Source: Dehalococcoidia bacterium (GTDB lineage Bacteria > Chloroflexota > Dehalococcoidia > Plut-88900). Taken from it: a stretch of DNA of 64,000 bases. Where the stretch lies: assembly GCA_965197585.1 (NCBI GenBank), contig OZ240215.1, positions 2,976,001 to 3,040,000 of the forward strand. The letters are read 5' to 3'. A program made the position numbers and the translations under genes. This document shows positions 1 to 64,000 of the stretch, piece after piece; within the stretch, counting starts at the first letter, position 1; each line of letters begins with the position of its first letter. Below the pieces are notes generated by a model, which saw nothing but the letters and a program-made list of their open reading frames with translations, searched no databases and had not been told where the DNA came from.

Positions 1-246
1 TCCCTGGAGAGAGCAGATTGCAAAGTTTGCGCCACTGTTCTGCAGGTCCTTGGCGACGAGCAGGAGCACCCGCAGTCCGGCGCTGCTGATGTAGGACAGA
101 CTCGCGAAGTCCAAGACCATCGACTTATCGCCATCCTGGACTGCGCCCTGCAAGGAAGCCTGGAACTCGGCGGCGTTATTGCCGTCGACGGACCCTTCAA
201 TTAAGGCTATCAGATTGCCGTCTTGTCTCTGGACTTCTACATTCAT
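1..246 (-). CDS. STAS-domain anti-sigma factor antagonist (runs off window edge)
   Basis: Not in the ORF track. Manual translation from ATG at 246 gives MNVEVQRQDGNLIALIEGSVDGNNAAEFQ...VLDFASLSYISSAGLRVLL, with the STAS phospho-Ser motif; GGAGG RBS upstream. Confidence 0.9.
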   Translation of the reverse strand, partial: MNVEVQRQDGNLIALIEGSVDGNNAAEFQASLQGAVQDGDKSMVLDFASLSYISSAGLRVLLLVAKDLQNSGANFAICSLQG

Positions 247-433
247 GGTCGGCCTCCCGAAAGTCTAGTGAACGCTCTTTTTCTTAGTAAAGCGCCTGCT
301 CCGGCATTTGCCCGGGAGTGATGTGGCCTCCCAAGCTCTTTGCAGTATCCGAATTGGAGGAAGGCGTGCAATGTTTCCTCACTACTCCTGTCCGTAGGTG
401 ATAGAGGATAGTAGGACAAAGGGAATTGGTCAA

Positions 434-2155
434 TCAGCGACGCCACTCGGCGATGTTCCAAAGCTCGCTGTCCCAGCCGTTGATATGCACTCCTTTTAGG
501 GTGTCGGAGTGGGCGGAGACTATGCCTCGGTTCACCATGGGAATCTCGTAGTAGGCCTGGACCTGGATGTTGTTCATGCTCTTTATCAGGGCGGTGCGGT
601 CGGGGCCGATGGGAGTGTGAGCAAGCTCTTCGACCAACTCGTCGAACTCCGGGTTGCAGGCCCGCGTGACGTTGCCACCGCCCCAGTTGTTGTCCCGGTC
701 CGGGATTTCCTCGCAGGTAAGGCCTACGAGGTACTGCTGAGGGTCGATATCCGGGCCGGAGGCGTACATCTGGACGTCGGCGAAGAAGCGGCTGTAGAGG
801 GCGTCCTTGTCGGCTACGGGATCGCCGCCGAAGTAGACGGCGGCGTCGTGGTGGAGTATTTCGGTCTCGATGCCGATCTGACTCCACCAGTCCTGGACCA
901 GGAACTGGGTTTCTTGACGGATGTCATTGGTCGAGGTCTGGAAGGTGATTTTCAGGGGAACGCCATTGTATTCGCGGACGCCGTCTCCGTCGGAGTCGAT
1001 CACGCTGTTGTCGTCGAGGAGTTGGTTTGCAGCGCCGATGTCCTGGGTGAGGCAGCCGTCGTTTGCTGTAGAGACGTAGCTCGGGGGGCTGACGATGAGG
1101 TTGCAAGTAGGCTCGCCTGCGAAGCCGTAGAGCCGCTCGGATATCAAGCCTCGGTCGATGGCGAGGGACATGGCCTGGGGGATGGGAGCGAAGGCAAAGA
1201 AAAGATGGGGATTTGTGCCGTCCAGGTACTCGGAGCGGTCTTCTCCGAGGGTGGGGTCGGGGTTGGTCTGGTTGAGGACGATGCGCTCCACGAGGCTCGA
1301 GAATGCGGAGATGACCTTGCCATTGCCAGCGGCCTCCAATGTGGCGAGGGTCTCGGGGTCTATCTGGAGGTTCCAGGCGTAGTCGGCCTCGCCGTCTTCG
1401 AGGACAGATTTGGCCGCAGCAAGGGCCTCGCCGCCGCCCTTGAGAATGATGCGGTCGAAAAAGGGCTTGTCTCCATAGTAGTGGGGGTTGCGTTCGTAGA
1501 CGGCCAGTTCGTCAGGGGTGAACTCGACGATGCGGTAGGGGCCCGGGCCTAAGGGGGCGAAGTTCTCATCATCGCAGCCCGCGGCCGCGGCGCCGAAACA
1601 ATCGGCGAACTGGGCTTGACTGAGGACCGGGACCCCGGCCCCGACGAAGGGGACGTAGGGGTAGGGGGTGGGGGCGTGGAAGGTTATCTTGACGGTCGAG
1701 TCGTCCAGGGCCTCCACGGAAGTTATGTCAGCGAATGAACTGCTGGCGGTGCAACCTGTAGCTTCGTCGGTACAGTACCGCCAGGTGAAGACCACGTCAT
1801 GGGCGGTGAGGTCGCTGCCGTCGGACCACTTGAGGTCGTCCTTTAGGTTCCAGGTGATCGAGGTTAGGTCCTGGGAGATGCCGCTGTTCTGGAGGGTGGG
1901 TATGTCCTCGGCGAGGGCCGGGACAAGGGCGCCGTCGGGGTCGTAGTAAGCCAAGGGCTGGAGGGTGATGGCACCGGCGTCTCTGTCCTTGAACCCGCCC
2001 GAAAGGTAGGGGTTGGGGGTGGAGGGGGCCTGCCAATAGAGGATGGTGAGGGTCTCTTCCCCGCCGCATCTGAAACTCAGCAAGAGCACAAGGGCGACGA
2101 CTATCCCTACACCGCCAAGAACAACGCGTCTGCGTTTAAGAACATTTTCTACCAA
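434..2155 (-). CDS. Peptide ABC transporter substrate-binding protein (family 5)
   Basis: WSDG..TAHDVVFTW and GPGPY motifs, C-terminal WNIAEW; N-terminal basic plus hydrophobic anchor; TTG at 2155 with GGAG upstream preferred to track start 2239. Confidence 0.9.
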   Translation of the reverse strand: MVENVLKRRRVVLGGVGIVVALVLLLSFRCGGEETLTILYWQAPSTPNPYLSGGFKDRDAGAITLQPLAYYDPDGALVPALAEDIPTLQNSGISQDLTSITWNLKDDLKWSDGSDLTAHDVVFTWRYCTDEATGCTASSSFADITSVEALDDSTVKITFHAPTPYPYVPFVGAGVPVLSQAQFADCFGAAAAGCDDENFAPLGPGPYRIVEFTPDELAVYERNPHYYGDKPFFDRIILKGGGEALAAAKSVLEDGEADYAWNLQIDPETLATLEAAGNGKVISAFSSLVERIVLNQTNPDPTLGEDRSEYLDGTNPHLFFAFAPIPQAMSLAIDRGLISERLYGFAGEPTCNLIVSPPSYVSTANDGCLTQDIGAANQLLDDNSVIDSDGDGVREYNGVPLKITFQTSTNDIRQETQFLVQDWWSQIGIETEILHHDAAVYFGGDPVADKDALYSRFFADVQMYASGPDIDPQQYLVGLTCEEIPDRDNNWGGGNVTRACNPEFDELVEELAHTPIGPDRTALIKSMNNIQVQAYYEIPMVNRGIVSAHSDTLKGVHINGWDSELWNIAEWRR

Positions 2156-2174
2156 TGGCTTAAAACTCCGGTGA

Positions 2175-2618
2175 TTATTGTTTGGGACTGCAGTCGAAGG
2201 CCGGGTCCCGGCGCAGGAGCCGGATGCCGGTCGAGCCAAGGAGGAGGGGGAAGGTGGTGTCTATGAAAATCCATAACAGACCTATGTCGCCGGCGGGTTC
2301 CACCCACTGCGATGAAATCCAGTTCCAGAGGAGGGCGAGAAGCAGGAAGGCAGAGAAGTAGAAGGTAACGTTGGCCTCCAGGTATTCTCGGTCAATAGCC
2401 TTGTTGGAAGAACCTGAGTCTCGACGCAGCTTCGCGGAAGCGGCCAAGAGCAGTACTATGACCACGCCGGCAACCATTAGAGGGTTGAGCACATCCCAGG
2501 CTGTGGATGCCACGCCTTCCGATTTCGGGTCGTAGAAGAGAGTGGCGATGGAATTGACGGCCACGGCCGCGGCCACGAGGAGCATGTAGACGGCGGACAG
2601 AAGTTTTATAGCGCTCAT
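2175..2618 (-). CDS. Uncharacterised 4-TM membrane protein (paralogue of 28046..28507)
   Basis: Four hydrophobic segments; GGAGG RBS; shares R.YLE.N..FY and NW motifs with the 28 kb ORF. Confidence 0.75.
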   Translation of the reverse strand: MSAIKLLSAVYMLLVAAAVAVNSIATLFYDPKSEGVASTAWDVLNPLMVAGVVIVLLLAASAKLRRDSGSSNKAIDREYLEANVTFYFSAFLLLALLWNWISSQWVEPAGDIGLLWIFIDTTFPLLLGSTGIRLLRRDPAFDCSPKQ

Positions 2619-2648
2619 AGATATTCCTCCTGTTAGCTAGCCGATATG

Positions 2649-2867
2649 TCAGGGCTTGAAGGCCAGGCACTCTCCGAAAGCCACTGCGCCCGAGGCTGCA
2701 GGGTTTGACTTCCACTCATCAAGGTCGGCGCGCCACTGGTCGAATTGTTCCTGGGTGGCGAGGCCGAACTTGATGGCTGCGCCAATGACCTGTGGCGAAA
2801 GAAACCAGCCAGTAGCGATGCCGTAGAAGAAGGCGATGTCCTTGGAGGTGTCGTCAGGCATTGTCAT
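2649..2867 (-). pseudogene. Probable C-terminal fragment of a class I SAM methyltransferase
   Basis: QFDQWRADLDEWKSNPAASGAVAFGECLAFKP resembles methyltransferase C-termini; no SAM-binding motif; abuts a divergent lower-GC nuclease gene. Confidence 0.45.
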
Positions 2868-2997
2868 TCGCTCCTAACGGGTGACTATGGCCAGAGCATA
2901 TTTTAGAACAGGGGGGTGGGGGGAGGCTATTGGGGGGTATGGTGTAGAATCGGATACTAGGCCACTTTTGACTCGGAGCCGAATGCGATTTGGGAAG

Positions 2998-4017
2998 ATG
3001 GTGATGAAAGAAAGACTAGCAACTGCGATAAAGGGCATCCGGTCCGATAAGAAAATCTCGACTTTGGATGAAAAGAGTACCAGGGCCGAAGTAATTGACC
3101 CAGTGTTGGAACGCCTAGGATGGGACAAATTTGGCGAAGACTTCGTGATTGAATATTCCGTGCCAGGCGGGGCGGTCGACTACGCTTTGCATGTCCGGAA
3201 TATGCCCAAGGTCTTCATAGAAGCAAAAAACCCAAGAGAAGATTTGCGTCGCCACGTAGACCAACTTGTCACCTACTGTGCAAAGCACGGAGTGCCATTG
3301 GCTGCACTTACGAACGGACTCAACTGGTGGTTCTACCTTCCACTGAAGGAAGGTACAGTCGAAGCGCGGCAATTCTGTCGACTGGACATATCAGTGCAGG
3401 ACATTTCAGAGATTTGTAATCGCCTAATCGAGTTCCTTGCCCGGGAGAACGTCTATTCGGGAGTTGCAGTCGAGAATGCCGAAGCCCACCTGCAACGGTT
3501 ACACGAGGCCAGGAATGTGGACAAGGCTCTGCCCCAAGCTTGGCAAGACCTCATTGCTGGACCGGATGACATGCTTGTAGAGTTGATCAACGAGAAGGTG
3601 GAATATCTGTGTGGCGTTAAAGCTGGAGCGAACCACATCAAAGAATTCTTGGTGGGCCTGAGCAGGCCGGCGCGTACGGTGAAACAGTCACCTAAATTTG
3701 AGAAGAAGGAACCGGCATACGTCGGCAGAACTGTGCGGATATCACCGCACCTGTCAGACCTTGCTTTGTCAAAACTGGACAATATCGAGGACAAGGAATT
3801 ACTGCACGCAAGACTCTCCAACATCGTTGAGCATTACGTCGACCCCAAATACGTCCGCGATCATGGCATCCGCGCCACCGTCAGGCAGCATATGACCAAT
3901 CGCGGATTCATTGAGTTTGAGATCCTGGCCGAATGGGGCGGAATCAAGTCAGACCACACCCGATTCTGCAAGATTGATATCTGCAATGCCAAACACGCAA
4001 ACAACCGACGGAAATAG
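2998..4017 (+). CDS. HsdR N-terminal-like PD-(D/E)xK nuclease protein
   Basis: E..T....IDPVLERLGW, VDYAL, IEAK, QLVTY and LTNGLNWWFY motifs; lower GC than flanks; start uncertain (2998-3004). Confidence 0.8.
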   Translation: MVMKERLATAIKGIRSDKKISTLDEKSTRAEVIDPVLERLGWDKFGEDFVIEYSVPGGAVDYALHVRNMPKVFIEAKNPREDLRRHVDQLVTYCAKHGVPLAALTNGLNWWFYLPLKEGTVEARQFCRLDISVQDISEICNRLIEFLARENVYSGVAVENAEAHLQRLHEARNVDKALPQAWQDLIAGPDDMLVELINEKVEYLCGVKAGANHIKEFLVGLSRPARTVKQSPKFEKKEPAYVGRTVRISPHLSDLALSKLDNIEDKELLHARLSNIVEHYVDPKYVRDHGIRATVRQHMTNRGFIEFEILAEWGGIKSDHTRFCKIDICNAKHANNRRK

Positions 4018-4051
4018 TCTGCCTGCTCATACCACTACAAGGTACGGAACT

Positions 4052-4234
4052 ATGGCTAATTTCCAATACCAACGCTTAGTCTCGGATGAAAGCTCTGACG
4101 AATTTCCATTGCGCCCGGGGAGTATCGACACATCGATGCTCGGGGGATTAAAGGACAAGATTCCACCCGACCATCCGCCGTTCGACATCGACAGGTTTCG
4201 GGAGGAGGGGTATGACTCAGCGCTTCGGGATTGA
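4052..4234 (+). CDS. Small protein, antitoxin-like (60 aa)
   Basis: ATG at 4052 in the frame of track ORF 3911..4234; overlaps the next gene by 23 nt. Confidence 0.4.
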   Translation: MANFQYQRLVSDESSDEFPLRPGSIDTSMLGGLKDKIPPDHPPFDIDRFREEGYDSALRD

Positions 4235-4796
4235 GGGCTCTGTCCTCACCTATGAGGACTACCGGAATACCACTGACGAGCAACGGTACGAATTGCTTGA
4301 TGGTGAGTTGGTTGTTCTCCCGACACCCAACATCGCCCATCAAGTGACTCTCGGTGACATATTCTGTGAACTCTATGACTTCCTGAAGGAGAAAAAGACG
4401 GGAGAGGCGTTTATGCGGGTGGCAGTAGTCCTCTCCGATACGAACGTAGTGGAACCCGACATCACCTTCGTATCGGCAAGCCGCATGGATATCGTAGAAA
4501 CCGATGACATCCGCGGCGCTCCCGACCTGGTCGTCGAGGTTATCTCGCCCTCCAATCCCGAGAGAGATTTGGTCAGGAAGCGGGACATTTACGCGCGGTA
4601 TGGAGTCGGAGAATATTGGATTGTGGACCCCGACGCCTGTTCGATCAGAGTGATGACGCTGGAAGGCAGCACATATAGCACAATCGGAGAGTATGAAGCC
4701 GGAGACCAATTGACCTCTCCTACTTTGAAAGGACTAGCGCTGGAGGTGGAAGACGTGTTCGCTGTGCCGGGTCGCCCTTCCGGGCAAGGGGCCTAG
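4212..4796 (+). CDS. Uma2-family endonuclease
   Basis: LTYEDY, RYELLDGEL, EPDI, GAPDLVVEVISPS and GVGEYWIVDP motifs. Confidence 0.92.
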   Translation: MTQRFGIEGSVLTYEDYRNTTDEQRYELLDGELVVLPTPNIAHQVTLGDIFCELYDFLKEKKTGEAFMRVAVVLSDTNVVEPDITFVSASRMDIVETDDIRGAPDLVVEVISPSNPERDLVRKRDIYARYGVGEYWIVDPDACSIRVMTLEGSTYSTIGEYEAGDQLTSPTLKGLALEVEDVFAVPGRPSGQGA

Positions 4797-4876
4797 GACG
4801 CTCGGGTGGCGGGGAGGGGCGGCGGGTGTATAATTCCCCCTATTGTTACGGGGACGGACAGTTAAGGAGGACTTAA

Positions 4877-6205
4877 ATGGCGAAGTCAAACGGGAAAACT
4901 TACGCAGGTGAGGATTTTGGCGACCTGAAGCAGGCGGCGATGGACCACCTGTGGATGCCCTTCAGCCAGTACAACGACCTGCTGAGCAAGGGCGGCCCGA
5001 AGATTATCGTCGAGGGCGACGGCATTCGGATGACGGACAGTGACGGGAACAGCTACATCGACGCGATCGGGGGGTTGTTCCTGGTCAACGTCGGGCACGG
5101 ACGTACGGAGATTGCGGAGGCAGTGGCCGACCAGCTTGGCGCTGTTCACTACGCCAACACCTTCGCATACCCCGCAGTCCCAACGATCAAGCTGTCGAAA
5201 AAACTGGCCGAGCTGGCCCCCGGGGACCTGGACAGGGTGTTCCTGGCCAGCGGTGGCTCTGAGGCGGTGGACACGGCGCTGAAGATTATCCGGCAGTACC
5301 ACGTGAACAACGGCGAGCCCCGACGGACCAAGTTCATCGCCCGCAGAGGCTCGTACCACGGGGTCAGCGTGGGCGCCCTGAGCATGAACAGCGCGGCCAA
5401 TGTGCGCCGGGACATCTGGGACCCGATGCTTATCGACACGAAGTTTGTTGGGGAGACGGCGGAGGACGTGGAGGAGATGATCAAGTTCGAGGGCCCCGAG
5501 ACCGTCGCCGGTTTCATCACCGAGCCGATCTCCGTGCCCAAGGGCATGAAGGTCCCCGATGACGACTACTGGCCCAAGGTCCGGGAGATCTGCGACCGGT
5601 ACGGCGTCCTGATGGTAGCCGACGAGGTGATCACGGGCTTCGGTCGGACGGGCAAGATGTTCGCCATGGAGCACTGGAACGTCACCGCCGACCTGATGAC
5701 CTTCGCCAAGGGCGTCACCAGCGGCTACCAGCCTGTCGGCGGCGTGATGGTGACCAACAAGGTCTACGACGCCTTCAAGGGTGACGCCGACAAGACGTTC
5801 ACCCACGGGTACACGTACTCGGGGCACCCGGCGGGGGCCGCAGCGGCCCTGGTCAACCTAGCGATCATCGAGGAAGAGGAACTGGTGCGGAACTCGGCGG
5901 AGACGGGGGCCTACCTGAAGGGCCAGCTGGAAACCCTTAAAGAGCACTCGATGGTGAGCGAGGTCCACGGGACCGGTCTGCTCCTGGGCATTGAGCTGCT
6001 GGAGGACAAGGCCACGGGCAAGCAGTTCGAAAAGGGCGCGCCGAAACTGAAGCAGCTGGTGCAGGAGCTGGAGGACCGGGGCATGCTGACCCGGACGGAG
6101 CCGTTCCTCTACATCGCCCCGCCCCTCACCCTGACCCGGGAAGAGGCGGACGAGATCGTGTCCATCATCGACGAGTCGTTGACGGTGGTTGAAAAAGAAG
6201 CCTAG
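4877..6205 (+). CDS. Class III PLP aminotransferase
   Basis: SGGSEAVD, YHG, EP, DEVITGFGRTG, AKGVTSGY and HGYTYSGHP motifs; AAGGAGG RBS. Confidence 0.95.
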   Translation: MAKSNGKTYAGEDFGDLKQAAMDHLWMPFSQYNDLLSKGGPKIIVEGDGIRMTDSDGNSYIDAIGGLFLVNVGHGRTEIAEAVADQLGAVHYANTFAYPAVPTIKLSKKLAELAPGDLDRVFLASGGSEAVDTALKIIRQYHVNNGEPRRTKFIARRGSYHGVSVGALSMNSAANVRRDIWDPMLIDTKFVGETAEDVEEMIKFEGPETVAGFITEPISVPKGMKVPDDDYWPKVREICDRYGVLMVADEVITGFGRTGKMFAMEHWNVTADLMTFAKGVTSGYQPVGGVMVTNKVYDAFKGDADKTFTHGYTYSGHPAGAAAALVNLAIIEEEELVRNSAETGAYLKGQLETLKEHSMVSEVHGTGLLLGIELLEDKATGKQFEKGAPKLKQLVQELEDRGMLTRTEPFLYIAPPLTLTREEADEIVSIIDESLTVVEKEA

Positions 6206-6232
6206 CCGCCAGATTACATAGACCAAGCGCAG

Positions 6233-6275
6233 AGGGGCCGGTCCTCCTGAATGGGGGGGCGGCCCCTTGTTTTTT
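6233..6275 (+). terminator. Intrinsic terminator
   Basis: AGGGGCCG...CGGCCCCT stem followed by a T-run after the aminotransferase. Confidence 0.7.
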
Positions 6276-6305
6276 GGGGCCCTCGCTGGACGTCATAGCG
6301 GGTGT

Positions 6306-7125
6306 TTTTGATTGACTCAATCAAAAGTTCGTGCCTGTATGATTGATCTGGGGAAGAAACCGGCGGTGTCGACCGGATTGAAGAGTGCGAAAGGGTGGGG
6401 GTGGGGATTCCGGCTCGGTGGAGAGGGTGTTTATTCAGTTGGGGTTTGGGGTTTTGGTTTGGTTTGGTTTGTTGGGAGGGACTGGCGATGGAAGGTCCGG
6501 GAGTGTTGGGCAGGGAGGCGGTTAGGCCTGTGCCGGTGCCTGTGGGCGTCGACTGCCTGCACAGGACAGCCCCTAGCTTCTGAGAGGATGTGGAGGGGAC
6601 CCGAGGGATTCTCGGTGTGGGGCGTCCCGACCACCAGAAGTGCTCGATCATGCGGAGGAATGGGAGCGTGACTCGAAGCCGCCGAGGGGTGCGCGTGCCT
6701 CTCCGAAGGAGTCGGCCTAGGGCACGATGGCCCCTAGCACAGCCCTGCAATAGGGCGGGATTTTTACATTTCGCTGGGATATGCGCATAGCGTTGACTCG
6801 AACGCGCCGGGTGAGTGATGCGTTGAATCGGGCTGGTCTCGCAAGCCTACATGCTGCTTAGAGTCGATGGACCTTCCATCGCGTGGTTGGTGGGGGAAGG
6901 GTGAGCCGGGGCCTTTGGTATGAGGAGGTGGCGGCTTTTGCTTGAGCCGAGGGGCGGCGTCTGGGCCGCCCTTTGGGATGGGCTTGGACGTTGAGTCCTC
7001 GGGGGCCGGGGATGTGGTTCCCCCTGGGTTGTGGTTCCTCCTTGGGTTTAGGGTGTGTGACGGGCCAGTCGAGGGTGAATATAGTACATGCGTTTTGATT
7101 TGGTCAAGGGGTTCGTGTCACATTT
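6306..7125 (-). repeat. Copy A of three-copy structured repeat (candidate large ncRNA or non-autonomous element)
   Basis: 103-nt core 6566-6668 matches 46778-46881 and 58442-58545; perfect 14-bp IR at 6485-6498/6869-6882; promoter at 7078-7107. Confidence 0.75.
7078..7121 (-). promoter_or_regulatory. Sigma70-type promoter with degenerate LexA-like box
   Basis: TTGACC-N18-TATATT; AAAC-N4-GTAC abuts the -10; GTGACAC lies 7 nt upstream of the -35. Confidence 0.6.
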
Positions 7126-7163
7126 GGCCAAGTGGGATCACCCTCACCCTAGCCCTCTCCCAT

Positions 7164-8453
7164 TGTATAGACCGGGGACATAGGTAACACATGTTCGGAG
7201 ACATGGGTTACACCATAAGGCATGGTAAATCTGATTCAGGAGGGTTTTCATGCCATGGAAGGTTGCAAGTGCCATGTCTCAACGCGAAGAGTTTATCGCC
7301 CTGGCGCAGTCCGAGGATGTGAATATGAGCGAGCTGTGTCTGCGCAGTGGGATCAGCCGCAAGACCGGCTACAAGTGGCTGAGACGATATCTCGAAGGCG
7401 GAGAGCAGAGTCTGGATGATCTCCCGAAGCGTCCCCGTCACTCCCCGAACCGCACGGGTGCCGAGATGGAGCAGCTCGTCGTAGACCTTCGTAGGGAGCA
7501 CCCTACCAAGGGAGGACACGTACTGGCCAGGATACTCAAGGATAGTGGTCACAACGGCGTGCCGTCCAAGAGCACGGTCACGGCCATCCTCAGGCGACAT
7601 CGGCTTATAGAGCCGGCGGACAGCCTCAAGCACAAGCCGTACAGGCGCTTCGAGCACCAACGGCCCAACGACCTTTGGCAAATGGACTTCAAGGGGCATA
7701 TCCCGGTAGGCAGTGGTGGACGGTGCCACCCACTGACGGTACTGGACGACCATTCGAGGTTCTCCCTGGGCGTGAGGGCTTGTGCAGACGAGAAGACTCA
7801 GACCGTCCATGACCATCTCACGTCCATCTTCCGCAGCTACGGCATGCCCAACACGATACTGGTAGACAATGGCTCCCCCTGGGGCAGCGACTTCTACCAC
7901 CCCTTCACCCCGCTCACCGTCTGGCTGGTTCAACTGGGAGTCAGGGTGGTACACAGCAGGCCATACCATCCCCAGACCCTCGGCAAGCTCGAGCGCTTCC
8001 ACAGGTCCCTCAAGACGGAACTGCTCCAGGGAAGTAAATACACCGACCTGTCCCACTGCCAGAGCAGCTTCGACAGGTGGAGAGACTTCTACAACCTCAA
8101 GCGGCCTCACCACGCCCTGGACCTCGATACCCCTGCCAGCAGATACGCCATCAGCCCTCGGCCTTTCCCGGAGGCCCTTCCAGCCGTCGAGTACGATGCC
8201 GATGACCATGTACGTTCCGTCGATGTCAACGGCCGAATATCCTTTCTGGGCAGATCACTTCCCATAGGTAAAGCCTTCAGAAACAGGCGGGTCGCTCTGA
8301 GGCCCACGGCCAACGATGGCACATGGAAGGTCTTTTTCTCTGTACAGCCCATCGCTACCATAGATATAAGTCGATAGAATGTGTTACCTATCTCCCCGAA
8401 CAACTGTTACCCATGTCCTCGGTCTAACTGTTACCCATGTCCCTGGTCGTACA
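7164..8453 (+). mobile_element. IS481-family insertion sequence
   Basis: Ends TGTATAGACCGGGGACATAGGTAACA...TGTTACCCATGTCCCTGGTCGTACA (TGT/ACA termini) with repeated subterminal GTTACCCATGT motifs. Confidence 0.92.
7250..8377 (+). CDS. IS481 DDE transposase
   Basis: MPW start, HTH ISRKTGYKWL, WQMDFKG, VLDDHSRF, DNGSPW, HPQTLGKLERFH. Confidence 0.95.
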   Translation: MPWKVASAMSQREEFIALAQSEDVNMSELCLRSGISRKTGYKWLRRYLEGGEQSLDDLPKRPRHSPNRTGAEMEQLVVDLRREHPTKGGHVLARILKDSGHNGVPSKSTVTAILRRHRLIEPADSLKHKPYRRFEHQRPNDLWQMDFKGHIPVGSGGRCHPLTVLDDHSRFSLGVRACADEKTQTVHDHLTSIFRSYGMPNTILVDNGSPWGSDFYHPFTPLTVWLVQLGVRVVHSRPYHPQTLGKLERFHRSLKTELLQGSKYTDLSHCQSSFDRWRDFYNLKRPHHALDLDTPASRYAISPRPFPEALPAVEYDADDHVRSVDVNGRISFLGRSLPIGKAFRNRRVALRPTANDGTWKVFFSVQPIATIDISR

Positions 8454-8620
8454 GTGAGGGTGATCCCACTCCTACATAGCCGTCATTCCCGTGAAAACGG
8501 GAATCCAGGGTTGGACATTCCGCTCGCCCTGAGCCGAGTCGAAGGGTCTCAAGAGCGGCAGTGGTGTGGGGCCGCCTTATCCCCTCTCCCTCGATGGGAG
8601 AGGGCTAGAGTGAGGGTGAT
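8454..8620. repeat. Cluster of REP-like palindromes
   Basis: CGTCATTCCCG..CGGGAATCCA (8481-8507), CCTGAGC..GTCGAAGG hairpin (8518-8558), CCCTCTCCC..GGGAGAGGG (8581-8604); the same types recur near 45.7-46.1 and 58.9-59.4 kb. Confidence 0.8.
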
Positions 8621-8630
8621 CTTCCCAAAT

Positions 8631-8673
8631 GTGACACGACCCGATTGACGGGCTGGTGCGCAGGTGCTAGATT
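8631..8673 (+). promoter_or_regulatory. tRNA promoter
   Basis: TTGACG-N17-TAGATT about 30 nt upstream of the tRNA; GTGACAC 7 nt before the -35. Confidence 0.6.
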
Positions 8674-8703
8674 ATTTTCCGCCCTGCCCCGACGGTAATT
8701 CTC

Positions 8704-8779
8704 GGCAACGTAGCTCAGCGGTTAGAGCGGGGTCTTCATAAGGCCTAGGTCGCTGGTTCGAACCCAGCCGTTGCCACCA
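8704..8779 (+). tRNA. tRNA-Met (CAT), probably elongator
   Basis: GGCAACG/CGTTGCC acceptor stem, TAGCTCAG D-arm, TTCATAA anticodon loop, GGTTCGAA T-loop, encoded CCA; G1:C72 paired so not initiator; Ile2 not fully excluded. Confidence 0.93.
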
Positions 8780-8882
8780 ATTCTCCTTCCAAAACAGTTA
8801 AGGCTACTATCTCGCAAGTGCACAAATGTGCTACAATTGGTCCAAACCAGAGGGAGCGATATTAGGTGCTCTAGATGTAACT

Positions 8883-10055
8883 ATGGAAATCACAACATGC
8901 TTTCGGTGTCGAAGGCCCATCACAACTGCCAACAACTCTGAGGAACACATAATCCCCAATGCCATCGGAGGGCGAAAAAAGGTGGGGGGGTTCATCTGTA
9001 GAGGCTGCAACAGTACCGTCGGTTCCAAGTGGGATGCCGCACTAACTCGTAAACTGAATCCACTTGCACTACTTCTTGGCATCACTCGGCAACGGGGAAG
9101 TATTCGCCCAGAGATTTTTGACACTCTAGACGGCAATGCCGTTCGCATGAATGCAGACGGGAAGATGTCTCTCGCAAAGCCCACATTTGATAAAAAAACG
9201 GATGGGGCTACCACCAGAATACAAATCAAGGCTGGGACAAAAGAGGAGGCTTTGCATATTCTCAAGGGGGTACGCGAAAAGTATCCTCAACTAAGACATC
9301 GTAAAGTAGACGAAATATACTCGGCGTTTCAGGAGAAGTCCCACTACGACCCCAGCCCGCTACGCATCGAGCTTGACTTTGGGGGTGTAGACTGCGGTAG
9401 GTCGATAGTAAAGTCTGCTGTGGCATTAGTTTTCGAGGCCGGCATCCGCCCTGAACAGTGCAACATTGCTCTCAGTTACTTATTGAGCGATGGCGAGGAG
9501 CCTTGTTTTGGTTATTACTACACTAAGGACAAGGACATTATCCTTAATCGACCACCCCAAACACCTATCCATTGCGTGTATGTAGAAGGTCGTTCGGAAG
9601 AATCGTCCATCGTTGGTTACATTGAGCTCTTCAGTCTATGGCGAATCGTGTTTTGTCTATCTGATACATACAAAGGTAGTGACTTCACGCATGCATATGC
9701 TGTGGACCCAATCAAGGGCGAAGAGTTAGATGTATCGGTCAATCTTGATCTCTCCCTGTCCGAGATTCACGAGGCTTACGAATATGAACATCTTGACTAT
9801 GAAGTTTACAAAGATGTGATCTGCCAAGTGCTCGATAAAATTCAAACACTTGACTTCAATCGCGCCATGAGGCAAGCGATCGAAAATGCGATCGACGCCG
9901 CCTGCATTAAGTCTGGAATCAAAGAAGGAGACGTTCTGTCCGAGGACCAGATTGGCGTTCTTGCAAAAGACGTGGCAGAGGGAATGGTGCCCTTTATCAC
10001 TCACAACATTAGTCCTAGACCTAGTCTTGAAGAGCTTGTTCACCAAGATTGTTAG
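8883..10055 (+). CDS. HNH endonuclease-domain protein (low-GC islet)
   Basis: CxxC, SEEHIIPNAIGG and CRGCN at the N-terminus; ATG at 8883 preferred to track start 8826. Confidence 0.85.
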   Translation: MEITTCFRCRRPITTANNSEEHIIPNAIGGRKKVGGFICRGCNSTVGSKWDAALTRKLNPLALLLGITRQRGSIRPEIFDTLDGNAVRMNADGKMSLAKPTFDKKTDGATTRIQIKAGTKEEALHILKGVREKYPQLRHRKVDEIYSAFQEKSHYDPSPLRIELDFGGVDCGRSIVKSAVALVFEAGIRPEQCNIALSYLLSDGEEPCFGYYYTKDKDIILNRPPQTPIHCVYVEGRSEESSIVGYIELFSLWRIVFCLSDTYKGSDFTHAYAVDPIKGEELDVSVNLDLSLSEIHEAYEYEHLDYEVYKDVICQVLDKIQTLDFNRAMRQAIENAIDAACIKSGIKEGDVLSEDQIGVLAKDVAEGMVPFITHNISPRPSLEELVHQDC

Positions 10056-10157
10056 GCTTGGCAACCAAAGGTCTTCGTATACCCCCAGGAAAGAATTTCC
10101 ACTGAAACAATCAAAATTCGTGCCTGGATGATCGCATCAATCAAAAATCTCCCCACC

Positions 10158-10298
10158 TTGATCCTCCCGGCCCGCCTCGCCCTGCTGGTCATCGCCTGTG
10201 GAGATGAACCCGGCCCCTACCGCATAGGTGCCGAGGAGGACGGCGTGGTCCTGTTCTCGGGGCTGGCCAGCAACCCCGACATCGCCAATGCCTTATAG
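10158..10298 (+). pseudogene. Internally deleted remnant of an ABC substrate-binding lipoprotein
   Basis: Reads LALLVIACGDEPGPYRIG|AEEDGVVLFSGLASNPDIANAL*, i.e. a lipobox joined directly to an internal segment resembling LivJ-type binding proteins. Confidence 0.4.
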
Positions 10299-10309
10299 TC
10301 CTCAGTGAA

Positions 10310-11083
10310 TTGAAGAAGCTGCCAAGCAATAAGAGAAATCACAGAAGGCTCCCCACGCGTGGTCAAGACCGAGTCCACTTCAACGGCACGATCATCGACT
10401 ACGAAATCCGCCGCAGCCCGCGGCGCAAGAAGACCGTTGAGATCAGGCTGACCCCCCAGGGAGTCCTCGTGGCCGCTCCAGCCAGGGCCTCCGACGACGC
10501 GATTCGGGACATCGTGCTCGACCGTGCCCCGTGGATCGTCAAAAGGATGTCCGAGCTTCCGGAAGAGCCGCTTCCCAGGCGCTTCGTCACCGGCGAGACC
10601 CTCCCCTATCTCGGCCGCAACGTCGAGATGATCGTCGAAGACGGAGCGACTTCTTCGACCCAAGTCAGCCTCCACCAAGGTAAGTTTCAGGTCTCCGTCC
10701 GCCCCACTCTCGATAGAGGCGTGCGCCAAGAGAGCATCCTGCAAGCCTTCGCCGCGTGGTACCGGGCCCGCGCCGAGGAACACATTGCTGAGGGAGTAGA
10801 TCTCTGGTGGCCCCGACTCGGCGTGGGAGAGAGGTCACGTGTGCTCATAGGGAGCCAACGCAGCCGCTGGGGAAGCTGTGCCCCCGACGGCACCCTCCGA
10901 TTCAGCTGGCGCACCATGATGCTCCCGCCCGAGGTCATCGAGTACATCATCGTCCACGAACTGGCTCACCTGACCGTAAAGGCCCACTCCACCGAGTTCT
11001 GGGACTTCGTGTCCCGCGCCCTCCCCGACGTCAAGCATAGGCGCAAGCTTCTCCGGGAGGTGGGTCCGGCCCTCCCCCTGTAG
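10310..11083 (+). CDS. M48/YgjP-like (DUF45) metallopeptidase-domain protein
   Basis: RRKKTVEI, GETLPYLG, SRWGSC, YIIVHELAH and HSTEFW motifs. Confidence 0.9.
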   Translation: MKKLPSNKRNHRRLPTRGQDRVHFNGTIIDYEIRRSPRRKKTVEIRLTPQGVLVAAPARASDDAIRDIVLDRAPWIVKRMSELPEEPLPRRFVTGETLPYLGRNVEMIVEDGATSSTQVSLHQGKFQVSVRPTLDRGVRQESILQAFAAWYRARAEEHIAEGVDLWWPRLGVGERSRVLIGSQRSRWGSCAPDGTLRFSWRTMMLPPEVIEYIIVHELAHLTVKAHSTEFWDFVSRALPDVKHRRKLLREVGPALPL

Positions 11084-11136
11084 CCACCACATCGGCGCGC
11101 TATAGCCGGGTTATCTGTGGCATAATTTACGTAGCT

Positions 11137-12315
11137 ATGCTCCTCCTACGCCCGGCAACCGCCATCCTATTCCTGTTCGCGACCGTCCTCTTAAGCACCC
11201 TTTTCGTCGCATGTGGCGGAGCATCTACCGACTCTCCATCCCCGACTCCCGCTCCAATTCCCACCCCCACACCGGCTTCAACCGCGCTTCCACCCCCTTC
11301 GCCTAGCCCACCCCCCGAACCTATCCCCACGCCCATATACGAACGGGCTATGCAGCTCCCCCACGATGAGGGCGTCCATGCCTCTCCCCTCGAGTGGTGG
11401 TACTTCAACGGTCACGTTGCCACGGAGGGCGGACGGGTATTTAGCTATCACTTCGTGACATTCCAGTCAGTCTTGGCGGACGGATTCACTCCTCGGTTGG
11501 CACAACTCAGCTGGGCCGACCATGACATGGGTCTCCACCTGACCGCGGAGCAGCCCGACCTCCCCGTCCTGGAGACCTCCTCAGGTGAATTTGACCTTTC
11601 TATAGCAGACTGGCGCATGAGCGGAGACAGCCAGACATATCATCTCTCGTTCCAAATCGGGGACTACAGCGTGGAGTTCGAGGCCGATTCCCGGAAGCCC
11701 GCAGTGCTCCATCACGACACCGGTCTGGTAGACCTGGGCATAGCAGGCAAGACCTACTACTACTCCCGCACCGACCTGGAGACCTCGGGCACAGTGTCGG
11801 TATCCGGGGCCTCCCTTCCCGTGACCGGGGTTTCCTGGTTTGACCACCAGTGGGGAGACTTCTCCACGGCGCAGATCGGGTGGGACTGGCTCAGCCTCAA
11901 CCTGGACGACGGCTCCGACATCATGGTCTCGATAGTCTGGGAGCAGGCTGACCGAAAGCACATCGCCACCTATGGCACCTACGTCCCGGCTGACTCCCCC
12001 CCGATACATCTGCCGGCCGCCGACATCTCCCTGGAACCCACCGGGACCTGGACCAGCCCCGATACCCAAGGCGTCTACCCCGTGGGCTGGAACCTCCTCG
12101 TCGACTCCCTGGACATGGACCTCATTCTGACCCCTGCGATAGAAGAGGCGGAATTTGCCATCAGCACTTTCATACCCGTGATCTACTGGGAGGGAGGAGT
12201 GACAGCAACGGGGAGTAAGGGTGGGATCGATGTATCGGGCAGGGGGTTCGTCGAAATGGTGGGCTACGTGCCATCGGCGCCCATCGCGCCGCCAACCCCA
12301 CCGGCCCAACCCTGA
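11137..12315 (+). CDS. AttH/CrtC-like lipocalin-fold lipoprotein
   Basis: Lipobox FVAC, Pro/Thr linker, EWWYFNG, YYS, WFDHQW, GWDW, YWEG and GFVEMVGY motifs. Confidence 0.85.
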   Translation: MLLLRPATAILFLFATVLLSTLFVACGGASTDSPSPTPAPIPTPTPASTALPPPSPSPPPEPIPTPIYERAMQLPHDEGVHASPLEWWYFNGHVATEGGRVFSYHFVTFQSVLADGFTPRLAQLSWADHDMGLHLTAEQPDLPVLETSSGEFDLSIADWRMSGDSQTYHLSFQIGDYSVEFEADSRKPAVLHHDTGLVDLGIAGKTYYYSRTDLETSGTVSVSGASLPVTGVSWFDHQWGDFSTAQIGWDWLSLNLDDGSDIMVSIVWEQADRKHIATYGTYVPADSPPIHLPAADISLEPTGTWTSPDTQGVYPVGWNLLVDSLDMDLILTPAIEEAEFAISTFIPVIYWEGGVTATGSKGGIDVSGRGFVEMVGYVPSAPIAPPTPPAQP

Positions 12316-12414
12316 CCATCGCCTCCTCGACAGCACCAACAAATTCGATGGCGCGAACCGGATAGAATCGGCCTTAGGCTTCGGTTAACCTTGGTGTGAA
12401 TCCAGGAGACGCCG

Positions 12415-13521
12415 ATGACGACAATGCAGAGACCCTTGGAAAAGACCCGACCCGACCTCTTGTGGCAAGCCGTCCAGCAACGAGACCCGACATACGACGG
12501 CTCCTTCATCTACGCCGTAAGTTCCACCGGCATTTACTGTCGCCCCATTTGCCCCAGCCGCCGACCCTACCGAGCCAACGTTAGATTCTTTGCAGATTCC
12601 AAAGAGGCCCGGTCGGCGGGCTACCGGGCCTGCCTGCGCTGCCTCCCCGACAGGCCACGGCAAGAAAATCGCAATAGCAGCCTCGTGAAACGTGTCTGCG
12701 ATCAGATCGACTCTCACCTCAATGAGCATCCCGATGGCCTGCCTTCCCTTGCCCAGTTGAGCCAAGCCGCCGAAGTCAGCGCTTCCCACCTGCAGCGTGT
12801 ATTCAAGAAGGAAACGGGCCTGACGCCACGGCAGTACGCACACTCCAATAGACTGGAGCGCTTCAAGTCCCTCATCCGGGACGGTAGCCCAGTCTCTGCA
12901 GCGATGTTCGACTCCGGGTTCAGCTCTTCCAGCCGACTCTACGAAGACTCCGACGGCCAATTCGGCATGACCCCCGGCCGGTACAGGAGTGGTGGTGCAG
13001 GCACGACCATCGGATACCTGGTTGCGGAATCGCCACTCGGCTCTCTGCTGGTTGCGGCAACCGGCAAGGGGATCTGCTCCGTGAAGCTAGGGGACGACGC
13101 CTCAGTTCTGCTGAATGACCTGCGGGCAGAGTTCCCGGCAGCCGACTTCCAGGAGGGCGACGAGACCCTGCGAGGTTGGCTGGTATCAGTGCTGGAATAC
13201 CTGGAAGGAGAGCGTCTCGGCCTCGATTTGCCCCTCGATATTCAGGCCACGGCCTTTCAACGCCGAGTCTGGCGTATGCTGCAGTCCATCCCCTACGGCG
13301 AGACCCGGTCCTACCAGCAGATGGCCGTCGACGTGGGCCTAACCGGCAATGCCGGCCGGGCCGTCGGCAACGCTTGCGCCTCGAATCCTGTGGCGCTTGT
13401 CATCCCTTGTCATCGTGCGGTGCGAAAGGACGGCTCTCTCGGAGGCTACAGGTGGGGGCTCCATCGTAAAAAGGCCCTTCTTGCGATGGAAGATCGTAAG
13501 AGTTCCGAAGACCCCAAGTGA
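12415..13521 (+). CDS. ada: Bifunctional Ada regulator / O6-methylguanine-DNA methyltransferase
   Basis: TGIYCRPIC and ACLRC Zn site, AraC HTH, IPCHR active site. Confidence 0.95.
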   Translation: MTTMQRPLEKTRPDLLWQAVQQRDPTYDGSFIYAVSSTGIYCRPICPSRRPYRANVRFFADSKEARSAGYRACLRCLPDRPRQENRNSSLVKRVCDQIDSHLNEHPDGLPSLAQLSQAAEVSASHLQRVFKKETGLTPRQYAHSNRLERFKSLIRDGSPVSAAMFDSGFSSSSRLYEDSDGQFGMTPGRYRSGGAGTTIGYLVAESPLGSLLVAATGKGICSVKLGDDASVLLNDLRAEFPAADFQEGDETLRGWLVSVLEYLEGERLGLDLPLDIQATAFQRRVWRMLQSIPYGETRSYQQMAVDVGLTGNAGRAVGNACASNPVALVIPCHRAVRKDGSLGGYRWGLHRKKALLAMEDRKSSEDPK

Positions 13522-13563
13522 GCGGCCTCCCCTGTCGATTTTCTGATTCGACTGGTCGGCAGC

Positions 13564-14274
13564 CTATGGTGTTGGGGGCTGGGCCGCTCCCACCTGACGC
13601 AGCCACAGCGCCACAACCATCGCCAAAAGCGCCATCACCGCCACCCCGATGCTCACAACCGGCCACGGCGACTGTCCCAGCGTTCCCCCAAACTGCGACA
13701 CTCCCATCCCGACCATCAGCAGCGCTCCCGTTATACCCAGGCTTCCCCCGGCCACCGCCCCTAGTACCAGCCCCTCGTTTCTCACTACCACGCCCTGCTC
13801 CCTGCTCTCAAGCCGCAGTTCCGCCAACTTCCCCTTCAGCCGCCTAAGGTCTGCAGTCCTGTGCAATGCGGTCAGCAGAAGCAGCGACACCAGTAGCAGC
13901 AGTGCCACCAGGTACTGAGGTATCTCCGTCGTGAACATCGGGTACTTCCAGAACGACAGCCAGTCCACCTGGTTGTACGAAAGGGCCGCAGGCATCTGCG
14001 GAGCAAGAGCCGCGAGGCACACCAGCCAGAACGACACTCGGCGCATTCCTCGGGCCTGAAACACCCAGTACAGCCCTATCGGTATTCCGAAGATTGCGGC
14101 CAGGATCAGCGAGAACACCGTCGAGCCCCAGTCCTCCCACTCCCGGATCGCCAGTAGCCATTCCCATCCCTTCTCCACGTCCACCGCCGCGCCTCCGGTC
14201 TGCCAGATCATCCACCCCGCCACCCCTATCAGATAACCCAACAGCGCCGTCTCCAAAATCCAGAATCTCACCAT
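13564..14274 (-). CDS. Membrane protein, last gene of the MoxR operon
   Basis: About 6 hydrophobic segments; starts 4 nt after the DUF58 gene. Confidence 0.75.
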   Translation of the reverse strand: MVRFWILETALLGYLIGVAGWMIWQTGGAAVDVEKGWEWLLAIREWEDWGSTVFSLILAAIFGIPIGLYWVFQARGMRRVSFWLVCLAALAPQMPAALSYNQVDWLSFWKYPMFTTEIPQYLVALLLLVSLLLLTALHRTADLRRLKGKLAELRLESREQGVVVRNEGLVLGAVAGGSLGITGALLMVGMGVSQFGGTLGQSPWPVVSIGVAVMALLAMVVALWLRQVGAAQPPTP

Positions 14275-14278
14275 CGTC

Positions 14279-15613
14279 TCACGCTCCCAGGTAGATGTGT
14301 TGCATGAGCGTAGTCGTGAAGTCCTGCTCAGCCTGGTCCCAGGAAACCACCGAAGCCCCTACCTCCCGGATCGGCTTGTACAACTGCCGGGCTTCCCATC
14401 TCATCAGGTCTTGCGTGCGTGCTTCCATAGCCGCTTCCCCCTGCCTGACTCCCGCCGCTTCCACGTGCACCACTCTGACCGGGTTCAATCTGCGCGTCCG
14501 AGACCTTAGCGCCACAAGGCGTTTTATCCCCGCGACGAACCCGTCGATGGACTGGGACTGATTCCCGTCACGAGGATAGTGAACATCCAACCGGGTAATG
14601 GCATAGACCTCCGGCTGAAGCCGGTACAGAAAGCTCTTGCACCACTCCACCGCCGCCGACAGGTCTTGCCTCGCGGGTCCCGGCTGAAGGGTGGTCAGCA
14701 TATCCGTGAGACGTTTGAACTGTTTGCGGCCCAGGTCCGGTGTCAGAATGTCGTTCGGGGTGTTGTAGATGTACGCCCCCAGCGTGTACCCCTGGGACAG
14801 ATAGTACTGGGCTATGCTGCCCGCGGCCTCCACCGCATGGTCTATCAATGATGACAGCGTCGTACCCACTTCCATGTACTCAGCCCCGTCCAGGAAGATC
14901 CAGATCGCCTTACGTCCCTCAGCCTCGTACTGATTTACCAGCAGGGGATTGGCGCTGTAGGAGTTTCGCGCACTCGCCTTCCAGTTAACTATCCGCATAG
15001 GGTCGCCTGGGGAGTAGGGCCTCAGGTCCTTGAAATCGGTTGTGGAGGGACCCAGCGTAGCCACGTCCGTCCTGAAAAAGCGGGTGTACGCCCTCGCCCG
15101 GACCTCCTTGACCCGACGCACCGCCTGAATGCGGGGCACCACTGAAAACTCCTGCGTTTCGCCCGCCGTGCCGCGGTTCCGGCGTTGAAGCCCCAGAGCG
15201 CCCTCCGTGTCCCACGACGTCTCTCCCAGTTCGTACAGTCCTCTCTTCGGGCAAAGGAACTCATAGGAAAGGTCGTAGGTCTTGGGCCCGGGCCACTTCC
15301 ACACCGCCCGGAAGTTGTTGCCCTCTACTACCTCCATTTCCGCGGGAAGCTCATCATGCACGTACAGAGTTCCGAGCCCCGATCTCACGTGCACCCTGCG
15401 CCTCACCTCCAGCCTGTCCCCCGCCCAGCACACCAAGCGCGTCATTTCTCGCTCTACCTCAATCCCCCCCGGGGGTGTCAGCAGAGTGCCCAGGAGGACT
15501 ATGAGAAGCAGGAATACCGAGCCCGCCAGCAGGATAGGGTTCCCGAACACCAGGGCCAGGGCCAGCAGAAGAAAGGCCAGCGCCAGCCACCGGGCTGGCA
15601 GCGCAGAGAGCAT
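14279..15613 (-). CDS. DUF58 (VWA-like) protein
   Basis: DFKDLRPYSPGDPMRIVNWKASAR motif; N-terminal TMs; coupled to moxR. Confidence 0.92.
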   Translation of the reverse strand: MLSALPARWLALAFLLLALALVFGNPILLAGSVFLLLIVLLGTLLTPPGGIEVEREMTRLVCWAGDRLEVRRRVHVRSGLGTLYVHDELPAEMEVVEGNNFRAVWKWPGPKTYDLSYEFLCPKRGLYELGETSWDTEGALGLQRRNRGTAGETQEFSVVPRIQAVRRVKEVRARAYTRFFRTDVATLGPSTTDFKDLRPYSPGDPMRIVNWKASARNSYSANPLLVNQYEAEGRKAIWIFLDGAEYMEVGTTLSSLIDHAVEAAGSIAQYYLSQGYTLGAYIYNTPNDILTPDLGRKQFKRLTDMLTTLQPGPARQDLSAAVEWCKSFLYRLQPEVYAITRLDVHYPRDGNQSQSIDGFVAGIKRLVALRSRTRRLNPVRVVHVEAAGVRQGEAAMEARTQDLMRWEARQLYKPIREVGASVVSWDQAEQDFTTTLMQHIYLGA

Positions 15614-16614
15614 TAGGCGCCGTCCCTGCGGCCCAGCTCGGTCGGGACCGGGACCTGCGCGACGACTTCGTCTATCACCGCCTCGGGCCTCATTCCCTGC
15701 AACGTCGCCTCGATGTTTAGTATTACGCGGTGTCCTAGAGCCTCCGAAGCCACCATTTTCACGTCGTCCGGTATGACGAAGTCTCTTCCGTGGATCAGCG
15801 CCATACTCCGGGACACCTTCAGCAGGGCAAGGCCCCCCCGAGGACTTACTCCCAGGGACACGTGGGGATGCTCCCGCGTCAACCGCACGACCTGTGTGAT
15901 GTAGTCGATCATCACCTGGTCCACATACACGTTTGTCTCTACGATCCGCTGCAACCCGACGAAGCTATTCGCATCAAGCACGGGTTCCACATCCTCGGTC
16001 GGGTCATCCTTCTGCCACTGGATGCGTCGTTGCAGAATGCTGCTTTCCTGTTCCTGGTTGGTCGGATATCCCGTCCCGAGCCGGAACAGGAATCTGTCCA
16101 GTTGTGCCTCGGGGAGAGGATATGTCCCCTCCTGTTCAATCGGGTTTTGCGTGGCGATGACCAGGAAGGGCGGCTGCAGGGGCAGAGTATCTCCATCGAT
16201 GGTGACCTGCCGCTCTTCCATCGCTTCCAGCAGCGCGGCCTGTGTCTTGGGAGGAGCGCGGTTGATTTCGTCAGCCAGCAGCACGTTGGTGAACACCGGT
16301 CCCTGGATCAGTTCGAAAGACCCCGTGTTCTGGCGCCACACCTTCGCTCCCAGAATGTCCGCAGGGAGCAGGTCGGGCGTGAACTGCACCCTCTTCGTAT
16401 TACTGCCAATTGCCTTGGTGAACACCTTCGCTAACAGCGTCTTCCCCAGCCCCGGGTAGTCTTCGAAAAGCACGTGGCCGTTGGCCAGTGCCGCAGCCAG
16501 CAGCTTCCTCAACAGCAGCCGGTTCCCGACAAAGACCTCCGATACCCTGTCTATGATCCTGTCGCATACCGGCCCCGCCTCTTCTACCTCTATCTGACTC
16601 TTGCTCTTGTCCAT
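15613..16614 (-). CDS. moxR: MoxR-family AAA+ ATPase
   Basis: PGLGKT, QFTPDLLPAD, LLADEINRAPPKTQAALLEAM and ATQNPIEQEGTYPLPEAQLDRF motifs. Confidence 0.96.
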   Translation of the reverse strand: MDKSKSQIEVEEAGPVCDRIIDRVSEVFVGNRLLLRKLLAAALANGHVLFEDYPGLGKTLLAKVFTKAIGSNTKRVQFTPDLLPADILGAKVWRQNTGSFELIQGPVFTNVLLADEINRAPPKTQAALLEAMEERQVTIDGDTLPLQPPFLVIATQNPIEQEGTYPLPEAQLDRFLFRLGTGYPTNQEQESSILQRRIQWQKDDPTEDVEPVLDANSFVGLQRIVETNVYVDQVMIDYITQVVRLTREHPHVSLGVSPRGGLALLKVSRSMALIHGRDFVIPDDVKMVASEALGHRVILNIEATLQGMRPEAVIDEVVAQVPVPTELGRRDGA

Positions 16615-16629
16615 TTTGTATCTCCGGCC

Positions 16630-18777
16630 CTAATCTCCCGGCAGAATGCGCCGTCGCGCGACCCCCGCCGGAGTTGTACAAATCTGCTGGTCATCCCCCA
16701 CTCTCACCCTCCACCGAGTTCCCTCCTCCGACAACACCTCTATTGCCTCTCCTTGTGGAATATTCGACGCGAAATAACGCCCCAAGCGATCGTAGACTGA
16801 CACTGGTGCGGCCAGAACGGCTAGAGGCAACTCGCCGGCTTTTCCATCTCCAAACAGGTGAGACAGTGCTGCATCGATTATCCGAGCCCGCCGCTCCTTC
16901 TGCCTCTGGTCCACGCCTTCCCTCGACCGCAGCATGGAGAGCGGACCACCCCGACCTCCATCCGTTATTGTGAGCATTGGGAACCAAAGCGCTACAGCCA
17001 GATCAAGGGGTGCGCCCTTCTGCCAATAGGCCGCGGCAAGGGTCACGGCCAGTGTCTCGGGCTGCGAGCCGTCCTCGACAAAAGACCTGCTTATTTCCCT
17101 AACTCGCTCTTCTTCTATCTCCGGCAGGGGCTCGGGGCTCCGCTTGAGGGTAGCGTCCATGCGGCTCAACGATTCAGCTAGCGCCGAGGCCCGCCTCCGC
17201 ATGGCTCGGACCCGCTTTCGAGGCCACGGGTCCCACGCAGTTGAGGTCGCGAGGTTGCGTCTCATCGGCTCGAACACGGCTGGAATCTCTTCCAGGGGCG
17301 TCCGATTGCGAAGGAGCAACCCCAACATGTACCTCCAGAGATAGCCCCACCTTCCCGTCTCGACGTATCGCTTCTGCAGGTCAACCAGCCCTTCGAGGCG
17401 CAGGTCTCGCCGCTCCTCCACTGTCTGCACGTGCCGGGACCAGTGCGGCCACTCCGCTGGAGGCCCTCCCTCGGGGAGCACCTGCTGTCTCGCGTGGCTT
17501 CTCATCCGATTTATCGCAATTGCAGCAAAGAGCACCACCGCCATCCATTCATATATCGGAGCGAACCACATCACGTCGTAGACCAATGGACGTATCAGCA
17601 AGCCGTAGAGCGCCAGAAAGGCCCCCAGGAACGCGGTCCTGTATACGGACTTCGCCAGCAGCCGGGCCGCGGCGCTCACAGCCCACATCGCGTTGGAAGT
17701 GTAGTATCGGGCCATGAAAGATAGTCCCGCCGCGAAAAAGCCGCAGGCCACCGCCGCTCCCAGCAACGGGAACCCATGTCCCAACTCTGCTATCTCCGCA
17801 CCTATGAGCCAGACCACCGCCCCGACTGTGCTGTATCCCACTGCCTTGGACAAAGGCATATAGTCCGTCCCGCCCGAGTCCCGCGCCCCCGCTGGTAGCT
17901 TAAACACGAAGTACAAGGCCGTAATGAACAGCCCAGCCAGGTGCCGCGCCTCGTAGAACTGCCCGAAATGGGGCTGTGTCGCGTATCCAATTAGAAGATG
18001 CGGCCACCTGTTTAGAAAGAGAGCGGTCACGTTTGGCAGGGAGTTGAGAGCTCCCCAAACGACCAGCCCTCCGCTCACCCCTGCTAGCAGGGCCCCTGCC
18101 CCTTTGACTACCACAGGAGACGGGGTCCACCATCTCCTCTTGTTAGACTGCGTCATCATCTTCACCGTACCGCCGAGCCTTCCGCCCGCATAGCTGGCTG
18201 CCAGGGCCACCCATAGGGCAACTTGCAGGTCTCGGTTGGGGAAGCCGTGCTCGGTCAGCCAGCCGGCGTGAAGTATCACGTAGACTATTACAAACGCTAT
18301 GAGCCGGACCCAGGGGACAGGGAAGATTTGGCTGGCAACCGGGAATTGGACACTCGAGGCCCGTACCACCGCCACAAACATGAATATCCCTGTCAACCCA
18401 CCGATCAAATTGTAGTAGGTTCCCGGGTCGGGCCGAGTACCAGCTAGGGATAGACCTGCACTCATCAGGATCGCCATCCAGGCCCCGGCCCTAAGCAAAC
18501 GTACCGCTATCCTAAGCGCCAGCCCTGTCCTTGCCCTGAATTCTTCCGGGAGTCTCAGGGTCTGCCTCAGTCTATCTTTGGGCTGTATCCAAGGCAGCAG
18601 ACTCACCACCATAGATATAAAGGCAGCGGCCAGCACGGGCCCCAGCAGCACTTGAAAGGCGAATCCCGTTTCAGGCAGTCGCAGCACTTCGAATATCCAA
18701 AGTGCCGATGCCGCAGCCACGATGGCCGCCGTGTGCAGCGCCGAGACTCTAAGCCGGGCGTCTATCTTCATCCCCAC
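16630..18777 (-). CDS. Large polytopic membrane protein of unknown function
   Basis: About 12 hydrophobic segments then a roughly 280-aa soluble C-terminal region; abuts the giant gene. Confidence 0.75.
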   Translation of the reverse strand: MGMKIDARLRVSALHTAAIVAAASALWIFEVLRLPETGFAFQVLLGPVLAAAFISMVVSLLPWIQPKDRLRQTLRLPEEFRARTGLALRIAVRLLRAGAWMAILMSAGLSLAGTRPDPGTYYNLIGGLTGIFMFVAVVRASSVQFPVASQIFPVPWVRLIAFVIVYVILHAGWLTEHGFPNRDLQVALWVALAASYAGGRLGGTVKMMTQSNKRRWWTPSPVVVKGAGALLAGVSGGLVVWGALNSLPNVTALFLNRWPHLLIGYATQPHFGQFYEARHLAGLFITALYFVFKLPAGARDSGGTDYMPLSKAVGYSTVGAVVWLIGAEIAELGHGFPLLGAAVACGFFAAGLSFMARYYTSNAMWAVSAAARLLAKSVYRTAFLGAFLALYGLLIRPLVYDVMWFAPIYEWMAVVLFAAIAINRMRSHARQQVLPEGGPPAEWPHWSRHVQTVEERRDLRLEGLVDLQKRYVETGRWGYLWRYMLGLLLRNRTPLEEIPAVFEPMRRNLATSTAWDPWPRKRVRAMRRRASALAESLSRMDATLKRSPEPLPEIEEERVREISRSFVEDGSQPETLAVTLAAAYWQKGAPLDLAVALWFPMLTITDGGRGGPLSMLRSREGVDQRQKERRARIIDAALSHLFGDGKAGELPLAVLAAPVSVYDRLGRYFASNIPQGEAIEVLSEEGTRWRVRVGDDQQICTTPAGVARRRILPGD

Positions 18778-21700
18778 CTATTCCTCCCCCAACCGACGCC
18801 AAGCGCGGTATGCCGCCTCGAACTGCCGCCTGCCTATGTCATGTTCACTGTAGTCCGCCTCTTCGAAACGGGCTATCAGTTCCTCCAGGGCTCTCTGGTC
18901 CAGGGTAAGTCCGCTCGCAACCACTACCGACTCCACCTCCCGAGGGGTGGCCTTACCGGATATTCCTGACACCTTCTGCCGCATTCCCGCCAGGAACAAG
19001 TTGTACCGCTTGACTATGTCATCCCTGAACTCGACCACCTCGAACCGACCACGGCCCTCCGATGGCAGATGTCCTTCGTCTCCTGCGAATTCTGCCTCTA
19101 CCTGATAGACTCCCAGGTCCTCCCCTCTCCAGACCGACTCACAGCGACCATCATCGTCCGTGATCAGCTCTTCCATTTCACCCGTGTCACCGATTAGTAC
19201 TCGAATTGACCGTCCTTGCAGCCCCCGCCCCACATCATCCAACAGTGCTAAAGTGACCTTCACTTCCTCCTCGACACTCCATATCTCCGGCAGGTCTTCC
19301 GCCGGTTTGACGAAGGAGACCTCCAGGCGAGTCGGCATCAACAGTCTCAGTTCGAATTCTTCAAATGTTTCCGCTGACGAGAACCGTTCTGTGCCCGCAA
19401 ACTCTGCCGTGACCCGGTACATTCCCGGCTCATCCCCCGCCCACGACGCCGAGCATTGGCCCTTCCGGTCCGTCACCAGCTCCATCTGCGCTTCCTCGTC
19501 ACCCCACACCACCCGGATCTCCGCCTCCGCTATCCCTCTCCCAGAGTCATCGGGCAACCTGCACCACACCTCTACTTCCTCCCCCACTTGCCACGCGTTC
19601 TTCGCATCCGGGGACGGGTCCAAAAAACCCATCTCCAGCCGCGCCGACTGCACAACCACTTCTACCGTGAGTGGTGGGCCCGAGGCAACGGCGGCAGCAC
19701 CCGAAGGCCGGGCGGATGCCAATACCGTGCGTCTACCAAAGCGTCGGCTTCCGAAAAAGCCGCCCCCGGCGCCTAGAACCAGCAGAACCGGCAGAAGCGC
19801 CCAAACCAGCCACCCCAGCCCCCCGCTCCTGACTTGCAGGCTCGCCAGATAGGAGACCGGGAGGTTTGTACCGTCTCCCTCGTAGCTGACTCTCAGCGGT
19901 ACGATTGTCAGTCCTTCTTCGTCCGGGACGTCAACCATCAACAGCGCCACGCCAAGCTCATCCGTCACTGCGGACCCATATCCCGCGTAGTGGACCGCAG
20001 CGCCCGGAATCCCGACTCCATGGTCGTCCAGAAGCCTCGCTTCCACCTGCACCAACCGTCCGGCCCTCGCTTCTTCCACGGGTGTCACCAGCAGGCTCGT
20101 CATCGCCATTACCCTCACCGAGACCTTTGTCTCAGCCTCAAGCTCCACCGCCGATACTTCCAACTCCATCTCCCCCAGCTCCGCATCTGACTGGACGGGC
20201 ATCCGCACCACGAAAGCCCCCACCGCATTCGTGCGCGCCAACTCTTGTCCGTTCACCTCAATTCTCGTGTCCGGCACAGTTTGGCCGCTTATCAGCGTCA
20301 CACCCCTAATCGTGACGCTATCGCCCCGGGCCACTGGTTCAGGTTCCTTTACCACGATCTCCGCCCTCCCCACCGTCACCGACAGAGTGGCCTGGATGAG
20401 TGCAAGCTCGTCCGTACCGGCAAATTTCACCTTGAGATCTGTTTCCGCTATCTCTTCGAACGTCGTTTCCCAAAGGAATGACCCCAGGAGACTGGTAACC
20501 ACTTCCACCGGCTCCCCCTGCCTCGCGCTCACCATCAGGGTATGACCTTCCAGTCCTTCACCATCCGTCCTGGCTAGCGTTCCCTCAAGTCGGTAAGGTG
20601 CACCCATCCGTACTACCCTGTCGCCGCTCAGGTCCAGGAGAACGAGCTCTACAACACTAAGCGTATATCCGCTCCTGCCCGGCTCCAGAAGGTCGTCTCC
20701 CGTGAAGGTCGCCTCAATTGCATACCTTCCCGGCTGGTCCGTTACACCCTTCATCTCGAACTCGCCCAGCTCATCGGTCAGTACTGAGGTCACGGCCTCC
20801 TCGGGCAGTGTGATGTCGACTTCCCGTTGAGACAACGGCGCCCCTCGGCTATCTGCCAGCGACCCCCTGATTATGTACTCCTCCCCAACCTGCACCTCTC
20901 TATCTCCACTCAATTTCAGGAAGACGGGCTCGGTCACGCTCAGGGTATATCCTGCCTTGCTCGGCTCAAGGACATCCTCACCAGAAAACGCCACTTCAAT
21001 GCCGTATCTACCTGGCCGCTCCGCTACGGCATTCCTTCGGAATTCGCCCTGTTCGTCGGTCAGGGCCGATGCCTTGACCTCTCCAGGCAAGGTGATCTCG
21101 ATCTGCTTCAATGGCAAGGGGGCTCCGTTGGAGTCCATCAACGTGCCATTGATCACGTATTCGTCCCCGACCTGTACCTCTCTGTCACCACTTAGTTCAA
21201 GGAACACCGGTTCGAATACGCTGAGTGTATATCCGCTCTTTCTGGGCTCAAGAATGTCATCCCCCGCAAAAGAGGCCTGGATGCCATAGACCCCTCGCCG
21301 CTCCGTCGACCCTCTTACTGTGAACTCACCCCGCTCCCGGGTCTGGACCGAGGCCACCTCCCCATCCGGCAGGGTAACTTCGATCGACTGCCTGGCTAAC
21401 ACCCCTCCGCGAATGTTCCTCAACGTGCCGGTTATGACGAAATCCTCCCCGACACGCACGTTGTCCACAGCGTCGATAGTCAGCACACTCGGCATCGTGA
21501 CCATCACATCTAAACTGGCCTCGTTCCCCAGCATGTACCCTTCCTGCTCAAACGTCACCGCCACCGACCGCTGCCCCGTCCGACCAAACGTCCTTGTGAA
21601 ACTGAAGGCGCCTCGGTCATCCGTCGTCACTTGGAACGGGGCTAGTCCCTGTATGTTCACGCGAATCGTACGACTGCCCACCGGGTCTCCCGCTTCCTCC

Positions 21701-24700
21701 GTCAATCTCCCCCGGAAAGTCCCCTCCGCGTCTATCGAAATCTCCGATGGCCCGCTAAACTCCATCTCCGTCCCGGCATACACTCCTATTTCCGGGTCGC
21801 TCCAGGATCCCCGGTAGTCATCGTTCCCTATAGCATGGGCAATGAGTTGGTAGCTTCCCTCTTCGAAGCTATCCGGCACCAGGACCTCTATCTCGAACCG
21901 GCCGTTTTCCGTCTCCGTAGTTCCCAGCCTCCAGCCACCTTGTTCCTTCGTTTCGTTAATGAATATCTCCACCTCCATCCCATCCACCGGAGCGCCGGAT
22001 AACGTATTCACTTTCCCCCCTATATCGAACGGTAGCCCTTTCCGCGTCTCCCTGGGCCATTGGTCGATCTCGATTACAGTCCCGCGCTTTATCGGATCAC
22101 CCTGTGAATGGACTAGATCGCCTCTGGCTTGGATCACTCGGGAAGGTGCACCCCCTGATCCCGTCGGTTCGAAGGTCACCCATCCAATCCCCTCAAACGC
22201 CACTTCCGCCCACTGGTGCCCCTGGTCCGAATACACTGTTTGGCCGCCGGGGGCCTTCACTATCATCCAGCCCGACACAACCCGCGCAGGTATCCCCACC
22301 GACCTTGCCATTACCACGAATGCACTGCTGTACACCCCACATGTCCCCTCCCGATGATCGAACAGGAACCAGTCAACCGGGTCCCGGCCCTCAGGGGGTG
22401 CGTCGTCAGACGAATCGGCGAACGCATAAGGGTAAGCGGTGCTCAGATATCGCTCCAGCGCCTTAGCCTTCAGGTAGGGACTGCTGTATCCACTTGTAAC
22501 CTCCTTCGCCTTCAGGCGGACTCTGTCCGGGACGCTGGAGGGTAATTGGGTGTAGGTTGGGTCCGACGATACGGAAGCCTGCCTGAGCTGTGCCTCGGAG
22601 TAGACGGGAATCTTCGCTGTCCACGTGTACTCGGACACTGATTCTGCGGAGTAATGCGTTGCATTGTAGGCCCATAAGAAACTCCCGGTATCGATGCTAT
22701 TGACTTGGAGGGAGGTTGCCAGTGGACCTTTGGGGAACTTCTCCAGCGAGCCAATGGGAGTCATGCGAATGACGTCCGTATACGTTGCAAAGGGTGTTGT
22801 CTGAAAGCCGGCCAGCAATGAGATATCAAGCCGTTCGGGAGGAAGTCGAGAAAACTCGCTGTCCGGATTTTCCATTTCCCTCAACACTGCCTCCGGCACG
22901 TTCTCATTTGGAGTGACCCAGAACCCGACCGGGTGCAATTGATGCCATCGGCCATTCTGGTACAAGTCTCCCACTGCAGTCCGCAGACGGTCTGTATGAC
23001 CCGCGCCGTCTACTTGGAATATAGGATTATGGGCAAGCCCAGCAGATTGAGCCGTAGTGGTGCCGGGTACCCAATATCCCAGATTCTCATACACAACCAG
23101 GGAAGCGCCGTTCTCCAGGGTAGTGATCGACGCCCCTCTCTTTTCCAGAATCTCCAGTGCCGCTTCTTCATATCCCGGCCTCGTGTCACCCAGGATCCGT
23201 TCCAGGTTGAACAGTCCTACACCACTGTCTTCGTCCAGGATATCCAGGTTCTCATCTATCTTCTCAGTAATCGCCTGTATGTCCGACTCCGGTACTGCCG
23301 ATTCATCGTCTCCTGCTGTGCCCTCGCCACTTCCTTCGACCTCTTCCCCATCCCCCGCACCGACTTCATCAACATAGAAGCCTGGCGTCCGGGACGGCGG
23401 CCCCGACGCAGTAGGCTCGAAAGAAACCCACCCGATTTCATCCAACGCCACCTCCGCCCACTGGTGCGCCTGGTCCAGGTACACCGTCTGCGTTTCGCCG
23501 GTCTGCCCAATCGCCCAGCCCGACACCACCCGGGCAGGTATCCCCACCGACCTTGCCAAGACCACGAAGGCACTGCTGAACTGGCCGCATGTGCCTTCCC
23601 TGCTTTCAAATAGGAACCAGTCCACCGGGTCTCGGCCTGCCGGAGGCTCGGCAACTCCCGATTCTGCAAACGCATACGCGTAAGTCTCTCTCAGGTACTG
23701 CTCAATAGCCTTTGCCTGGGCGTACGTCCCGGTATAGCCCTCCGTGATCTCCCTCGCCAGTTCGCCTACCCGTCCCGGCACGGTTTCCGGCAACTGCGTG
23801 TATACAGCGTCCTCATACGCCCCCGCCGCTCTCAACACCTCGTCCTCGAATTCCACTGCACGCGCCGACCACACGACCCGCTCAGCCTCGTTTTCGATGC
23901 GGACCGTGCTGCTATACGGGAAGTACACCCCCGGCTCTAATACGAACCGCATGTCCAGCGACGCGGGTATTACACCCGCCGCTATAACTGCCCCATCATT
24001 TGCTGGCGAAACTATGACTGACAAATTGACAGTCTGGCCAGTCAGATAGCGAGAGGTGGAAGATCCGGGCGGCCCAGGTCGGCTGGTCCCGCTCTGCGCA
24101 TTCAGCACCACTTCCTGCAGCTGTTCTATCCCTTCGTATGGCGCTTCCACCGGGTCCGATTGCGTCCACCGCCCGTTTTCGTACACATCCCCTGTTGCCG
24201 TGCGCAGATAGTTGAGCTTCTCAGCGCCACTCACCTCGAACACCGGCAAGTGCGGTGGCTTTCCCGCCTGCATCGTGGTTGTGCCCGCACCTAAAGCCAA
24301 CACCTCATCATCCACTAACCCCACAAGTCCCCCATTCTCTAGCCGGGTGATATCGGCCCCAAGCCTCTCACGTGCTGCCTCCGCCGCCGCCCTCACCTCC
24401 GGGCTGGGGTCTGAAAGAGCCTCCATAAGTGGCCCTATTGCCTTCGAGTCTCCCAGACTCGCCAAGCCGCCAATTGACAACTCTCTAACGAGTGCGGATT
24501 CATCCTCCTTCAGCGCCTTTATTAGCGCGTCGACCGCTTTCTCGCCCTTCAATGTTGCCAGGGCTTTTGCAGCCTCGGCCCGCACCTCTTCCGCCTCATC
24601 CTCATGCAGTGCGGATATCAGGGGATCTACAGCGTTCCGGTATCCTTCATCTCCCAGGGTCTCGGCGGCTTTGGCCCGGACCTCGGCCGCCTCGTCGCTG

Positions 24701-26943
24701 CCCAACGCATCAATTAGCGGATCGCTCACGTCCGTTAATGTTTCGGGTGCGATCTCGGAATACTCCAGCAGTTCATCAATCGTGCCCAAGCGCTCGTCGA
24801 GATCGGGATTGGAGAGCAGCTTATCGCCCAGCCGGTCCAGTTCGTCCACCCATGCCTCCATCACCGTGGCCCGGAAGGGCGCTCCGTTAGATGGTGTCGG
24901 TTCGAACCTTCTCCAGCCTATGCCCTCGAAAGCCACCTCTGCCCATTGGTGGGCCTGGTCCGCGTAAACCGTTTGCTGCTCCACTCCTTCGCTTATCACC
25001 CACCCCGATACCACGCGCGCCGGTATACCCACCGACCTTGCCAACACCACGAACGCACTGCTGAACTGGCCGCATGTGCCTTTCCTCGTCTCAAAGAGGA
25101 ACCAGTCCACTGCGTCTCGGCCCTCGGGCAGGGCTTCGTCGTCCTCTGTAGCGAACGCGTATTCGTAGTTATCTCGCAGGTGCCACGCCAAGGCCCTCGC
25201 CTTCTCATACACCGACTCGTGTTCTTCAGTGATCTCTTCGGCCAGCAGACGCACTCTCTCAGGTACGTTTTCCGGCAGCCCAAGTGCCGTTGAGTCCGAA
25301 TACGCCTGCGCCGCCAGCATCTCTTCTTCCGAGAACCGATGCACACCGGACATCCACCCATACTCGTCGACTTCTATGTCCGTCGAGAAAGTCCCGCTGA
25401 AAGGCCTGTAAAGCCCGTCCGTGTCAAAGAATTCCGCACCTATAGTGGTAGGCAGCGCTCCCGCCGGCACTTTACGCCCCGGTTCATGGGCCGAAACGGT
25501 TATTCGCTGCCGGCTCGTTTCTTCTGCCGGGCTCTCCGGCCAGAGCAGCAGGGATGCTCCTGCGTCTTCCCACGGCAGGATGTCTACGTTTCCGTCCTCT
25601 ATTAGCACCGCATATACAAGTTGGCGGGTCGGTGTTCGTGCCGCGTAAGCCAGTTCCACAGGGTCGGTCCTGGTCCATCCTTGCCCCGTGTACTCGTCTC
25701 CTGCGTCTGTGCGCAGATATCCTGTTGCGCTTGCGCCGCTCACCTCGAATACAGGCCTGTCGTCCGGTGTTGACACCCGGCTTGCGCTCGTCCCTGGCGC
25801 CCAGAAGACTTGGTCGCCTATATAGACCAATGCCGCGCCGCTCTCCAGCGGTGTCATCGAGGCGCCTATGTCACTCAGGATCCACTCCGCTGCGTTCTTC
25901 ACCCCAATATCAGGACCTCCCAACGCCTCAACCAACGCCGTCTCCGCCGCAGCACTCACTTCCGGGTCATCCCCTCCCAATGCCTCAACCAGAGCCGACT
26001 CCGCCGCCGTCCTAACGTCCTCGTTACTGTCCCCCAACGCCTCAACCAGCGCCGCGACTACTGCCGGGTCAGCCATGCCCGCGAGCTCGGACACAGCCTC
26101 GACCTTCTCATCCGGGCTCCCGTGTATCAGCAAGTTGAAGTAGTCCACTTCACTCGATGCTTGGTCTTGCTGGGTCGTCGGGCCTGGCTGGCCCGACAGG
26201 CCCGGCACCCCTTCTCCCTCCGTGGTCCCGGTTGCCGGCCGCCAGTAGACGTTCACGGCGCCGGTGTAATCGGGTGTCGTCTCCACCACCGAGTGGTGTT
26301 TGAAGAGGTTGACCCCGTATATGGCGTCGGAGCCGAACATGCCGAATACCAGGGCTGCTGTCAGCCACGCTAGAAGAGGTATGGGCAAAAGCTTGGGCTT
26401 TGCCACCTCAACCAGGCCAACGGTCACCACGAATGCGGCCAGCAGCGTTAACCCCAACGGCGCCACACCCTCGGTCTTGACCGGGTGTTCTCCGTAGTCC
26501 ACCCCGCCGAAGGGCAACCCCTCACCGAATACCGAGGAAGCGACTAGGTAAACACCCGTCCCCAGCAACCCCACCGCGACTACTTCACCCGGCAGCAAGG
26601 CCGTCCACCCACGTCCCTTGCTATCTTTAAATCGACGCTTAAGCAGAAGGAGTGCCGCGAGTCCCAGCAGGATGCTCATGGCCGGCGCCACCACGGCAAT
26701 CAGACCTGCGCCGCTCGGTATTTCTGACGCGGCTGAGTCAGCCGCGTCCTTGGTAGTTAGCAGGTCCCTGGGTCCGTCGCTGGTGAGCCCGCCAAAAAGC
26801 TCGAAGAGAAAAAACAGTCCACCAAGAGCCACCGCCAAAACCAGGAGCAGACCGAGATGGGACCTAACCTCCCTGAACAACCCCATCATCTGCCCATTAA
26901 ACGCACCTTTGTTCAGATCACATCCTTGACACTTACCTGTCAT
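18778..26943 (-). CDS. Giant transglutaminase-like protein: 3 TGase domains, HEAT repeats, Ig-like repeats, TM, DUF4129-like end
   Basis: Three GTCG.[FY]SSAFVV.ARSVGIPARVVSGW...HQWAEV...FEPT blocks; L..AL.D....VR..A repeats; about 95-aa beta repeats; TPRE...FEEADYS C-terminus; true start may be 26889. Confidence 0.9.
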   Translation of the reverse strand: MTGKCQGCDLNKGAFNGQMMGLFREVRSHLGLLLVLAVALGGLFFLFELFGGLTSDGPRDLLTTKDAADSAASEIPSGAGLIAVVAPAMSILLGLAALLLLKRRFKDSKGRGWTALLPGEVVAVGLLGTGVYLVASSVFGEGLPFGGVDYGEHPVKTEGVAPLGLTLLAAFVVTVGLVEVAKPKLLPIPLLAWLTAALVFGMFGSDAIYGVNLFKHHSVVETTPDYTGAVNVYWRPATGTTEGEGVPGLSGQPGPTTQQDQASSEVDYFNLLIHGSPDEKVEAVSELAGMADPAVVAALVEALGDSNEDVRTAAESALVEALGGDDPEVSAAAETALVEALGGPDIGVKNAAEWILSDIGASMTPLESGAALVYIGDQVFWAPGTSASRVSTPDDRPVFEVSGASATGYLRTDAGDEYTGQGWTRTDPVELAYAARTPTRQLVYAVLIEDGNVDILPWEDAGASLLLWPESPAEETSRQRITVSAHEPGRKVPAGALPTTIGAEFFDTDGLYRPFSGTFSTDIEVDEYGWMSGVHRFSEEEMLAAQAYSDSTALGLPENVPERVRLLAEEITEEHESVYEKARALAWHLRDNYEYAFATEDDEALPEGRDAVDWFLFETRKGTCGQFSSAFVVLARSVGIPARVVSGWVISEGVEQQTVYADQAHQWAEVAFEGIGWRRFEPTPSNGAPFRATVMEAWVDELDRLGDKLLSNPDLDERLGTIDELLEYSEIAPETLTDVSDPLIDALGSDEAAEVRAKAAETLGDEGYRNAVDPLISALHEDEAEEVRAEAAKALATLKGEKAVDALIKALKEDESALVRELSIGGLASLGDSKAIGPLMEALSDPSPEVRAAAEAARERLGADITRLENGGLVGLVDDEVLALGAGTTTMQAGKPPHLPVFEVSGAEKLNYLRTATGDVYENGRWTQSDPVEAPYEGIEQLQEVVLNAQSGTSRPGPPGSSTSRYLTGQTVNLSVIVSPANDGAVIAAGVIPASLDMRFVLEPGVYFPYSSTVRIENEAERVVWSARAVEFEDEVLRAAGAYEDAVYTQLPETVPGRVGELAREITEGYTGTYAQAKAIEQYLRETYAYAFAESGVAEPPAGRDPVDWFLFESREGTCGQFSSAFVVLARSVGIPARVVSGWAIGQTGETQTVYLDQAHQWAEVALDEIGWVSFEPTASGPPSRTPGFYVDEVGAGDGEEVEGSGEGTAGDDESAVPESDIQAITEKIDENLDILDEDSGVGLFNLERILGDTRPGYEEAALEILEKRGASITTLENGASLVVYENLGYWVPGTTTAQSAGLAHNPIFQVDGAGHTDRLRTAVGDLYQNGRWHQLHPVGFWVTPNENVPEAVLREMENPDSEFSRLPPERLDISLLAGFQTTPFATYTDVIRMTPIGSLEKFPKGPLATSLQVNSIDTGSFLWAYNATHYSAESVSEYTWTAKIPVYSEAQLRQASVSSDPTYTQLPSSVPDRVRLKAKEVTSGYSSPYLKAKALERYLSTAYPYAFADSSDDAPPEGRDPVDWFLFDHREGTCGVYSSAFVVMARSVGIPARVVSGWMIVKAPGGQTVYSDQGHQWAEVAFEGIGWVTFEPTGSGGAPSRVIQARGDLVHSQGDPIKRGTVIEIDQWPRETRKGLPFDIGGKVNTLSGAPVDGMEVEIFINETKEQGGWRLGTTETENGRFEIEVLVPDSFEEGSYQLIAHAIGNDDYRGSWSDPEIGVYAGTEMEFSGPSEISIDAEGTFRGRLTEEAGDPVGSRTIRVNIQGLAPFQVTTDDRGAFSFTRTFGRTGQRSVAVTFEQEGYMLGNEASLDVMVTMPSVLTIDAVDNVRVGEDFVITGTLRNIRGGVLARQSIEVTLPDGEVASVQTRERGEFTVRGSTERRGVYGIQASFAGDDILEPRKSGYTLSVFEPVFLELSGDREVQVGDEYVINGTLMDSNGAPLPLKQIEITLPGEVKASALTDEQGEFRRNAVAERPGRYGIEVAFSGEDVLEPSKAGYTLSVTEPVFLKLSGDREVQVGEEYIIRGSLADSRGAPLSQREVDITLPEEAVTSVLTDELGEFEMKGVTDQPGRYAIEATFTGDDLLEPGRSGYTLSVVELVLLDLSGDRVVRMGAPYRLEGTLARTDGEGLEGHTLMVSARQGEPVEVVTSLLGSFLWETTFEEIAETDLKVKFAGTDELALIQATLSVTVGRAEIVVKEPEPVARGDSVTIRGVTLISGQTVPDTRIEVNGQELARTNAVGAFVVRMPVQSDAELGEMELEVSAVELEAETKVSVRVMAMTSLLVTPVEEARAGRLVQVEARLLDDHGVGIPGAAVHYAGYGSAVTDELGVALLMVDVPDEEGLTIVPLRVSYEGDGTNLPVSYLASLQVRSGGLGWLVWALLPVLLVLGAGGGFFGSRRFGRRTVLASARPSGAAAVASGPPLTVEVVVQSARLEMGFLDPSPDAKNAWQVGEEVEVWCRLPDDSGRGIAEAEIRVVWGDEEAQMELVTDRKGQCSASWAGDEPGMYRVTAEFAGTERFSSAETFEEFELRLLMPTRLEVSFVKPAEDLPEIWSVEEEVKVTLALLDDVGRGLQGRSIRVLIGDTGEMEELITDDDGRCESVWRGEDLGVYQVEAEFAGDEGHLPSEGRGRFEVVEFRDDIVKRYNLFLAGMRQKVSGISGKATPREVESVVVASGLTLDQRALEELIARFEEADYSEHDIGRRQFEAAYRAWRRLGEE

Positions 26944-27005
26944 CCAGAAACAAAAGACGCTAAGCGTATCGTTCAGCGCTTCTTACTTATTCCCCGCTCC
27001 CCGCG

Positions 27006-27044
27006 GAAAAATAAACTGCCGACTGGTTACACCAGTCGGCAGTT
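27006..27044 (-). terminator. Intrinsic terminator after peroxiredoxin
   Basis: AACTGCCGACTGGT-tac-ACCAGTCGGCAGTT hairpin followed by a T-run on the minus strand. Confidence 0.7.
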
Positions 27045-27069
27045 AATGCAAATGCTATGGATGGGGAGG

Positions 27070-27732
27070 CTATGCGCTCGGGTCTTTCACCTTTCGCAGA
27101 TAGGGCTTCACCGTCTCCCAGCCGTCCGGGAACAGGTCTTTAGCCGCATCGTTGTTCACTGCCGGAACTATGATGACGTCCTCGCCCTTAGTCCAGTTGG
27201 CGGGGGTTGCCACCTTGTGGTTCGCAGTCAGTTGGCAGGAGTCGATCACCCGGAGCAGCTCGTCGAAGTTGCGGCCCGTGCTCATCGGGTAGGTCAGGCT
27301 CATCTTGATCTTCTTATCCGGCCCGATAAGGAACACCGACCGTACTGTGGCGTTATTCGCCGCCGTCCTCCCCTCGGAGGAATCTCCCTCCGATGCGGGC
27401 AGCATGTCGTACATTTTGGCCACGTTCAGGTCATCGTCGGCGATGATGGGGAAATTAAGCGGAGTCCCGGCCAGGTCCTCGATGTCCGAAGCCCAACGCT
27501 CGTGGTCTTCCACTTTGTCGACGCTCAGGCCTATTACCTTGCAGCCTCGCTTCTCAAACTCGCCTTTGACGCTTGCCACGTGTCCTAGCTCGGTCGCACA
27601 GACCGGCGTAAAATCCTTTGGATGCGAAAATAGCATCGCCCATCCGTCTCCGATCCACTCGTGAAAGTTGACCGATCCGGAGCTGGTGTTCGCCGTGAAA
27701 TCCGGGGCCGTATCGTTAATGCGAAGTGCCAT
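27070..27732 (-). CDS. 1-Cys peroxiredoxin (Prx6 family)
   Basis: FSHPKDFTPVC, YPMSTGRNFDE and VATPANW motifs. Confidence 0.95.
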   Translation of the reverse strand: MALRINDTAPDFTANTSSGSVNFHEWIGDGWAMLFSHPKDFTPVCATELGHVASVKGEFEKRGCKVIGLSVDKVEDHERWASDIEDLAGTPLNFPIIADDDLNVAKMYDMLPASEGDSSEGRTAANNATVRSVFLIGPDKKIKMSLTYPMSTGRNFDELLRVIDSCQLTANHKVATPANWTKGEDVIIVPAVNNDAAKDLFPDGWETVKPYLRKVKDPSA

Positions 27733-28045
27733 ATTTCCCCCTCTCTTCTAAAGTAGGTCGTCGACGCTCTCGCGCCGAAACCTGTCTGGGTCAGCTATGT
27801 GTCTCGCTCAGGAAACTTTAACAGAACATCCACATTGGGGGTAGGCCTGTTCTCAATACGCCCACCTCGCCTCGCAAAGTACGTGCCCGTCCCACATTAC
27901 CAGAATGCCATAACGGCAGCCTATATAACACGGGCCCCTGCGCGTATAAGGGACTGACTCTCACCTGCATGGTCCAGATGACGGCATCACCCGGCATGGC
28001 CGAGCCAGCAGCCATCTCGTCCGCCTATAGTGGGAATTTTGACAA

Positions 28046-28507
28046 TTAGGCCTTCGACTTGGAAGAGGACGAATCGCACCACATGTGGCAGCCCGTTACT
28101 CCCAGGGTTATGGGCATCATCACGTCCACAACCGCCCAGATTATCCACCTCTGGTGGTTCCCGCTCGCGTCGGGGCCGCCCAGGTTGTCGGAGCCCAATC
28201 CCAGAAGTGCAAACCAGTTGTGCAGGAAAAGGATCGTGATGCCCGCGGTGAGGTAGAACAGCAGGTTGACTTCCAGGTATTTGCGGGTCACCGGCTCTCC
28301 AGCGTCTCGGCCACCCTCCCTGCGCTTCCGATCGTAGTTGAAGAGGAGCGCCACTCCCAGGGCGACGACTATGAGGATGTTCAAAATCCTCCAGACGCTC
28401 AGTGCATCGAAGGATTCGGGGAGGAGCGGATTGATGATGAAGTAGACGGCCACCACCACCGCGATCCCGACCATGTTAGCCCCGCCTATTTTCTTTAGTG
28501 CTTCCAT
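28046..28507 (-). CDS. Uncharacterised 4-TM membrane protein
   Basis: AGGAGG RBS; paralogous to 2175..2618. Confidence 0.75.
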   Translation of the reverse strand: MEALKKIGGANMVGIAVVVAVYFIINPLLPESFDALSVWRILNILIVVALGVALLFNYDRKRREGGRDAGEPVTRKYLEVNLLFYLTAGITILFLHNWFALLGLGSDNLGGPDASGNHQRWIIWAVVDVMMPITLGVTGCHMWCDSSSSKSKA

Positions 28508-28740
28508 AACTCCTCCTTTACAGCTCGTTCACCGGGCCCCGTTACCTGTTCGGCATCAGGGGCACGATCTGCCTAAACTACGGAAGATACGCTACGTTAA
28601 CCCTCGTTTTGCGAGCATAGCATATTCAATATACAGGCTGCCGAACATCCCGTTTTATGATGCCGGAATAAGCGATTTAGTCTAAGTGCTATACTGCATG
28701 ACACGAGAGTGTCTTTTGTGACAGTCCGGAGGATGTAGGA

Positions 28741-31017
28741 TTGACTGAATTCTTGGCCCGCTTTAGCGCGCGCAAGCCTTTCTTGATCATTGCTATCTGG
28801 GCTGTGATAGGGCTGGTTGCAGGCGGGTTTGCTGTTGATGCCCAAATCGCCCCTTGGCCTCCACCTCTTACCGACTTCCTCGACAGGGCCACCACCACGG
28901 AGTTTAAGCTCAGTAGCAGCGCAGGGTCCGAACGCGCCGACCGCCTCCTGGAAGACCGGCTCCGCGGCCCCAAACCTGTAACCGAACTGATAATCTTTCA
29001 GTCGGACTCCGTCACCGTAGATGACCCCTCATTCCTGCCCAAAGTCCAGGAAGTGGCCACCGACATTCTGGCTCTCGGGCCCGACATCGTAGCCCTTCCT
29101 CCCGACTTCAATCCCGCCGCCCCTCCCCCCATCTCCGAAGACCGCAGCACCACGTTTTTCGCCGTGATCATGACCGGCTCCTTCGAAGACGCCGTGGACA
29201 ACGTCCCCGACGTCCTCCACGTAGTCGAGGAGGCAGACAGAAAGGACGGCCTCCGCGTTTTCATGGTCGGAGACGCCAGCACCGCCCACGACAACAACGA
29301 GCTGTCCGAAAACGACCTGAGGCGGGGGGAACGCGTCGGCCTTCCCATCGCCCTCATTATTCTCATCGTCCTCTTCGGTACAATCGCCGCAGCCCTAATG
29401 CCCGTCGGACTGTCCATTGCCGCCATCATGGTTGCCCTCGGCATCACGGCCCTCGTAGGACAGGTCTTCGATCTGACCATCTTCGTCACCCTCATGATCA
29501 TCATGATCGGGTTGGCCGTCGGGATCGACTATTCCCTCGTCATAATCTCCCGCTACCGGGATGAGCTTGCCCGCGGCCTCGACACCAAACCCGCCATCGA
29601 GCGCGCCGGTGCAACCGCTGGCCGCACCGTCCTGTTCAGCGGCATCACAGTCGTCATCGCCCTATGTGGCATCCTGATCGTTCCCTTCTCCTTCTTCCAG
29701 TCCCTGGCTATCGGGGCAATTCTGGTAGTACTGGTCGCTTTGGCGGCCACCCTCACCCTTCTGCCTGCCAACCTTGCCATCATGGGCCCAAGAATCAACC
29801 ACCTGCCCATACCCTTCTTCGGCAAGTCGAGAATCGCGCCCTCCGAGTCCTCCGGCCGGGGCTTCTGGGAGCTTATAACCCGCGTTGTTACCAAGTCTCC
29901 GGTCATCAGCTTCCTTATCGTAGCCGCACCAATGGCCGCCGCTACCTATTTCTATTTCGATATCGAAACAGGCCTCAACGGCGTCGACGCCTTCCCCGAA
30001 GGTACCCAGACCCGAGAAGCCTTCTTCGTGATGGAAGAGCACTTCTCCTTCGGCCTCGTCAACCCGACCGAAATAGTCATCGACGGCGATATTGACAGCC
30101 CAGCGGTCAGGCAGGCCATAGGCGAGCTTCAGGCCTCTCTGGCGGCCCACCAGGGCCTGCAAGTCGTTCCCGGTGAGACCGTCAACGATCCCCGAGACCT
30201 CGCCCTGTTTACCGTTCTCATTCCCGGCGAACCCCGCACCCAGGAAGCCGTCGACGTCGTCAATACCATCCGGGACCAGTACATCCCCGCCGCCTTCGAC
30301 GGGGTAGACGCTGAGGTCTTTGTCGGCGGCATTAGCGCGGAAGCGACAGACGTGTACTCCATAGTCCAACGATACACGCCCATCGTATTCGCCTTCGTAC
30401 TCGGCTTCAGCTTCCTTGTGCTAATGCTGGTTTTCCGCTCGATAGTCATTCCCATCAAAGCCGTATTCATGAACCTCCTATCCGTCGGCACCGCCTACGG
30501 GCTCATGGTCCTGGTCTTCCAGAAGGGAGGCGCCGACTTTTTCGGGTTCCAGCACGCGGAGGTCATCGACGTCTGGATTCCCCTCTTCCTCTTCTCAATC
30601 CTCTTCGGCCTCTCCATGGACTACCACGTCTTCCTCCTGAGCCGCATCCGTGAGCGCTACGATCAGACTGGGGACAACGCCGAGGCCGTGGCCTACGGTC
30701 TCCGCTCCACCGCCGGATTGATCACCGGAGCCGCCCTTATAATGGTCGCCGTCTTCGGCGCTTTCGCCAGCGGCAAGACCATCATCAACCAGCAAGTAGG
30801 GTTTGGGCTTTCCGTAGCCGTGCTCCTGGACGCCACCCTCGTGCGCTCTGTCCTCGTCCCGGCCAGCATGGATATGCTTGGCAAACGCAACTGGTACCTC
30901 CCATCCTGGCTGAACTGGCTGCCGGACCTGCGAATAGAAGCGGAAGAAATTCCAACTCTTAATGTTCAAGGTCAAGCCTTACAAGGAGGTGCTGCCGCCA
31001 ATGACAATCCCGACTGA
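28741..31017 (+). CDS. MMPL-family transporter
   Basis: GLAVGIDYSL, TAGRTVLFSG, FGLSMDYHVFLLSRIRE and DATLVR motifs. Confidence 0.93.
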   Translation: MTEFLARFSARKPFLIIAIWAVIGLVAGGFAVDAQIAPWPPPLTDFLDRATTTEFKLSSSAGSERADRLLEDRLRGPKPVTELIIFQSDSVTVDDPSFLPKVQEVATDILALGPDIVALPPDFNPAAPPPISEDRSTTFFAVIMTGSFEDAVDNVPDVLHVVEEADRKDGLRVFMVGDASTAHDNNELSENDLRRGERVGLPIALIILIVLFGTIAAALMPVGLSIAAIMVALGITALVGQVFDLTIFVTLMIIMIGLAVGIDYSLVIISRYRDELARGLDTKPAIERAGATAGRTVLFSGITVVIALCGILIVPFSFFQSLAIGAILVVLVALAATLTLLPANLAIMGPRINHLPIPFFGKSRIAPSESSGRGFWELITRVVTKSPVISFLIVAAPMAAATYFYFDIETGLNGVDAFPEGTQTREAFFVMEEHFSFGLVNPTEIVIDGDIDSPAVRQAIGELQASLAAHQGLQVVPGETVNDPRDLALFTVLIPGEPRTQEAVDVVNTIRDQYIPAAFDGVDAEVFVGGISAEATDVYSIVQRYTPIVFAFVLGFSFLVLMLVFRSIVIPIKAVFMNLLSVGTAYGLMVLVFQKGGADFFGFQHAEVIDVWIPLFLFSILFGLSMDYHVFLLSRIRERYDQTGDNAEAVAYGLRSTAGLITGAALIMVAVFGAFASGKTIINQQVGFGLSVAVLLDATLVRSVLVPASMDMLGKRNWYLPSWLNWLPDLRIEAEEIPTLNVQGQALQGGAAANDNPD

Positions 31018-32176
31018 CTACACAATTGGTTACGAAAAAGCCCGAGCCATCGCGCCCGATATCGCAGACAAATACGTCGCACACACCCTTATTGGAGACC
31101 CCCTGGGCGAAGAGATGGCGGCAGACCTTGAGGCGTTCAGCGCATCTGAATCAGAGAGGCTCATTCAAGCGGCCATGAATGAGGAAGGTGAGGAGGCCCT
31201 GAGAGACGCCCCGGACTCCCTGCGAAGATTTTTCAAAGAAGCGGAAACCACCCCGGACTGGCTCGACTATTCTGCATTCGCTCCGAGTGTCCGCATGTTT
31301 TACAGAAACTCGCAGATAGTCCTGGCCGCATTCGTTGCAGGAGTTCTCATAGAAGGCTTTACAACCAACATCGCAAAGTCCTTCTTCATCACCGGGCGGG
31401 TGCGTGACCAGGGCATCCGGCGTCTGGGGCAGAACAACCGTCACATGATGGAGATATTCCTCCCCGGCGGCATGTACAGGCATGGGGACGGTTGGAAGCT
31501 TTCCCTCCGCATCAGGATAGTTCACTCACGCCTTAGACGCCTCCTCAACGATTCCGAAGACTGGGATAAGGAGGCTTGGGGAGAGCCCATCAGCGCCGCT
31601 CACTTGGGCTACGCCATTTCCGCCTTCTCGGCAAGGCTGCTCAAGCACATGAAGACCCTCGGCGCCACTTACAATAAGGAGGAGTACGATAGCTTCATGG
31701 CCGTTTGGCGCTACAGCGGTCACATAATGGGCATCCCTGAAACCATTCTGTTCCAGGATGCCGATGAAGCTCTGAAGCTGTGGAAAATCGCCCTCACGTG
31801 CGAGCCCGATTCCCCAATTGAATCAATCGTGATGGCCCACGCGCTGGTCAACTCTGCCCCGTTGATCGCCGGCGCCACCGAGCCGCAGGCCCGCCGCAGC
31901 CTGGCCAAGTATGTATACCGCTTGTCTCGCGGACTTATCGGAAAAGAGTTCGCCGATTCGCTGATGTATCCACCCATCTCCCCCTTTGGAGCGGTATGGT
32001 GGTTCAGGACGCAGCAGCGCTACGGCCACGTCCTGAACAAGCTGTTGCCGGGCCGCCGTGAAGACAGCAACTTCTCCAAATTCACGTCCCTGCTCAGCAC
32101 TTCATTGTTCGACGAGGAAGGGATACGCTACACACTGCCCGACCGCGTGTACGCGGAAGAGTCGGTCCACTACTAG
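31001..32176 (+). CDS. MpaB/Lcp-like (DUF2236) heme oxygenase-family protein
   Basis: GDPL, PDWLD, RIRIVHSRLR, WGEPIS and W.Y.G.+MG+P motifs; ATG at 31001 after GGAGG, overlapping the MMPL stop. Confidence 0.8.
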   Translation: MTIPTDYTIGYEKARAIAPDIADKYVAHTLIGDPLGEEMAADLEAFSASESERLIQAAMNEEGEEALRDAPDSLRRFFKEAETTPDWLDYSAFAPSVRMFYRNSQIVLAAFVAGVLIEGFTTNIAKSFFITGRVRDQGIRRLGQNNRHMMEIFLPGGMYRHGDGWKLSLRIRIVHSRLRRLLNDSEDWDKEAWGEPISAAHLGYAISAFSARLLKHMKTLGATYNKEEYDSFMAVWRYSGHIMGIPETILFQDADEALKLWKIALTCEPDSPIESIVMAHALVNSAPLIAGATEPQARRSLAKYVYRLSRGLIGKEFADSLMYPPISPFGAVWWFRTQQRYGHVLNKLLPGRREDSNFSKFTSLLSTSLFDEEGIRYTLPDRVYAEESVHY

Positions 32177-32390
32177 CTGGCGTGTCCGCCTACTGCCGAT
32201 TGCACTCCCTGCGCCAGCTCCCCCAACTGTGCATTACGTCGGCGGTGTTCCATGTCGGCACAGAGATGCTATAATCCCCCCGCGGAGTAACTCGCAAGTC
32301 TAAACCGCGCCCCGATTGGCCCTCCGGCAAGGAGGTGTGCTCAGGGTCGTGGTGCCGGATTCCGCATAGCCATCTAGGGAGACGGTCTCA

Positions 32391-32789
32391 ATGGATACTA
32401 ACGGTCAGGAAGACGGAGCTACCACTTGGAAGGTTGCCGACACCAAGAATCTGATGATAGACGGAGAGAAGAAGTCCGGGGCCCTTATCGCAAAGGCTTC
32501 CGGCCGCATAGACGGCAGCAACGCCCGGGAATTCCAGGACGCCCTGGATACCTTCCTGGAAGGCGAAATCTCCGCCCTTATCCTGGACATGGAGAATCTC
32601 ACCTACATCAGTAGTGCTGGCCTCAGAGTCATCCTGCTCGTCTCCAAGAAGCTGCAGAGGTCGTCTGCCAAGTTCGGCATCTGCGCTCTCTCAGAGTCCA
32701 TTGGAGAGGTATTCCAGATCAGCGGCTTCGACAAGATCATCTCGACCCATCGCACCCAAGCCGATGCGCTCTCCGCTATCAACGGCTAA
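32391..32789 (+). CDS. STAS anti-sigma factor antagonist (RsbV-like)
   Basis: GRIDG, LDMENLTYISSAGLRV and VFQISGF motifs. Confidence 0.92.
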   Translation: MDTNGQEDGATTWKVADTKNLMIDGEKKSGALIAKASGRIDGSNAREFQDALDTFLEGEISALILDMENLTYISSAGLRVILLVSKKLQRSSAKFGICALSESIGEVFQISGFDKIISTHRTQADALSAING

Positions 32790-32880
32790 CGGCAGCCCTC
32801 GCCCCCGGACCAATCTTTATGCCTACCCCGAGCGCAGGGACCAGATCCGTTAGCCACGCATCTATCACAGGACACAGCTA

Positions 32881-34047
32881 ATGGCTATGGAGCCGCCTTA
32901 CAAAATCCTCGTAGTAGACGACGAACCGGACCTCGAGCCCCTCATGCTCCAGCGTATGCGCCGCGACATCCGACGCGGCCAATACGAATTTGTCTTCGCT
33001 CACGATGGCAATGAAGCCTTGGCACGCCTCAACGATCACGAAGATGTCGATATGGTCCTTTCGGACATTAACATGCCCGGCATGGACGGCCTCACCCTCC
33101 TGGAACAAATCCCCCACGTTGACCCCAAAATCCGCGCCGTCATGGTTTCCGCCTACGGCGACATGAAGAACATCCGCACGGCGATGAACCGCGGCGCATT
33201 TGACTTCGTCACAAAACCCATAGACTTTGAAGACCTCCGGGTCACCATCGAGCGCACCCTCCGGCACATGATGGAATGGCGCGAGGCCCTTGCCTCGCGC
33301 GATAAGCTCGTCGCTCTCCAGAACGAACTCGACGTTGCCCAAAAAATCCAACAGTCCGTCCTGCCGACCGAGTTCCCCATCAGCGACTATTACGAGATAG
33401 ACGGCCACATGCAGGCCGCCCGGGAAGTAGGCGGGGACTTCTACGACGTCCTGCGCCTTGAGAACGGCCGCATCGGCCTCTCTGTCGCCGATGTCTCGGA
33501 CAAGGGTGTTCCCGCCGCTCTATTCATGATGTCCACCCTCACTCTTCTCAAGGGCTCGGCCATAGGCGTCGGCGCTCCGGCGGCCGTCCTGACCGAAGTC
33601 AACGATCTCCTCAACGAGGAGAACGAGGCCGCTATGTTCGTCACTCTCTTGTACGCCGTCTTTAACCCCTCCAACGGCCTGTTGAACTATGCCAATGGCG
33701 GCCACAACCCTCCAATCATAGTCCATCCGGACGGCTCTTCCACGCTTCTTCCGGCCACTGGGGGAATCGCCCTCGGCGTAGCCCCCGGCTTCAAGTACGA
33801 AGAGAGTTCCATTATCCTGGACCCCGGCGACACCATAATCCTCTACACCGACGGCGTCACCGAGGCCATGAACACCGAAGGCGAAGAGTTCGGCTTGGAC
33901 CGCCTCCGTAATCTCTTCACCAACTCCCCACTCAAGAGCCCCAAGGAGACCAATACAGCCATATTTGAAGCCGTCAGTGCATTCGCAGGCGAAACCCCCC
34001 AGTCCGATGACATCACCTGCCTGGCATTCCGACGGAGCGAGTCCTGA
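32881..34047 (+). CDS. Receiver-PP2C/SpoIIE phosphatase (RsbU-like)
   Basis: Receiver VVDDE, SDINMP and TKP; phosphatase EVGGDFYD, ADVSDKG, YTDGVTE and DDIT. Confidence 0.94.
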   Translation: MAMEPPYKILVVDDEPDLEPLMLQRMRRDIRRGQYEFVFAHDGNEALARLNDHEDVDMVLSDINMPGMDGLTLLEQIPHVDPKIRAVMVSAYGDMKNIRTAMNRGAFDFVTKPIDFEDLRVTIERTLRHMMEWREALASRDKLVALQNELDVAQKIQQSVLPTEFPISDYYEIDGHMQAAREVGGDFYDVLRLENGRIGLSVADVSDKGVPAALFMMSTLTLLKGSAIGVGAPAAVLTEVNDLLNEENEAAMFVTLLYAVFNPSNGLLNYANGGHNPPIIVHPDGSSTLLPATGGIALGVAPGFKYEESSIILDPGDTIILYTDGVTEAMNTEGEEFGLDRLRNLFTNSPLKSPKETNTAIFEAVSAFAGETPQSDDITCLAFRRSES

Positions 34048-34050
34048 GCC

Positions 34051-34470
34051 TTGAGCGCCAAGCTGTCCCTTAAGTTCAAGTCCGACCGCGAAGAGCTCGA
34101 CGGCATCACCGCCGCCGTCGAGGCATTCTCTGCCGACGAGGCATGGTCCCCCGACCTCCTTTTCCGTATCAACCTCGTCATCGAAGAGCTGGTCCTGAAC
34201 ATCATGGACTACGGATACGATGACGACGAGCACGAAATCGAGATCAATTTCAACTCCGACACCGACTCCGTCACCATAGACATCACAGACGAAGGCCGCG
34301 CTTTCGACCCCCTTAACGATGCTCCCGAACCCGACATCGACTCACCCCTTGAAGAGCGCCATGTTGGCGGTCTCGGCGTATACCTGGCCCGAACCATGAT
34401 GGACGAGCTCACTTATCGCCGCGAAAACAGCCGCAATCACCTTACCCTGGTCAAGCGCCGCGAAGAGTAA
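34051..34470 (+). CDS. RsbW-like anti-sigma factor Ser/Thr kinase
   Basis: EELVLN N-box, DEGRAFDP and GGLG motifs. Confidence 0.92.
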   Translation: MSAKLSLKFKSDREELDGITAAVEAFSADEAWSPDLLFRINLVIEELVLNIMDYGYDDDEHEIEINFNSDTDSVTIDITDEGRAFDPLNDAPEPDIDSPLEERHVGGLGVYLARTMMDELTYRRENSRNHLTLVKRREE

Positions 34471-34496
34471 CCACAACTCTTCAAGATTGAATCGAC

Positions 34497-34528
34497 AAAA
34501 AAGGGCCCGCACGTTGTGCGGGCCCTTG
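34497..34528. terminator. Terminator between convergent genes
   Basis: AAAAAAGGGCCCGCAC-GTT-GTGCGGGCCCTT hairpin. Confidence 0.75.
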
Positions 34529-34564
34529 GTCTTTATCTCCTGGTTAAGTAGAAGAGGCTGGCAC

Positions 34565-35518
34565 TCACACCAGCTCATATTCGAAGTACGTTGAAGTCAC
34601 CAGACCGTGCAAGGCCCGGCATTGGTCTCCCATTTGCTGTAGAAACTCCTCGTGGTTCTCCCGGTCGGGCCAGTCATAGTTAACAAGTGCTCCCAACCAG
34701 CCCACGAGCCGACGGGCCGATGCACTCGAACCTTCGTCGGGTGCAGACCCGAACCCTGACAACACCTCAGACGCACTGTCCAATGACCGGCTCAAAGAGC
34801 TGGGTAACTGGGGGTCGGCCACCAGCAAATCCAACACCTGGCTCGCCTGCACTTCGACTCCATGCTTTTGCCCGTACGCGTCGAATGCATTGTATATTCG
34901 TAAAAGGCTTAGCCAGTCATAGTCCGAATCTTCCTCATCGGTAGCTTCGACAGCCATATGTGCGAGAAGGAGCGACACCAGTTGCTGGGCCCGCTCTATG
35001 GTGCTCCCCAATTGCAAAAAGCGCCAGCCGTCGTCGCGGTACATCGTCGTCAGCGCTACTCCTTCGAACCTGTTTATGTCTGCAATCGTCTCCGCGTAGA
35101 ACCCTTGCGGGGATGTGGCCCAGATGTCCTGGATCCTCATCTTTTGGATCCGTAGATAGGACAGGTTCAGGGACGTCCACATCTCCCCGCTTATGCGGTT
35201 GCGCATCTGACGGGCGTTCTCTCTGCCCATCCAGAAGCACTGCCACACCGACCCGGGATTGGAGCGTTCGAAGGTCAGGTCGTCCGCCAAGGTGAAGGAA
35301 TCGGCGAGGATGAAGTCGTCATCGTCGCTTACGTCCAGGCTGCCCCCCGGGGGCGCCCTCCCGACACAGGCATAGATACGCCGCCACCCAAAGTAGATTT
35401 CCCGCACCGGTCGGTCCACCAACGCCTCCGACTGCAATTGCAGCAGGCGGCTCAGGTGACGCGCCCGCTCGAGGTAGCGCCCCATCCAGTAAAGCCCTTG
35501 AGCGCTACGCGAGAGCAT
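34565..35518 (-). CDS. Alpha-E domain protein
   Basis: MLSR....YWMGRYLERA, RENARQ.R..IS.EMW and a second IERA motif. Confidence 0.93.
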   Translation of the reverse strand: MLSRSAQGLYWMGRYLERARHLSRLLQLQSEALVDRPVREIYFGWRRIYACVGRAPPGGSLDVSDDDDFILADSFTLADDLTFERSNPGSVWQCFWMGRENARQMRNRISGEMWTSLNLSYLRIQKMRIQDIWATSPQGFYAETIADINRFEGVALTTMYRDDGWRFLQLGSTIERAQQLVSLLLAHMAVEATDEEDSDYDWLSLLRIYNAFDAYGQKHGVEVQASQVLDLLVADPQLPSSLSRSLDSASEVLSGFGSAPDEGSSASARRLVGWLGALVNYDWPDRENHEEFLQQMGDQCRALHGLVTSTYFEYELV

Positions 35519-36914
35519 TGGCTTTTTTCGGTTCCTCCTCCTCGTCGTCGAACTCTTCAGGCATCAGAATGAACTCGGGATAGGACTCCATGCCCAGCTC
35601 CGCTACATCCTGACCGAGTTCCTCTACCTGCCTCGTAATCCGCACACCCAGCACCCTGTCCAATGCCCACCACACGGTAAACGCCGAGCCAAACACGAAC
35701 CCGCCTACCGCAGCTATACCCATCAGCTGGATGTGGAACTGACCGCCGGATGTGAAGGTGACCGCCAGAGTGCCCCAGATACCTGCAAACAAGTGGGCTG
35801 GGATGGCCCCAACCACGTCGTCCAGCTTCATCTTCTCCAGCAGCTTGATGCCTGCGGTGCATACCAACCCGCCTATCGCCCCGACTACAACCGCCCAGAA
35901 GTGGTCCGTGCTCGCTGGCCCGGCGGTAATCGCCACTAGCCCCGCTATAGCGCCGTTCAGCCCCGCAAACAGGTCAATGCGTCCCAGGATTGGCCTCGAT
36001 ACCGCCAGTGCAGTCACCACTCCCGCCGCAGCCGCAAGGTTGGTGTTAACCAGCACTACGCTCATCGCCACTGCGTCCAGAGCGCTCCCGAGCGCCAGTT
36101 GTGAGCCTCCATTGAACCCAAACCACCCAAGCCACAGGATGAAGACCCCAAGGGTGACCAGGATCACGTTGGACGGTGGGGTCGGTTTCACCCGGCCATC
36201 CTTCCGGAACTTCCCGAGCCTCGGGCCAACCAGCAATATCCCGGCCAGCGCCGCCCAGCCTCCCGTGCTGTGGACTATCGTCGAGCCTGCAAAGTCGGAG
36301 AACCCCGCCTGCGCCAGCCAACCGCCGCCCCACGTCCAAGAGCCGACTATCGGATATATGAAACCGGTCAGCGCCAGCGTGAAGAGGAAGAACGGCAGCA
36401 GCTTTATCCGCTCTGCTATAGCCCCGGAAACTATTGATGCAGCCGTAGCTACGAACACCATCTGGAAGAACCAGTCCGACATAACGGAGTATCCGTTGCT
36501 GATGACAGCGCCGGTTGCCTCGCTGTCTCCGCCTATCATGGCAACCTCATCCGCTGAAGGCCCGTACAGAAATTCAAACTTGCCCCACAACCCCACCTCT
36601 CCCACGTTCGTGTACATCAGGTTGTATCCAATGAAGAAGAACGCCAGCCCCGCTATCGAATATATTCCGATATTCTTGAGGCAGATCGTAGATGCGTTCT
36701 TTGTACGCACCGACCCCGATTCCAGCATGGTAAAGCCTGCACACATCCACATCACCAGGGCCCCCCAGATAAGGAACGCAAACGTGTTCAATATGAACTG
36801 CGACTCCTCATCCACTCCCGCAGCATGGGCAATCGCCGGCCGGGCGAGGAAGACCCCAGCTGTAAACAGCGCAACCAAGGCGATTAGTATTCTGGGGTTG
36901 CGAATAACAATCAT
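35505..36914 (-). CDS. amt: Ammonium transporter
   Basis: GFTMLESG, FFQMVF, DFAGSTIVH, GWFGFNGGS and DDVVGAIPAH (twin His present). Confidence 0.96.
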   Translation of the reverse strand: MIVIRNPRILIALVALFTAGVFLARPAIAHAAGVDEESQFILNTFAFLIWGALVMWMCAGFTMLESGSVRTKNASTICLKNIGIYSIAGLAFFFIGYNLMYTNVGEVGLWGKFEFLYGPSADEVAMIGGDSEATGAVISNGYSVMSDWFFQMVFVATAASIVSGAIAERIKLLPFFLFTLALTGFIYPIVGSWTWGGGWLAQAGFSDFAGSTIVHSTGGWAALAGILLVGPRLGKFRKDGRVKPTPPSNVILVTLGVFILWLGWFGFNGGSQLALGSALDAVAMSVVLVNTNLAAAAGVVTALAVSRPILGRIDLFAGLNGAIAGLVAITAGPASTDHFWAVVVGAIGGLVCTAGIKLLEKMKLDDVVGAIPAHLFAGIWGTLAVTFTSGGQFHIQLMGIAAVGGFVFGSAFTVWWALDRVLGVRITRQVEELGQDVAELGMESYPEFILMPEEFDDEEEEPKKANALA

Positions 36915-36969
36915 GTCTCTAGGCCTCCTCGCAATGTTTCGGTCTTAGGGTCTCTAATCAACGTTTTCG

Positions 36970-38403
36970 TCAATCTTCCAATACCCAGAAGTCCTTGCCC
37001 CCGCCCCCTTGGCTGGAGTTAACCACCAGGCTCCCCCGACGCAGCGCTACCCGGCAGAAGGCCCCAGGGACTAAGCGGGTCTTCTGTCCGTGCAGTACGA
37101 AAGGTCTCAAGTCTACGTGCCGAGGCTCGAACTGCCCTTCGATAAGGCAGGGCGCTCTCGATAGGGCCAGCACCGGCTGCGAGATGTAGTTTGCCGGGTC
37201 TGCCCGTACCTCCGCCGCGTACGTTTCCCGTTCTTCAGCCGTCGAGTGAGGGCCTATCAGCATTCCGTATCCCCCAGAACCTCCCACCTGTTTCACCACC
37301 AGATCCTGAAGGTTGTCCAGAGTGTACTCCAGGTCCTCCGGGCGGCGACAGAGCCGCGTATCCACGTTCTGGAGGATCGGCTCCTCATTAAGATAGAACC
37401 GCACCATGTCCGGCACGTAAGCGTAGACGCTCTTGTCGTCCGCTACGCCCGTCCCGGGAGCGTTCACCAGGGCCACGTTGCCCAGTTTGTAGGCATGTAC
37501 CAGTCCCGGCACCCCCAGCAGCGAGTCTTCTCGAAAGACCAGCGGGTCCAGGAAATCGTCGTCCACACGCCGATACACTATGTCCACCCGTTTCAAACCG
37601 TTGGTCGTGCGCATGTAGACCATGCCTTCTTTAACCACCAGGTCTTGCCCCTCCACCAGCTCTGCGCCTATCTCCTGGGCCAAAAATATATGTTCGTAGA
37701 ATGCAGAGTTGTAGACCCCGGGCGTCAGAAGCACGATGGTAGGGTCCGTGCGGCCGCTTGGTGCGAGCTCCAACAACGTCTCCCGCAGCGCACGCCCGTA
37801 ATGCTCTACGTCCCGCACCCGAGACGTCCGGTACAGCCGTCTCAGGCTGGCCTTGGCCGCCTTCCGGTTCGCCAGCATGTATGAAACGCCCGAAGGCACC
37901 CGAAGGTTGTCCTCCAACACTTTCCAGCCATCGTTCGTACGCACCAGATCGGTGCCGCATATGCCTACCCAAGTCCCGTAAGGCGCGGAAAAGCCTCGCA
38001 TCTCGGTCCGGTATTGCGGGCAGCCCATCACCACATCAGCGGGAATCACTCCGTCCCGGATGATACGGGCCTCTCCGTACACGTCCTCCAGAAACGCGTT
38101 GAGGGCCTTGAGCCTCTGGGTCAGACCCTTTTCGAGGTTGCCCCAGTCTGCGCTGGACATCGCCCGGGGCAGACAGTCGATGGGGATGATTCGCTCGTCC
38201 GCCTCTTCGTCTCCATAGACAACGAAGGTAATCCCCTCCGTCGAGAATGAGCGCATGACCCGATCCTGGATATTGTGAAGCTCTTCGGCGGAAAGTTGGA
38301 TCAGGGTCTCGTATATCTGCCGGCAATACTCCCTTGGGGAGCCGTCCGGCAGGAACATCTCGTCATATATGAGAGGATCGAGTTCGTAAGTGTCAAAGTT
38401 CAC
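36970..38403 (-). CDS. Circularly permuted type 2 ATP-grasp protein
   Basis: YDEM, VLEDNLRVPSGVSY, YRRVDDDFLDP, RHVDLRPF and VVNSSQGGG.KD motifs; start uncertain (GTG at 38403). Confidence 0.93.
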   Translation of the reverse strand: MNFDTYELDPLIYDEMFLPDGSPREYCRQIYETLIQLSAEELHNIQDRVMRSFSTEGITFVVYGDEEADERIIPIDCLPRAMSSADWGNLEKGLTQRLKALNAFLEDVYGEARIIRDGVIPADVVMGCPQYRTEMRGFSAPYGTWVGICGTDLVRTNDGWKVLEDNLRVPSGVSYMLANRKAAKASLRRLYRTSRVRDVEHYGRALRETLLELAPSGRTDPTIVLLTPGVYNSAFYEHIFLAQEIGAELVEGQDLVVKEGMVYMRTTNGLKRVDIVYRRVDDDFLDPLVFREDSLLGVPGLVHAYKLGNVALVNAPGTGVADDKSVYAYVPDMVRFYLNEEPILQNVDTRLCRRPEDLEYTLDNLQDLVVKQVGGSGGYGMLIGPHSTAEERETYAAEVRADPANYISQPVLALSRAPCLIEGQFEPRHVDLRPFVLHGQKTRLVPGAFCRVALRRGSLVVNSSQGGGGKDFWVLED

Positions 38404-38779
38404 GGCAACAACCCATTCACGAGAGGTGTGAGTATACCAAGTCCTCACGCTACGCGGTTTGGCCAGCCTATTTCCGCACGTAAGGAGGGCACTGCCACTG
38501 TACCGCAGTATACAGTCTGCATTTTGGCAAACACCCCGACAACATGATCGCAGATGTACCACCCAGCTCGATTGCGGCCATAGCGGCGGCCCGGTTTCCC
38601 TTTCCTTGATGTCTTCTGACGCAGTAAATCCGTATCCTGTACAATCCCCTGGAGGTGTTGCAAAGGTCCTGCGAAGGGAGGAAGTGCAATTGCTTTCTAT
38701 AGCCTGTGCTTATATGCAACCGTAGGGCCCGCCAGCATCAGAAACATCCCGTATCGACACTGGGCTGAGGACATCGGGT

Positions 38780-40501
38780 ATGGCTAAGGTAGTTAACAAG
38801 AGCATCCGCTACGAGCCCGACGAGCATCCCCCGCATCTCACGTCCATCGGTGTAGCCGCACAGGCTGCACTGCTTGGCCTTGGAGACATCGCCATAGTCT
38901 CTATTTTAATTGTCCGCGTGTCCGGACAAGAGCAGAGCTACCTGGAGTGGATGGTCTTCACCACCATTGTGATCAGCGGGATCGGCATAATTCTCCAGCC
39001 TCTCCGTTTCGGTAAGATCGGGGGCGGGCACCTGCTGTTCGCGGCCACCTCGGCCACTTTCATACCGGCGAGCATTGAGGCCCTCAAAGAGGGTGGCCCG
39101 TCCACCCTCGCCACCATGGTAGTCCTCTCGGCGCCCGTGAATCTCCTGGTCGCGGCCGGCCTGCCTTTGCTGCGGCGCATCATCACGCCTGCAGTCGCAG
39201 GCACTATGCTGATGCTGACCGGCTCCATATTCGTCCTGGTCTCCTTAGTCCTGATGGCCCAAGAGCCCTCGAGCACGGCGGCGGTAGTGGCTGGCGTCAC
39301 CCTGGCAGTAATCACCGTGTTGATGTTGCGCAGCTGGGGCATTTGGCGTCTATGGGCGCCCATAATCGGCATATTGGTGAGCTGCGTAGTATCCGTTTTC
39401 GTCGGATTGTACGACATCGACCTTGTCAAGAGCGCCGACTGGGTGGGCTTGCCTTCGCTCAGCGCCTGGCCCGGCTTCGACATGAGCATCGACTCTAAGT
39501 TCTGGATGTTCCTGGCGGTGTTCATCTTGTCCTCTTTCGCCAACACCATCAAGAATATCGGCGCCTCCGTCGCCGTACAGCAGGTGTCGTGGCGCACTGC
39601 GCGCCCGGTCGAATATAGTGCGGTGCAGGGCTCTCTCAACGTGGACAGCATCACCGGCCTGCTGAGCGGGTTTGCGGCAGCGCCACCCATCACGATGACG
39701 CCGGATATGGGACCGCTTATCCAACTTACCGGCGTCGCTGCGCGCCGGGTCGGTGTGTTTATTGGGATCATATACATCATAGCGGCGTTTTTCCCGAAGT
39801 TGTTGGCGCTCATGCTCGCCATCCCAAACCCGGTGGTGGGTGCGTTCTTGGTCGCCCTCGGAGGATTGACCTTCATGCAGGGTGCGAGAATAGTGATTCA
39901 GGATGGCGCCGACGTTCGGAACGCCACCATCGTCGGGTTGTCGCTCTGGCTCGGCGTAGGTTTCCAGCTCAACCTGGTCTTCCCCAACCTTTTTGCCGGA
40001 GCGCTGCACATCCTGTTCAGCAACGGCGTGGTAATCGGCGGCATGACCGCTGTGCTCATGACCCTGTTCATGTGGCTCACATTGCCCAGCGCCAAGAAAC
40101 TCAGGACCGAGCTCAACATCTCATCGACTTCGGAGGTGGATGAGTTCTTAAACAAGTTCGCATCGAGCATCAGGTGGGACGAAGCAGCGTCGACACGGCT
40201 GCGCGCCGCCGGCGAGGAGTTGCTGACGGCCCTTGTGAATTCGTACGAGGAGTCTGGGACGGAAGAGGCGCGCAAGCTGCTCATTACGGTGCGCCGCGAC
40301 GAAGACGTGGTGGAGATGGAATTCATCGCAGGCCCCTCCACCGAGAACCTGGAAATCCGGCTGGATAACCTCGCCGAGCGGCCCGACACAGAGGAGGACC
40401 GGGACCTTTCCTTCCGGTTGCTGCGTCACTACGCATCTTCGATCCGTCACCAAAGCTATCACAACGTCGACATAGTCACAGTGCGCGTCGAGCAGACCTG
40501 A
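38780..40501 (+). CDS. NCS2 (xanthine/uracil) permease with a C-terminal RsbW-like domain
   Basis: LRRIITPAVAG, LTGVAARRVG, FFPKL and IPNPVVGA motifs; about 135-aa soluble tail with EELL. Confidence 0.85.
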   Translation: MAKVVNKSIRYEPDEHPPHLTSIGVAAQAALLGLGDIAIVSILIVRVSGQEQSYLEWMVFTTIVISGIGIILQPLRFGKIGGGHLLFAATSATFIPASIEALKEGGPSTLATMVVLSAPVNLLVAAGLPLLRRIITPAVAGTMLMLTGSIFVLVSLVLMAQEPSSTAAVVAGVTLAVITVLMLRSWGIWRLWAPIIGILVSCVVSVFVGLYDIDLVKSADWVGLPSLSAWPGFDMSIDSKFWMFLAVFILSSFANTIKNIGASVAVQQVSWRTARPVEYSAVQGSLNVDSITGLLSGFAAAPPITMTPDMGPLIQLTGVAARRVGVFIGIIYIIAAFFPKLLALMLAIPNPVVGAFLVALGGLTFMQGARIVIQDGADVRNATIVGLSLWLGVGFQLNLVFPNLFAGALHILFSNGVVIGGMTAVLMTLFMWLTLPSAKKLRTELNISSTSEVDEFLNKFASSIRWDEAASTRLRAAGEELLTALVNSYEESGTEEARKLLITVRRDEDVVEMEFIAGPSTENLEIRLDNLAERPDTEEDRDLSFRLLRHYASSIRHQSYHNVDIVTVRVEQT

Positions 40502-40505
40502 CTTT

Positions 40506-41012
40506 ATGAATGCAGGCATTACCGCAGGGGCCCTCGCAGCCATCGTAGCCGTGCTGGTCTCCCTGCCACTCAAATCTCCCGACGACTCCCTCCTCAACTC
40601 CGCCTCCGTCGGCATCGCCTCCCTTCTCGTAGGCCTGCTCGCAGGTCTTATGTGGCGAATGCTTATCAATACTGAGGGTCGACCCACAAAGTTCGGGGTC
40701 CTTTGGGGCGTTTCATCCGTCACCGTCGGGGCCATGCTCCTGTCAGCCTTCGCCGTCCAGCTGGACAATCTGATCCCCTTCGCCCTTCCGCTCGTCGTCA
40801 TCGTTTGCCTTATCACAGGCGTCTTGACTCCTCTATTTGGCCGCGACCCCTCGCCATTGCGCTGGTGGGTCGCTCCGGCAGCAGTGGCAGTGGTTCTCGC
40901 CCTGGCGATACCTCTTGCCAACGTAGGCGACGAGGAGTCCGGAAGGCTGGAGCTCCCTCCAAAGTCGGGCCTTGTGCAACCGGCCCCATACATGTACTTT
41001 GATTCCCTCTAG
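40506..41012 (+). CDS. Membrane protein (about 5 TM)
   Basis: Hydrophobic; starts 4 nt after the permease. Confidence 0.7.
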   Translation: MNAGITAGALAAIVAVLVSLPLKSPDDSLLNSASVGIASLLVGLLAGLMWRMLINTEGRPTKFGVLWGVSSVTVGAMLLSAFAVQLDNLIPFALPLVVIVCLITGVLTPLFGRDPSPLRWWVAPAAVAVVLALAIPLANVGDEESGRLELPPKSGLVQPAPYMYFDSL

Positions 41013-41030
41013 CCGGACCGGAGGTCCTGA

Positions 41031-41783
41031 ATGCCAGTAACCCCGCCACGAGCCAAGGTTTTTGTCGCCGCCATCGCCTTGGCCCTGCTTCTCCTCCTCG
41101 CCGCAGCCTGCGGTTCTGTCGATGTCACCGTTGAACGTACAACTTCTACCCCCGCCCCGGACCCCACCCCTACGTCAGCCCCCGCCGATGCGCCTGCACC
41201 TACGGCAGCTCCCGTTGATACACCCACCCCCACCGAGCCCCCACCCGCCGAGCCCGGCTCATACGAAGGCGTCACCTACGTCGTCGGCGAAGGTTCAGAG
41301 GCTACCTTCACCGTCGAGGAGAAGCTGTCCAGCCTTCCCCTGCCCAACGACGCCGTAGTCCGCACCACCGCCCTTTCAGGTGAAGTCCACTTCGACGGTC
41401 GTCCCTCCGTTATCGACATCCAACTACACGAGCTCGAAAGCGACCAGTCCCGCCGGGACCGCTACATCCGCGAGAGGATGTTCCCCAACGACCCCATCGC
41501 CACCTTCACCCTCCCCGACGCCCGCCCCCTCCCCCAAGGCTTCTCCGATGGCAATGAGGTCTCCATAGAGATAACCGGTCAGCTCGAAATCAAAGGCGTC
41601 CAGGCCCCTGTCATCTTCCAGGTCGAGGCCCGAGACGACGGCGACGTGGTGCACATTCTCGGGCGCACATCCTTCGTCTGGTCCGACTTCGGGATGACCG
41701 CCCCCACCGTCGGGAGCTTCGTCAGCGTCACAGACGAAGTCGCCGTCGAAATTCTCATATCCGCCCGGCCATCCGAAGGGTAA
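41031..41783 (+). CDS. YceI-family lipoprotein
   Basis: Lipobox AAAC, PT linker, S.ATF.VEE, L.SD..RRD, GQLEIKGV and WSDFGM motifs. Confidence 0.85.
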   Translation: MPVTPPRAKVFVAAIALALLLLLAAACGSVDVTVERTTSTPAPDPTPTSAPADAPAPTAAPVDTPTPTEPPPAEPGSYEGVTYVVGEGSEATFTVEEKLSSLPLPNDAVVRTTALSGEVHFDGRPSVIDIQLHELESDQSRRDRYIRERMFPNDPIATFTLPDARPLPQGFSDGNEVSIEITGQLEIKGVQAPVIFQVEARDDGDVVHILGRTSFVWSDFGMTAPTVGSFVSVTDEVAVEILISARPSEG

Positions 41784-41901
41784 CGGCCTTTGCATAGCCT
41801 GTGTTGGAGGGGTGGGGCCGCTCGTGCTGAGGCCCTCGAAGTATGAGCGGGGGCTGAGGTTAGTTGCCCAAGATGACACAACAGAACTGAGAGGATAACA
41901 A

Positions 41902-42906
41902 GTGAAGTTCGGCCTTTTCATCAATGCCCAGCATCCGGCAGGGGAGTCGGTTTCTCAGCGCATCGCCGAAGCCTCCGAGCAGACCCGCCTCGCCCGCGAA
42001 GCCGGGTTCCACATGATCTGCGCCGGCCAGCACTACCTCTCCCACCCATACCAGATGAGCGCCATCATCCCCCTCCTCGCCAGGCTCACCGCCGACGCCG
42101 AGGGCATGGAGATCGCGGCTACGGTGCTCCTCATTCCTCTTCTCAACCCGGTTGACGTCGCCGAGACCTCAGCAACCCTGGACGCCATGTCCGGCGGCCG
42201 CTTCGTACTGGGAATCGGGATTGGGTACCGGGACGAGGAGTACACCGCCTTCGGTATCAAACGCTCCGAACGCATCCCCCGCCTCAACGAGGCCATGGAA
42301 ATCATCCGCCTTCTCTGGACCGAAGATGAGGTGGAGTACAACGGCAGGTATTACCAAATTCCCAAAGTTCGGGTCGCCACCCGGCCAGTTCAGAAACCCC
42401 ATCCGCCCATATGGGTAGCCGCCAACGGGCCTCCGGCCATCGCCAGGGCTGCTCGCTGGGGATATCCGTGGGTCATCAATCCCCACGCCACCATCGGTTT
42501 GATTTCCGGCCAGCTTGACTACTACCGCAAGGTCGCAGCAGAGGCCGGTCAACCCATCCCCGACACCCTACCCATGATGCGCGAGCTCTACGTAGCCCCC
42601 GACTCCGCAACAGCCTACGCCGAAAGCCGACCCTACCTCGAAAGCAAGTACGCCGCCTACGCATCCTGGGGACAGGACAAAGAGCTGCCCGAAGGCGAGT
42701 CCTTCTCCGTCCCATTCGACCAACTGGCCCGAGACCGCTTCCTGATCGGTAACCCCGAGGAAGTCGTCCGCGAAATCCAGCGCTACCGCGACGAATTGGG
42801 CGTCAACCACCTGAACATACGGCTGCAGTGGCCCGGCATGCCCCACGCCAACGCCATGCGTCAGCTGGAGCTCCTCGGCAAGGAAGTCCTTCCCAGGTTC
42901 CAGTAG
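41902..42906 (+). CDS. LLM-class flavin-dependent oxidoreductase
   Basis: GQHY, ATLDAMSGGRFVLGIGIGYR and PVQKPHPPIW motifs. Confidence 0.92.
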   Translation: MKFGLFINAQHPAGESVSQRIAEASEQTRLAREAGFHMICAGQHYLSHPYQMSAIIPLLARLTADAEGMEIAATVLLIPLLNPVDVAETSATLDAMSGGRFVLGIGIGYRDEEYTAFGIKRSERIPRLNEAMEIIRLLWTEDEVEYNGRYYQIPKVRVATRPVQKPHPPIWVAANGPPAIARAARWGYPWVINPHATIGLISGQLDYYRKVAAEAGQPIPDTLPMMRELYVAPDSATAYAESRPYLESKYAAYASWGQDKELPEGESFSVPFDQLARDRFLIGNPEEVVREIQRYRDELGVNHLNIRLQWPGMPHANAMRQLELLGKEVLPRFQ

Positions 42907-42935
42907 GAGGGCCGGAGAAACATGAAGGACGAGCA

Positions 42936-43883
42936 ATGAACCGGCTAGTAATACGAGACCGCACCACCGTCGGCATTGCCGTTCCCCAGATGTTCCCGCC
43001 CGGGCCCACCGACCTCGGTCTCATCAAGGAGCACCTTACCCTCGTCGAGGCCCTGGGCTACGAAAGCGTCTGGACCCAGCATGGCGTCTTTGCCACCAGC
43101 CCCAACCTGGACCCTTTCACCCTTCTCGCTTTCGCCGCATCCTGCACCCGAACCATCAAGCTCGGCATCTCTGTCGTCGTCCTTCCCTACCACGATCCCG
43201 TGAATGTGGCCAAGATTTCGGCGAGCCTCGACCAGATCTCGGGAGGACGGCTCATCCTGGGAGTGGGAATAGGCGGGGACGGTGAATCCTACCCGGCCTT
43301 CGGATTCGACGCCTCCCACCGGATTGCCCGCTTCGAAGATGCCGTCACCCTGATCCGCAGGCTGTGGGCCGAGCCCAGCGTCGACTTCCAAAACCGCTTC
43401 TGGAACCTGGAAAACGTCTCCATAAACCCAAAGCCCCTCCAGAAGCCCCACATCCCGATCTGGTTCGGCGCTTCCGCCGACTCCGCGGTCGAGCGCTCGG
43501 CAAGAATGGGCGACGGATTCATGGGTGCAGGCGCCGCAAACGCCTCCGATATCGCTGCGTTCAGGAAGGTTCTCGCCAAGCTGCGCTCTTCCCTCGAAGA
43601 GAACGGCCGAGACCCTGCCACCTTCCCAATCTCCAAACGGGTCTACCTCGCCATCGACGATGACAGGGAGTCCGCGAACCGCAAGATCCAGCAATGGTTC
43701 CTTGACCATTACCACAGCGCCGAACTGGGGATGAAGGTCTCACTAATAGGCTCTGTGGACGAGATCGTTGACAAGCTCGGGCCCCTGGCCGAAGAAGGGC
43801 TGGACATGATCATGTTCAACCCCGTCTACAATCTCATCGAGCACGCTCAAGTAATCGCCGAACAGGTTGTGCCCCAGCTCTAG
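42936..43883 (+). CDS. LLM-class flavin-dependent oxidoreductase
   Basis: ASLDQISGGRLILGVGIG and PKPLQKPHIPIWFG motifs; ATG at 42936. Confidence 0.92.
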   Translation: MNRLVIRDRTTVGIAVPQMFPPGPTDLGLIKEHLTLVEALGYESVWTQHGVFATSPNLDPFTLLAFAASCTRTIKLGISVVVLPYHDPVNVAKISASLDQISGGRLILGVGIGGDGESYPAFGFDASHRIARFEDAVTLIRRLWAEPSVDFQNRFWNLENVSINPKPLQKPHIPIWFGASADSAVERSARMGDGFMGAGAANASDIAAFRKVLAKLRSSLEENGRDPATFPISKRVYLAIDDDRESANRKIQQWFLDHYHSAELGMKVSLIGSVDEIVDKLGPLAEEGLDMIMFNPVYNLIEHAQVIAEQVVPQL

Positions 43884-43978
43884 CAACCCCGGTTACCAGT
43901 CCATATTGTGCACGGATCCTTAATGCCTGCTATCATCTACGCTGTCTCATTCACGCCCACTATCAGGAGACCGCAGAC

Positions 43979-45469
43979 ATGCAGACCCTAGCCCAACTGC
44001 TCGACGCCGGGGCCCCGGACAAAGCCGCCGTAGTAGTGCCTGGTGGTCCGACCCTAACCTACCGGCAGCTCCGAGACCAGGTCGAAGAGTTGGCCTCTAC
44101 CCTATCTGCCGCTGGTCTCTCTAGGGGACAGGCGGCGTCCATAGCCTTGGGCAACGACATCCGGTTCGTAGCCACTTTCCTTGCCGTGGCCCGGCTGGGA
44201 GCGGTCGCCGCCCCCCTCAACCCCAACTACACCGAAGACGAGTATCGTTTCTACATGGAGGACGCGGGCGCTTCACTGGCCATACTCCCGCCGGAGGAGC
44301 ACCCAGCGCGGGGAGCGGCCCAAGAGCTCGGACTCCTCTGCATCGAGGCCCATGACTCGGGTGACGGGGCAGTCCGCCTGACTCGGGAAGGCGCAACGCT
44401 AGAGGGCGGTGGCCAGCCAGAAGGCCCCACCCCTGACGACATAGCGCTCTTTCTCCACACCAGCGGAACTACCAGCCGCCCCAAGGGCGTCCCCCTCAGC
44501 CATGCGAACCTCGCGTCATCCCTCAAAAACATCGTAGGCACCTACGGCCTCTCGGAAGAGGACAGGGCCCTGATGATTATGCCCCTGTTCCATGTTCATG
44601 GTCTCATCGGCGTCCTTTTCTCCACCTTCGCCAGCGGAGGAACGAACATCGTCCCAAGCCGTTTCAGTGCCAGCAACTTCTGGCCCGTGGCCCTGGAGCA
44701 GGCCGCCACCTGGTACTCCGGCGTCCCGACCATGCACCAGATCCTCCTCTCCCGCGCCGACAGCGACAACGCACCTCGCGGCACCTTCCGCTTTATCCGC
44801 TCCTGCAGCGCCGCACTGGCTCCCGCCGTCCTCGAAGGACTGGAGGCCCGCTTCGACTCCCCCGTCCTCGAGGCATACGGTATGACCGAGGCATCTCACC
44901 AGATGTCCTCCAACCCCCTGCCTCCGGCTCAGCGCTTTGCAGGGACAGTGGGCCGGGGCACCGGCGTCCGCATCGCCATCATGGACGAGGCTGGGGCCAT
45001 GCTCGCAGACGGGGATCGAGGCGAAGTCGTGATCATGGGAGCCAACGTCATGAAGGGCTACCGCAACAACCCCGAGGCCAACGCCTCCTCCTTTGCCGAC
45101 GGCTGGTTCAGGACAGGCGACCAGGGCTTCCTCGACGACCTCGGATATCTCAACATTACGGGCCGTTTGAAGGAGCTGATCAACCGTGGCGGCGAGAAGA
45201 TCGCTCCCCTGGAAGTCGACGCAGTCCTTGCCCAGCATCCCGCCGTGCAGGACGCCATATGCTTCGGCGTACCTGACGAAAAATTCGGCGAAGAAGTCCA
45301 CGCCGCTGTCGTGCTAAACGGAGATGTCACGCAGGAGGACATCCAGGCCTTCTGCCAAAAGCACCTCATCGATTTTAAGGTCCCCAAGACCGTACACATA
45401 GTCGACACCCTTCCGCGCACCGCCACCGGCAAGATACAGCGCCGAAACGTCGCCGCACTGTTTAGCTAA
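43979..45469 (+). CDS. Acyl-CoA synthetase, oxalate-CoA ligase-like
   Basis: HTSGTTSRPKGV, RSCSAAL, YGMTEASHQM and RTGD; the subfamily call is inferred from these motifs. Confidence 0.85.
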   Translation: MQTLAQLLDAGAPDKAAVVVPGGPTLTYRQLRDQVEELASTLSAAGLSRGQAASIALGNDIRFVATFLAVARLGAVAAPLNPNYTEDEYRFYMEDAGASLAILPPEEHPARGAAQELGLLCIEAHDSGDGAVRLTREGATLEGGGQPEGPTPDDIALFLHTSGTTSRPKGVPLSHANLASSLKNIVGTYGLSEEDRALMIMPLFHVHGLIGVLFSTFASGGTNIVPSRFSASNFWPVALEQAATWYSGVPTMHQILLSRADSDNAPRGTFRFIRSCSAALAPAVLEGLEARFDSPVLEAYGMTEASHQMSSNPLPPAQRFAGTVGRGTGVRIAIMDEAGAMLADGDRGEVVIMGANVMKGYRNNPEANASSFADGWFRTGDQGFLDDLGYLNITGRLKELINRGGEKIAPLEVDAVLAQHPAVQDAICFGVPDEKFGEEVHAAVVLNGDVTQEDIQAFCQKHLIDFKVPKTVHIVDTLPRTATGKIQRRNVAALFS

Positions 45470-45470
45470 C

Positions 45471-45671
45471 ATGCCTAAATCAACGCCCCCAATCCCCCGC
45501 CCATGGTCCAAAGTCCTCCTCTGGGCCGCAGCAATCACGCTGGCCATAGTCCTGGCGACCGCCATCATCAACCCTCTCTTCGATCGCGTCGTCAACTGGG
45601 GCTTGCTCTTCATACTCGCGACGCTGGTCTTCATAGTCCTCGTCACGGCCTTCCGCCGGCGCTGGTTCTAA
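45471..45671 (+). CDS. Small 2-TM membrane protein
   Basis: Directly follows the ligase; two hydrophobic helices and a basic tail. Confidence 0.6.
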   Translation: MPKSTPPIPRPWSKVLLWAAAITLAIVLATAIINPLFDRVVNWGLLFILATLVFIVLVTAFRRRWF

Positions 45672-45850
45672 CCACCCATCCCCAGGTGGGGGGCCGCTCA
45701 CCCTGAGCAAGCTGGAAGTGCGCCGTGCTGTAAGTCCGCCTTTGGCGGAGAGCATCGAAGGGTCGACCGGGCGCAGGCCCGCGCCCCTCCAATCCATCAC
45801 ACCCATCCACCCCCACCCCCGGAGGGGAACCTGTCCGCCCAAGGCGGATC

Positions 45851-47370
45851 ATCCCGAGGCTCCGCGAGGGATCTGGGGAGAGGGGTCCAGTCCCCTCTCC
45901 CTCCCTTTACTCCGTCATTCCTGCGGAGGCAGGTCGCAGATGCGCCAAGGCGCGAACCCATCCCTCCTGAAAGCACACCCCCGCCGAGCCGAAATCCATC
46001 CCCAGGGGTGGGGAATTCCGTTCGCCCTGAGCGAAGTCGAAGGGTCTCAAGAACGGAATGGGGTGGTGTCCCCTACCCCAAAAGTGACACGAACCCCTTG
46101 ACTCAACATGAACATGCGTACTATATTACCTCTCAGGCCCGACTCCCCACGTCGGCCCTAATCAAGGAAAGGTGGAACATCCGCCCCCTGGCGGAACAAA
46201 AGGAGTCCCATGAGTCGCACAAGCCTTCATATGCCCCATCGTTACCGAGCGGTATGTCACCGCCCGGCCACAGGCACGCGCCTCCTCCCCAATCCCTTTC
46301 CTCCCACCATCCTACGCATCAACACCCACTACAAGCGCTGCCCCAGGGCCGAACGCCTCCGCCTCCGCAGCGATCAATCATCGTCCCGCCTCCTGCATGG
46401 AAGGTCCCCGGACAAATCAAGGCACGCCCTGCTGCAGGGCAGCCGCCTCCGCATCAGCGCCCCCGTCGAGGGGCATACTTACGTCGCCGACTTAGTCCTT
46501 GCCGGCGAATCCCAACAGTCGGATGAGCGCCGACTCAAAACCAACGCACCATTTAAGGATTCCACCGTCGTCACAACCGGAGAACTTCCGACTACGAACG
46601 CCGGTCTCGGGTCCCCGCTCCCATCCCTTAGGGTGGTCGAGCACTTCTGGTGGTCGAGACCGCCCCACACCGAGAATTTCTCGGCTCTCCTCCACATCCT
46701 CTCAGAAGTCAGGGGCAAGGATTCCACCGTCGTCACAACCGGACTACTTCCGACTACGAACGCCGGTCTCGGGTCCCCGCTCCCATCCCTTAGGGTGGTC
46801 GAGCACTTCTGGTGGTCGGGACTGCCCCACACCGAGAATTTCTCGGGTCTCGTTCACATCCCCTCAGAAGTTCGGGGCTGTAGCAAAGCCGGCTTCGATG
46901 TGGAACATCCGCTGTCGCGGACAACACCCATCGGTACAGGCGTCGCCGCCTTCCTGCGCAATCGTCCGGGACCTTCCATCCCCTTCCCCTCCCGTTTTCT
47001 CCGTCTTTCCTGCGGAGGCAGGTCGCAGATGCGCCAAGGCGTGAATCCATTCCCGAAAGGGCAGGGGCCCCGCTCCTCGGGGCGTACCCTCCCCTCCCTC
47101 CCCCTTGTCCATTCCCCCAGTAGGGACGACCGGCCGGTCGCCCTGGGTGTGGGCGCCCCGAATAGGGCGTCCACACCTCTCCCCCTCCCTTTTACCATTC
47201 CGAGGCTCCGCGAGGAATCTCGGACTTGCCCGCTCACCCTTCCCCCCCACCTCACCCCACCCTCGAAAGGGGCCGCCTACTAGCCCATACCCTCAAAATG
47301 CCCCATGCCCATCCTGGGGAAACACCGCAGAACAATCAAAGATCACGCCTGAGTCCGCACATCAATCAAA
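45851..47370 (+). repeat. Copy B of three-copy structured repeat
   Basis: Colinear with copy C from the REP flank to the CAATCAAA pair; IR at 46397-46413/46964-46979; internal 162-nt tandem duplication. Confidence 0.85.
46084..46127 (+). promoter_or_regulatory. Sigma70-type promoter with LexA-like box
   Basis: TTGACT(46098)-N18-TATATT(46122); GAAC-ATGC-GTAC at 46110-46121. Confidence 0.7.
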
Positions 47371-47505
47371 CCTCCCCCTTCATGCCTGGCCCGTCGGCCC
47401 AATCAGGGCATCAATCTGCAGCGGCTGTTTCCGTTGTCCCTCCTGTCACACTGGGTTAGAATGCCGGAGCGTGATTCTACACAGTCCCCTGCCCGGAGGT
47501 AGCCA

Positions 47506-48375
47506 TTGCCCTACGACACCCTGCTCTACGAAAAGACCGGCCAAATCGTCAAGGTGACCCTTAACAGACCCGACGTCCTGAACGCCATCAGCGACGAGAT
47601 GGTAAAGGAGATCCGGCTGGCCATTGATGAGGCCGACGCCGACCCCGGAGTCCGCGTCGTCATCCTCACGGGCGCCGGACGCTCCTTCTCCGCCGGCTAT
47701 GACATCAAGCCCCGTGAAGACGGGCGTCCTGCAGCCGACCCGCAGGGCTTTGAAATTGGCGACTATATCAAGCTCTGGTGGGACCGGGACGCCTACGACA
47801 CCGATCAATTCACCCATTTCTGGAAGCTGGGCGTCCCAGTCATCGCTTCCGTCAGGGGCTACTGCTTTGGGGGCGGGTTCTGGTACAGCATGGCCTGCGA
47901 CATCACCATTGCCGCCGACAACGCCGTCTTCGGCCAGCCCGAGGTCCGGCACATTTCCAATACGTCATTCATGCTAGCTGCCCTCTCGAACTGGAAGCAG
48001 GCCCACCGCTGGGCCCTCACCGGTGACCACATGGGTGCCGAGGAGGCTCTCCGCATCGGTGTAGTCACACAGGTAGTCCCCGAGGCTGACCTGGACGCCG
48101 TAACCTGGGCCCTCGCCGAGCGCATAGCCCTCGTCCCCGAGGCCTCGGTCCGAGTCAACAAGGCAGTCACCTGGATGGGCATGGAGGCGATGGGACTCGG
48201 CGCTGCGATGCAGGTCAACGCTGCCCTCTCCAGCGTGGCCCACAGCTCCCACGGTGGCCATCGAGAGGCTCTCTGGGACGCACAGTCCACCGGAGGCCTC
48301 AAAGGCTTCCTGGAGGCCCGGGACGGCCCCTTCCTCCCCGAGCCCTTCGGCCCCAAGTCAAGGAAGAAGAAATGA
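47506..48375 (+). CDS. Enoyl-CoA hydratase/isomerase family protein
   Basis: LNRPDVLNAI, FSAGYDI, GYCFGGG and FGQPEV motifs. Confidence 0.92.
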   Translation: MPYDTLLYEKTGQIVKVTLNRPDVLNAISDEMVKEIRLAIDEADADPGVRVVILTGAGRSFSAGYDIKPREDGRPAADPQGFEIGDYIKLWWDRDAYDTDQFTHFWKLGVPVIASVRGYCFGGGFWYSMACDITIAADNAVFGQPEVRHISNTSFMLAALSNWKQAHRWALTGDHMGAEEALRIGVVTQVVPEADLDAVTWALAERIALVPEASVRVNKAVTWMGMEAMGLGAAMQVNAALSSVAHSSHGGHREALWDAQSTGGLKGFLEARDGPFLPEPFGPKSRKKK

Positions 48376-49919
48376 CCTCTCCCACCCACGACGCCATAGT
48401 CATCGGAGGGGGCCACAACGGCCTCACCTGCGCCGCGTACCTTGCCCGTGCCGGCCTCCGCGTCCTCGTTCTCGAGCGCCGTGACATAGTTGGCGGCGCT
48501 TGCACCACCGAGGAACTCATTCCCGGCTACCGGTTCCCCGCCTGCGCATACCACTGTCACATGCTCCAGGCCAAGGTCATCGACGACCTGCAGCTCCGCA
48601 ACTACGGCTTTGACGTCATCCCCCTTGATCCCGTCAGGTTCCTGCCCTACCCGGACGGCTCCTACATCAACCTCTGGCGGGACACGGACAGGATGATCAA
48701 GGAGATCGCAGCGATCTCCTCCAAAGACGCCGAGGCCTATCCCGCCTGGGATCGGTTCTGGGAGAAGGCCGCAGGCCTGGTCCAAGACTATGTCCTCGCT
48801 CCGGCCCCCACCCTCGCCCAGCTCTTCGACCGGGCTCGGGCCACGGGCGACGAGGATGTGCTGGAAACCATGCTTACCGTCAGCATGAAGGACCTCGTTG
48901 AGGAACATTTCGAGTCGGAGCAGGTGCGCGGCGCTTTCATTGGCGCCGCCGAGACCGGAGACCCCGCATCCGTGGGATCCGCCTTCGCTATTGCCTACTT
49001 CCACATCGATCGGTTCACCGAGCCCAGGAACATGGGCTTGGCAAAGGGCAGTATGGGCGCCATCACCCAGGCCATGGCCAGATCGGCCGCCAGCTTTGGG
49101 GCCGAGGTCCGCACCGACTCCCCCGTCTCCCAAATCATCGTCCGGGACGGGCGTGCCGTGGGCGTCGCCCTGGAGGACGGCGCCGAGTTCTACGCCCCAA
49201 CCATCGTCTCCAACGCCGATCCCAAGCGCACCTTCCTGGACCTGCTAGACCCCGACGACCTGGATTCCGACTTCCGGCGCAAGGTCAAACGCCTCAAGAC
49301 CCAATTCTCCAGCGTGAAGCTCCATTGCACGCTAACGGGTCTCCCCGACTTCAGCCGCCACCTGGGCCCGGGATTCGATCCCAAGATGTTGGCCATGATC
49401 AAGATTTGCCCTTCCGTCGAATACTTCGAGGCCAACCTCCAGGATGCCCTCGCCGGCCGCTTTACCGACAGCCCCCAGATGTACATCCAGATTCCCTCCG
49501 TATACGACGACTCCCTGGCCCCTCCAGGCAACCACGTCATGTCCATGTGGATGCAACTCCAGCCGGTCACCCTTTCCAACGGCGACTGGGACCACGCGCA
49601 CCAGCACATCTTCGATGTTCTCATGGATACCATGTCCGTCTACGCTCCCAACATCCGCGAAGTGGTCGACCAGTGGCAGGTGTTCACCCCTATGGATATC
49701 GAGCGGAGGGTTGGCCTCACCGACGGCAACATCCGCCAGCTCGACACTATTCCGGGACAACTCTTCTCTCGCCGCCCGCTCCCTGGATGGTCGGACTACA
49801 ACACCCCCGTCGACGGGCTTTACCTATGCGGTGGAGGAACACACCCCGGCGGAGAGGTCACCGGCGCCCCAGGACACAACGCAGCCCATGCCATCCTCTC
49901 CAACTTGGACCGCGCCTAG
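48372..49919 (+). CDS. FAD-dependent oxidoreductase, phytoene dehydrogenase-like
   Basis: IGGGHNGL and GLYLCGGGTHPGGEVTGAPGHNAA motifs; 4-nt overlap with the upstream gene. Confidence 0.92.
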   Translation: MTSPTHDAIVIGGGHNGLTCAAYLARAGLRVLVLERRDIVGGACTTEELIPGYRFPACAYHCHMLQAKVIDDLQLRNYGFDVIPLDPVRFLPYPDGSYINLWRDTDRMIKEIAAISSKDAEAYPAWDRFWEKAAGLVQDYVLAPAPTLAQLFDRARATGDEDVLETMLTVSMKDLVEEHFESEQVRGAFIGAAETGDPASVGSAFAIAYFHIDRFTEPRNMGLAKGSMGAITQAMARSAASFGAEVRTDSPVSQIIVRDGRAVGVALEDGAEFYAPTIVSNADPKRTFLDLLDPDDLDSDFRRKVKRLKTQFSSVKLHCTLTGLPDFSRHLGPGFDPKMLAMIKICPSVEYFEANLQDALAGRFTDSPQMYIQIPSVYDDSLAPPGNHVMSMWMQLQPVTLSNGDWDHAHQHIFDVLMDTMSVYAPNIREVVDQWQVFTPMDIERRVGLTDGNIRQLDTIPGQLFSRRPLPGWSDYNTPVDGLYLCGGGTHPGGEVTGAPGHNAAHAILSNLDRA

Positions 49920-50416
49920 CCTCCGTACATTGCCCACAGAACCGACACGCCAGCGTCCCAATCTATCCACCTGCTCCCTTCAAATGGCTCGCGCCAACTG
50001 TGTGTGCCACCTTCATCTATTACGATCAGATGCCCTGCTTTTGCCCTGCCATCTTTCACAAAACCCTGAACCTTTTCTACATCTTTCTCTACATCACTCC
50101 ACGCAACAACGGGAAACTTTGTGCGCCAAATGTCGCCGCCCCTATCTGACCTTCTGTCTTTAGAAGGCTCATATTTGAATTCGATAACTGTCGCCACAGA
50201 GTCGTCGGGGTCTAGGATCACCAGGTCAGACCTCACATAGGGTTCCATTGTGTGCTCATGGAACACACGGTACTGGAGTTCTTCCTCCTGTATGGCCTTG
50301 TGAATCTGCAACTGGACACTCCAGACTAAGTCTCGCTCAGTAAAGAAGTGATATTCCCAGTAATGCTCCCGGAGCCTAAACATCGCACCATCGAATAGCT
50401 CATTTGCTGTTTTCAA
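49916..50416 (-). CDS. Hypothetical PD-(D/E)xK-like protein
   Basis: TERDL, SDLVIL and IEFKYE pattern. Confidence 0.6.
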   Translation of the reverse strand: MKTANELFDGAMFRLREHYWEYHFFTERDLVWSVQLQIHKAIQEEELQYRVFHEHTMEPYVRSDLVILDPDDSVATVIEFKYEPSKDRRSDRGGDIWRTKFPVVAWSDVEKDVEKVQGFVKDGRAKAGHLIVIDEGGTHSWREPFEGSRWIDWDAGVSVLWAMYGG

Positions 50417-50422
50417 AGCAAG

Positions 50423-51364
50423 TCAACCCTCCTTGTCAGCCTGAGAAACCATACCCAGCCTCGTCCCAATAAACTCCGGTCGCCCGAGGATGAAGGCCTC
50501 TATCTCCATCCCCCGACTCCCCTCCGGTTGCACTTTCCTCAATGCAAGCTGCCCACGCCCCGTCTGCACCACCACCCCACCCCTCTCCTTAATCACCATC
50601 CCTGGGTCACCCACTCCTCCCTCGAAGGGTTCCGCCTCCAATACCTTCAGTCTCCGGCCCATCCATGTGGTGAATGAGCCCGGCCACGGGTCATATGCCC
50701 GAATAATTCTGTCTATCTTCACAGCCGGCAGAGCCCAGTTGACCTCCCCGTCCCCCCGAGTCGCCTTCCGGCTATACGTGGCCAGCGAGTCGTCCTGCAC
50801 AATTGGCTCGATCATACCCCGAAACCAGTCCCTCAGTGTTTCCGCCAAGAGTCGCGCCCCTATCTCAGCCAGTCTTCTGGTCAGCGCCCCAGTAGTGTCC
50901 CGCGGTCCAATCTCTATGCCGACAGAGCGGAAAACCGGCCCTGAGTCCACCTTCGGTACGACCTTCATTACCGTTACACCGGTCTCCTCGTCGCCCCCCA
51001 GAATCGCATTGGCCACCGGCGCCGGGCCTCGATGCCTCGGCAGCAGGGATGGATGGACGTTTAGGACACCATAGGTCGGCAGGTCCAGCGTCCATTTCGG
51101 GAGGATAAGGCCATACGCGGCGACGACAGCTATGTCAGGTTTGAGCGACTCCATCTCCACTCGCGCTTCCTGCGAGGAGAGAGTTTCCGGTTGGAATACG
51201 GGCAGACCCAGAGCCTCGGCCAGGACCTTGACCGGTGACTTCCTCGTCTTCTTACCCCTGCCGGAGGGTCGGTCCGGTTGAGTGTAGACCCCCACCACGC
51301 GCAACCCACTCCCGGCCAGGTGCTCTAGGGTCGGTACACCAAACTCGGGTGTTCCCATGAACAC
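50423..51364 (-). CDS. fmt: Methionyl-tRNA formyltransferase
   Basis: FMGTP, TQPDRP.GRG and NVHPSLLPRHRGPAP motifs. Confidence 0.96.
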   Translation of the reverse strand: MFMGTPEFGVPTLEHLAGSGLRVVGVYTQPDRPSGRGKKTRKSPVKVLAEALGLPVFQPETLSSQEARVEMESLKPDIAVVAAYGLILPKWTLDLPTYGVLNVHPSLLPRHRGPAPVANAILGGDEETGVTVMKVVPKVDSGPVFRSVGIEIGPRDTTGALTRRLAEIGARLLAETLRDWFRGMIEPIVQDDSLATYSRKATRGDGEVNWALPAVKIDRIIRAYDPWPGSFTTWMGRRLKVLEAEPFEGGVGDPGMVIKERGGVVVQTGRGQLALRKVQPEGSRGMEIEAFILGRPEFIGTRLGMVSQADKEG

Positions 51365-51786
51365 ACATCTCAGGTCGTGAAAGTCTTTAGGAACCTTGAA
51401 TCGTCACCTCATCTATGCAGAGCTTTGGGCGCATTATAGGGTCTCGAAACGGGGCAGGCAAAGCATTCCACGTCGGTGAGTCAGCCCCACGAATAACCCA
51501 CCAAAAGACGCGCAAAATTTGCCTTTCTCATTCATTGACACGCCCATATTAGGGGTGTGTTATCCTCTCTCTGTTGGTGGAGGACCAACTCTTTTGCGCC
51601 CCTTCCCCTGGCGGCGGACTCGGTCCAACCGGTCCGATTCGGGGAAGGGATTGCAGATGGATTCTAAGGCCCGGCGTTCCAGGCCTGTGCCTGAACACTG
51701 TGCCTCCCCCACCCCGGTCCGAGAAGAGACATACATTTGCCGTATCTCTTCGCGCCCAAAATAAGACTGGTAATCATCCGGCGGTA

Positions 51787-53172
51787 ATGGAAGAAAATAA
51801 CGCAAAAGACGTTTGGCGCGCAGCCCTTGGAGAGCTGGAGCTTCAGGTAACTCGCCCCTATTTCGACACGTACCTTAAGGACACCGTCGGGATCTCGTCG
51901 GGCGGGGGCCGATTCACCGTCGGAGCGCCAAACGCCTTTGTCACGGAGTGGCTGCGCCTCAAGATGAGGCCCCGCATCGAGGAAACCATCCGAGGCCTAA
52001 CCGGCATACCACTCATCGTCGAGTTCCTTGTTTCCTCCCCACCGGGCCTCTCTCCCCAGACCTTCACCCCTTCCCCCGCGGTCACCGGCGGGCATGACGA
52101 CGATGCAGACACCGCGGGACCATACACTCCTCCTGCAGGACACAAGTCCGCCCCTCTCAACCGAAACTATACTTTCACCTCCATGGTGGTCGCCCGATTC
52201 AACAGGGTTGCCCACGCTGCGGCCCAAGCGGTCGCAGAGAACGCCGATTACCCGTTTAACCCGCTCTTCATCTACGGAGACGTTGGCCTTGGCAAGACCC
52301 ATCTCCTCCATGCCATCGGCCACAACGCCAGGTCTCGGAATCGGGACATGCTTTACGTCGGGGCAGAACAGTTCACCACCGACTACGCCGAGGCGGCTCG
52401 GGAGCGAGACTTCGGCAACTTCCGGCGGAAGTACCGGGAAGTCGACTTGCTGATGGTGGACGACATTCAGTTCATCGGGGGCAAACGGCAGACCCAGGAG
52501 GGTTTCTTCCACGTGTTCAACGACCTCCACGGATCCAACCGGCAACTGGTGTTCGCAGGGGACAGGCACCCGAGGGATATCGAAGCCCTTGACCCCAGGC
52601 TGGTGTCCCGGTTCGAAGGAGGCCTCCTGGCCGACATCACGGCCCCAAGCCTCGACACCCGGGTAGCAATCCTCAGACTGAAGTGCTCGTCCATGAGTGT
52701 CGATGTACCGGGTTCGATCCTGGACATGATAGCCCGCATGGTCGATGGAAGCGTCAGGCAACTTGAGGGGGCTCTCAACCGGGTGCTCGCCTTGGCGAAG
52801 GCGGAATCCAAGCCCGTAACCCTGGCCTTGGCCAGCGAGGTACTCCTTAAAGGCACCGAGCTGAGCCCAGCCAACACATCCTCCGACGCCATCATAGAGT
52901 TCACTGCCACCCACTTCGGCCTCTCCATAGAGGAGATCACCGGCAAGCGCAGGCTGAAACGCTACGTGCAAGCCAGGGACATCGCGATGTATCTCCTCCG
53001 GGAGGAGCTCCACCTGACCCCGATGAGGATCGGAGCGCTATTTGGCGACAGGACCCCCGCCGGCGTAAGCGCCGCGTGCCGCAAGATTTCAGAACGAGCG
53101 CAAGCTAGCAAGTCAATTAGGTTGGACTTAGCGCGAATAAGAGACACCTTATTCAGCAACTCTCGCGTCTAG
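51787..53172 (+). CDS. dnaA: Chromosomal replication initiator DnaA (variant domain IV)
   Basis: FNPLFIYGDVGLGKTH, VDDIQF, RLVSRF and VRQLEGAL motifs; ATG at 51787. Confidence 0.93.
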   Translation: MEENNAKDVWRAALGELELQVTRPYFDTYLKDTVGISSGGGRFTVGAPNAFVTEWLRLKMRPRIEETIRGLTGIPLIVEFLVSSPPGLSPQTFTPSPAVTGGHDDDADTAGPYTPPAGHKSAPLNRNYTFTSMVVARFNRVAHAAAQAVAENADYPFNPLFIYGDVGLGKTHLLHAIGHNARSRNRDMLYVGAEQFTTDYAEAARERDFGNFRRKYREVDLLMVDDIQFIGGKRQTQEGFFHVFNDLHGSNRQLVFAGDRHPRDIEALDPRLVSRFEGGLLADITAPSLDTRVAILRLKCSSMSVDVPGSILDMIARMVDGSVRQLEGALNRVLALAKAESKPVTLALASEVLLKGTELSPANTSSDAIIEFTATHFGLSIEEITGKRRLKRYVQARDIAMYLLREELHLTPMRIGALFGDRTPAGVSAACRKISERAQASKSIRLDLARIRDTLFSNSRV

Positions 53173-53573
53173 CTCGCCGAGCCTAGGGCCTAACCCACCC
53201 AGTTCCTATCCCAAGCACCTCCCTCTAGGCCGACTTATTCATACCATGAATTGCCTTCACATAACTTACCCAAATCTACAAACTGCCTTGCCGACATAGC
53301 TCGGATATAATATGGATATTACGATCACTAGCTCACGTATTGGATAAACCAAAGTACGGGACCGCGTCATAAGACAAGCCCAACAGTCAAACAACTCCCG
53401 GCCCATGTTCCATTTCACCACTGACTTTGTAGGGAACAAAGTTTCAGGGCTGTAACAGCCAAGTACTCCTATTACTCTTGTTACATATATTTATTAATAT
53501 ACTCTATATAAATAAACCCACTCTGGAACAAGAAGAAAGACCTGAAGTACGTCTGTAGAAGTAGGTAATAGGG
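53173..53573. other. Probable oriC
   Basis: AT-rich intergenic region after dnaA; trio-like TACTCCTATTACTCTTGTTAC followed by an AT tract (about 53484-53516); the + strand looks C-rich before and G-rich after (judged by eye). Confidence 0.7.
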
Positions 53574-54817
53574 ATGCTCGTTGACAATGTGTCGGTTGTG
53601 TTATCCGGGGGTCGAGGTGGGAGAGGAGCGGTCACCTTTAGGAAGGAGAAATTCGTTCCTTTCGGGGGGCCGGATGGCGGAGGTGGCGGCCAGGGCGGAT
53701 CTGTCCTCCTACACCCGACATACGAGGTCCGTTCTCTGTCCCACCTGGTTACCACACCTAAGCTTGCGGCTCATGATGGATGGGATGGCCGCCGGTCTAA
53801 AAAAATAGGAAGAGCAGGCGTTGATCTCGTGGTCTTGGTACCCGTAGGTACCGTTGCAGAGGTAATGGGTGACGGGGTGGACTTTACCTTGGATATGACG
53901 TGTGCCGATGAGAAGCACGTCGTTTGTAGCGGCGGGGGTGGAGGCAGAGGGAACCGCACCTATGCTACCTCTACCATGAAAGTGCCTCGGATGGCGGAGG
54001 TTGGGGAGCTGGGAGAGACACGAGAGGTACGCTTGACATATAAGATGCTGTGCGACGTGGCTATTCTTGGAGATCCCAATGGCGGCAAGTCGTTGCTACT
54101 GAACAAGATGACCGCGGCGGGAGCAAAGGTGGCCGACTACTGGATGACCACCGTCGACCCTATCGTTGGTGTGATGGAGTCGGACTGGACCCAGTATCGG
54201 CTTCTTGAAGTGCCTTCGGTGTGGTCGACCTCCAGCTCGGGCGATGGGGCTCTGAAACACGCTCACAGAGCCTCGCTGGTAGCACTGGTATTGGATGCCA
54301 CTGAGGAATCCCTGGCCGATTCCTACCGCCGGGTAACCGACGCCCTGGCTGATAAGGATGAATACGTGCATGGGAAGCCGAGGCTGGTAGTGGTGAACAA
54401 GGTAGACCTTGCTGAAGATGAGCTGCATGAGGCCTCTGAGAGCACAGATGAATTTCCCGGGGCTCTAGCAGTGTGCTACGTATCAGCGGCCACTGGTGAA
54501 GGAATCCCTGAGCTGATGAGGCGCCTGGTGGAATTGGTGAAGGCGACCGGTATGGAATCCTCGTCGCAGGGTTCGGCGGAGGCACCTGTGCTCAGGCCCA
54601 AGCCGAAGGGTCGGCGTATCTCCGTGGTCAAGGATGCCGAGACCTACGTAGTCCACGCCGGCGAACTCGAGAGGCTCGTCCGGGGCACCGACATATCCGA
54701 CTGGGAGGCCCGAATGCAGCTCATGTCGCTGCTGGAAAAGGCCGGCGTCCACCAAGCCCTGCAGAAGGCTGGTGTTGTGGAAGGGGATACGGTAAGGATC
54801 GGTGGGTCGGATATGGA

Positions 54818-54827
<10 letters not shown>
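53574..54827 (+). CDS. obgE: Obg/CgtA-family GTPase (degenerate G3)
   Basis: FRKEKFVPFGGPDGG Obg fold, GDPNGGKS, NKVD, SAATGEG and a C-terminal OCT-like domain. Confidence 0.9.
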
Positions 54828-57885
<3,058 letters not shown>

Positions 57886-58086
57886 CTACCTGGGACCGGC
57901 CGTCTGGCAGTCGAGAGTTGGGCCTTCGATCGGTCACGGAACCGTGGGCAAAATAAGTACAAGTACAAAACCTCGACCAAAATAATTGTACCACAATGCC
58001 CTGTTTTTAGCTACTGTTTATGCCTGTCAAATATGATGGGGTCACGGGGGCCGGCTGCTCCTTTGTTGGATGTTGGGAGAGGGAGT

Positions 58087-59370
58087 TTTGATTGATGTGC
58101 GGGCGCAGTCGTGGTCTTTGATTGTTTTCGGGGAAATTTGGTTTTTTCCGGGGTGGAGACGCCGGGGATGGGGAGGGGGTTCCTTTCGTGAGTGGGGTGA
58201 GGGGAGAGGGGGGAAGGGTGAGCGGGCAAGTCCGAGATTCCTCGCGGAGCCTCGGAATGGTAAAAGGGAGGGGGAGGGGTGTGGACGCCCCAATCGGGGC
58301 GCCCACACCCTGGGCGACTGGCCGGTCGTCCCCAGTGGGGAAGTGGGCAAGGGGGAGGGAGGTGATGGAAGGTCCCGGACGGTTGCGCAAGAAGGCGTCT
58401 ACGCCTGTGCCGATGCATGTGAGATCGGCGACGGCTCTGCGACAGCCCCTAACTTCTGAGGGGATGTGGACGAGACCCGAGAAATTCTCGGTGTGGGGCA
58501 GTCCCGTCCACCAGAAGTGCTCGACCACCCTAAGGGATGGGAGCGGGGACCCGTGACCGCCGTTCGTAGTCGGGTGTTCTCCGGTTGTGACGACGGTGGA
58601 ATCCCTAAATGGTGCGTTTGTTTTAAGTCGGAGGTTGTCCGACTGTTCGGACTCGCCAGCAAGGTCTAGGCCGGGGGAGTCCGGAGGGGGCGCTATGGCC
58701 CAAGGAGGAGACATGACGCTGTGCTCCAGGGCGTCGCCTGAGGAGGCGAGACGGATGCGCCGGGTGAGTGTAGCGCGCATTTGGCAGTGGCCCTTGGAAA
58801 GGGGGTGCCGTGATTTGTCCGGGGACCTTCCATGCAGGGGGCGGGACGGTGATTGATCGCTGCGAAGGCGTAGGCGTTGGGCCTTTGGGCAGCGCTTGTA
58901 GTGGGAGTTAAGATGGGGAGGACTGGGGAGGAGACCCCGCCTATTCCGCTCTTGAGACCCTTCGACTCCGCTCAGGGCGAGCGGAATGCCCCACCCCAGG
59001 GAATGGTCGAGGCGGGAATGGGGGCTGGGAAGGAGGCGCGTGCCAATGGCCGGGCGGTGGCATACCGCTCGGGTGTGACGGGGCCTATGGAGGCCGGTGC
59101 GACTCATGGGACTCCTTTAGTTCCGCTCCGCCAAAGGCGGACTTTCAGCTGGGCGGATGTTCCACCTTTCCTTGATTAGGGCCGACGCGGGGTGTCGGGC
59201 CTGGCAGGCAATATAGCACGAATGTTCATGTCGAGTCAAGGGGGTGGTGTCACTTTTGGGGAATCACCCTCACCCCCTCGGGGGGACTCGGGGCAGGCTC
59301 TAGCCCTCTCCCGTCAGAGGGAGAGGGGACTGGACCCCTCTCCCCAGATCCCTCGCGGAGCCTCGGGATG
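58087..59370 (-). repeat. Copy C of three-copy structured repeat
   Basis: IR at 58365-58380/58817-58833; core 58442-58545; TTTGATTG pair at 58087/58117; colinear with copy B. Confidence 0.85.
59210..59253 (-). promoter_or_regulatory. Sigma70-type promoter with LexA-like box
   Basis: TTGACT-N18-TATATT; GAAC-ATTC-GTGC abuts the -10; GTGACAC 7 nt upstream of the -35. Confidence 0.65.
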
Positions 59371-59481
59371 ACAGGGTCAAGGGGTTGGCGTCACTCGCCG
59401 AGGCGAGTCTTCGACCCCATCTCCCCGGGAATAAATGGAGGGGCGCCTAATGGACGGGCTCAGACCACTGACTCGACCTGC

Positions 59482-59592
59482 CTACATTTGCACAATGGCC
59501 AAAATCACATACACGATTAAGAACAGGCCCAGGCTCAACCCGAGGATAGCGAGTCCAGACACGATCCTGCTCGGCCAACTTGACATGGGCAT
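59482..59592 (-). CDS. Putative 36-aa single-TM peptide
   Basis: Not in the track: MPMSSWPSRIVSGLAILGLSLGLFLIVYVILAIVQM*; follows the MerR operon on the same strand. Confidence 0.4.
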   Translation of the reverse strand: MPMSSWPSRIVSGLAILGLSLGLFLIVYVILAIVQM

Positions 59593-59613
59593 CGTCTATC
59601 TTGGGTCTCCGGC

Positions 59614-59859
59614 TCAGTAGTCAAGTGAGGAGGGCGGCACCGGCAGGTTCCGGCCCACGACCAGCCAGCGTCGCAGCGCGATGCCGGCCCACAGGACCTC
59701 GACTGCCGCAAAGGGCCATGCGTGGATCAAGCCGGCGTAAAGAGACGACGCCAGGCATGCAACCGCAAAGACGAACACGAACCACCGCGACCGACTCTCC
59801 AGGCCATAGGAGATCGCCATGATGGAAACGGCGACAGCGCCAAAAACCTCGGTCAGCAT
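59614..59859 (-). CDS. Small membrane protein
   Basis: MLTEVFGAVAVSIM...AWPFAAVEVLW; start overlaps the upstream stop. Confidence 0.7.
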   Translation of the reverse strand: MLTEVFGAVAVSIMAISYGLESRSRWFVFVFAVACLASSLYAGLIHAWPFAAVEVLWAGIALRRWLVVGRNLPVPPSSLDY

Positions 59860-60281
59860 GCGCCGCTTGACCCGGCCCGCCCGCCCGACACGATTGCTCC
59901 GACTGCTCCGGGCAGGCTGCCTCCACTCGCCTTGAACAAACGACCTGATCTCTGCTGAGTGCCCTGCAATTCCTTCGGGAGCCAGCCGCGGATGTATTCC
60001 TTTGTGCCCTGGGGACCACTCAGCCGCAGCCAGGTTTGGTCGTCGCGGTCGTCGATTTTGAACGCCAGGAATCTGCAGCACCGGCGCTCGAAGTCGACGA
60101 AGGCACGGACTATTTCTATCGCCTCTGACGGGAACCCAAGCTCAAACGCGTCTGTAGTCTCCCGCACGTCTATGATAGAAGCGGTCAGGGTGGAACTGAT
60201 CTCTTCCCTTCGATCACGACGCGCTGCGTCAGTGAGCGTGCACGCGACCAAATCGCTCGTAGCCATCACGGTTTCTTCCAT
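59853..60281 (-). CDS. Cys-motif protein (ACTL...ERRCCRF), putative metal-binding
   Basis: GGAGG RBS; ACTL and E..CC.F motifs; directly downstream of merR. Confidence 0.7.
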   Translation of the reverse strand: MEETVMATSDLVACTLTDAARRDRREEISSTLTASIIDVRETTDAFELGFPSEAIEIVRAFVDFERRCCRFLAFKIDDRDDQTWLRLSGPQGTKEYIRGWLPKELQGTQQRSGRLFKASGGSLPGAVGAIVSGGRAGSSGAC

Positions 60282-60342
60282 GGATCCTCCTTTGGCAATT
60301 GACCGGTCCAGATTGTTCGAATGGAGAGCGGTCGAGCACTTG

Positions 60343-60747
60343 TCAGCGCCCGAGCCCTGACAAGACGCCACAGCGCGACAGGTCGCCGCCGCATTCACAC
60401 TGCTCGACTGCCGTCTGCAGCGACCGCCGCATGTGACGAAGGTCACGGATCTTTCCTTCAATCTCCCGGAGTTTTCCAGTAATCATGTTGATCACGCCCG
60501 CTGGGTGGGGCCCTCCTGATTCAATGGTCATGAACTCACGGATTTCAGCCAGCGTGAAGCCCAAGGCCTGGGCGCGCTTGATCCCACGAACCGTTTCCAC
60601 AGCGTCCTGGCCGTAGACCCTGTACCCAGTGGGCGTTCTGTGCGGCGCCTGCAACAGGCCACGGCGTTCGTAGTAATGCAGCGTCTGCGCATTGACCCCG
60701 GTGGCGCGGGCAACCTGTCCGACACGTAACTGTTCTTCATGGGTCAT
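60343..60747 (-). CDS. MerR-family transcriptional regulator
   Basis: GQVARATGV...YYERRGLL, GYRVY and AQALGFTLAEI motifs; C-terminal CEC...C. Confidence 0.93.
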   Translation of the reverse strand: MTHEEQLRVGQVARATGVNAQTLHYYERRGLLQAPHRTPTGYRVYGQDAVETVRGIKRAQALGFTLAEIREFMTIESGGPHPAGVINMITGKLREIEGKIRDLRHMRRSLQTAVEQCECGGDLSRCGVLSGLGR

Positions 60748-60763
60748 GGGCGTTCTCCAGACA

Positions 60764-60795
60764 AGATACAGCCTATACCATGGTATAGGGTCAAG
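60764..60795 (-). promoter_or_regulatory. MerR-type promoter/operator
   Basis: TTGACC-N20-TATCTT with the perfect dyad CCTATACCATGGTATAGG across the spacer. Confidence 0.8.
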
Positions 60796-60872
60796 CGGGG
60801 CGGAGTCGGCTAGCGTGACGTTGCGATTTCAGGACCACCCGACACCCCAAGCGACCACCCGGGGTTCCAGCG

Positions 60873-61787
60873 CTACGATGAGAGCGCTGCGGCGACGCCC
60901 TCTATTTTCCCCGGCCCCGATGTAGTGAGCTCACCGACCGCTTTGACTATGTTCGGGTGCTGCAGTCCAGATACGAGGAAGGTCCACCGGCATGCACGCT
61001 GCGTATTTGTCGTGATCTCCTCTTTCTCGGCAGCCGTGAACGTCCGTCCGGTCACCCTCTCAAGAGCTTCTATGTTCAGCCCAATCTGCTGTGCCAGGAG
61101 CCCGTCGATCGCCCCACCAAGCTCCAGAACCTCATCGATCGCACTCTCCCGCTCTTCAAGGGTCAAGGTCTCGGCTACTTCACCGATCAGCAACGTGTCC
61201 AGCTTGGCGTGCTGCGCCTCTTCTATCCAATGAAACCTCAGGAGGTCCCGGACCAGCCCATCGAGGTCCGAGTCGTCGCGCACATGCTCTATGTAGTGGA
61301 GCTGGGTAAACCATTCGATAATCGCGGTCAGGAGCATGACGGCCAGCTTTGACTTGCTCCGAACTACTTTCGCCACATCTTCCCTACCAGGGATTAAGCC
61401 GCACTCACTGCCGAAGCCCCGGCCGAAGAGTTCAACCGATCTCCGAAACAGCTCCTGATGCTTGAGTTCTTCCTCAGCGAACCGCAACAACGAGCGGGCC
61501 CTGACTTCGTCCCCATAGACCTCCTTCATAGCCTCTTCCGTGACGGTGGGGATGATGAACTCCTCCACGAACGCGAAGATGTGGCAGTAGGCGTTGCCCA
61601 TAATCTGATTCAGCTGGCGCCTCTCGCTGTCGTTCAAACATCCGATCTCGTCTACACCGGTCAGCTTGTTGGGCAGGAAGCGTTTCGAGAAGTCGAAATT
61701 CTTGTCGGCCAGGACATCGTCTTCCAACCAGGAAACCCTCTTCGAGATGTCAAGACACTCTTGGTATGTGTAATTGTGTGAAAGCAC
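60873..61787 (-). CDS. Ferritin-like diiron protein (AurF-like)
   Basis: FVEE, EELKH, IEW..QLHY and EEAQH motifs; GGAGG RBS. Confidence 0.75.
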   Translation of the reverse strand: MLSHNYTYQECLDISKRVSWLEDDVLADKNFDFSKRFLPNKLTGVDEIGCLNDSERRQLNQIMGNAYCHIFAFVEEFIIPTVTEEAMKEVYGDEVRARSLLRFAEEELKHQELFRRSVELFGRGFGSECGLIPGREDVAKVVRSKSKLAVMLLTAIIEWFTQLHYIEHVRDDSDLDGLVRDLLRFHWIEEAQHAKLDTLLIGEVAETLTLEERESAIDEVLELGGAIDGLLAQQIGLNIEALERVTGRTFTAAEKEEITTNTQRACRWTFLVSGLQHPNIVKAVGELTTSGPGKIEGVAAALSS

Positions 61788-62202
61788 GTGCTGCTCCTCC
61801 TTCTACTAGGCCCTTCGCTGCGATTCTCCATACTCAGCTTACTGGATCCAACACCAACACAATAACATAGGTGACAAACATAGGACTTTCACTCACGAAT
61901 GCGGGCAAATTTTCTATCAAGATCACAGATCCATCCGGGGAGCGGGCTGAACCGGGTGATCGATGGGCCACTCGGCCCGTACATTCGAAGTCCGCGCATG
62001 TGCCCTTCCTGCCGTCGCTTCGACAAGTGGCCGATATGGAAGGTCCTTATCTGGACCAACCTCCTCTGCAGCGCATTGGTCCGCTGATGGAAGAAGTTCT
62101 GGGGCGGCTGGTACTCGCGTGCGGTGAGATAGGCTTCAGGTGGGGGCTGATGTCACATGTCGACTACCTAGGAGCCACCACTTTGTGAATTGCAGCGCAA
62201 TG

Positions 62203-62231
62203 TTGACATAAGGTTTGTGGGTCTTTACCAT
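62203..62231 (+). promoter_or_regulatory. Sigma70-type promoter
   Basis: TTGACA-N17-TACCAT; ATTGC-N3-GCAAT dyad just upstream. Confidence 0.6.
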
Positions 62232-62493
62232 TCCAATTACCCTAGGGACTACGGGATTACACCCGAGAATGGAGGGTCGGATGAAAAGGATTCATCTCCT
62301 GTTTAGCCGTCTCGAAATTGATTGTAGCGGCCCCGCCGGAGACACAGGTATGGGCGGCATGATGTTGGGGGCGTCTCCGGTGGGGAACCGGAATGCCGTC
62401 TCGAGGCCCTAACCAGCAAGCTCCCCTTATGGGATGCCCCTCCGGTTTAGATCACCGGAACAGAAAAGCCAGAGACGGTCAGCAATAGTTTTG

Positions 62494-62535
62494 ATATCAG
62501 AAGAGGCCCGGGAATTTTCCCGGGCCTCTTGATAT
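62494..62535. terminator. Strong hairpin, probably a bidirectional terminator
   Basis: AAGAGGCCCGGGAA-TT-TTCCCGGGCCTCTT. Confidence 0.75.
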
Positions 62536-62549
62536 TCGTGATTTGTCTC

Positions 62550-62825
62550 TTATACCCCTGCGAGCTCTGCCAGAAGCTCAAAAATCCTCGGGGCGGAGTC
62601 CCGGGCCTGGGCTTTTAGCTCCTTTAGGTCTTCGACGGAGACCATCATCGGGCCTCTGCCGAAGCGGGGACCGTGGTAGTAGCAGAAGCGGAGGGACTCC
62701 TCGCCGTCTTCGTAGCGGAGGAGCTGGATGGTCGGCTCCCAGTGGGGGCGCATCACGCTCACCTCTTCCACTACCTGTCCACCACCCCAGGGGAAGCTGA
62801 ACGGCCTTGGCAGTTTTCTGTTCAC
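62550..62825 (-). CDS. Hypothetical protein (91 aa)
   Basis: GTG start with AGGAG RBS, 12 nt after ruvA. Confidence 0.7.
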   Translation of the reverse strand: MNRKLPRPFSFPWGGGQVVEEVSVMRPHWEPTIQLLRYEDGEESLRFCYYHGPRFGRGPMMVSVEDLKELKAQARDSAPRIFELLAELAGV

Positions 62826-62837
62826 GGCGTTGTGCTC

Positions 62838-63419
62838 CTACCCGGAACCTAGCCTCTGGAGCACGAGCATGATCTTCTCCTCCAGGGGGGCGCCGGGGTC
62901 TATGTTGGCGCCGACCAGGGCTGCACGAGCCTCGGCGGGTGCGTAGCCCAGGGCCGAGAGAGCCGCGACAACTTCGTCGAGGTCGGGTCTTGGCGATACT
63001 GCTGCTTCTCCCCACTCCCGCTCCAGCTTTCCCTTCAGCTCGAGTATCAGCCGCCCCGCCGTCTTCTTCCCCAGCCCGTTGACACGCGTCAGAGAGCCCG
63101 TGTCCTCTGCACCTATTGCCCCCGCCAACTCTCGCGGAGACATGGTTGACAGGATGCTTAGCGCGAGTCTCGGGCCCACGCCCGACACCCCGATCAGCAT
63201 GACGAACAGGTCCCGCTCCTCCAGCGAGCCGAACCCGTACAGGGACAGGACCTCTTCCCGGATGTAAAGGTAGGTGTGCAGCCGCACGGACCCGCCTACC
63301 GGCCCCACCGACCCGATGGTCGAAGTCGGGGCGAAGACCTCCAGGCTCATGGGTCCGATGTCTACGGTGAGGGAATCGTCGGATATCGCTTCCAGGGTGC
63401 CGCGCAGGCCGGTAATCAC
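62838..63419 (-). CDS. ruvA: Holliday junction branch migration protein RuvA
   Basis: LYGF, VSGVGPRLAL, GLGKKTAGRLILELK and ALSALGY motifs. Confidence 0.96.
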   Translation of the reverse strand: MITGLRGTLEAISDDSLTVDIGPMSLEVFAPTSTIGSVGPVGGSVRLHTYLYIREEVLSLYGFGSLEERDLFVMLIGVSGVGPRLALSILSTMSPRELAGAIGAEDTGSLTRVNGLGKKTAGRLILELKGKLEREWGEAAVSPRPDLDEVVAALSALGYAPAEARAALVGANIDPGAPLEEKIMLVLQRLGSG

Positions 63420-63423
63420 AGTC

Positions 63424-63933
63424 CTACCCCTGCGCGCTCTCGGCGATCAACCGCGCCCGGGCGCTTTGCTGGATATGGCACAGGGCCACGGCCACGGCGT
63501 CGGAGGCGTCCAGGGAGTCGGGGTACGCGTCCAGGTCCAGCTGGAGGCAGACCATCTCCCGCACCTGCTCCTTGTCGCTGGCTCCGTGTCCCGTGACGGC
63601 CATCTTCACCTCCCTGGGGCTGTACTGAGACACTCCGGATCCAGCCTCGGCGGCCGCCAGAAGCGCCACCGCGTTGGCCTGCCCTATAAGCATCGCCGAG
63701 CGGATGCTCTTGTGAACGAAGGGCTCTTCCACCGCCATCTCATCCGGCGAGTACTGCTCGATGAGCTCCCGAAGCCCGTTGTACAACATGTGGAGGCGCT
63801 CGGGGATTGGCCGGGAGGAGGGGGCTTTCAGCACGCCGCAGGAGACCAGGCTGGGGCCCGCGTCGCTGTCATCCAGGACTCCGTAGCCCATGTTAATGGT
63901 GCCAGGATCGACGCCCAACACTCTCATGAGCAC
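63424..63933 (-). CDS. ruvC: Crossover junction endodeoxyribonuclease RuvC
   Basis: GVDPG, AVEE, VKMAVTGHG.S.K and DASDAVAVALCH motifs. Confidence 0.96.
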   Translation of the reverse strand: MLMRVLGVDPGTINMGYGVLDDSDAGPSLVSCGVLKAPSSRPIPERLHMLYNGLRELIEQYSPDEMAVEEPFVHKSIRSAMLIGQANAVALLAAAEAGSGVSQYSPREVKMAVTGHGASDKEQVREMVCLQLDLDAYPDSLDASDAVAVALCHIQQSARARLIAESAQG

Positions 63934-64000
63934 CTCCGGATTTCCGTGGGAGGGGGACTTGGTATAAGCGGAATGGCGGTTAACAATTCACCCTCACCCT

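Follow-up and report, generated by a model that had tools for sequence, protein, structure and literature searches.

Folded remnants of a phage-type terminase gene and a mobile sister branch in a genus of Dehalococcoidia

Introduction

Promoter-carrying MITEs, non-autonomous bacterial transposons exemplified by the Correia elements of Neisseria, resemble the elements described here in lacking a transposase, in having terminal inverted repeats and short target duplications, in occurring as tens of intergenic copies, and in their ability to set a promoter beside host genes. The present elements differ in their much greater length (0.73–0.9 kb), in a terminase-derived interior with interchangeable class-specific middles, in a complete inward promoter driving a strongly folding domain of 0.4 kb, and in their location at a fixed point 5 bp upstream of −35 boxes. 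TG..CA ends are shared with the IS481 family (rve DDE transposases), and a resident 1056-bp IS with a 5-bp duplication shares 20 of 32 end positions with the elements; however, the elements encode no transposase, and the resident IS targets GGAAT in a small repeat, not −35 boxes.

Two further systems are relevant. Phage and GTA terL genes align with three of the elements, copies A, B and C, at 66–80% DNA identity over the nuclease-domain segment, and a promoter type and a downstream motif are held in common, but the elements lack coding constraint, are present in dozens of copies, and are selected for pairing and not for protein. GOLLD and ROOL are large phage-linked bacterial non-coding RNAs whose function is unknown. 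Like them, the elements span several hundred nucleotides, are strongly structured and have a phage-related context; unlike them, the elements have no Rfam match, lie in or derive from a coding gene, and are mobile and high-copy. The present analysis adds the terminal repeats and target duplications, the −35 targeting, the origin from terL, the fold inside intact terL, and the link to the CAATCA motif. Among the listings and abstract openings returned by a full-text literature search, none dealt with such elements or with −35 targeting.

Copies A, B and C lie in a 64,000-nt stretch of a Dehalococcoidia genome (contig OZ240215.1, positions 2,976,001 to 3,040,000), hereafter the window. The original prediction described them as a three-copy, promoter-driven element with a conserved architecture, either a large structured RNA or a non-autonomous mobile unit. 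That observation is partly confirmed and its interpretation partly supported, in that both readings hold in part. We judge it probable, at roughly 70%, that A, B and C are non-coding remnants of a terL module within a genus-restricted superfamily of at least 72 copies per genome, of which a sister branch is mobile.

Results

Copies A, B and C in the window

All three copies are present where they had been placed, and each contains a promoter, an inverted repeat, a core and a CAATCA pair (Table 1). B on the plus strand and C on the minus strand are close to each other (84–100% over ten blocks), A matches both at 73–89% in blocks, and a 104-nt core (46778–46881 in B) is common to the three. Parts of the outline were redrawn. 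The B span of 45851–47370 also takes in unrelated small dispersed repeats at 45849–45903, 46006–46056 and 46975–47330; the last of these is a REP-like cluster between the core and the end motif that is not family-specific. The core belongs to a longer stretch, of 414 nt, with homology to a terminase gene. The CAATCA pair accompanies all three copies as proposed, but it constitutes a repeat in its own right, with about 20 copies in each genome, and is inverted in A; the motif CAATCA-TCGTGCCTG-CAATCA was found about 20 times in this genome (G000), versus 0 for the reversed control.

The B promoter is the sole strong promoter-like site upstream of the promoter of the hydratase gene, and no plus-strand terminator was found between the B promoter and that gene. 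A 357-codon ORF, on which there is no coding constraint, opens at the ATG at 46210. Neither a Pfam nor a PHROG family was found for this ORF and the elements measure only 0.73–0.9 kb, which bears out the claim that no transposase lies inside the copies. The absence of a known RNA family was likewise upheld: an Rfam check of the window gave only one tRNA at gathering score, B gave no match with E below 0.8, and ten class representatives gave only a flanking tRNA and sub-threshold microRNA-type matches.

Table 1. Coordinates of copies A, B and C and of related features. Positions are those of the window unless a contig (C1 of G000) is named.
Feature	Position	Strand	Remarks
B: GTGACAC box	46084–46090	+	upstream of promoter
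B: sigma-70-type promoter TTGACT-18-TATATT	46098–46127	+	putative transcription start near 46134
B: leader	46134–46318	+	with small hairpin repeat, SD-like AAGGAG (46200–46205) and ATG (46210)
B: non-coding remnant of terL nuclease-domain segment	46319–46980	+	blastn, tblastx, codon-position and helix counts
B: inverted repeat ATGGAAGGTCC / GGACCTTCCAT	46397–46407 / 46969–46979	+	bounds terL remnant
B: 162-nt tandem duplication	46555–46716 / 46717–46878	+	94% between units
B: covarying hairpin	46812–46857	+	helix counts
B: small dispersed (REP-like) repeat cluster	46975–47330		dozens of short genome-wide matches
B: end motif CAATCA-N-TCACGCCTG-N-CAATCA	47331–47379	+	CAATCA pair at 47332/47362
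Host promoter TTGTCC-17-TAGAAT of enoyl-CoA-hydratase-like gene (47506–48375)	47434–47462	+	
C, whole	58078–59261	-	promoter 59239–59210
C: inverted repeat ATGGAAGGTCC / GGACCTTCCAT	58833–58823 / 58375–58365	-	
C: terL-derived segment	about 58364–58674	-	
C: CAATCA motif	58078–58126	-	pair at 58117/58087
A, whole (class 1)	6306–7140	-	TGATCCC 7140–7134; promoter 7107–7078
A: inverted repeat (ATGGAAGGTCC / GGACCTTCCAT at 6879–6869 / 6498–6488)	6882–6869 / 6498–6485	-	
A: terL-derived segment	about 6477–6684	-	frame-breaking 1-nt deletions
A: CAATCA motif	6306–6350	opposite orientation	pair at 6307/6317
Promoter of family type, profile positions 2–96 only	8604–8693	+	directly upstream of tRNA-Met (8704–8779)
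Solo CAATCA-TCGTGCCTG-CAATCA motif	10100–10150	+	attached to no family member
REP-like repeats, first pair	45849–45903 and 59317–59371		
REP-like repeats, second pair	46006–46056 and 8508–8558		
Head-module cluster: terS-like, terL, portal, head protein	G000 C1:2855000–2874700		
Solitary terS-terL pair	G000 C1:1117800–1120100		

A genus-restricted family

The element had been taken for a three-copy one, and its copy number was understated about 25-fold. Searched with a profile of the 5' part of A (the promoter and about 230 nt, ending GGCGATGGAAGG), the 3.43-Mb single-contig genome gave 83 matches, 57 of them above 150 bits and 72 extending over more than 150 profile positions, so that the genome holds at least 72 family copies. 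About 11 of the 83 matches are promoter-only, one of which directly precedes the tRNA-Met gene at 8704. Family copies have a sigma-70-type promoter, an ORF-free leader, and a segment of 390–510 nt inside an inverted repeat of 11–15 bp. A 3' module occurs 55 times, in each case 250–800 nt downstream of a 5' module, with a class-specific middle between the two; the modules are never more than 800 nt apart, which leaves no room for a gene.

The 57 strong copies fall into six classes (12, 11, 10, 7, 6 and 6 members) and five singletons. A is a member of class 1, whereas B and C fall into another, diverged group with about 13 members. Middles of different classes share no sequence on either strand and are of similar length (392–507 nt), and haplotype blocks have been shuffled among classes to give a mosaic 5' module. 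For the middles of classes 0 and 2–5, no DNA or translated match was obtained elsewhere in the genome apart from one for class 5, a weak tblastx match (E 1.4e-7) near 233 kb, in a repeated region with ORFs that belong to no Pfam family.

Matches, with many copies in each genome, were found in all eight other genomes of the genus, in none of three genomes from other genera of the family, and, weakly, in one of 29 further genomes of the class. Copies on the plus and minus strands number 30 and 8 in one replichore, between about 1.06 and 2.65 Mb (limits set by the cumulative GC-skew extremes), and 16 and 18 in the other; genes do not show a strand bias of this kind. An association with tRNA genes was considered and dropped, as a family promoter was found near only 3 of the 50 tRNA/tmRNA genes detected.

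Descent from the head of a packaging operon

Two of the promoter-only profile matches head pairs consisting of a small, terS-like ORF and a large ORF, terL, that matches PHROG terminase-large-subunit families (E 7e-6 and 8e-5). One terL locus continues with genes for a portal (E 1.9e-27) and a major head protein (E 8.9e-75). Within 20 kb upstream of terS-terL, only a restriction-modification pair and host genes were found, with no integrase, transposase or replication genes; the idea of a mini-Mu-like derivative of a transposable phage was rejected because this interval contains no Mu-type transposase. Full-length terL homologues are present in 33 of 41 genomes of the class, mostly as single copies, and number two to four per genome in this genus. 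The maintenance of terL in these genomes, together with the lack of lysogeny and replication genes upstream, suggests that the terL cluster is either GTA-like or a defective head module that has been resident for long.

In A, B, C, class 1 and three singletons, the sequence enclosed by the inverted repeat can be aligned over its full length with a 414-nt segment of the terL nuclease domain. B matches the two terL genes at 70–75% identity by blastn (E 1.8e-36; tblastx E 1e-40), with homology reaching about 100 nt further upstream into terL; C is 73.6% identical over 314 nt (E 2e-47), and A is 66–71% identical. The promoter type of the family copies also heads the terS-terL operons, and the CAATCA motif is found downstream of intact terL in three other genomes of the genus (G004, G006 and G007). 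The presence of a terL remnant in the elements and of the CAATCA motif after intact terL indicates that A, B and C are internally deleted promoter-terS-terL-CAATCA modules.

Substitutions between the two terL genes are distributed over the three codon positions as 25/19/45, versus 26/25/26 between B and C and pooled rates of 0.320/0.331/0.297 for the elements. Class 1 has 1-nt deletions, and in several copies a hairpin repeat has been inserted. These flat counts, deletions and insertions identify the element cores as non-coding descendants of terL, and the claim that conservation acts on nucleotides and not on protein stands. B does have an SD-like sequence and an ATG (46200–46212), the frame that follows stays open for 357 codons and is in register with terL, and the 162-nt duplication is a multiple of three. 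That B and C encode a shortened TerL-like nuclease is nevertheless highly improbable, given the equal substitution of codon positions, the lack of any Pfam or PHROG family for the B ORF, and the deletions and inserted hairpin repeat inside the 'coding' part; moreover, long open frames are expected by chance on the C-rich strand. Taken together, these comparisons show that the superfamily descends from the head of a packaging operon and that coding has been lost.

A selected fold

Fold z-scores were computed against 100 dinucleotide shuffles per sequence. The cores of C and A score −6.38 and −4.08, and the middles of classes 0, 2, 3, 4 and 5 score −4.78, −3.39, −6.59, −3.85 and −2.75, in agreement with the prediction of a structured element. 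The same segment in the two intact terL genes of G000 scores −5.65 and −5.78, and intact terL segments in G006, G007, G004 and G008 score −3.49, −7.09, −5.23 and −4.43. In contrast, the equivalent terL segment of four other genera gives −0.65, +0.89, −1.36 and +1.56; the controls, a neighbouring terL segment and the hydratase gene, give −0.84 and −0.47. In minimum-energy folds, a long-range helix closes the domain in each element middle and in most intact terL segments of the genus, and an exact 9+9 repeat was found in the intact terL of G000 and G005.

Compensatory changes were scored in two helices. Among 30 distinct cores from several genomes, 80% of the cells of the core stem are paired, versus 30–54% when partner columns are shifted. 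Two-sided changes affect five of the 11 core-stem pairs, by counts taken without a tree, and the closing pair of the inner hairpin alternates between C-G (12 sequences) and G-C (8 sequences). Core-stem G-T pairs outnumber A-C mismatches by 13 to 6, an excess that favours the sense strand. RNAalifold on the core alignment returned a weak consensus (−4 kcal/mol) that did not propose the core stem under test. Across 73 elements the closing helix takes the form GGCGATGGAAGACGC/GCGTCTTCCATCGCC or GGCGATGGAAGGTCC/GGACCTTCCATCGCC, with a few mismatched recombinants; its three covarying positions (GACGC/GCGTC or GGTCC/GGACC) reflect few independent events, as there are only two main haplotypes.

Alternatively, the family might be selfish or neutral DNA only, with A, B and C as decaying terL pseudogene fragments whose fold was inherited and is unselected in the copies. 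The clear terL homology with loss of frame agrees with such decay, as does the presence of the inverted repeat and of equal fold scores already in intact terL of the genus. Two-sided changes preserve the helices after coding was lost, however; the unrelated class middles retain the closing helix and significant folds; and A, for all its divergence from terL, still folds at z −4.1. We therefore consider pure decay unlikely. These results show that selection keeps the fold, not the protein, in the elements, and that the fold is also retained in intact terL of this genus alone among the genera tested.

A mobile branch that inserts upstream of −35 boxes

Members of the sister branch (classes 0–5) begin with TGATCCCGTTC... 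at one end and finish with ...GAACGAGTACA at the other. These ends form imperfect inverted repeats of about 28 bp with TG..CA termini, which agree at 19 of 28 positions as counted on one element sequence. In copies with the 5' end TGATCCCGTTCACATAGAGGGGTGACA, the preceding 5 nt repeat those that follow GAGTACA. The 5-bp target duplication is exact in seven of the 14 copies that have both ends, matches at four of five positions in another five, and is weaker in two.

The 29 copies with a complete 3' module reveal a precise target. After the 3' end ...GAACGAGTACA (GAGTACA) come five variable nucleotides and then TTGAC, with counts beyond the element end of T27 T25 G25 A19 C19 (of 29); further downstream, a spacer that shows no conservation leads to a −10-like box. 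The mobile branch is thus inserted exactly 5 bp upstream of −35 boxes and in the same direction as the next gene. A co-oriented ORF lies just downstream in 25 of 28 complete copies, versus a ratio of 24:20 for shortened copies, orientation counts that rest on crude gene calls (long ORFs filtered by GC3). Three sites (L075, L070 and L057) are filled in the same-genus genome G005 and empty in G000, with flanks about 93–96% identical. At L075 and L057 the −35 box is present in the empty site and the element lies 5 nt upstream of it, and at L075 the 5-bp duplication is visible on comparison of the filled and empty sites.

Inverted ends, 5-bp duplications and a fixed target position together argue for spread by transposition, and we conclude that the sister branch is a non-autonomous DDE-type transposon, of the cut or copy kind. 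The terminal repeats are absent from B and C, and A retains only TGATCCC; these three copies look like immobile, deleted derivatives. The suggestion of a non-autonomous mobile unit is borne out for the wider family, with its terminal repeats, 5-bp duplications and filled and empty sites. An IS200/IS605-type palindrome-associated element or an omega-RNA (HEARO-like) module would also be ORF-free, structured and multi-copy, with asymmetric ends. IS200/IS605 elements are not known to make target duplications. The elements here have 5-bp target duplications and TG..CA inverted ends, and no Rfam match to HEARO or IS605-associated motifs was found, leaving such an assignment with very little credibility.

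A candidate autonomous partner

The resident 1056-bp IS encodes an rve transposase (PF13683, E 6.8e-23) and has TG..CA ends and a 5-bp duplication; 21 near-full-length copies were found in G000 (C1), for example at 1248220–1249275. It always lies in a small repeat, ...CCTCGGAAT|GACA..., with GGAAT as the duplicated target, and several copies are located about 55 nt upstream of family promoters. The positions at which its end equals the element end include the inner TGACA box. At E ≤ 1e-30 this IS was not found in G004–G007, four of the eight other genomes of the genus; one of these, G005, nevertheless has apparently new element insertions. The 1056-bp IS is the best candidate for the autonomous partner of the mobile branch.

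Transcription and the possibility of an RNA gene family

In the short contigs of two RNA libraries (metatranscriptomes), only the multi-copy core was represented, at depths of up to 41.7, and the flanking genes were not. These contigs reveal neither the starts and ends of transcripts nor their strand. In DNA runs the core-to-flank depth ratio is about 40, so carried-over DNA would mimic the pattern seen in the RNA libraries.

These data bear on a tentative alternative, that the copies are genes for a large, structured non-coding RNA that make up a family of their own, with the RNA acting in trans and the copies spreading by duplication only. A strong conserved promoter, element folds with z from −2.75 to −6.59 and compensatory pairs, the 13-to-6 bias of the core stem towards the sense strand, and coverage of the core by RNA-library contigs are all consistent with it. 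We regard it as possible but doubtful: many members have terminal repeats, 5-bp duplications and a precise target, which point to transposition; the 3' end is set by no terminator; no Rfam family was matched; and the RNA-library contigs do not separate RNA from DNA.

Recombination among copies

The class of the middle differs between species at six orthologous sites. At the site of B, G001 has a class-4 member that ends 5 nt upstream of the hydratase −35 box. G005 contains a B/C hybrid together with an inverted hydratase gene 11 kb away, indicating an inversion whose two ends are the oppositely oriented copies B and C: the 11–13-kb segment between them (46–59 kb of the window) is inverted in G005 at C1:644–657 kb, with the breakpoint inside the element core. 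An inverton acting as a promoter or leader switch was rejected, because the class middles have no minus-strand similarity to one another; no strand-changing joints occur among the joints listed for two DNA runs.

Proposed history and role

On the preferred reading, that of terL-module remnants with a mobile sister branch, the ancestor was a phage-type packaging operon, GTA-like or from a defective prophage, and specifically its head, which comprised a promoter, a small terS-like ORF, terL and the CAATCA motif. A, B and C retain the promoter with its GTGACAC box, the leader, a terL segment of roughly 400 nt in the inverted repeat, and the CAATCA motif. Classes 0–5 acquired imperfect terminal inverted repeats of about 28 bp and move by non-autonomous DDE-type transposition, and copies swap parts by recombination. 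The structured domain is predicted to be transcribed from the promoter and to form a free RNA, or else a long 5' leader that continues into the next gene; in B, transcription could extend into the hydratase gene, no terminator preceding it. The domain may act as RNA in the terS-terL system, and the dispersed copies may act on neighbouring genes, serving as strong promoters followed by long, structured leaders, or may give rise to RNAs that work in trans.

A more specific role can be imagined in which the terL-embedded fold is a functional RNA or single-strand module of GTA-like packaging (recognition, regulatory or motor-associated, as with a phi29-like packaging RNA) and the 70–80 or so dispersed promoter-driven copies, spaced at roughly one every 45 kb, either provide this module in trans or label the chromosome for packaging. 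We hold this to be distinctly unlikely; if true, a family of mobile elements would be linked to gene transfer.

If the preferred reading holds, this is a well-documented case in which a phage coding segment became a selected non-coding folded module and was then amplified, and a bacterial transposon has a base-precise preference for sites just upstream of −35 boxes. Portable strong promoters with long structured leaders, placed before host genes, would make up about 2% of the genome, and such promoters could rewire expression across the whole genus. In the terL genes of this genus, a coding region would be subject to an additional, structural constraint that is absent from orthologues elsewhere, a difference that makes the function of the fold directly testable.

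Other repeats in the window

Small REP-like repeats of at least two families (TCATCCCGAGGCTCCGCGAGGGATCTGGGG... and GCCCTGAGCGAAGTCGAAGGGTCTCAAGA...), with dozens of copies across the genome, take up the intergenic DNA surrounding the elements. An AT-rich, foreign-looking stretch at 8780–10100 reaches from the tRNA-Met gene to the solo CAATCA motif and may be a small island integrated beside the tRNA gene. The upstream side of A is adjoined by a 1262-bp IS481-like IS (7164–8425; C1:2983164–2984425) with a transposase that starts MSQREEF... and ends that start TGTATAGACC...; this IS recurs at C1:2803294 with an identity of 90% or more, and the two copies have a 237-nt stretch in common at 97.9%. 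Two repeats longer than 1 kb, at 30525–32459 and 60811–61968, each have one other copy at 90% identity or more (C1:2612312 and C1:2214380, respectively) and are probably ISs. Finally, a 147-nt unit is present in three direct copies (22261–22407, 23509–23655 and 24994–25140) that are 77–78% identical and spaced 1248 and 1485 nt apart.

Follow-up and report, generated by a model that had tools for sequence, protein, structure and literature searches.

Introduction

The precursors of rRNA carry long-range processing stalks that flank the rRNAs and serve as substrates of RNase III. In integrons, the attC site combines conserved outer cores with a complementary, less conserved inner stem, an extrahelical base and a variable centre, together with cassette exchange and a strand bias. 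OLE, GOLLD, ROOL and HEARO/omega RNAs are long, promoter-driven and free of ORFs, with a closing helix, and the HEARO-type RNAs are tied to mobile elements. SPP1-type pac sites consist of two separated subsites bound by TerS, and the non-autonomous, internally deleted derivatives of mobile elements and prophages are ORF-less, occur in many dispersed copies and descend from a coding parent by internal deletion.

The inverted repeat described here, from the genome of a Dehalococcoidia bacterium (assembly GCA_965197585.1; Plut-88900), consists of conserved complementary boxes within a promoter-driven, ORF-less repeat unit. With the rRNA stalks it has in common a predicted helix of about 14-28 bp, built from arms hundreds of nucleotides apart and located downstream of a strong promoter, and RNA contigs confined to the stretch between the arms, a weak hint; the enclosed sequence is, however, a decaying gene fragment and not a conserved RNA. 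The features listed above for attC (cores, inner stem, extrahelical base, variable centre, exchange and orientation bias) are all seen in the elements, but the centre measures 300-780 nt instead of tens of nucleotides, and the arms are found within a gene and within a unit that is probably transcribed. As in OLE, GOLLD, ROOL and HEARO/omega RNA, the unit is long, promoter-driven and ORF-free, with a predicted closing helix, whereas it has no Rfam match, its interior is not conserved across subfamilies and its origin from a protein gene is evident. The likeness to SPP1-type pac sites lies in a terS/terL parent by an SPP1-type portal gene and in two boxes a few hundred bp apart; the boxes here are nevertheless inside terL, inverted and dispersed over the chromosome, none of which is, to our knowledge, a feature of pac sites, and we know of no pac site inside terL with this layout.

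With the non-autonomous derivatives the family shares the absence of ORFs, the many dispersed copies, the coding parent and the internal deletion, as well as one filled site compared with three empty ones and a short sequence repeated at both junctions. It differs from them in that the inverted repeat is internal and not terminal, the parent is terminase-like and not a known transposase, each copy keeps the promoter of the parent, and the interior is exchanged between copies. The texts returned by the paper searches, as far as they were available, hold no description of this family.

Arm pairs in the window

The window is the whole stretch of DNA that was analysed, 64,000 nt at positions 2,976,001-3,040,000 of contig OZ240215.1, and the source genome is a single contig of 3.43 Mb. 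Three inverted repeats, here called A, B and C, had been reported in the original prediction, and a direct reading of the sequence confirmed the coordinates, lengths and spans of all three (Table 1). The stem flanks had also been described as unlike in A and in B/C, although every copy is still able to pair with itself, and this holds: the stem of A extends outward (GCG/CGC), and those of B and C extend inward (CCGGAC/GUCCGG) beyond the bulged C. The 11-mer core of the arms occurs seven times in the window on both strands, compared with a chance expectation of 0.02, and none of 100 dinucleotide shuffles reached this number; the seven occurrences are the three arm pairs and one unpaired copy at 62036-62046. 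The closing stem is present in both the MFE and the centroid folds, on either strand for B and on the sense strand for A. In a search of the window with 4227 Rfam models at the gathering score, the sole match was a tRNA elsewhere in the window, and a relaxed Rfam scan of 45400-47600 gave no match better than E 0.2.

Table 1. Arms, promoters and gene-derived stretches of elements A, B and C, in coordinates of the window.
Feature	Position	Strand	Remarks
A arm pair	6485-6498 / 6869-6882		GCGATGGAAGGTCC and its exact complement; perfect 14 bp; span 398 nt
B arm pair	46397-46413 / 46964-46979		17 nt and 16 nt; 16 bp plus an extra C in the left arm; span 583 nt
C arm pair	58365-58380 / 58817-58833		helix of B on the opposite strand; span 469 nt
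A left arm, transcript sense	6869-6882	-	
A right arm, transcript sense	6485-6498	-	A read on the minus strand
B left arm	46397-46413	+	core ATGGAAGGTCC, then bulged C, then CGGAC; about TerL-like codons 230-236
B right arm	46964-46979	+	about TerL-like codons 361-366
C left arm, transcript sense	58817-58833	-	holds the bulged C
C right arm, transcript sense	58365-58380	-	
A promoter	7078-7121	-	box 7121-7103; -35 TTGACC 7107-7102; -10 TATATT 7083-7078
B promoter	46084-46127	+	family box GTGACACGAACCCCTTGAC 46084-46102; -35 TTGACT 46098-46103; -10 TATATT 46122-46127
LexA-box-like motif in B promoter	46110-46121	+	GAACATGCGTAC
C promoter	59210-59253	-	box 59253-59235; -35 TTGACT 59239-59234; -10 TATATT 59215-59210
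A, only interior part still recognisably TerL-like	6466-6669	-	residues ~305-372
B stretch from TerL-like gene	46309-47001	+	residues ~195-337, then 285-372; no codon constraint
C TerL-derived stretch	58361-58675	-	residues ~262-366
B tandem duplication	46555-46878 (46555-46716, 46717-46878)	+	162 nt; 94% identical
B 3' region	46980-47379 (end approximate)	+	common to C and one other copy

Anatomy and distribution of the repeat unit

Each unit is composed, in this order, of a sigma-70 promoter, a 5' region, the left arm, a variable interior, the right arm and a C/A-rich tail. The promoter has a conserved box fused to the -35 element, followed by 17-19 nt and a TAnnnT -10 element, and it is located 143-420 nt (typically 226-265 nt) upstream of the left arm; that of B matches 10 of 12 consensus positions and is rated strong. 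When eight copies of one type were aligned, they proved homologous from the promoter box to a point about 100 nt beyond the right arm, and the arms are therefore internal to the repeated unit. Between copies in general, homology reaches as far upstream of the arms as the promoter distances just given and about 60-110 nt downstream. Every copy can be oriented so that one strand is C-rich, and in this sense the minus strand carries A and C and the plus strand B.

When the whole genome was searched for arm pairs 259-778 nt apart with at most two mismatches in total, 35 were obtained (34 once a left arm counted twice is taken out), and these core pairs fall into at least five interior types. By using the looser core GCGATGGAAG ... 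CTTCCATCGC, 50 promoter-linked elements were recovered, and seven further genuine copies have a diverged upstream box and a TTGAC-N17-19-TAnnnT promoter 212-409 nt upstream; the family amounts to about 57 copies per genome. A still looser scan gave 133 arm pairs, mostly due to chance, and was used only to select extra copies for individual inspection; candidates lacking the promoter resemble chance pairs. The copies are scattered singly and not arrayed. The enclosed length is about 400 nt in the intact genes described below and 317-778 nt in the roughly 57 non-coding derivatives of each genome. B is longer than other copies because of its tandem duplication, and its 3' region holds short repeat modules that are dispersed in the genome. 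In a DNA search, the family was present in all eight other genomes of the genus, and it was absent, at DNA-level sensitivity, from three other genera of the family and 29 other families of the class.

Origin from a terS/terL-like operon

Two of the arm pairs in the genome are located inside intact ORFs of 430-463 aa, each preceded by the family promoter and by an ORF of 132-134 aa. The protein encoded by this parent gene matches the terminase large subunit in PHROG (E 7e-6), carries invariant GGKN and DES motifs (the ATPase and acidic motifs) and has more than 3600 homologues, mostly unnamed Dehalococcoidia proteins, PF17289 being found in 5 of 13 of them. A terminase large subunit is expected to have an N-terminal ATPase with Walker A/B motifs and a C-terminal RNase H-like nuclease and to be encoded beside a small subunit and a portal gene. 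The parent gene agrees with this in the matches and motifs just given and in having a small ORF upstream and a portal gene downstream: outside the genus it lies between the small ORF and an SPP1-type portal gene, and in the source genome a portal gene is found 1.5 kb downstream of one of the TerL-like copies (copy b). A Pfam search with the source genome's own copy and a PDB sequence search with the TerL profile returned no match, and the AlphaFold model of the protein is poor (mean pLDDT 53).

The open frames of B and C align to the 463-aa TerL-like protein, of which they carry residues ~195-372 in decayed form. By translated search, two full-length TerL-like genes and 21 partial matches (residues ~195-377) were detected in the genome. 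When the TerL profile was compared with the 50 elements, 11 matched at E<1e-4, with the arms at profile positions ~231 and ~367, four matched weakly (E 1.7-8.5) and 35 did not match at all. In the protein, the arm boxes correspond to codons ~230-234 (N/D-D-G-R-F) and ~361-366 (G-S/P/T-S-I-V). In the commonest element type, the 5' region appears to be similar to the beginning of the small ORF, and the final ~25 nt to the 3' end of the terL-like gene, a likeness judged by inspection and not from a scored alignment. The element descends, by internal deletion, from a conserved terS/terL-like operon of a phage-like cluster in Dehalococcoidia.

Nine interiors with no TerL homology were also searched by tblastx; nearly all matches were other copies of the element, and no source gene was identified. 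Two of these nine interiors had one weak match each outside the known elements (E 3e-4 and 9e-4).

Non-coding state of the elements

Between the genes, differences per site at codon positions 1, 2 and 3 are 0.205, 0.165 and 0.39, and between nine elements of the B/C type they are 0.166, 0.176 and 0.132; all nine of these elements have 4-nt deletions relative to the gene in common. The elements are non-coding, and their interiors evolve free of codon constraint. It could be argued that B and C are protein genes, as their open frames are long (357 aa at 46210-47283 on the plus strand and 366 aa at 58007-59107 on the minus strand), contain TerL-like stretches and are retained in many copies. This reading is hardly credible, and it was rejected on the missing third-position excess and the 4-nt deletions; in addition, the conserved acidic-residue motifs of the nuclease domain are altered, as judged against invariant columns, the frames continue through unrelated repeat modules, and Pfam gives no match. 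Stop codons would in any case be few on a C-rich, T-poor strand by composition.

Conservation of the helix in genes and elements

In 20 genes of the genus, codons ~228-240 are able to pair with codons ~356-367 over 14-28 bp, including 1-4 G·U pairs. The 13 genes that pair most strongly have a helix of 23-28 bp, and in these none of about 400 windows matches the left-arm window better than the right-arm window does. Pairing is weaker in the other seven genes, with 5-7 windows that do better in two of them and little beyond the core in the remaining five. The arm sites of 60 orthologues from outside the genus are not specially complementary, with a median rank of 25% and a place in the top 2% in only one of the 60. 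The helix, the multi-copy gene and the ORF-less family therefore all belong to this genus.

Across 107 distinct copies from several genomes of the genus, stem positions -3 to +11 are mostly paired. Changes on both sides that keep the pair are seen at stem positions 8 (G-C in 68 copies, A-U in 17), 9 (U-A in 67, C-G in nine) and 10 (C-G in 69, G-C in 18). The inner stem differs by type with its complementarity kept (GGUCC/GGACC, GACGCCC/GGGCGUC and AUGCC types), and in the commonest elements an A-U pair of the gene is replaced by G-C at -3/+3 and three more outer pairs are present (CAGGCG/CGCCUG). Because these changes come from few lineages, that is, stem types, the independent compensatory events are few. 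The arm cores are conserved in sequence as well as in pairing, and lone uncompensated mismatches (U·U, C·A and A·C) occur in several copies.

In the anchored stem of the same 107 copies, 46 cells are of the G·U type and 39 of the A·C type; as there is no preference for G·U over A·C, the pair statistics do not favour RNA over single-stranded DNA. Duplex energies favour neither strand overall, the antisense form being more stable for 35 of 51 element rows and for 10 of 20 genes, a comparison that is uninformative on the RNA strand because the G-rich strand pairs better by composition anyway. In an RNAalifold analysis of seven copies of one subfamily, the closing stem was invariant and both-sided changes were found in 2 of 91 pairs; these copies diverge too little for the interior fold to be judged in this way.

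Metatranscriptome signal over B

Contigs from two metatranscriptome runs cover positions 46356-46903, with a summed depth of up to 37-47 in comparison with 0-4 over the neighbouring gene, and their depth over B is disproportionate to the DNA copy depth, which gives a weak hint of transcription. A more highly repeated module upstream of the B promoter has a DNA depth of 1835 and an RNA-run depth of about 1, and the RNA signal over B is therefore not simply DNA carry-over. The same runs provided no cover at 46178-46298, in the 5' region, or beyond 46904; since contigs and the likeness filter can hide parts, these gaps are unusable as evidence of processing. The RNA runs were seen as contigs only, from which strand, ends and level are unreadable. 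No plus-strand terminator-like site was found between the B promoter and position 47700.

Mobility and exchange of interiors

The A locus is a synteny break. When the region downstream of one conserved gene at this locus was compared among species, the whole box-to-tail unit was present in one species, not that of the source genome, and about 100 nt stood in its place in three others. At this one site a C-run/A-run is repeated at the two ends of the complete inserted unit. B and C stand 10.7 kb from each other in inverted orientation, and the interval between them is arranged otherwise in a close relative. No clean empty site was found for B, as it is shared or rearranged in the relatives, and the same applies to two extra loci.

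Interiors are swapped between copies. At two orthologous loci, the interior type differs between close species and the tail and flank are kept; at the first of them the 5' region is kept too, and at the second the promoter spacer and the leader type differ as well. In the most distant pair at the first locus, the interior is 85.8% identical in comparison with 76% in the flanking gene. Two intact genes, L082 and L083, are 90.6% identical before the arms, 69.6% between them and 95.3% after them, with both breakpoints of this mosaic at the arm cores; in other pairs, the breakpoints lie elsewhere. The sense strand is on the locally C-rich strand, presumed to be the lagging one, in 28 of 37 elements (p 0.0026), the corresponding figure for control ORFs being 397 of 808.

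Alleles lacking the enclosed segment, which the original prediction had suggested looking for, were found in none of nine genomes. As for alleles in which the arms are joined, the source genome has none, and two of the nine genomes have four short-spaced places, of which two are shortened elements of 167-169 nt and the other two measure 58 and 88 nt.

These results bear on two readings in which the arms are the ends of a DNA segment. According to one of them, raised as an alternative from the start, the segment is a MITE, perhaps nested in a larger repeat, with the arms as its terminal inverted repeats; a short, ORF-free, many-copy sequence with a conserved inverted repeat of 11-17 bp would suit this. 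The unit that is repeated and inserted extends, however, from promoter to tail with the arms internal to it, and the MITE was rejected on this ground: homology between copies continues well outside the arms on both sides, the filled site contains the entire unit, and the arms sit within a protein gene that is both intact and conserved. A unit bounded by the stem was not seen outside the promoter-to-tail frame, no arms-joined allele was found beyond the short-spaced places just described, no target-site duplication was found directly outside the arms, where the flanking sequence is conserved element sequence, and no autonomous transposase partner with the same terminal repeats was found, the only coding relatives being the terS/terL-like units. 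The MITE is accordingly a very remote prospect, and we regard as equally improbable that the DNA between the arms can invert, as an inverton or as an inversion switch within a gene. A segment of 300-780 bp between inverted repeats of 11-25 bp, in some cases inside a gene, would fit such a switch, but it was rejected because the interior has the orientation of the gene wherever this could be judged (11 of 50 elements by profile, and the 20 genes) and because no strand change is seen among the joints listed for two DNA runs, which show skips and go-backs (16 further joints were unlisted).

Discussion

The reading we prefer, tentatively and at somewhat less than even odds, is that the stem is a selected, self-complementary long-range signal inherited from the gene and paired in the transcript; it is placed ahead of a site acting at the DNA level and of a relic with no function. 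The original prediction of a P1-like helix closing an RNA domain survives in part. The arms are kept complementary around a variable interior in the 107 copies, with the both-sided changes at three positions, the enclosed segment acts as a unit, and a closing helix in a promoter-driven transcript is the most economical reading. The domain is, however, not free-standing, as its arms and recognisable interior come from the TerL-like gene and the intact genes of the genus carry the helix, and the counts of G·U and A·C cells do not point to a helix specific to RNA.

The elements were born from a terS/terL-like operon through internal deletion, and in the derivatives the enclosed part has decayed, been duplicated and been swapped between copies, with the promoter, the 10-nt arm cores and the base pairing being retained. 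If the preferred reading is right, the arms would pair in the transcript that starts from the retained promoter, forming a stalk that closes off the interior, and this stalk would be a signal in cis, addressed to a protein or to a double-strand-specific RNase, in processing, stability or recognition. The short near-identical stretches of the arms may double as recombination junctions between copies. The comparisons show the origin, anatomy and conservation of the elements, their compensatory changes, their non-coding state and the swapping, and the pairing in RNA and the purpose of the stem are what we infer.

Several observations sit uneasily with a stalk in RNA, and some of them speak for a signal in DNA. 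The strand asymmetry usual for a selected RNA helix is absent, the antisense duplex is often the more stable one, the compensatory changes come from few lineages, single copies carry uncompensated mismatches, swap breakpoints are sometimes away from the arms, and Rfam has no matching family. The sequence-conserved arm cores would fit recognition of DNA by a protein as well as they fit RNA, and the orientation towards the C-rich strand is opposite to that usual for highly expressed RNA genes and recalls single-stranded-DNA movers. The arms may be a signal in double- or single-stranded DNA that the TerS-like/TerL-like pair, or else a recombination enzyme, recognises and that is required in cis for copying or exchange of the unit, a possibility to which we give roughly one chance in four. 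It could take the form of a pac-like packaging-start site with two distant subsites, or of a recombination site folded from a single strand, in which the outer cores are conserved, the inner stem covaries, one base is extrahelical and the centre varies. In its favour, the parent unit encodes only proteins that act on DNA, the cores are conserved in sequence, the bias to G·U is missing, and the sense strand prefers the locally C-rich strand; moreover, the L082/L083 breakpoints fall at the arm cores, interiors are swapped at orthologous loci, a whole unit with a C-run/A-run on both sides was inserted in one species, and the copies are associated with inversions and rearrangements. On the other hand, each genuine copy keeps a promoter at the usual distance, for which a pure DNA site has no obvious need, and cruciform extrusion is impossible with arms 300-780 nt apart, so that pairing could take place only in long single-stranded stretches. 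A bolder form of the idea, rather improbable in our estimate, makes the TerS-like/TerL-like pair the engine of a new genome-resident system in the genus, with the arm pair as a candidate recognition site, pac-like or hairpin-like. In one possible version, a mobile element derived from the terminase makes copies of itself, and of its ORF-less derivatives, at new sites; in another, a domesticated phage-like particle or nuclease acts at the ~57 chromosomal sites and exchanges the cassettes between the arms.

The helix could also be functionless, a chance complement of 11 bp in the gene that was inherited by the elements and kept uniform by conversion among copies or arms, that is, by concerted evolution. 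The frequent recombination between copies and the mosaic genes would supply the conversion, single-copy mismatches have not been purged, there is no strand bias, and the chance of an 11-bp complement in a 1.4-kb gene is about 0.2 as a rough estimate that was not computed. This explanation is unlikely, although slightly less so than the terminase engine, for it does not account for a helix of 23-28 bp in 13 of the 20 genes, where the arms are the best pairing partners in the whole gene, for its outward extension in non-coding derivatives together with the A-U to G-C exchange, or for an inner stem that varies by type and remains complementary. The arms have also been preserved better than the protein motif that is most conserved in the interior, as they are intact in the 35 of 50 elements with no match to the TerL profile and in the four with weak matches only.

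Should the stem indeed be a selected signal, a piece of a phage DNA-packaging gene would have become a multi-copy, promoter-bearing non-coding element, the one strictly kept feature of which is a long-range stem that is also present in the living gene. It would provide a testable case of a structured non-coding element, or of a folded DNA site, born from coding sequence, and it would show an element reshaping the genome of a symbiont. It also calls for caution, as a closing stem around a variable domain need not imply an ancient RNA fold. Copies of the element are found at points of inversion and rearrangement, their interiors have been traded between loci and with intact genes, and together they occupy roughly 1-1.5% of the chromosome, as estimated from copy number and length.

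Putative SOS boxes and strand orientation of the elements

The promoter spacers of the repeat elements, including those of copies B and C, carry a palindrome resembling a LexA box, which was found in such spacers genome-wide. Among the 50 promoter-linked elements of the genome it stands at a fixed offset and departs from the box by one mismatch in 18, by two in 31 and by three in a single element; a match with one mismatch or fewer was reached by 0.5% of shuffles. The motif GAAC-N4-GTTC is present in the upstream region of lexA itself, and outside the genus the corresponding promoters of the phage-like cluster carry perfect boxes. The element units may once have been under SOS control, or may still be so.

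Of the 37 elements whose local skew is clear, 28 have their sense strand on the locally C-rich strand (p 0.0026); among all 50 across the genome the count is 37. The long ORFs of the same genome showed no bias towards the locally C-rich strand (397/808).

Parent cluster and surroundings of the window copies

The cluster of terS-like, terL-like and SPP1-type portal genes, which includes the TerL-like parent of the elements, is conserved across Dehalococcoidia at 55-70% protein identity. Such conservation suggests a module of phage-like or gene-transfer-agent-like type that has been maintained by vertical descent. P0047, an intact homologue of the TerL-like protein found in another assembly, has an internal duplication of 42 aa, located in the same region as the 162-nt tandem duplication of B.

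B and C, together with the regions around them, form an inverted pair of 1.3-1.6 kb, 10.7 kb apart. One close relative shows the flanks in the arrangement expected from an inversion between two copies of this kind. Several further repeat modules of 50-110 nt, some of them hairpin-forming, surround the elements; these short modules are scattered through the genome, in which the 1.7-kb B region has 94 matches.

Synteny breaks at copy A: after the gene that ends near 6279, five relatives continue with sequence that this genome has 37 kb before the window. The insertion sequence at this locus recurs at 98-99% identity both within this genome and in one close relative; another species has at least 14 copies at 82%.

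The seventh exact copy of the 11-mer arm core in the window has no nearby partner arm. The 2721-aa open frame contains three 147-nt repeats of 77-78% identity.

Coordinates of the features (window positions unless a contig or locus is named)
Feature	Position	Strand	Remark
B and surroundings	45721-47379		half of inverted pair with C
C and surroundings	58078-59371		half of inverted pair with B
Short repeat module	45849-45903 / 59317-59371		
Short repeat module	45886-45964 / 46975-47053		
Short repeat module	8508-8558 / 46006-46056		
LexA-box-like palindrome (B)	46110-46121		promoter spacer
LexA-box-like palindrome (C)	59227-59216	minus	promoter spacer
Seventh exact 11-mer core	62036-62046		unpaired
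Open frame, 2721 aa	18778-26943	minus	
Multi-copy insertion sequence	7164-8425 (ORF 7250-8377)		rve/IS481-type transposase; adjoins promoter of A
Synteny break	6280-8700		at A
terS-like/terL-like/SPP1-type portal cluster	G000 (genome of the window):C1, about 2866-2875 kb		also at loci L091 and L097
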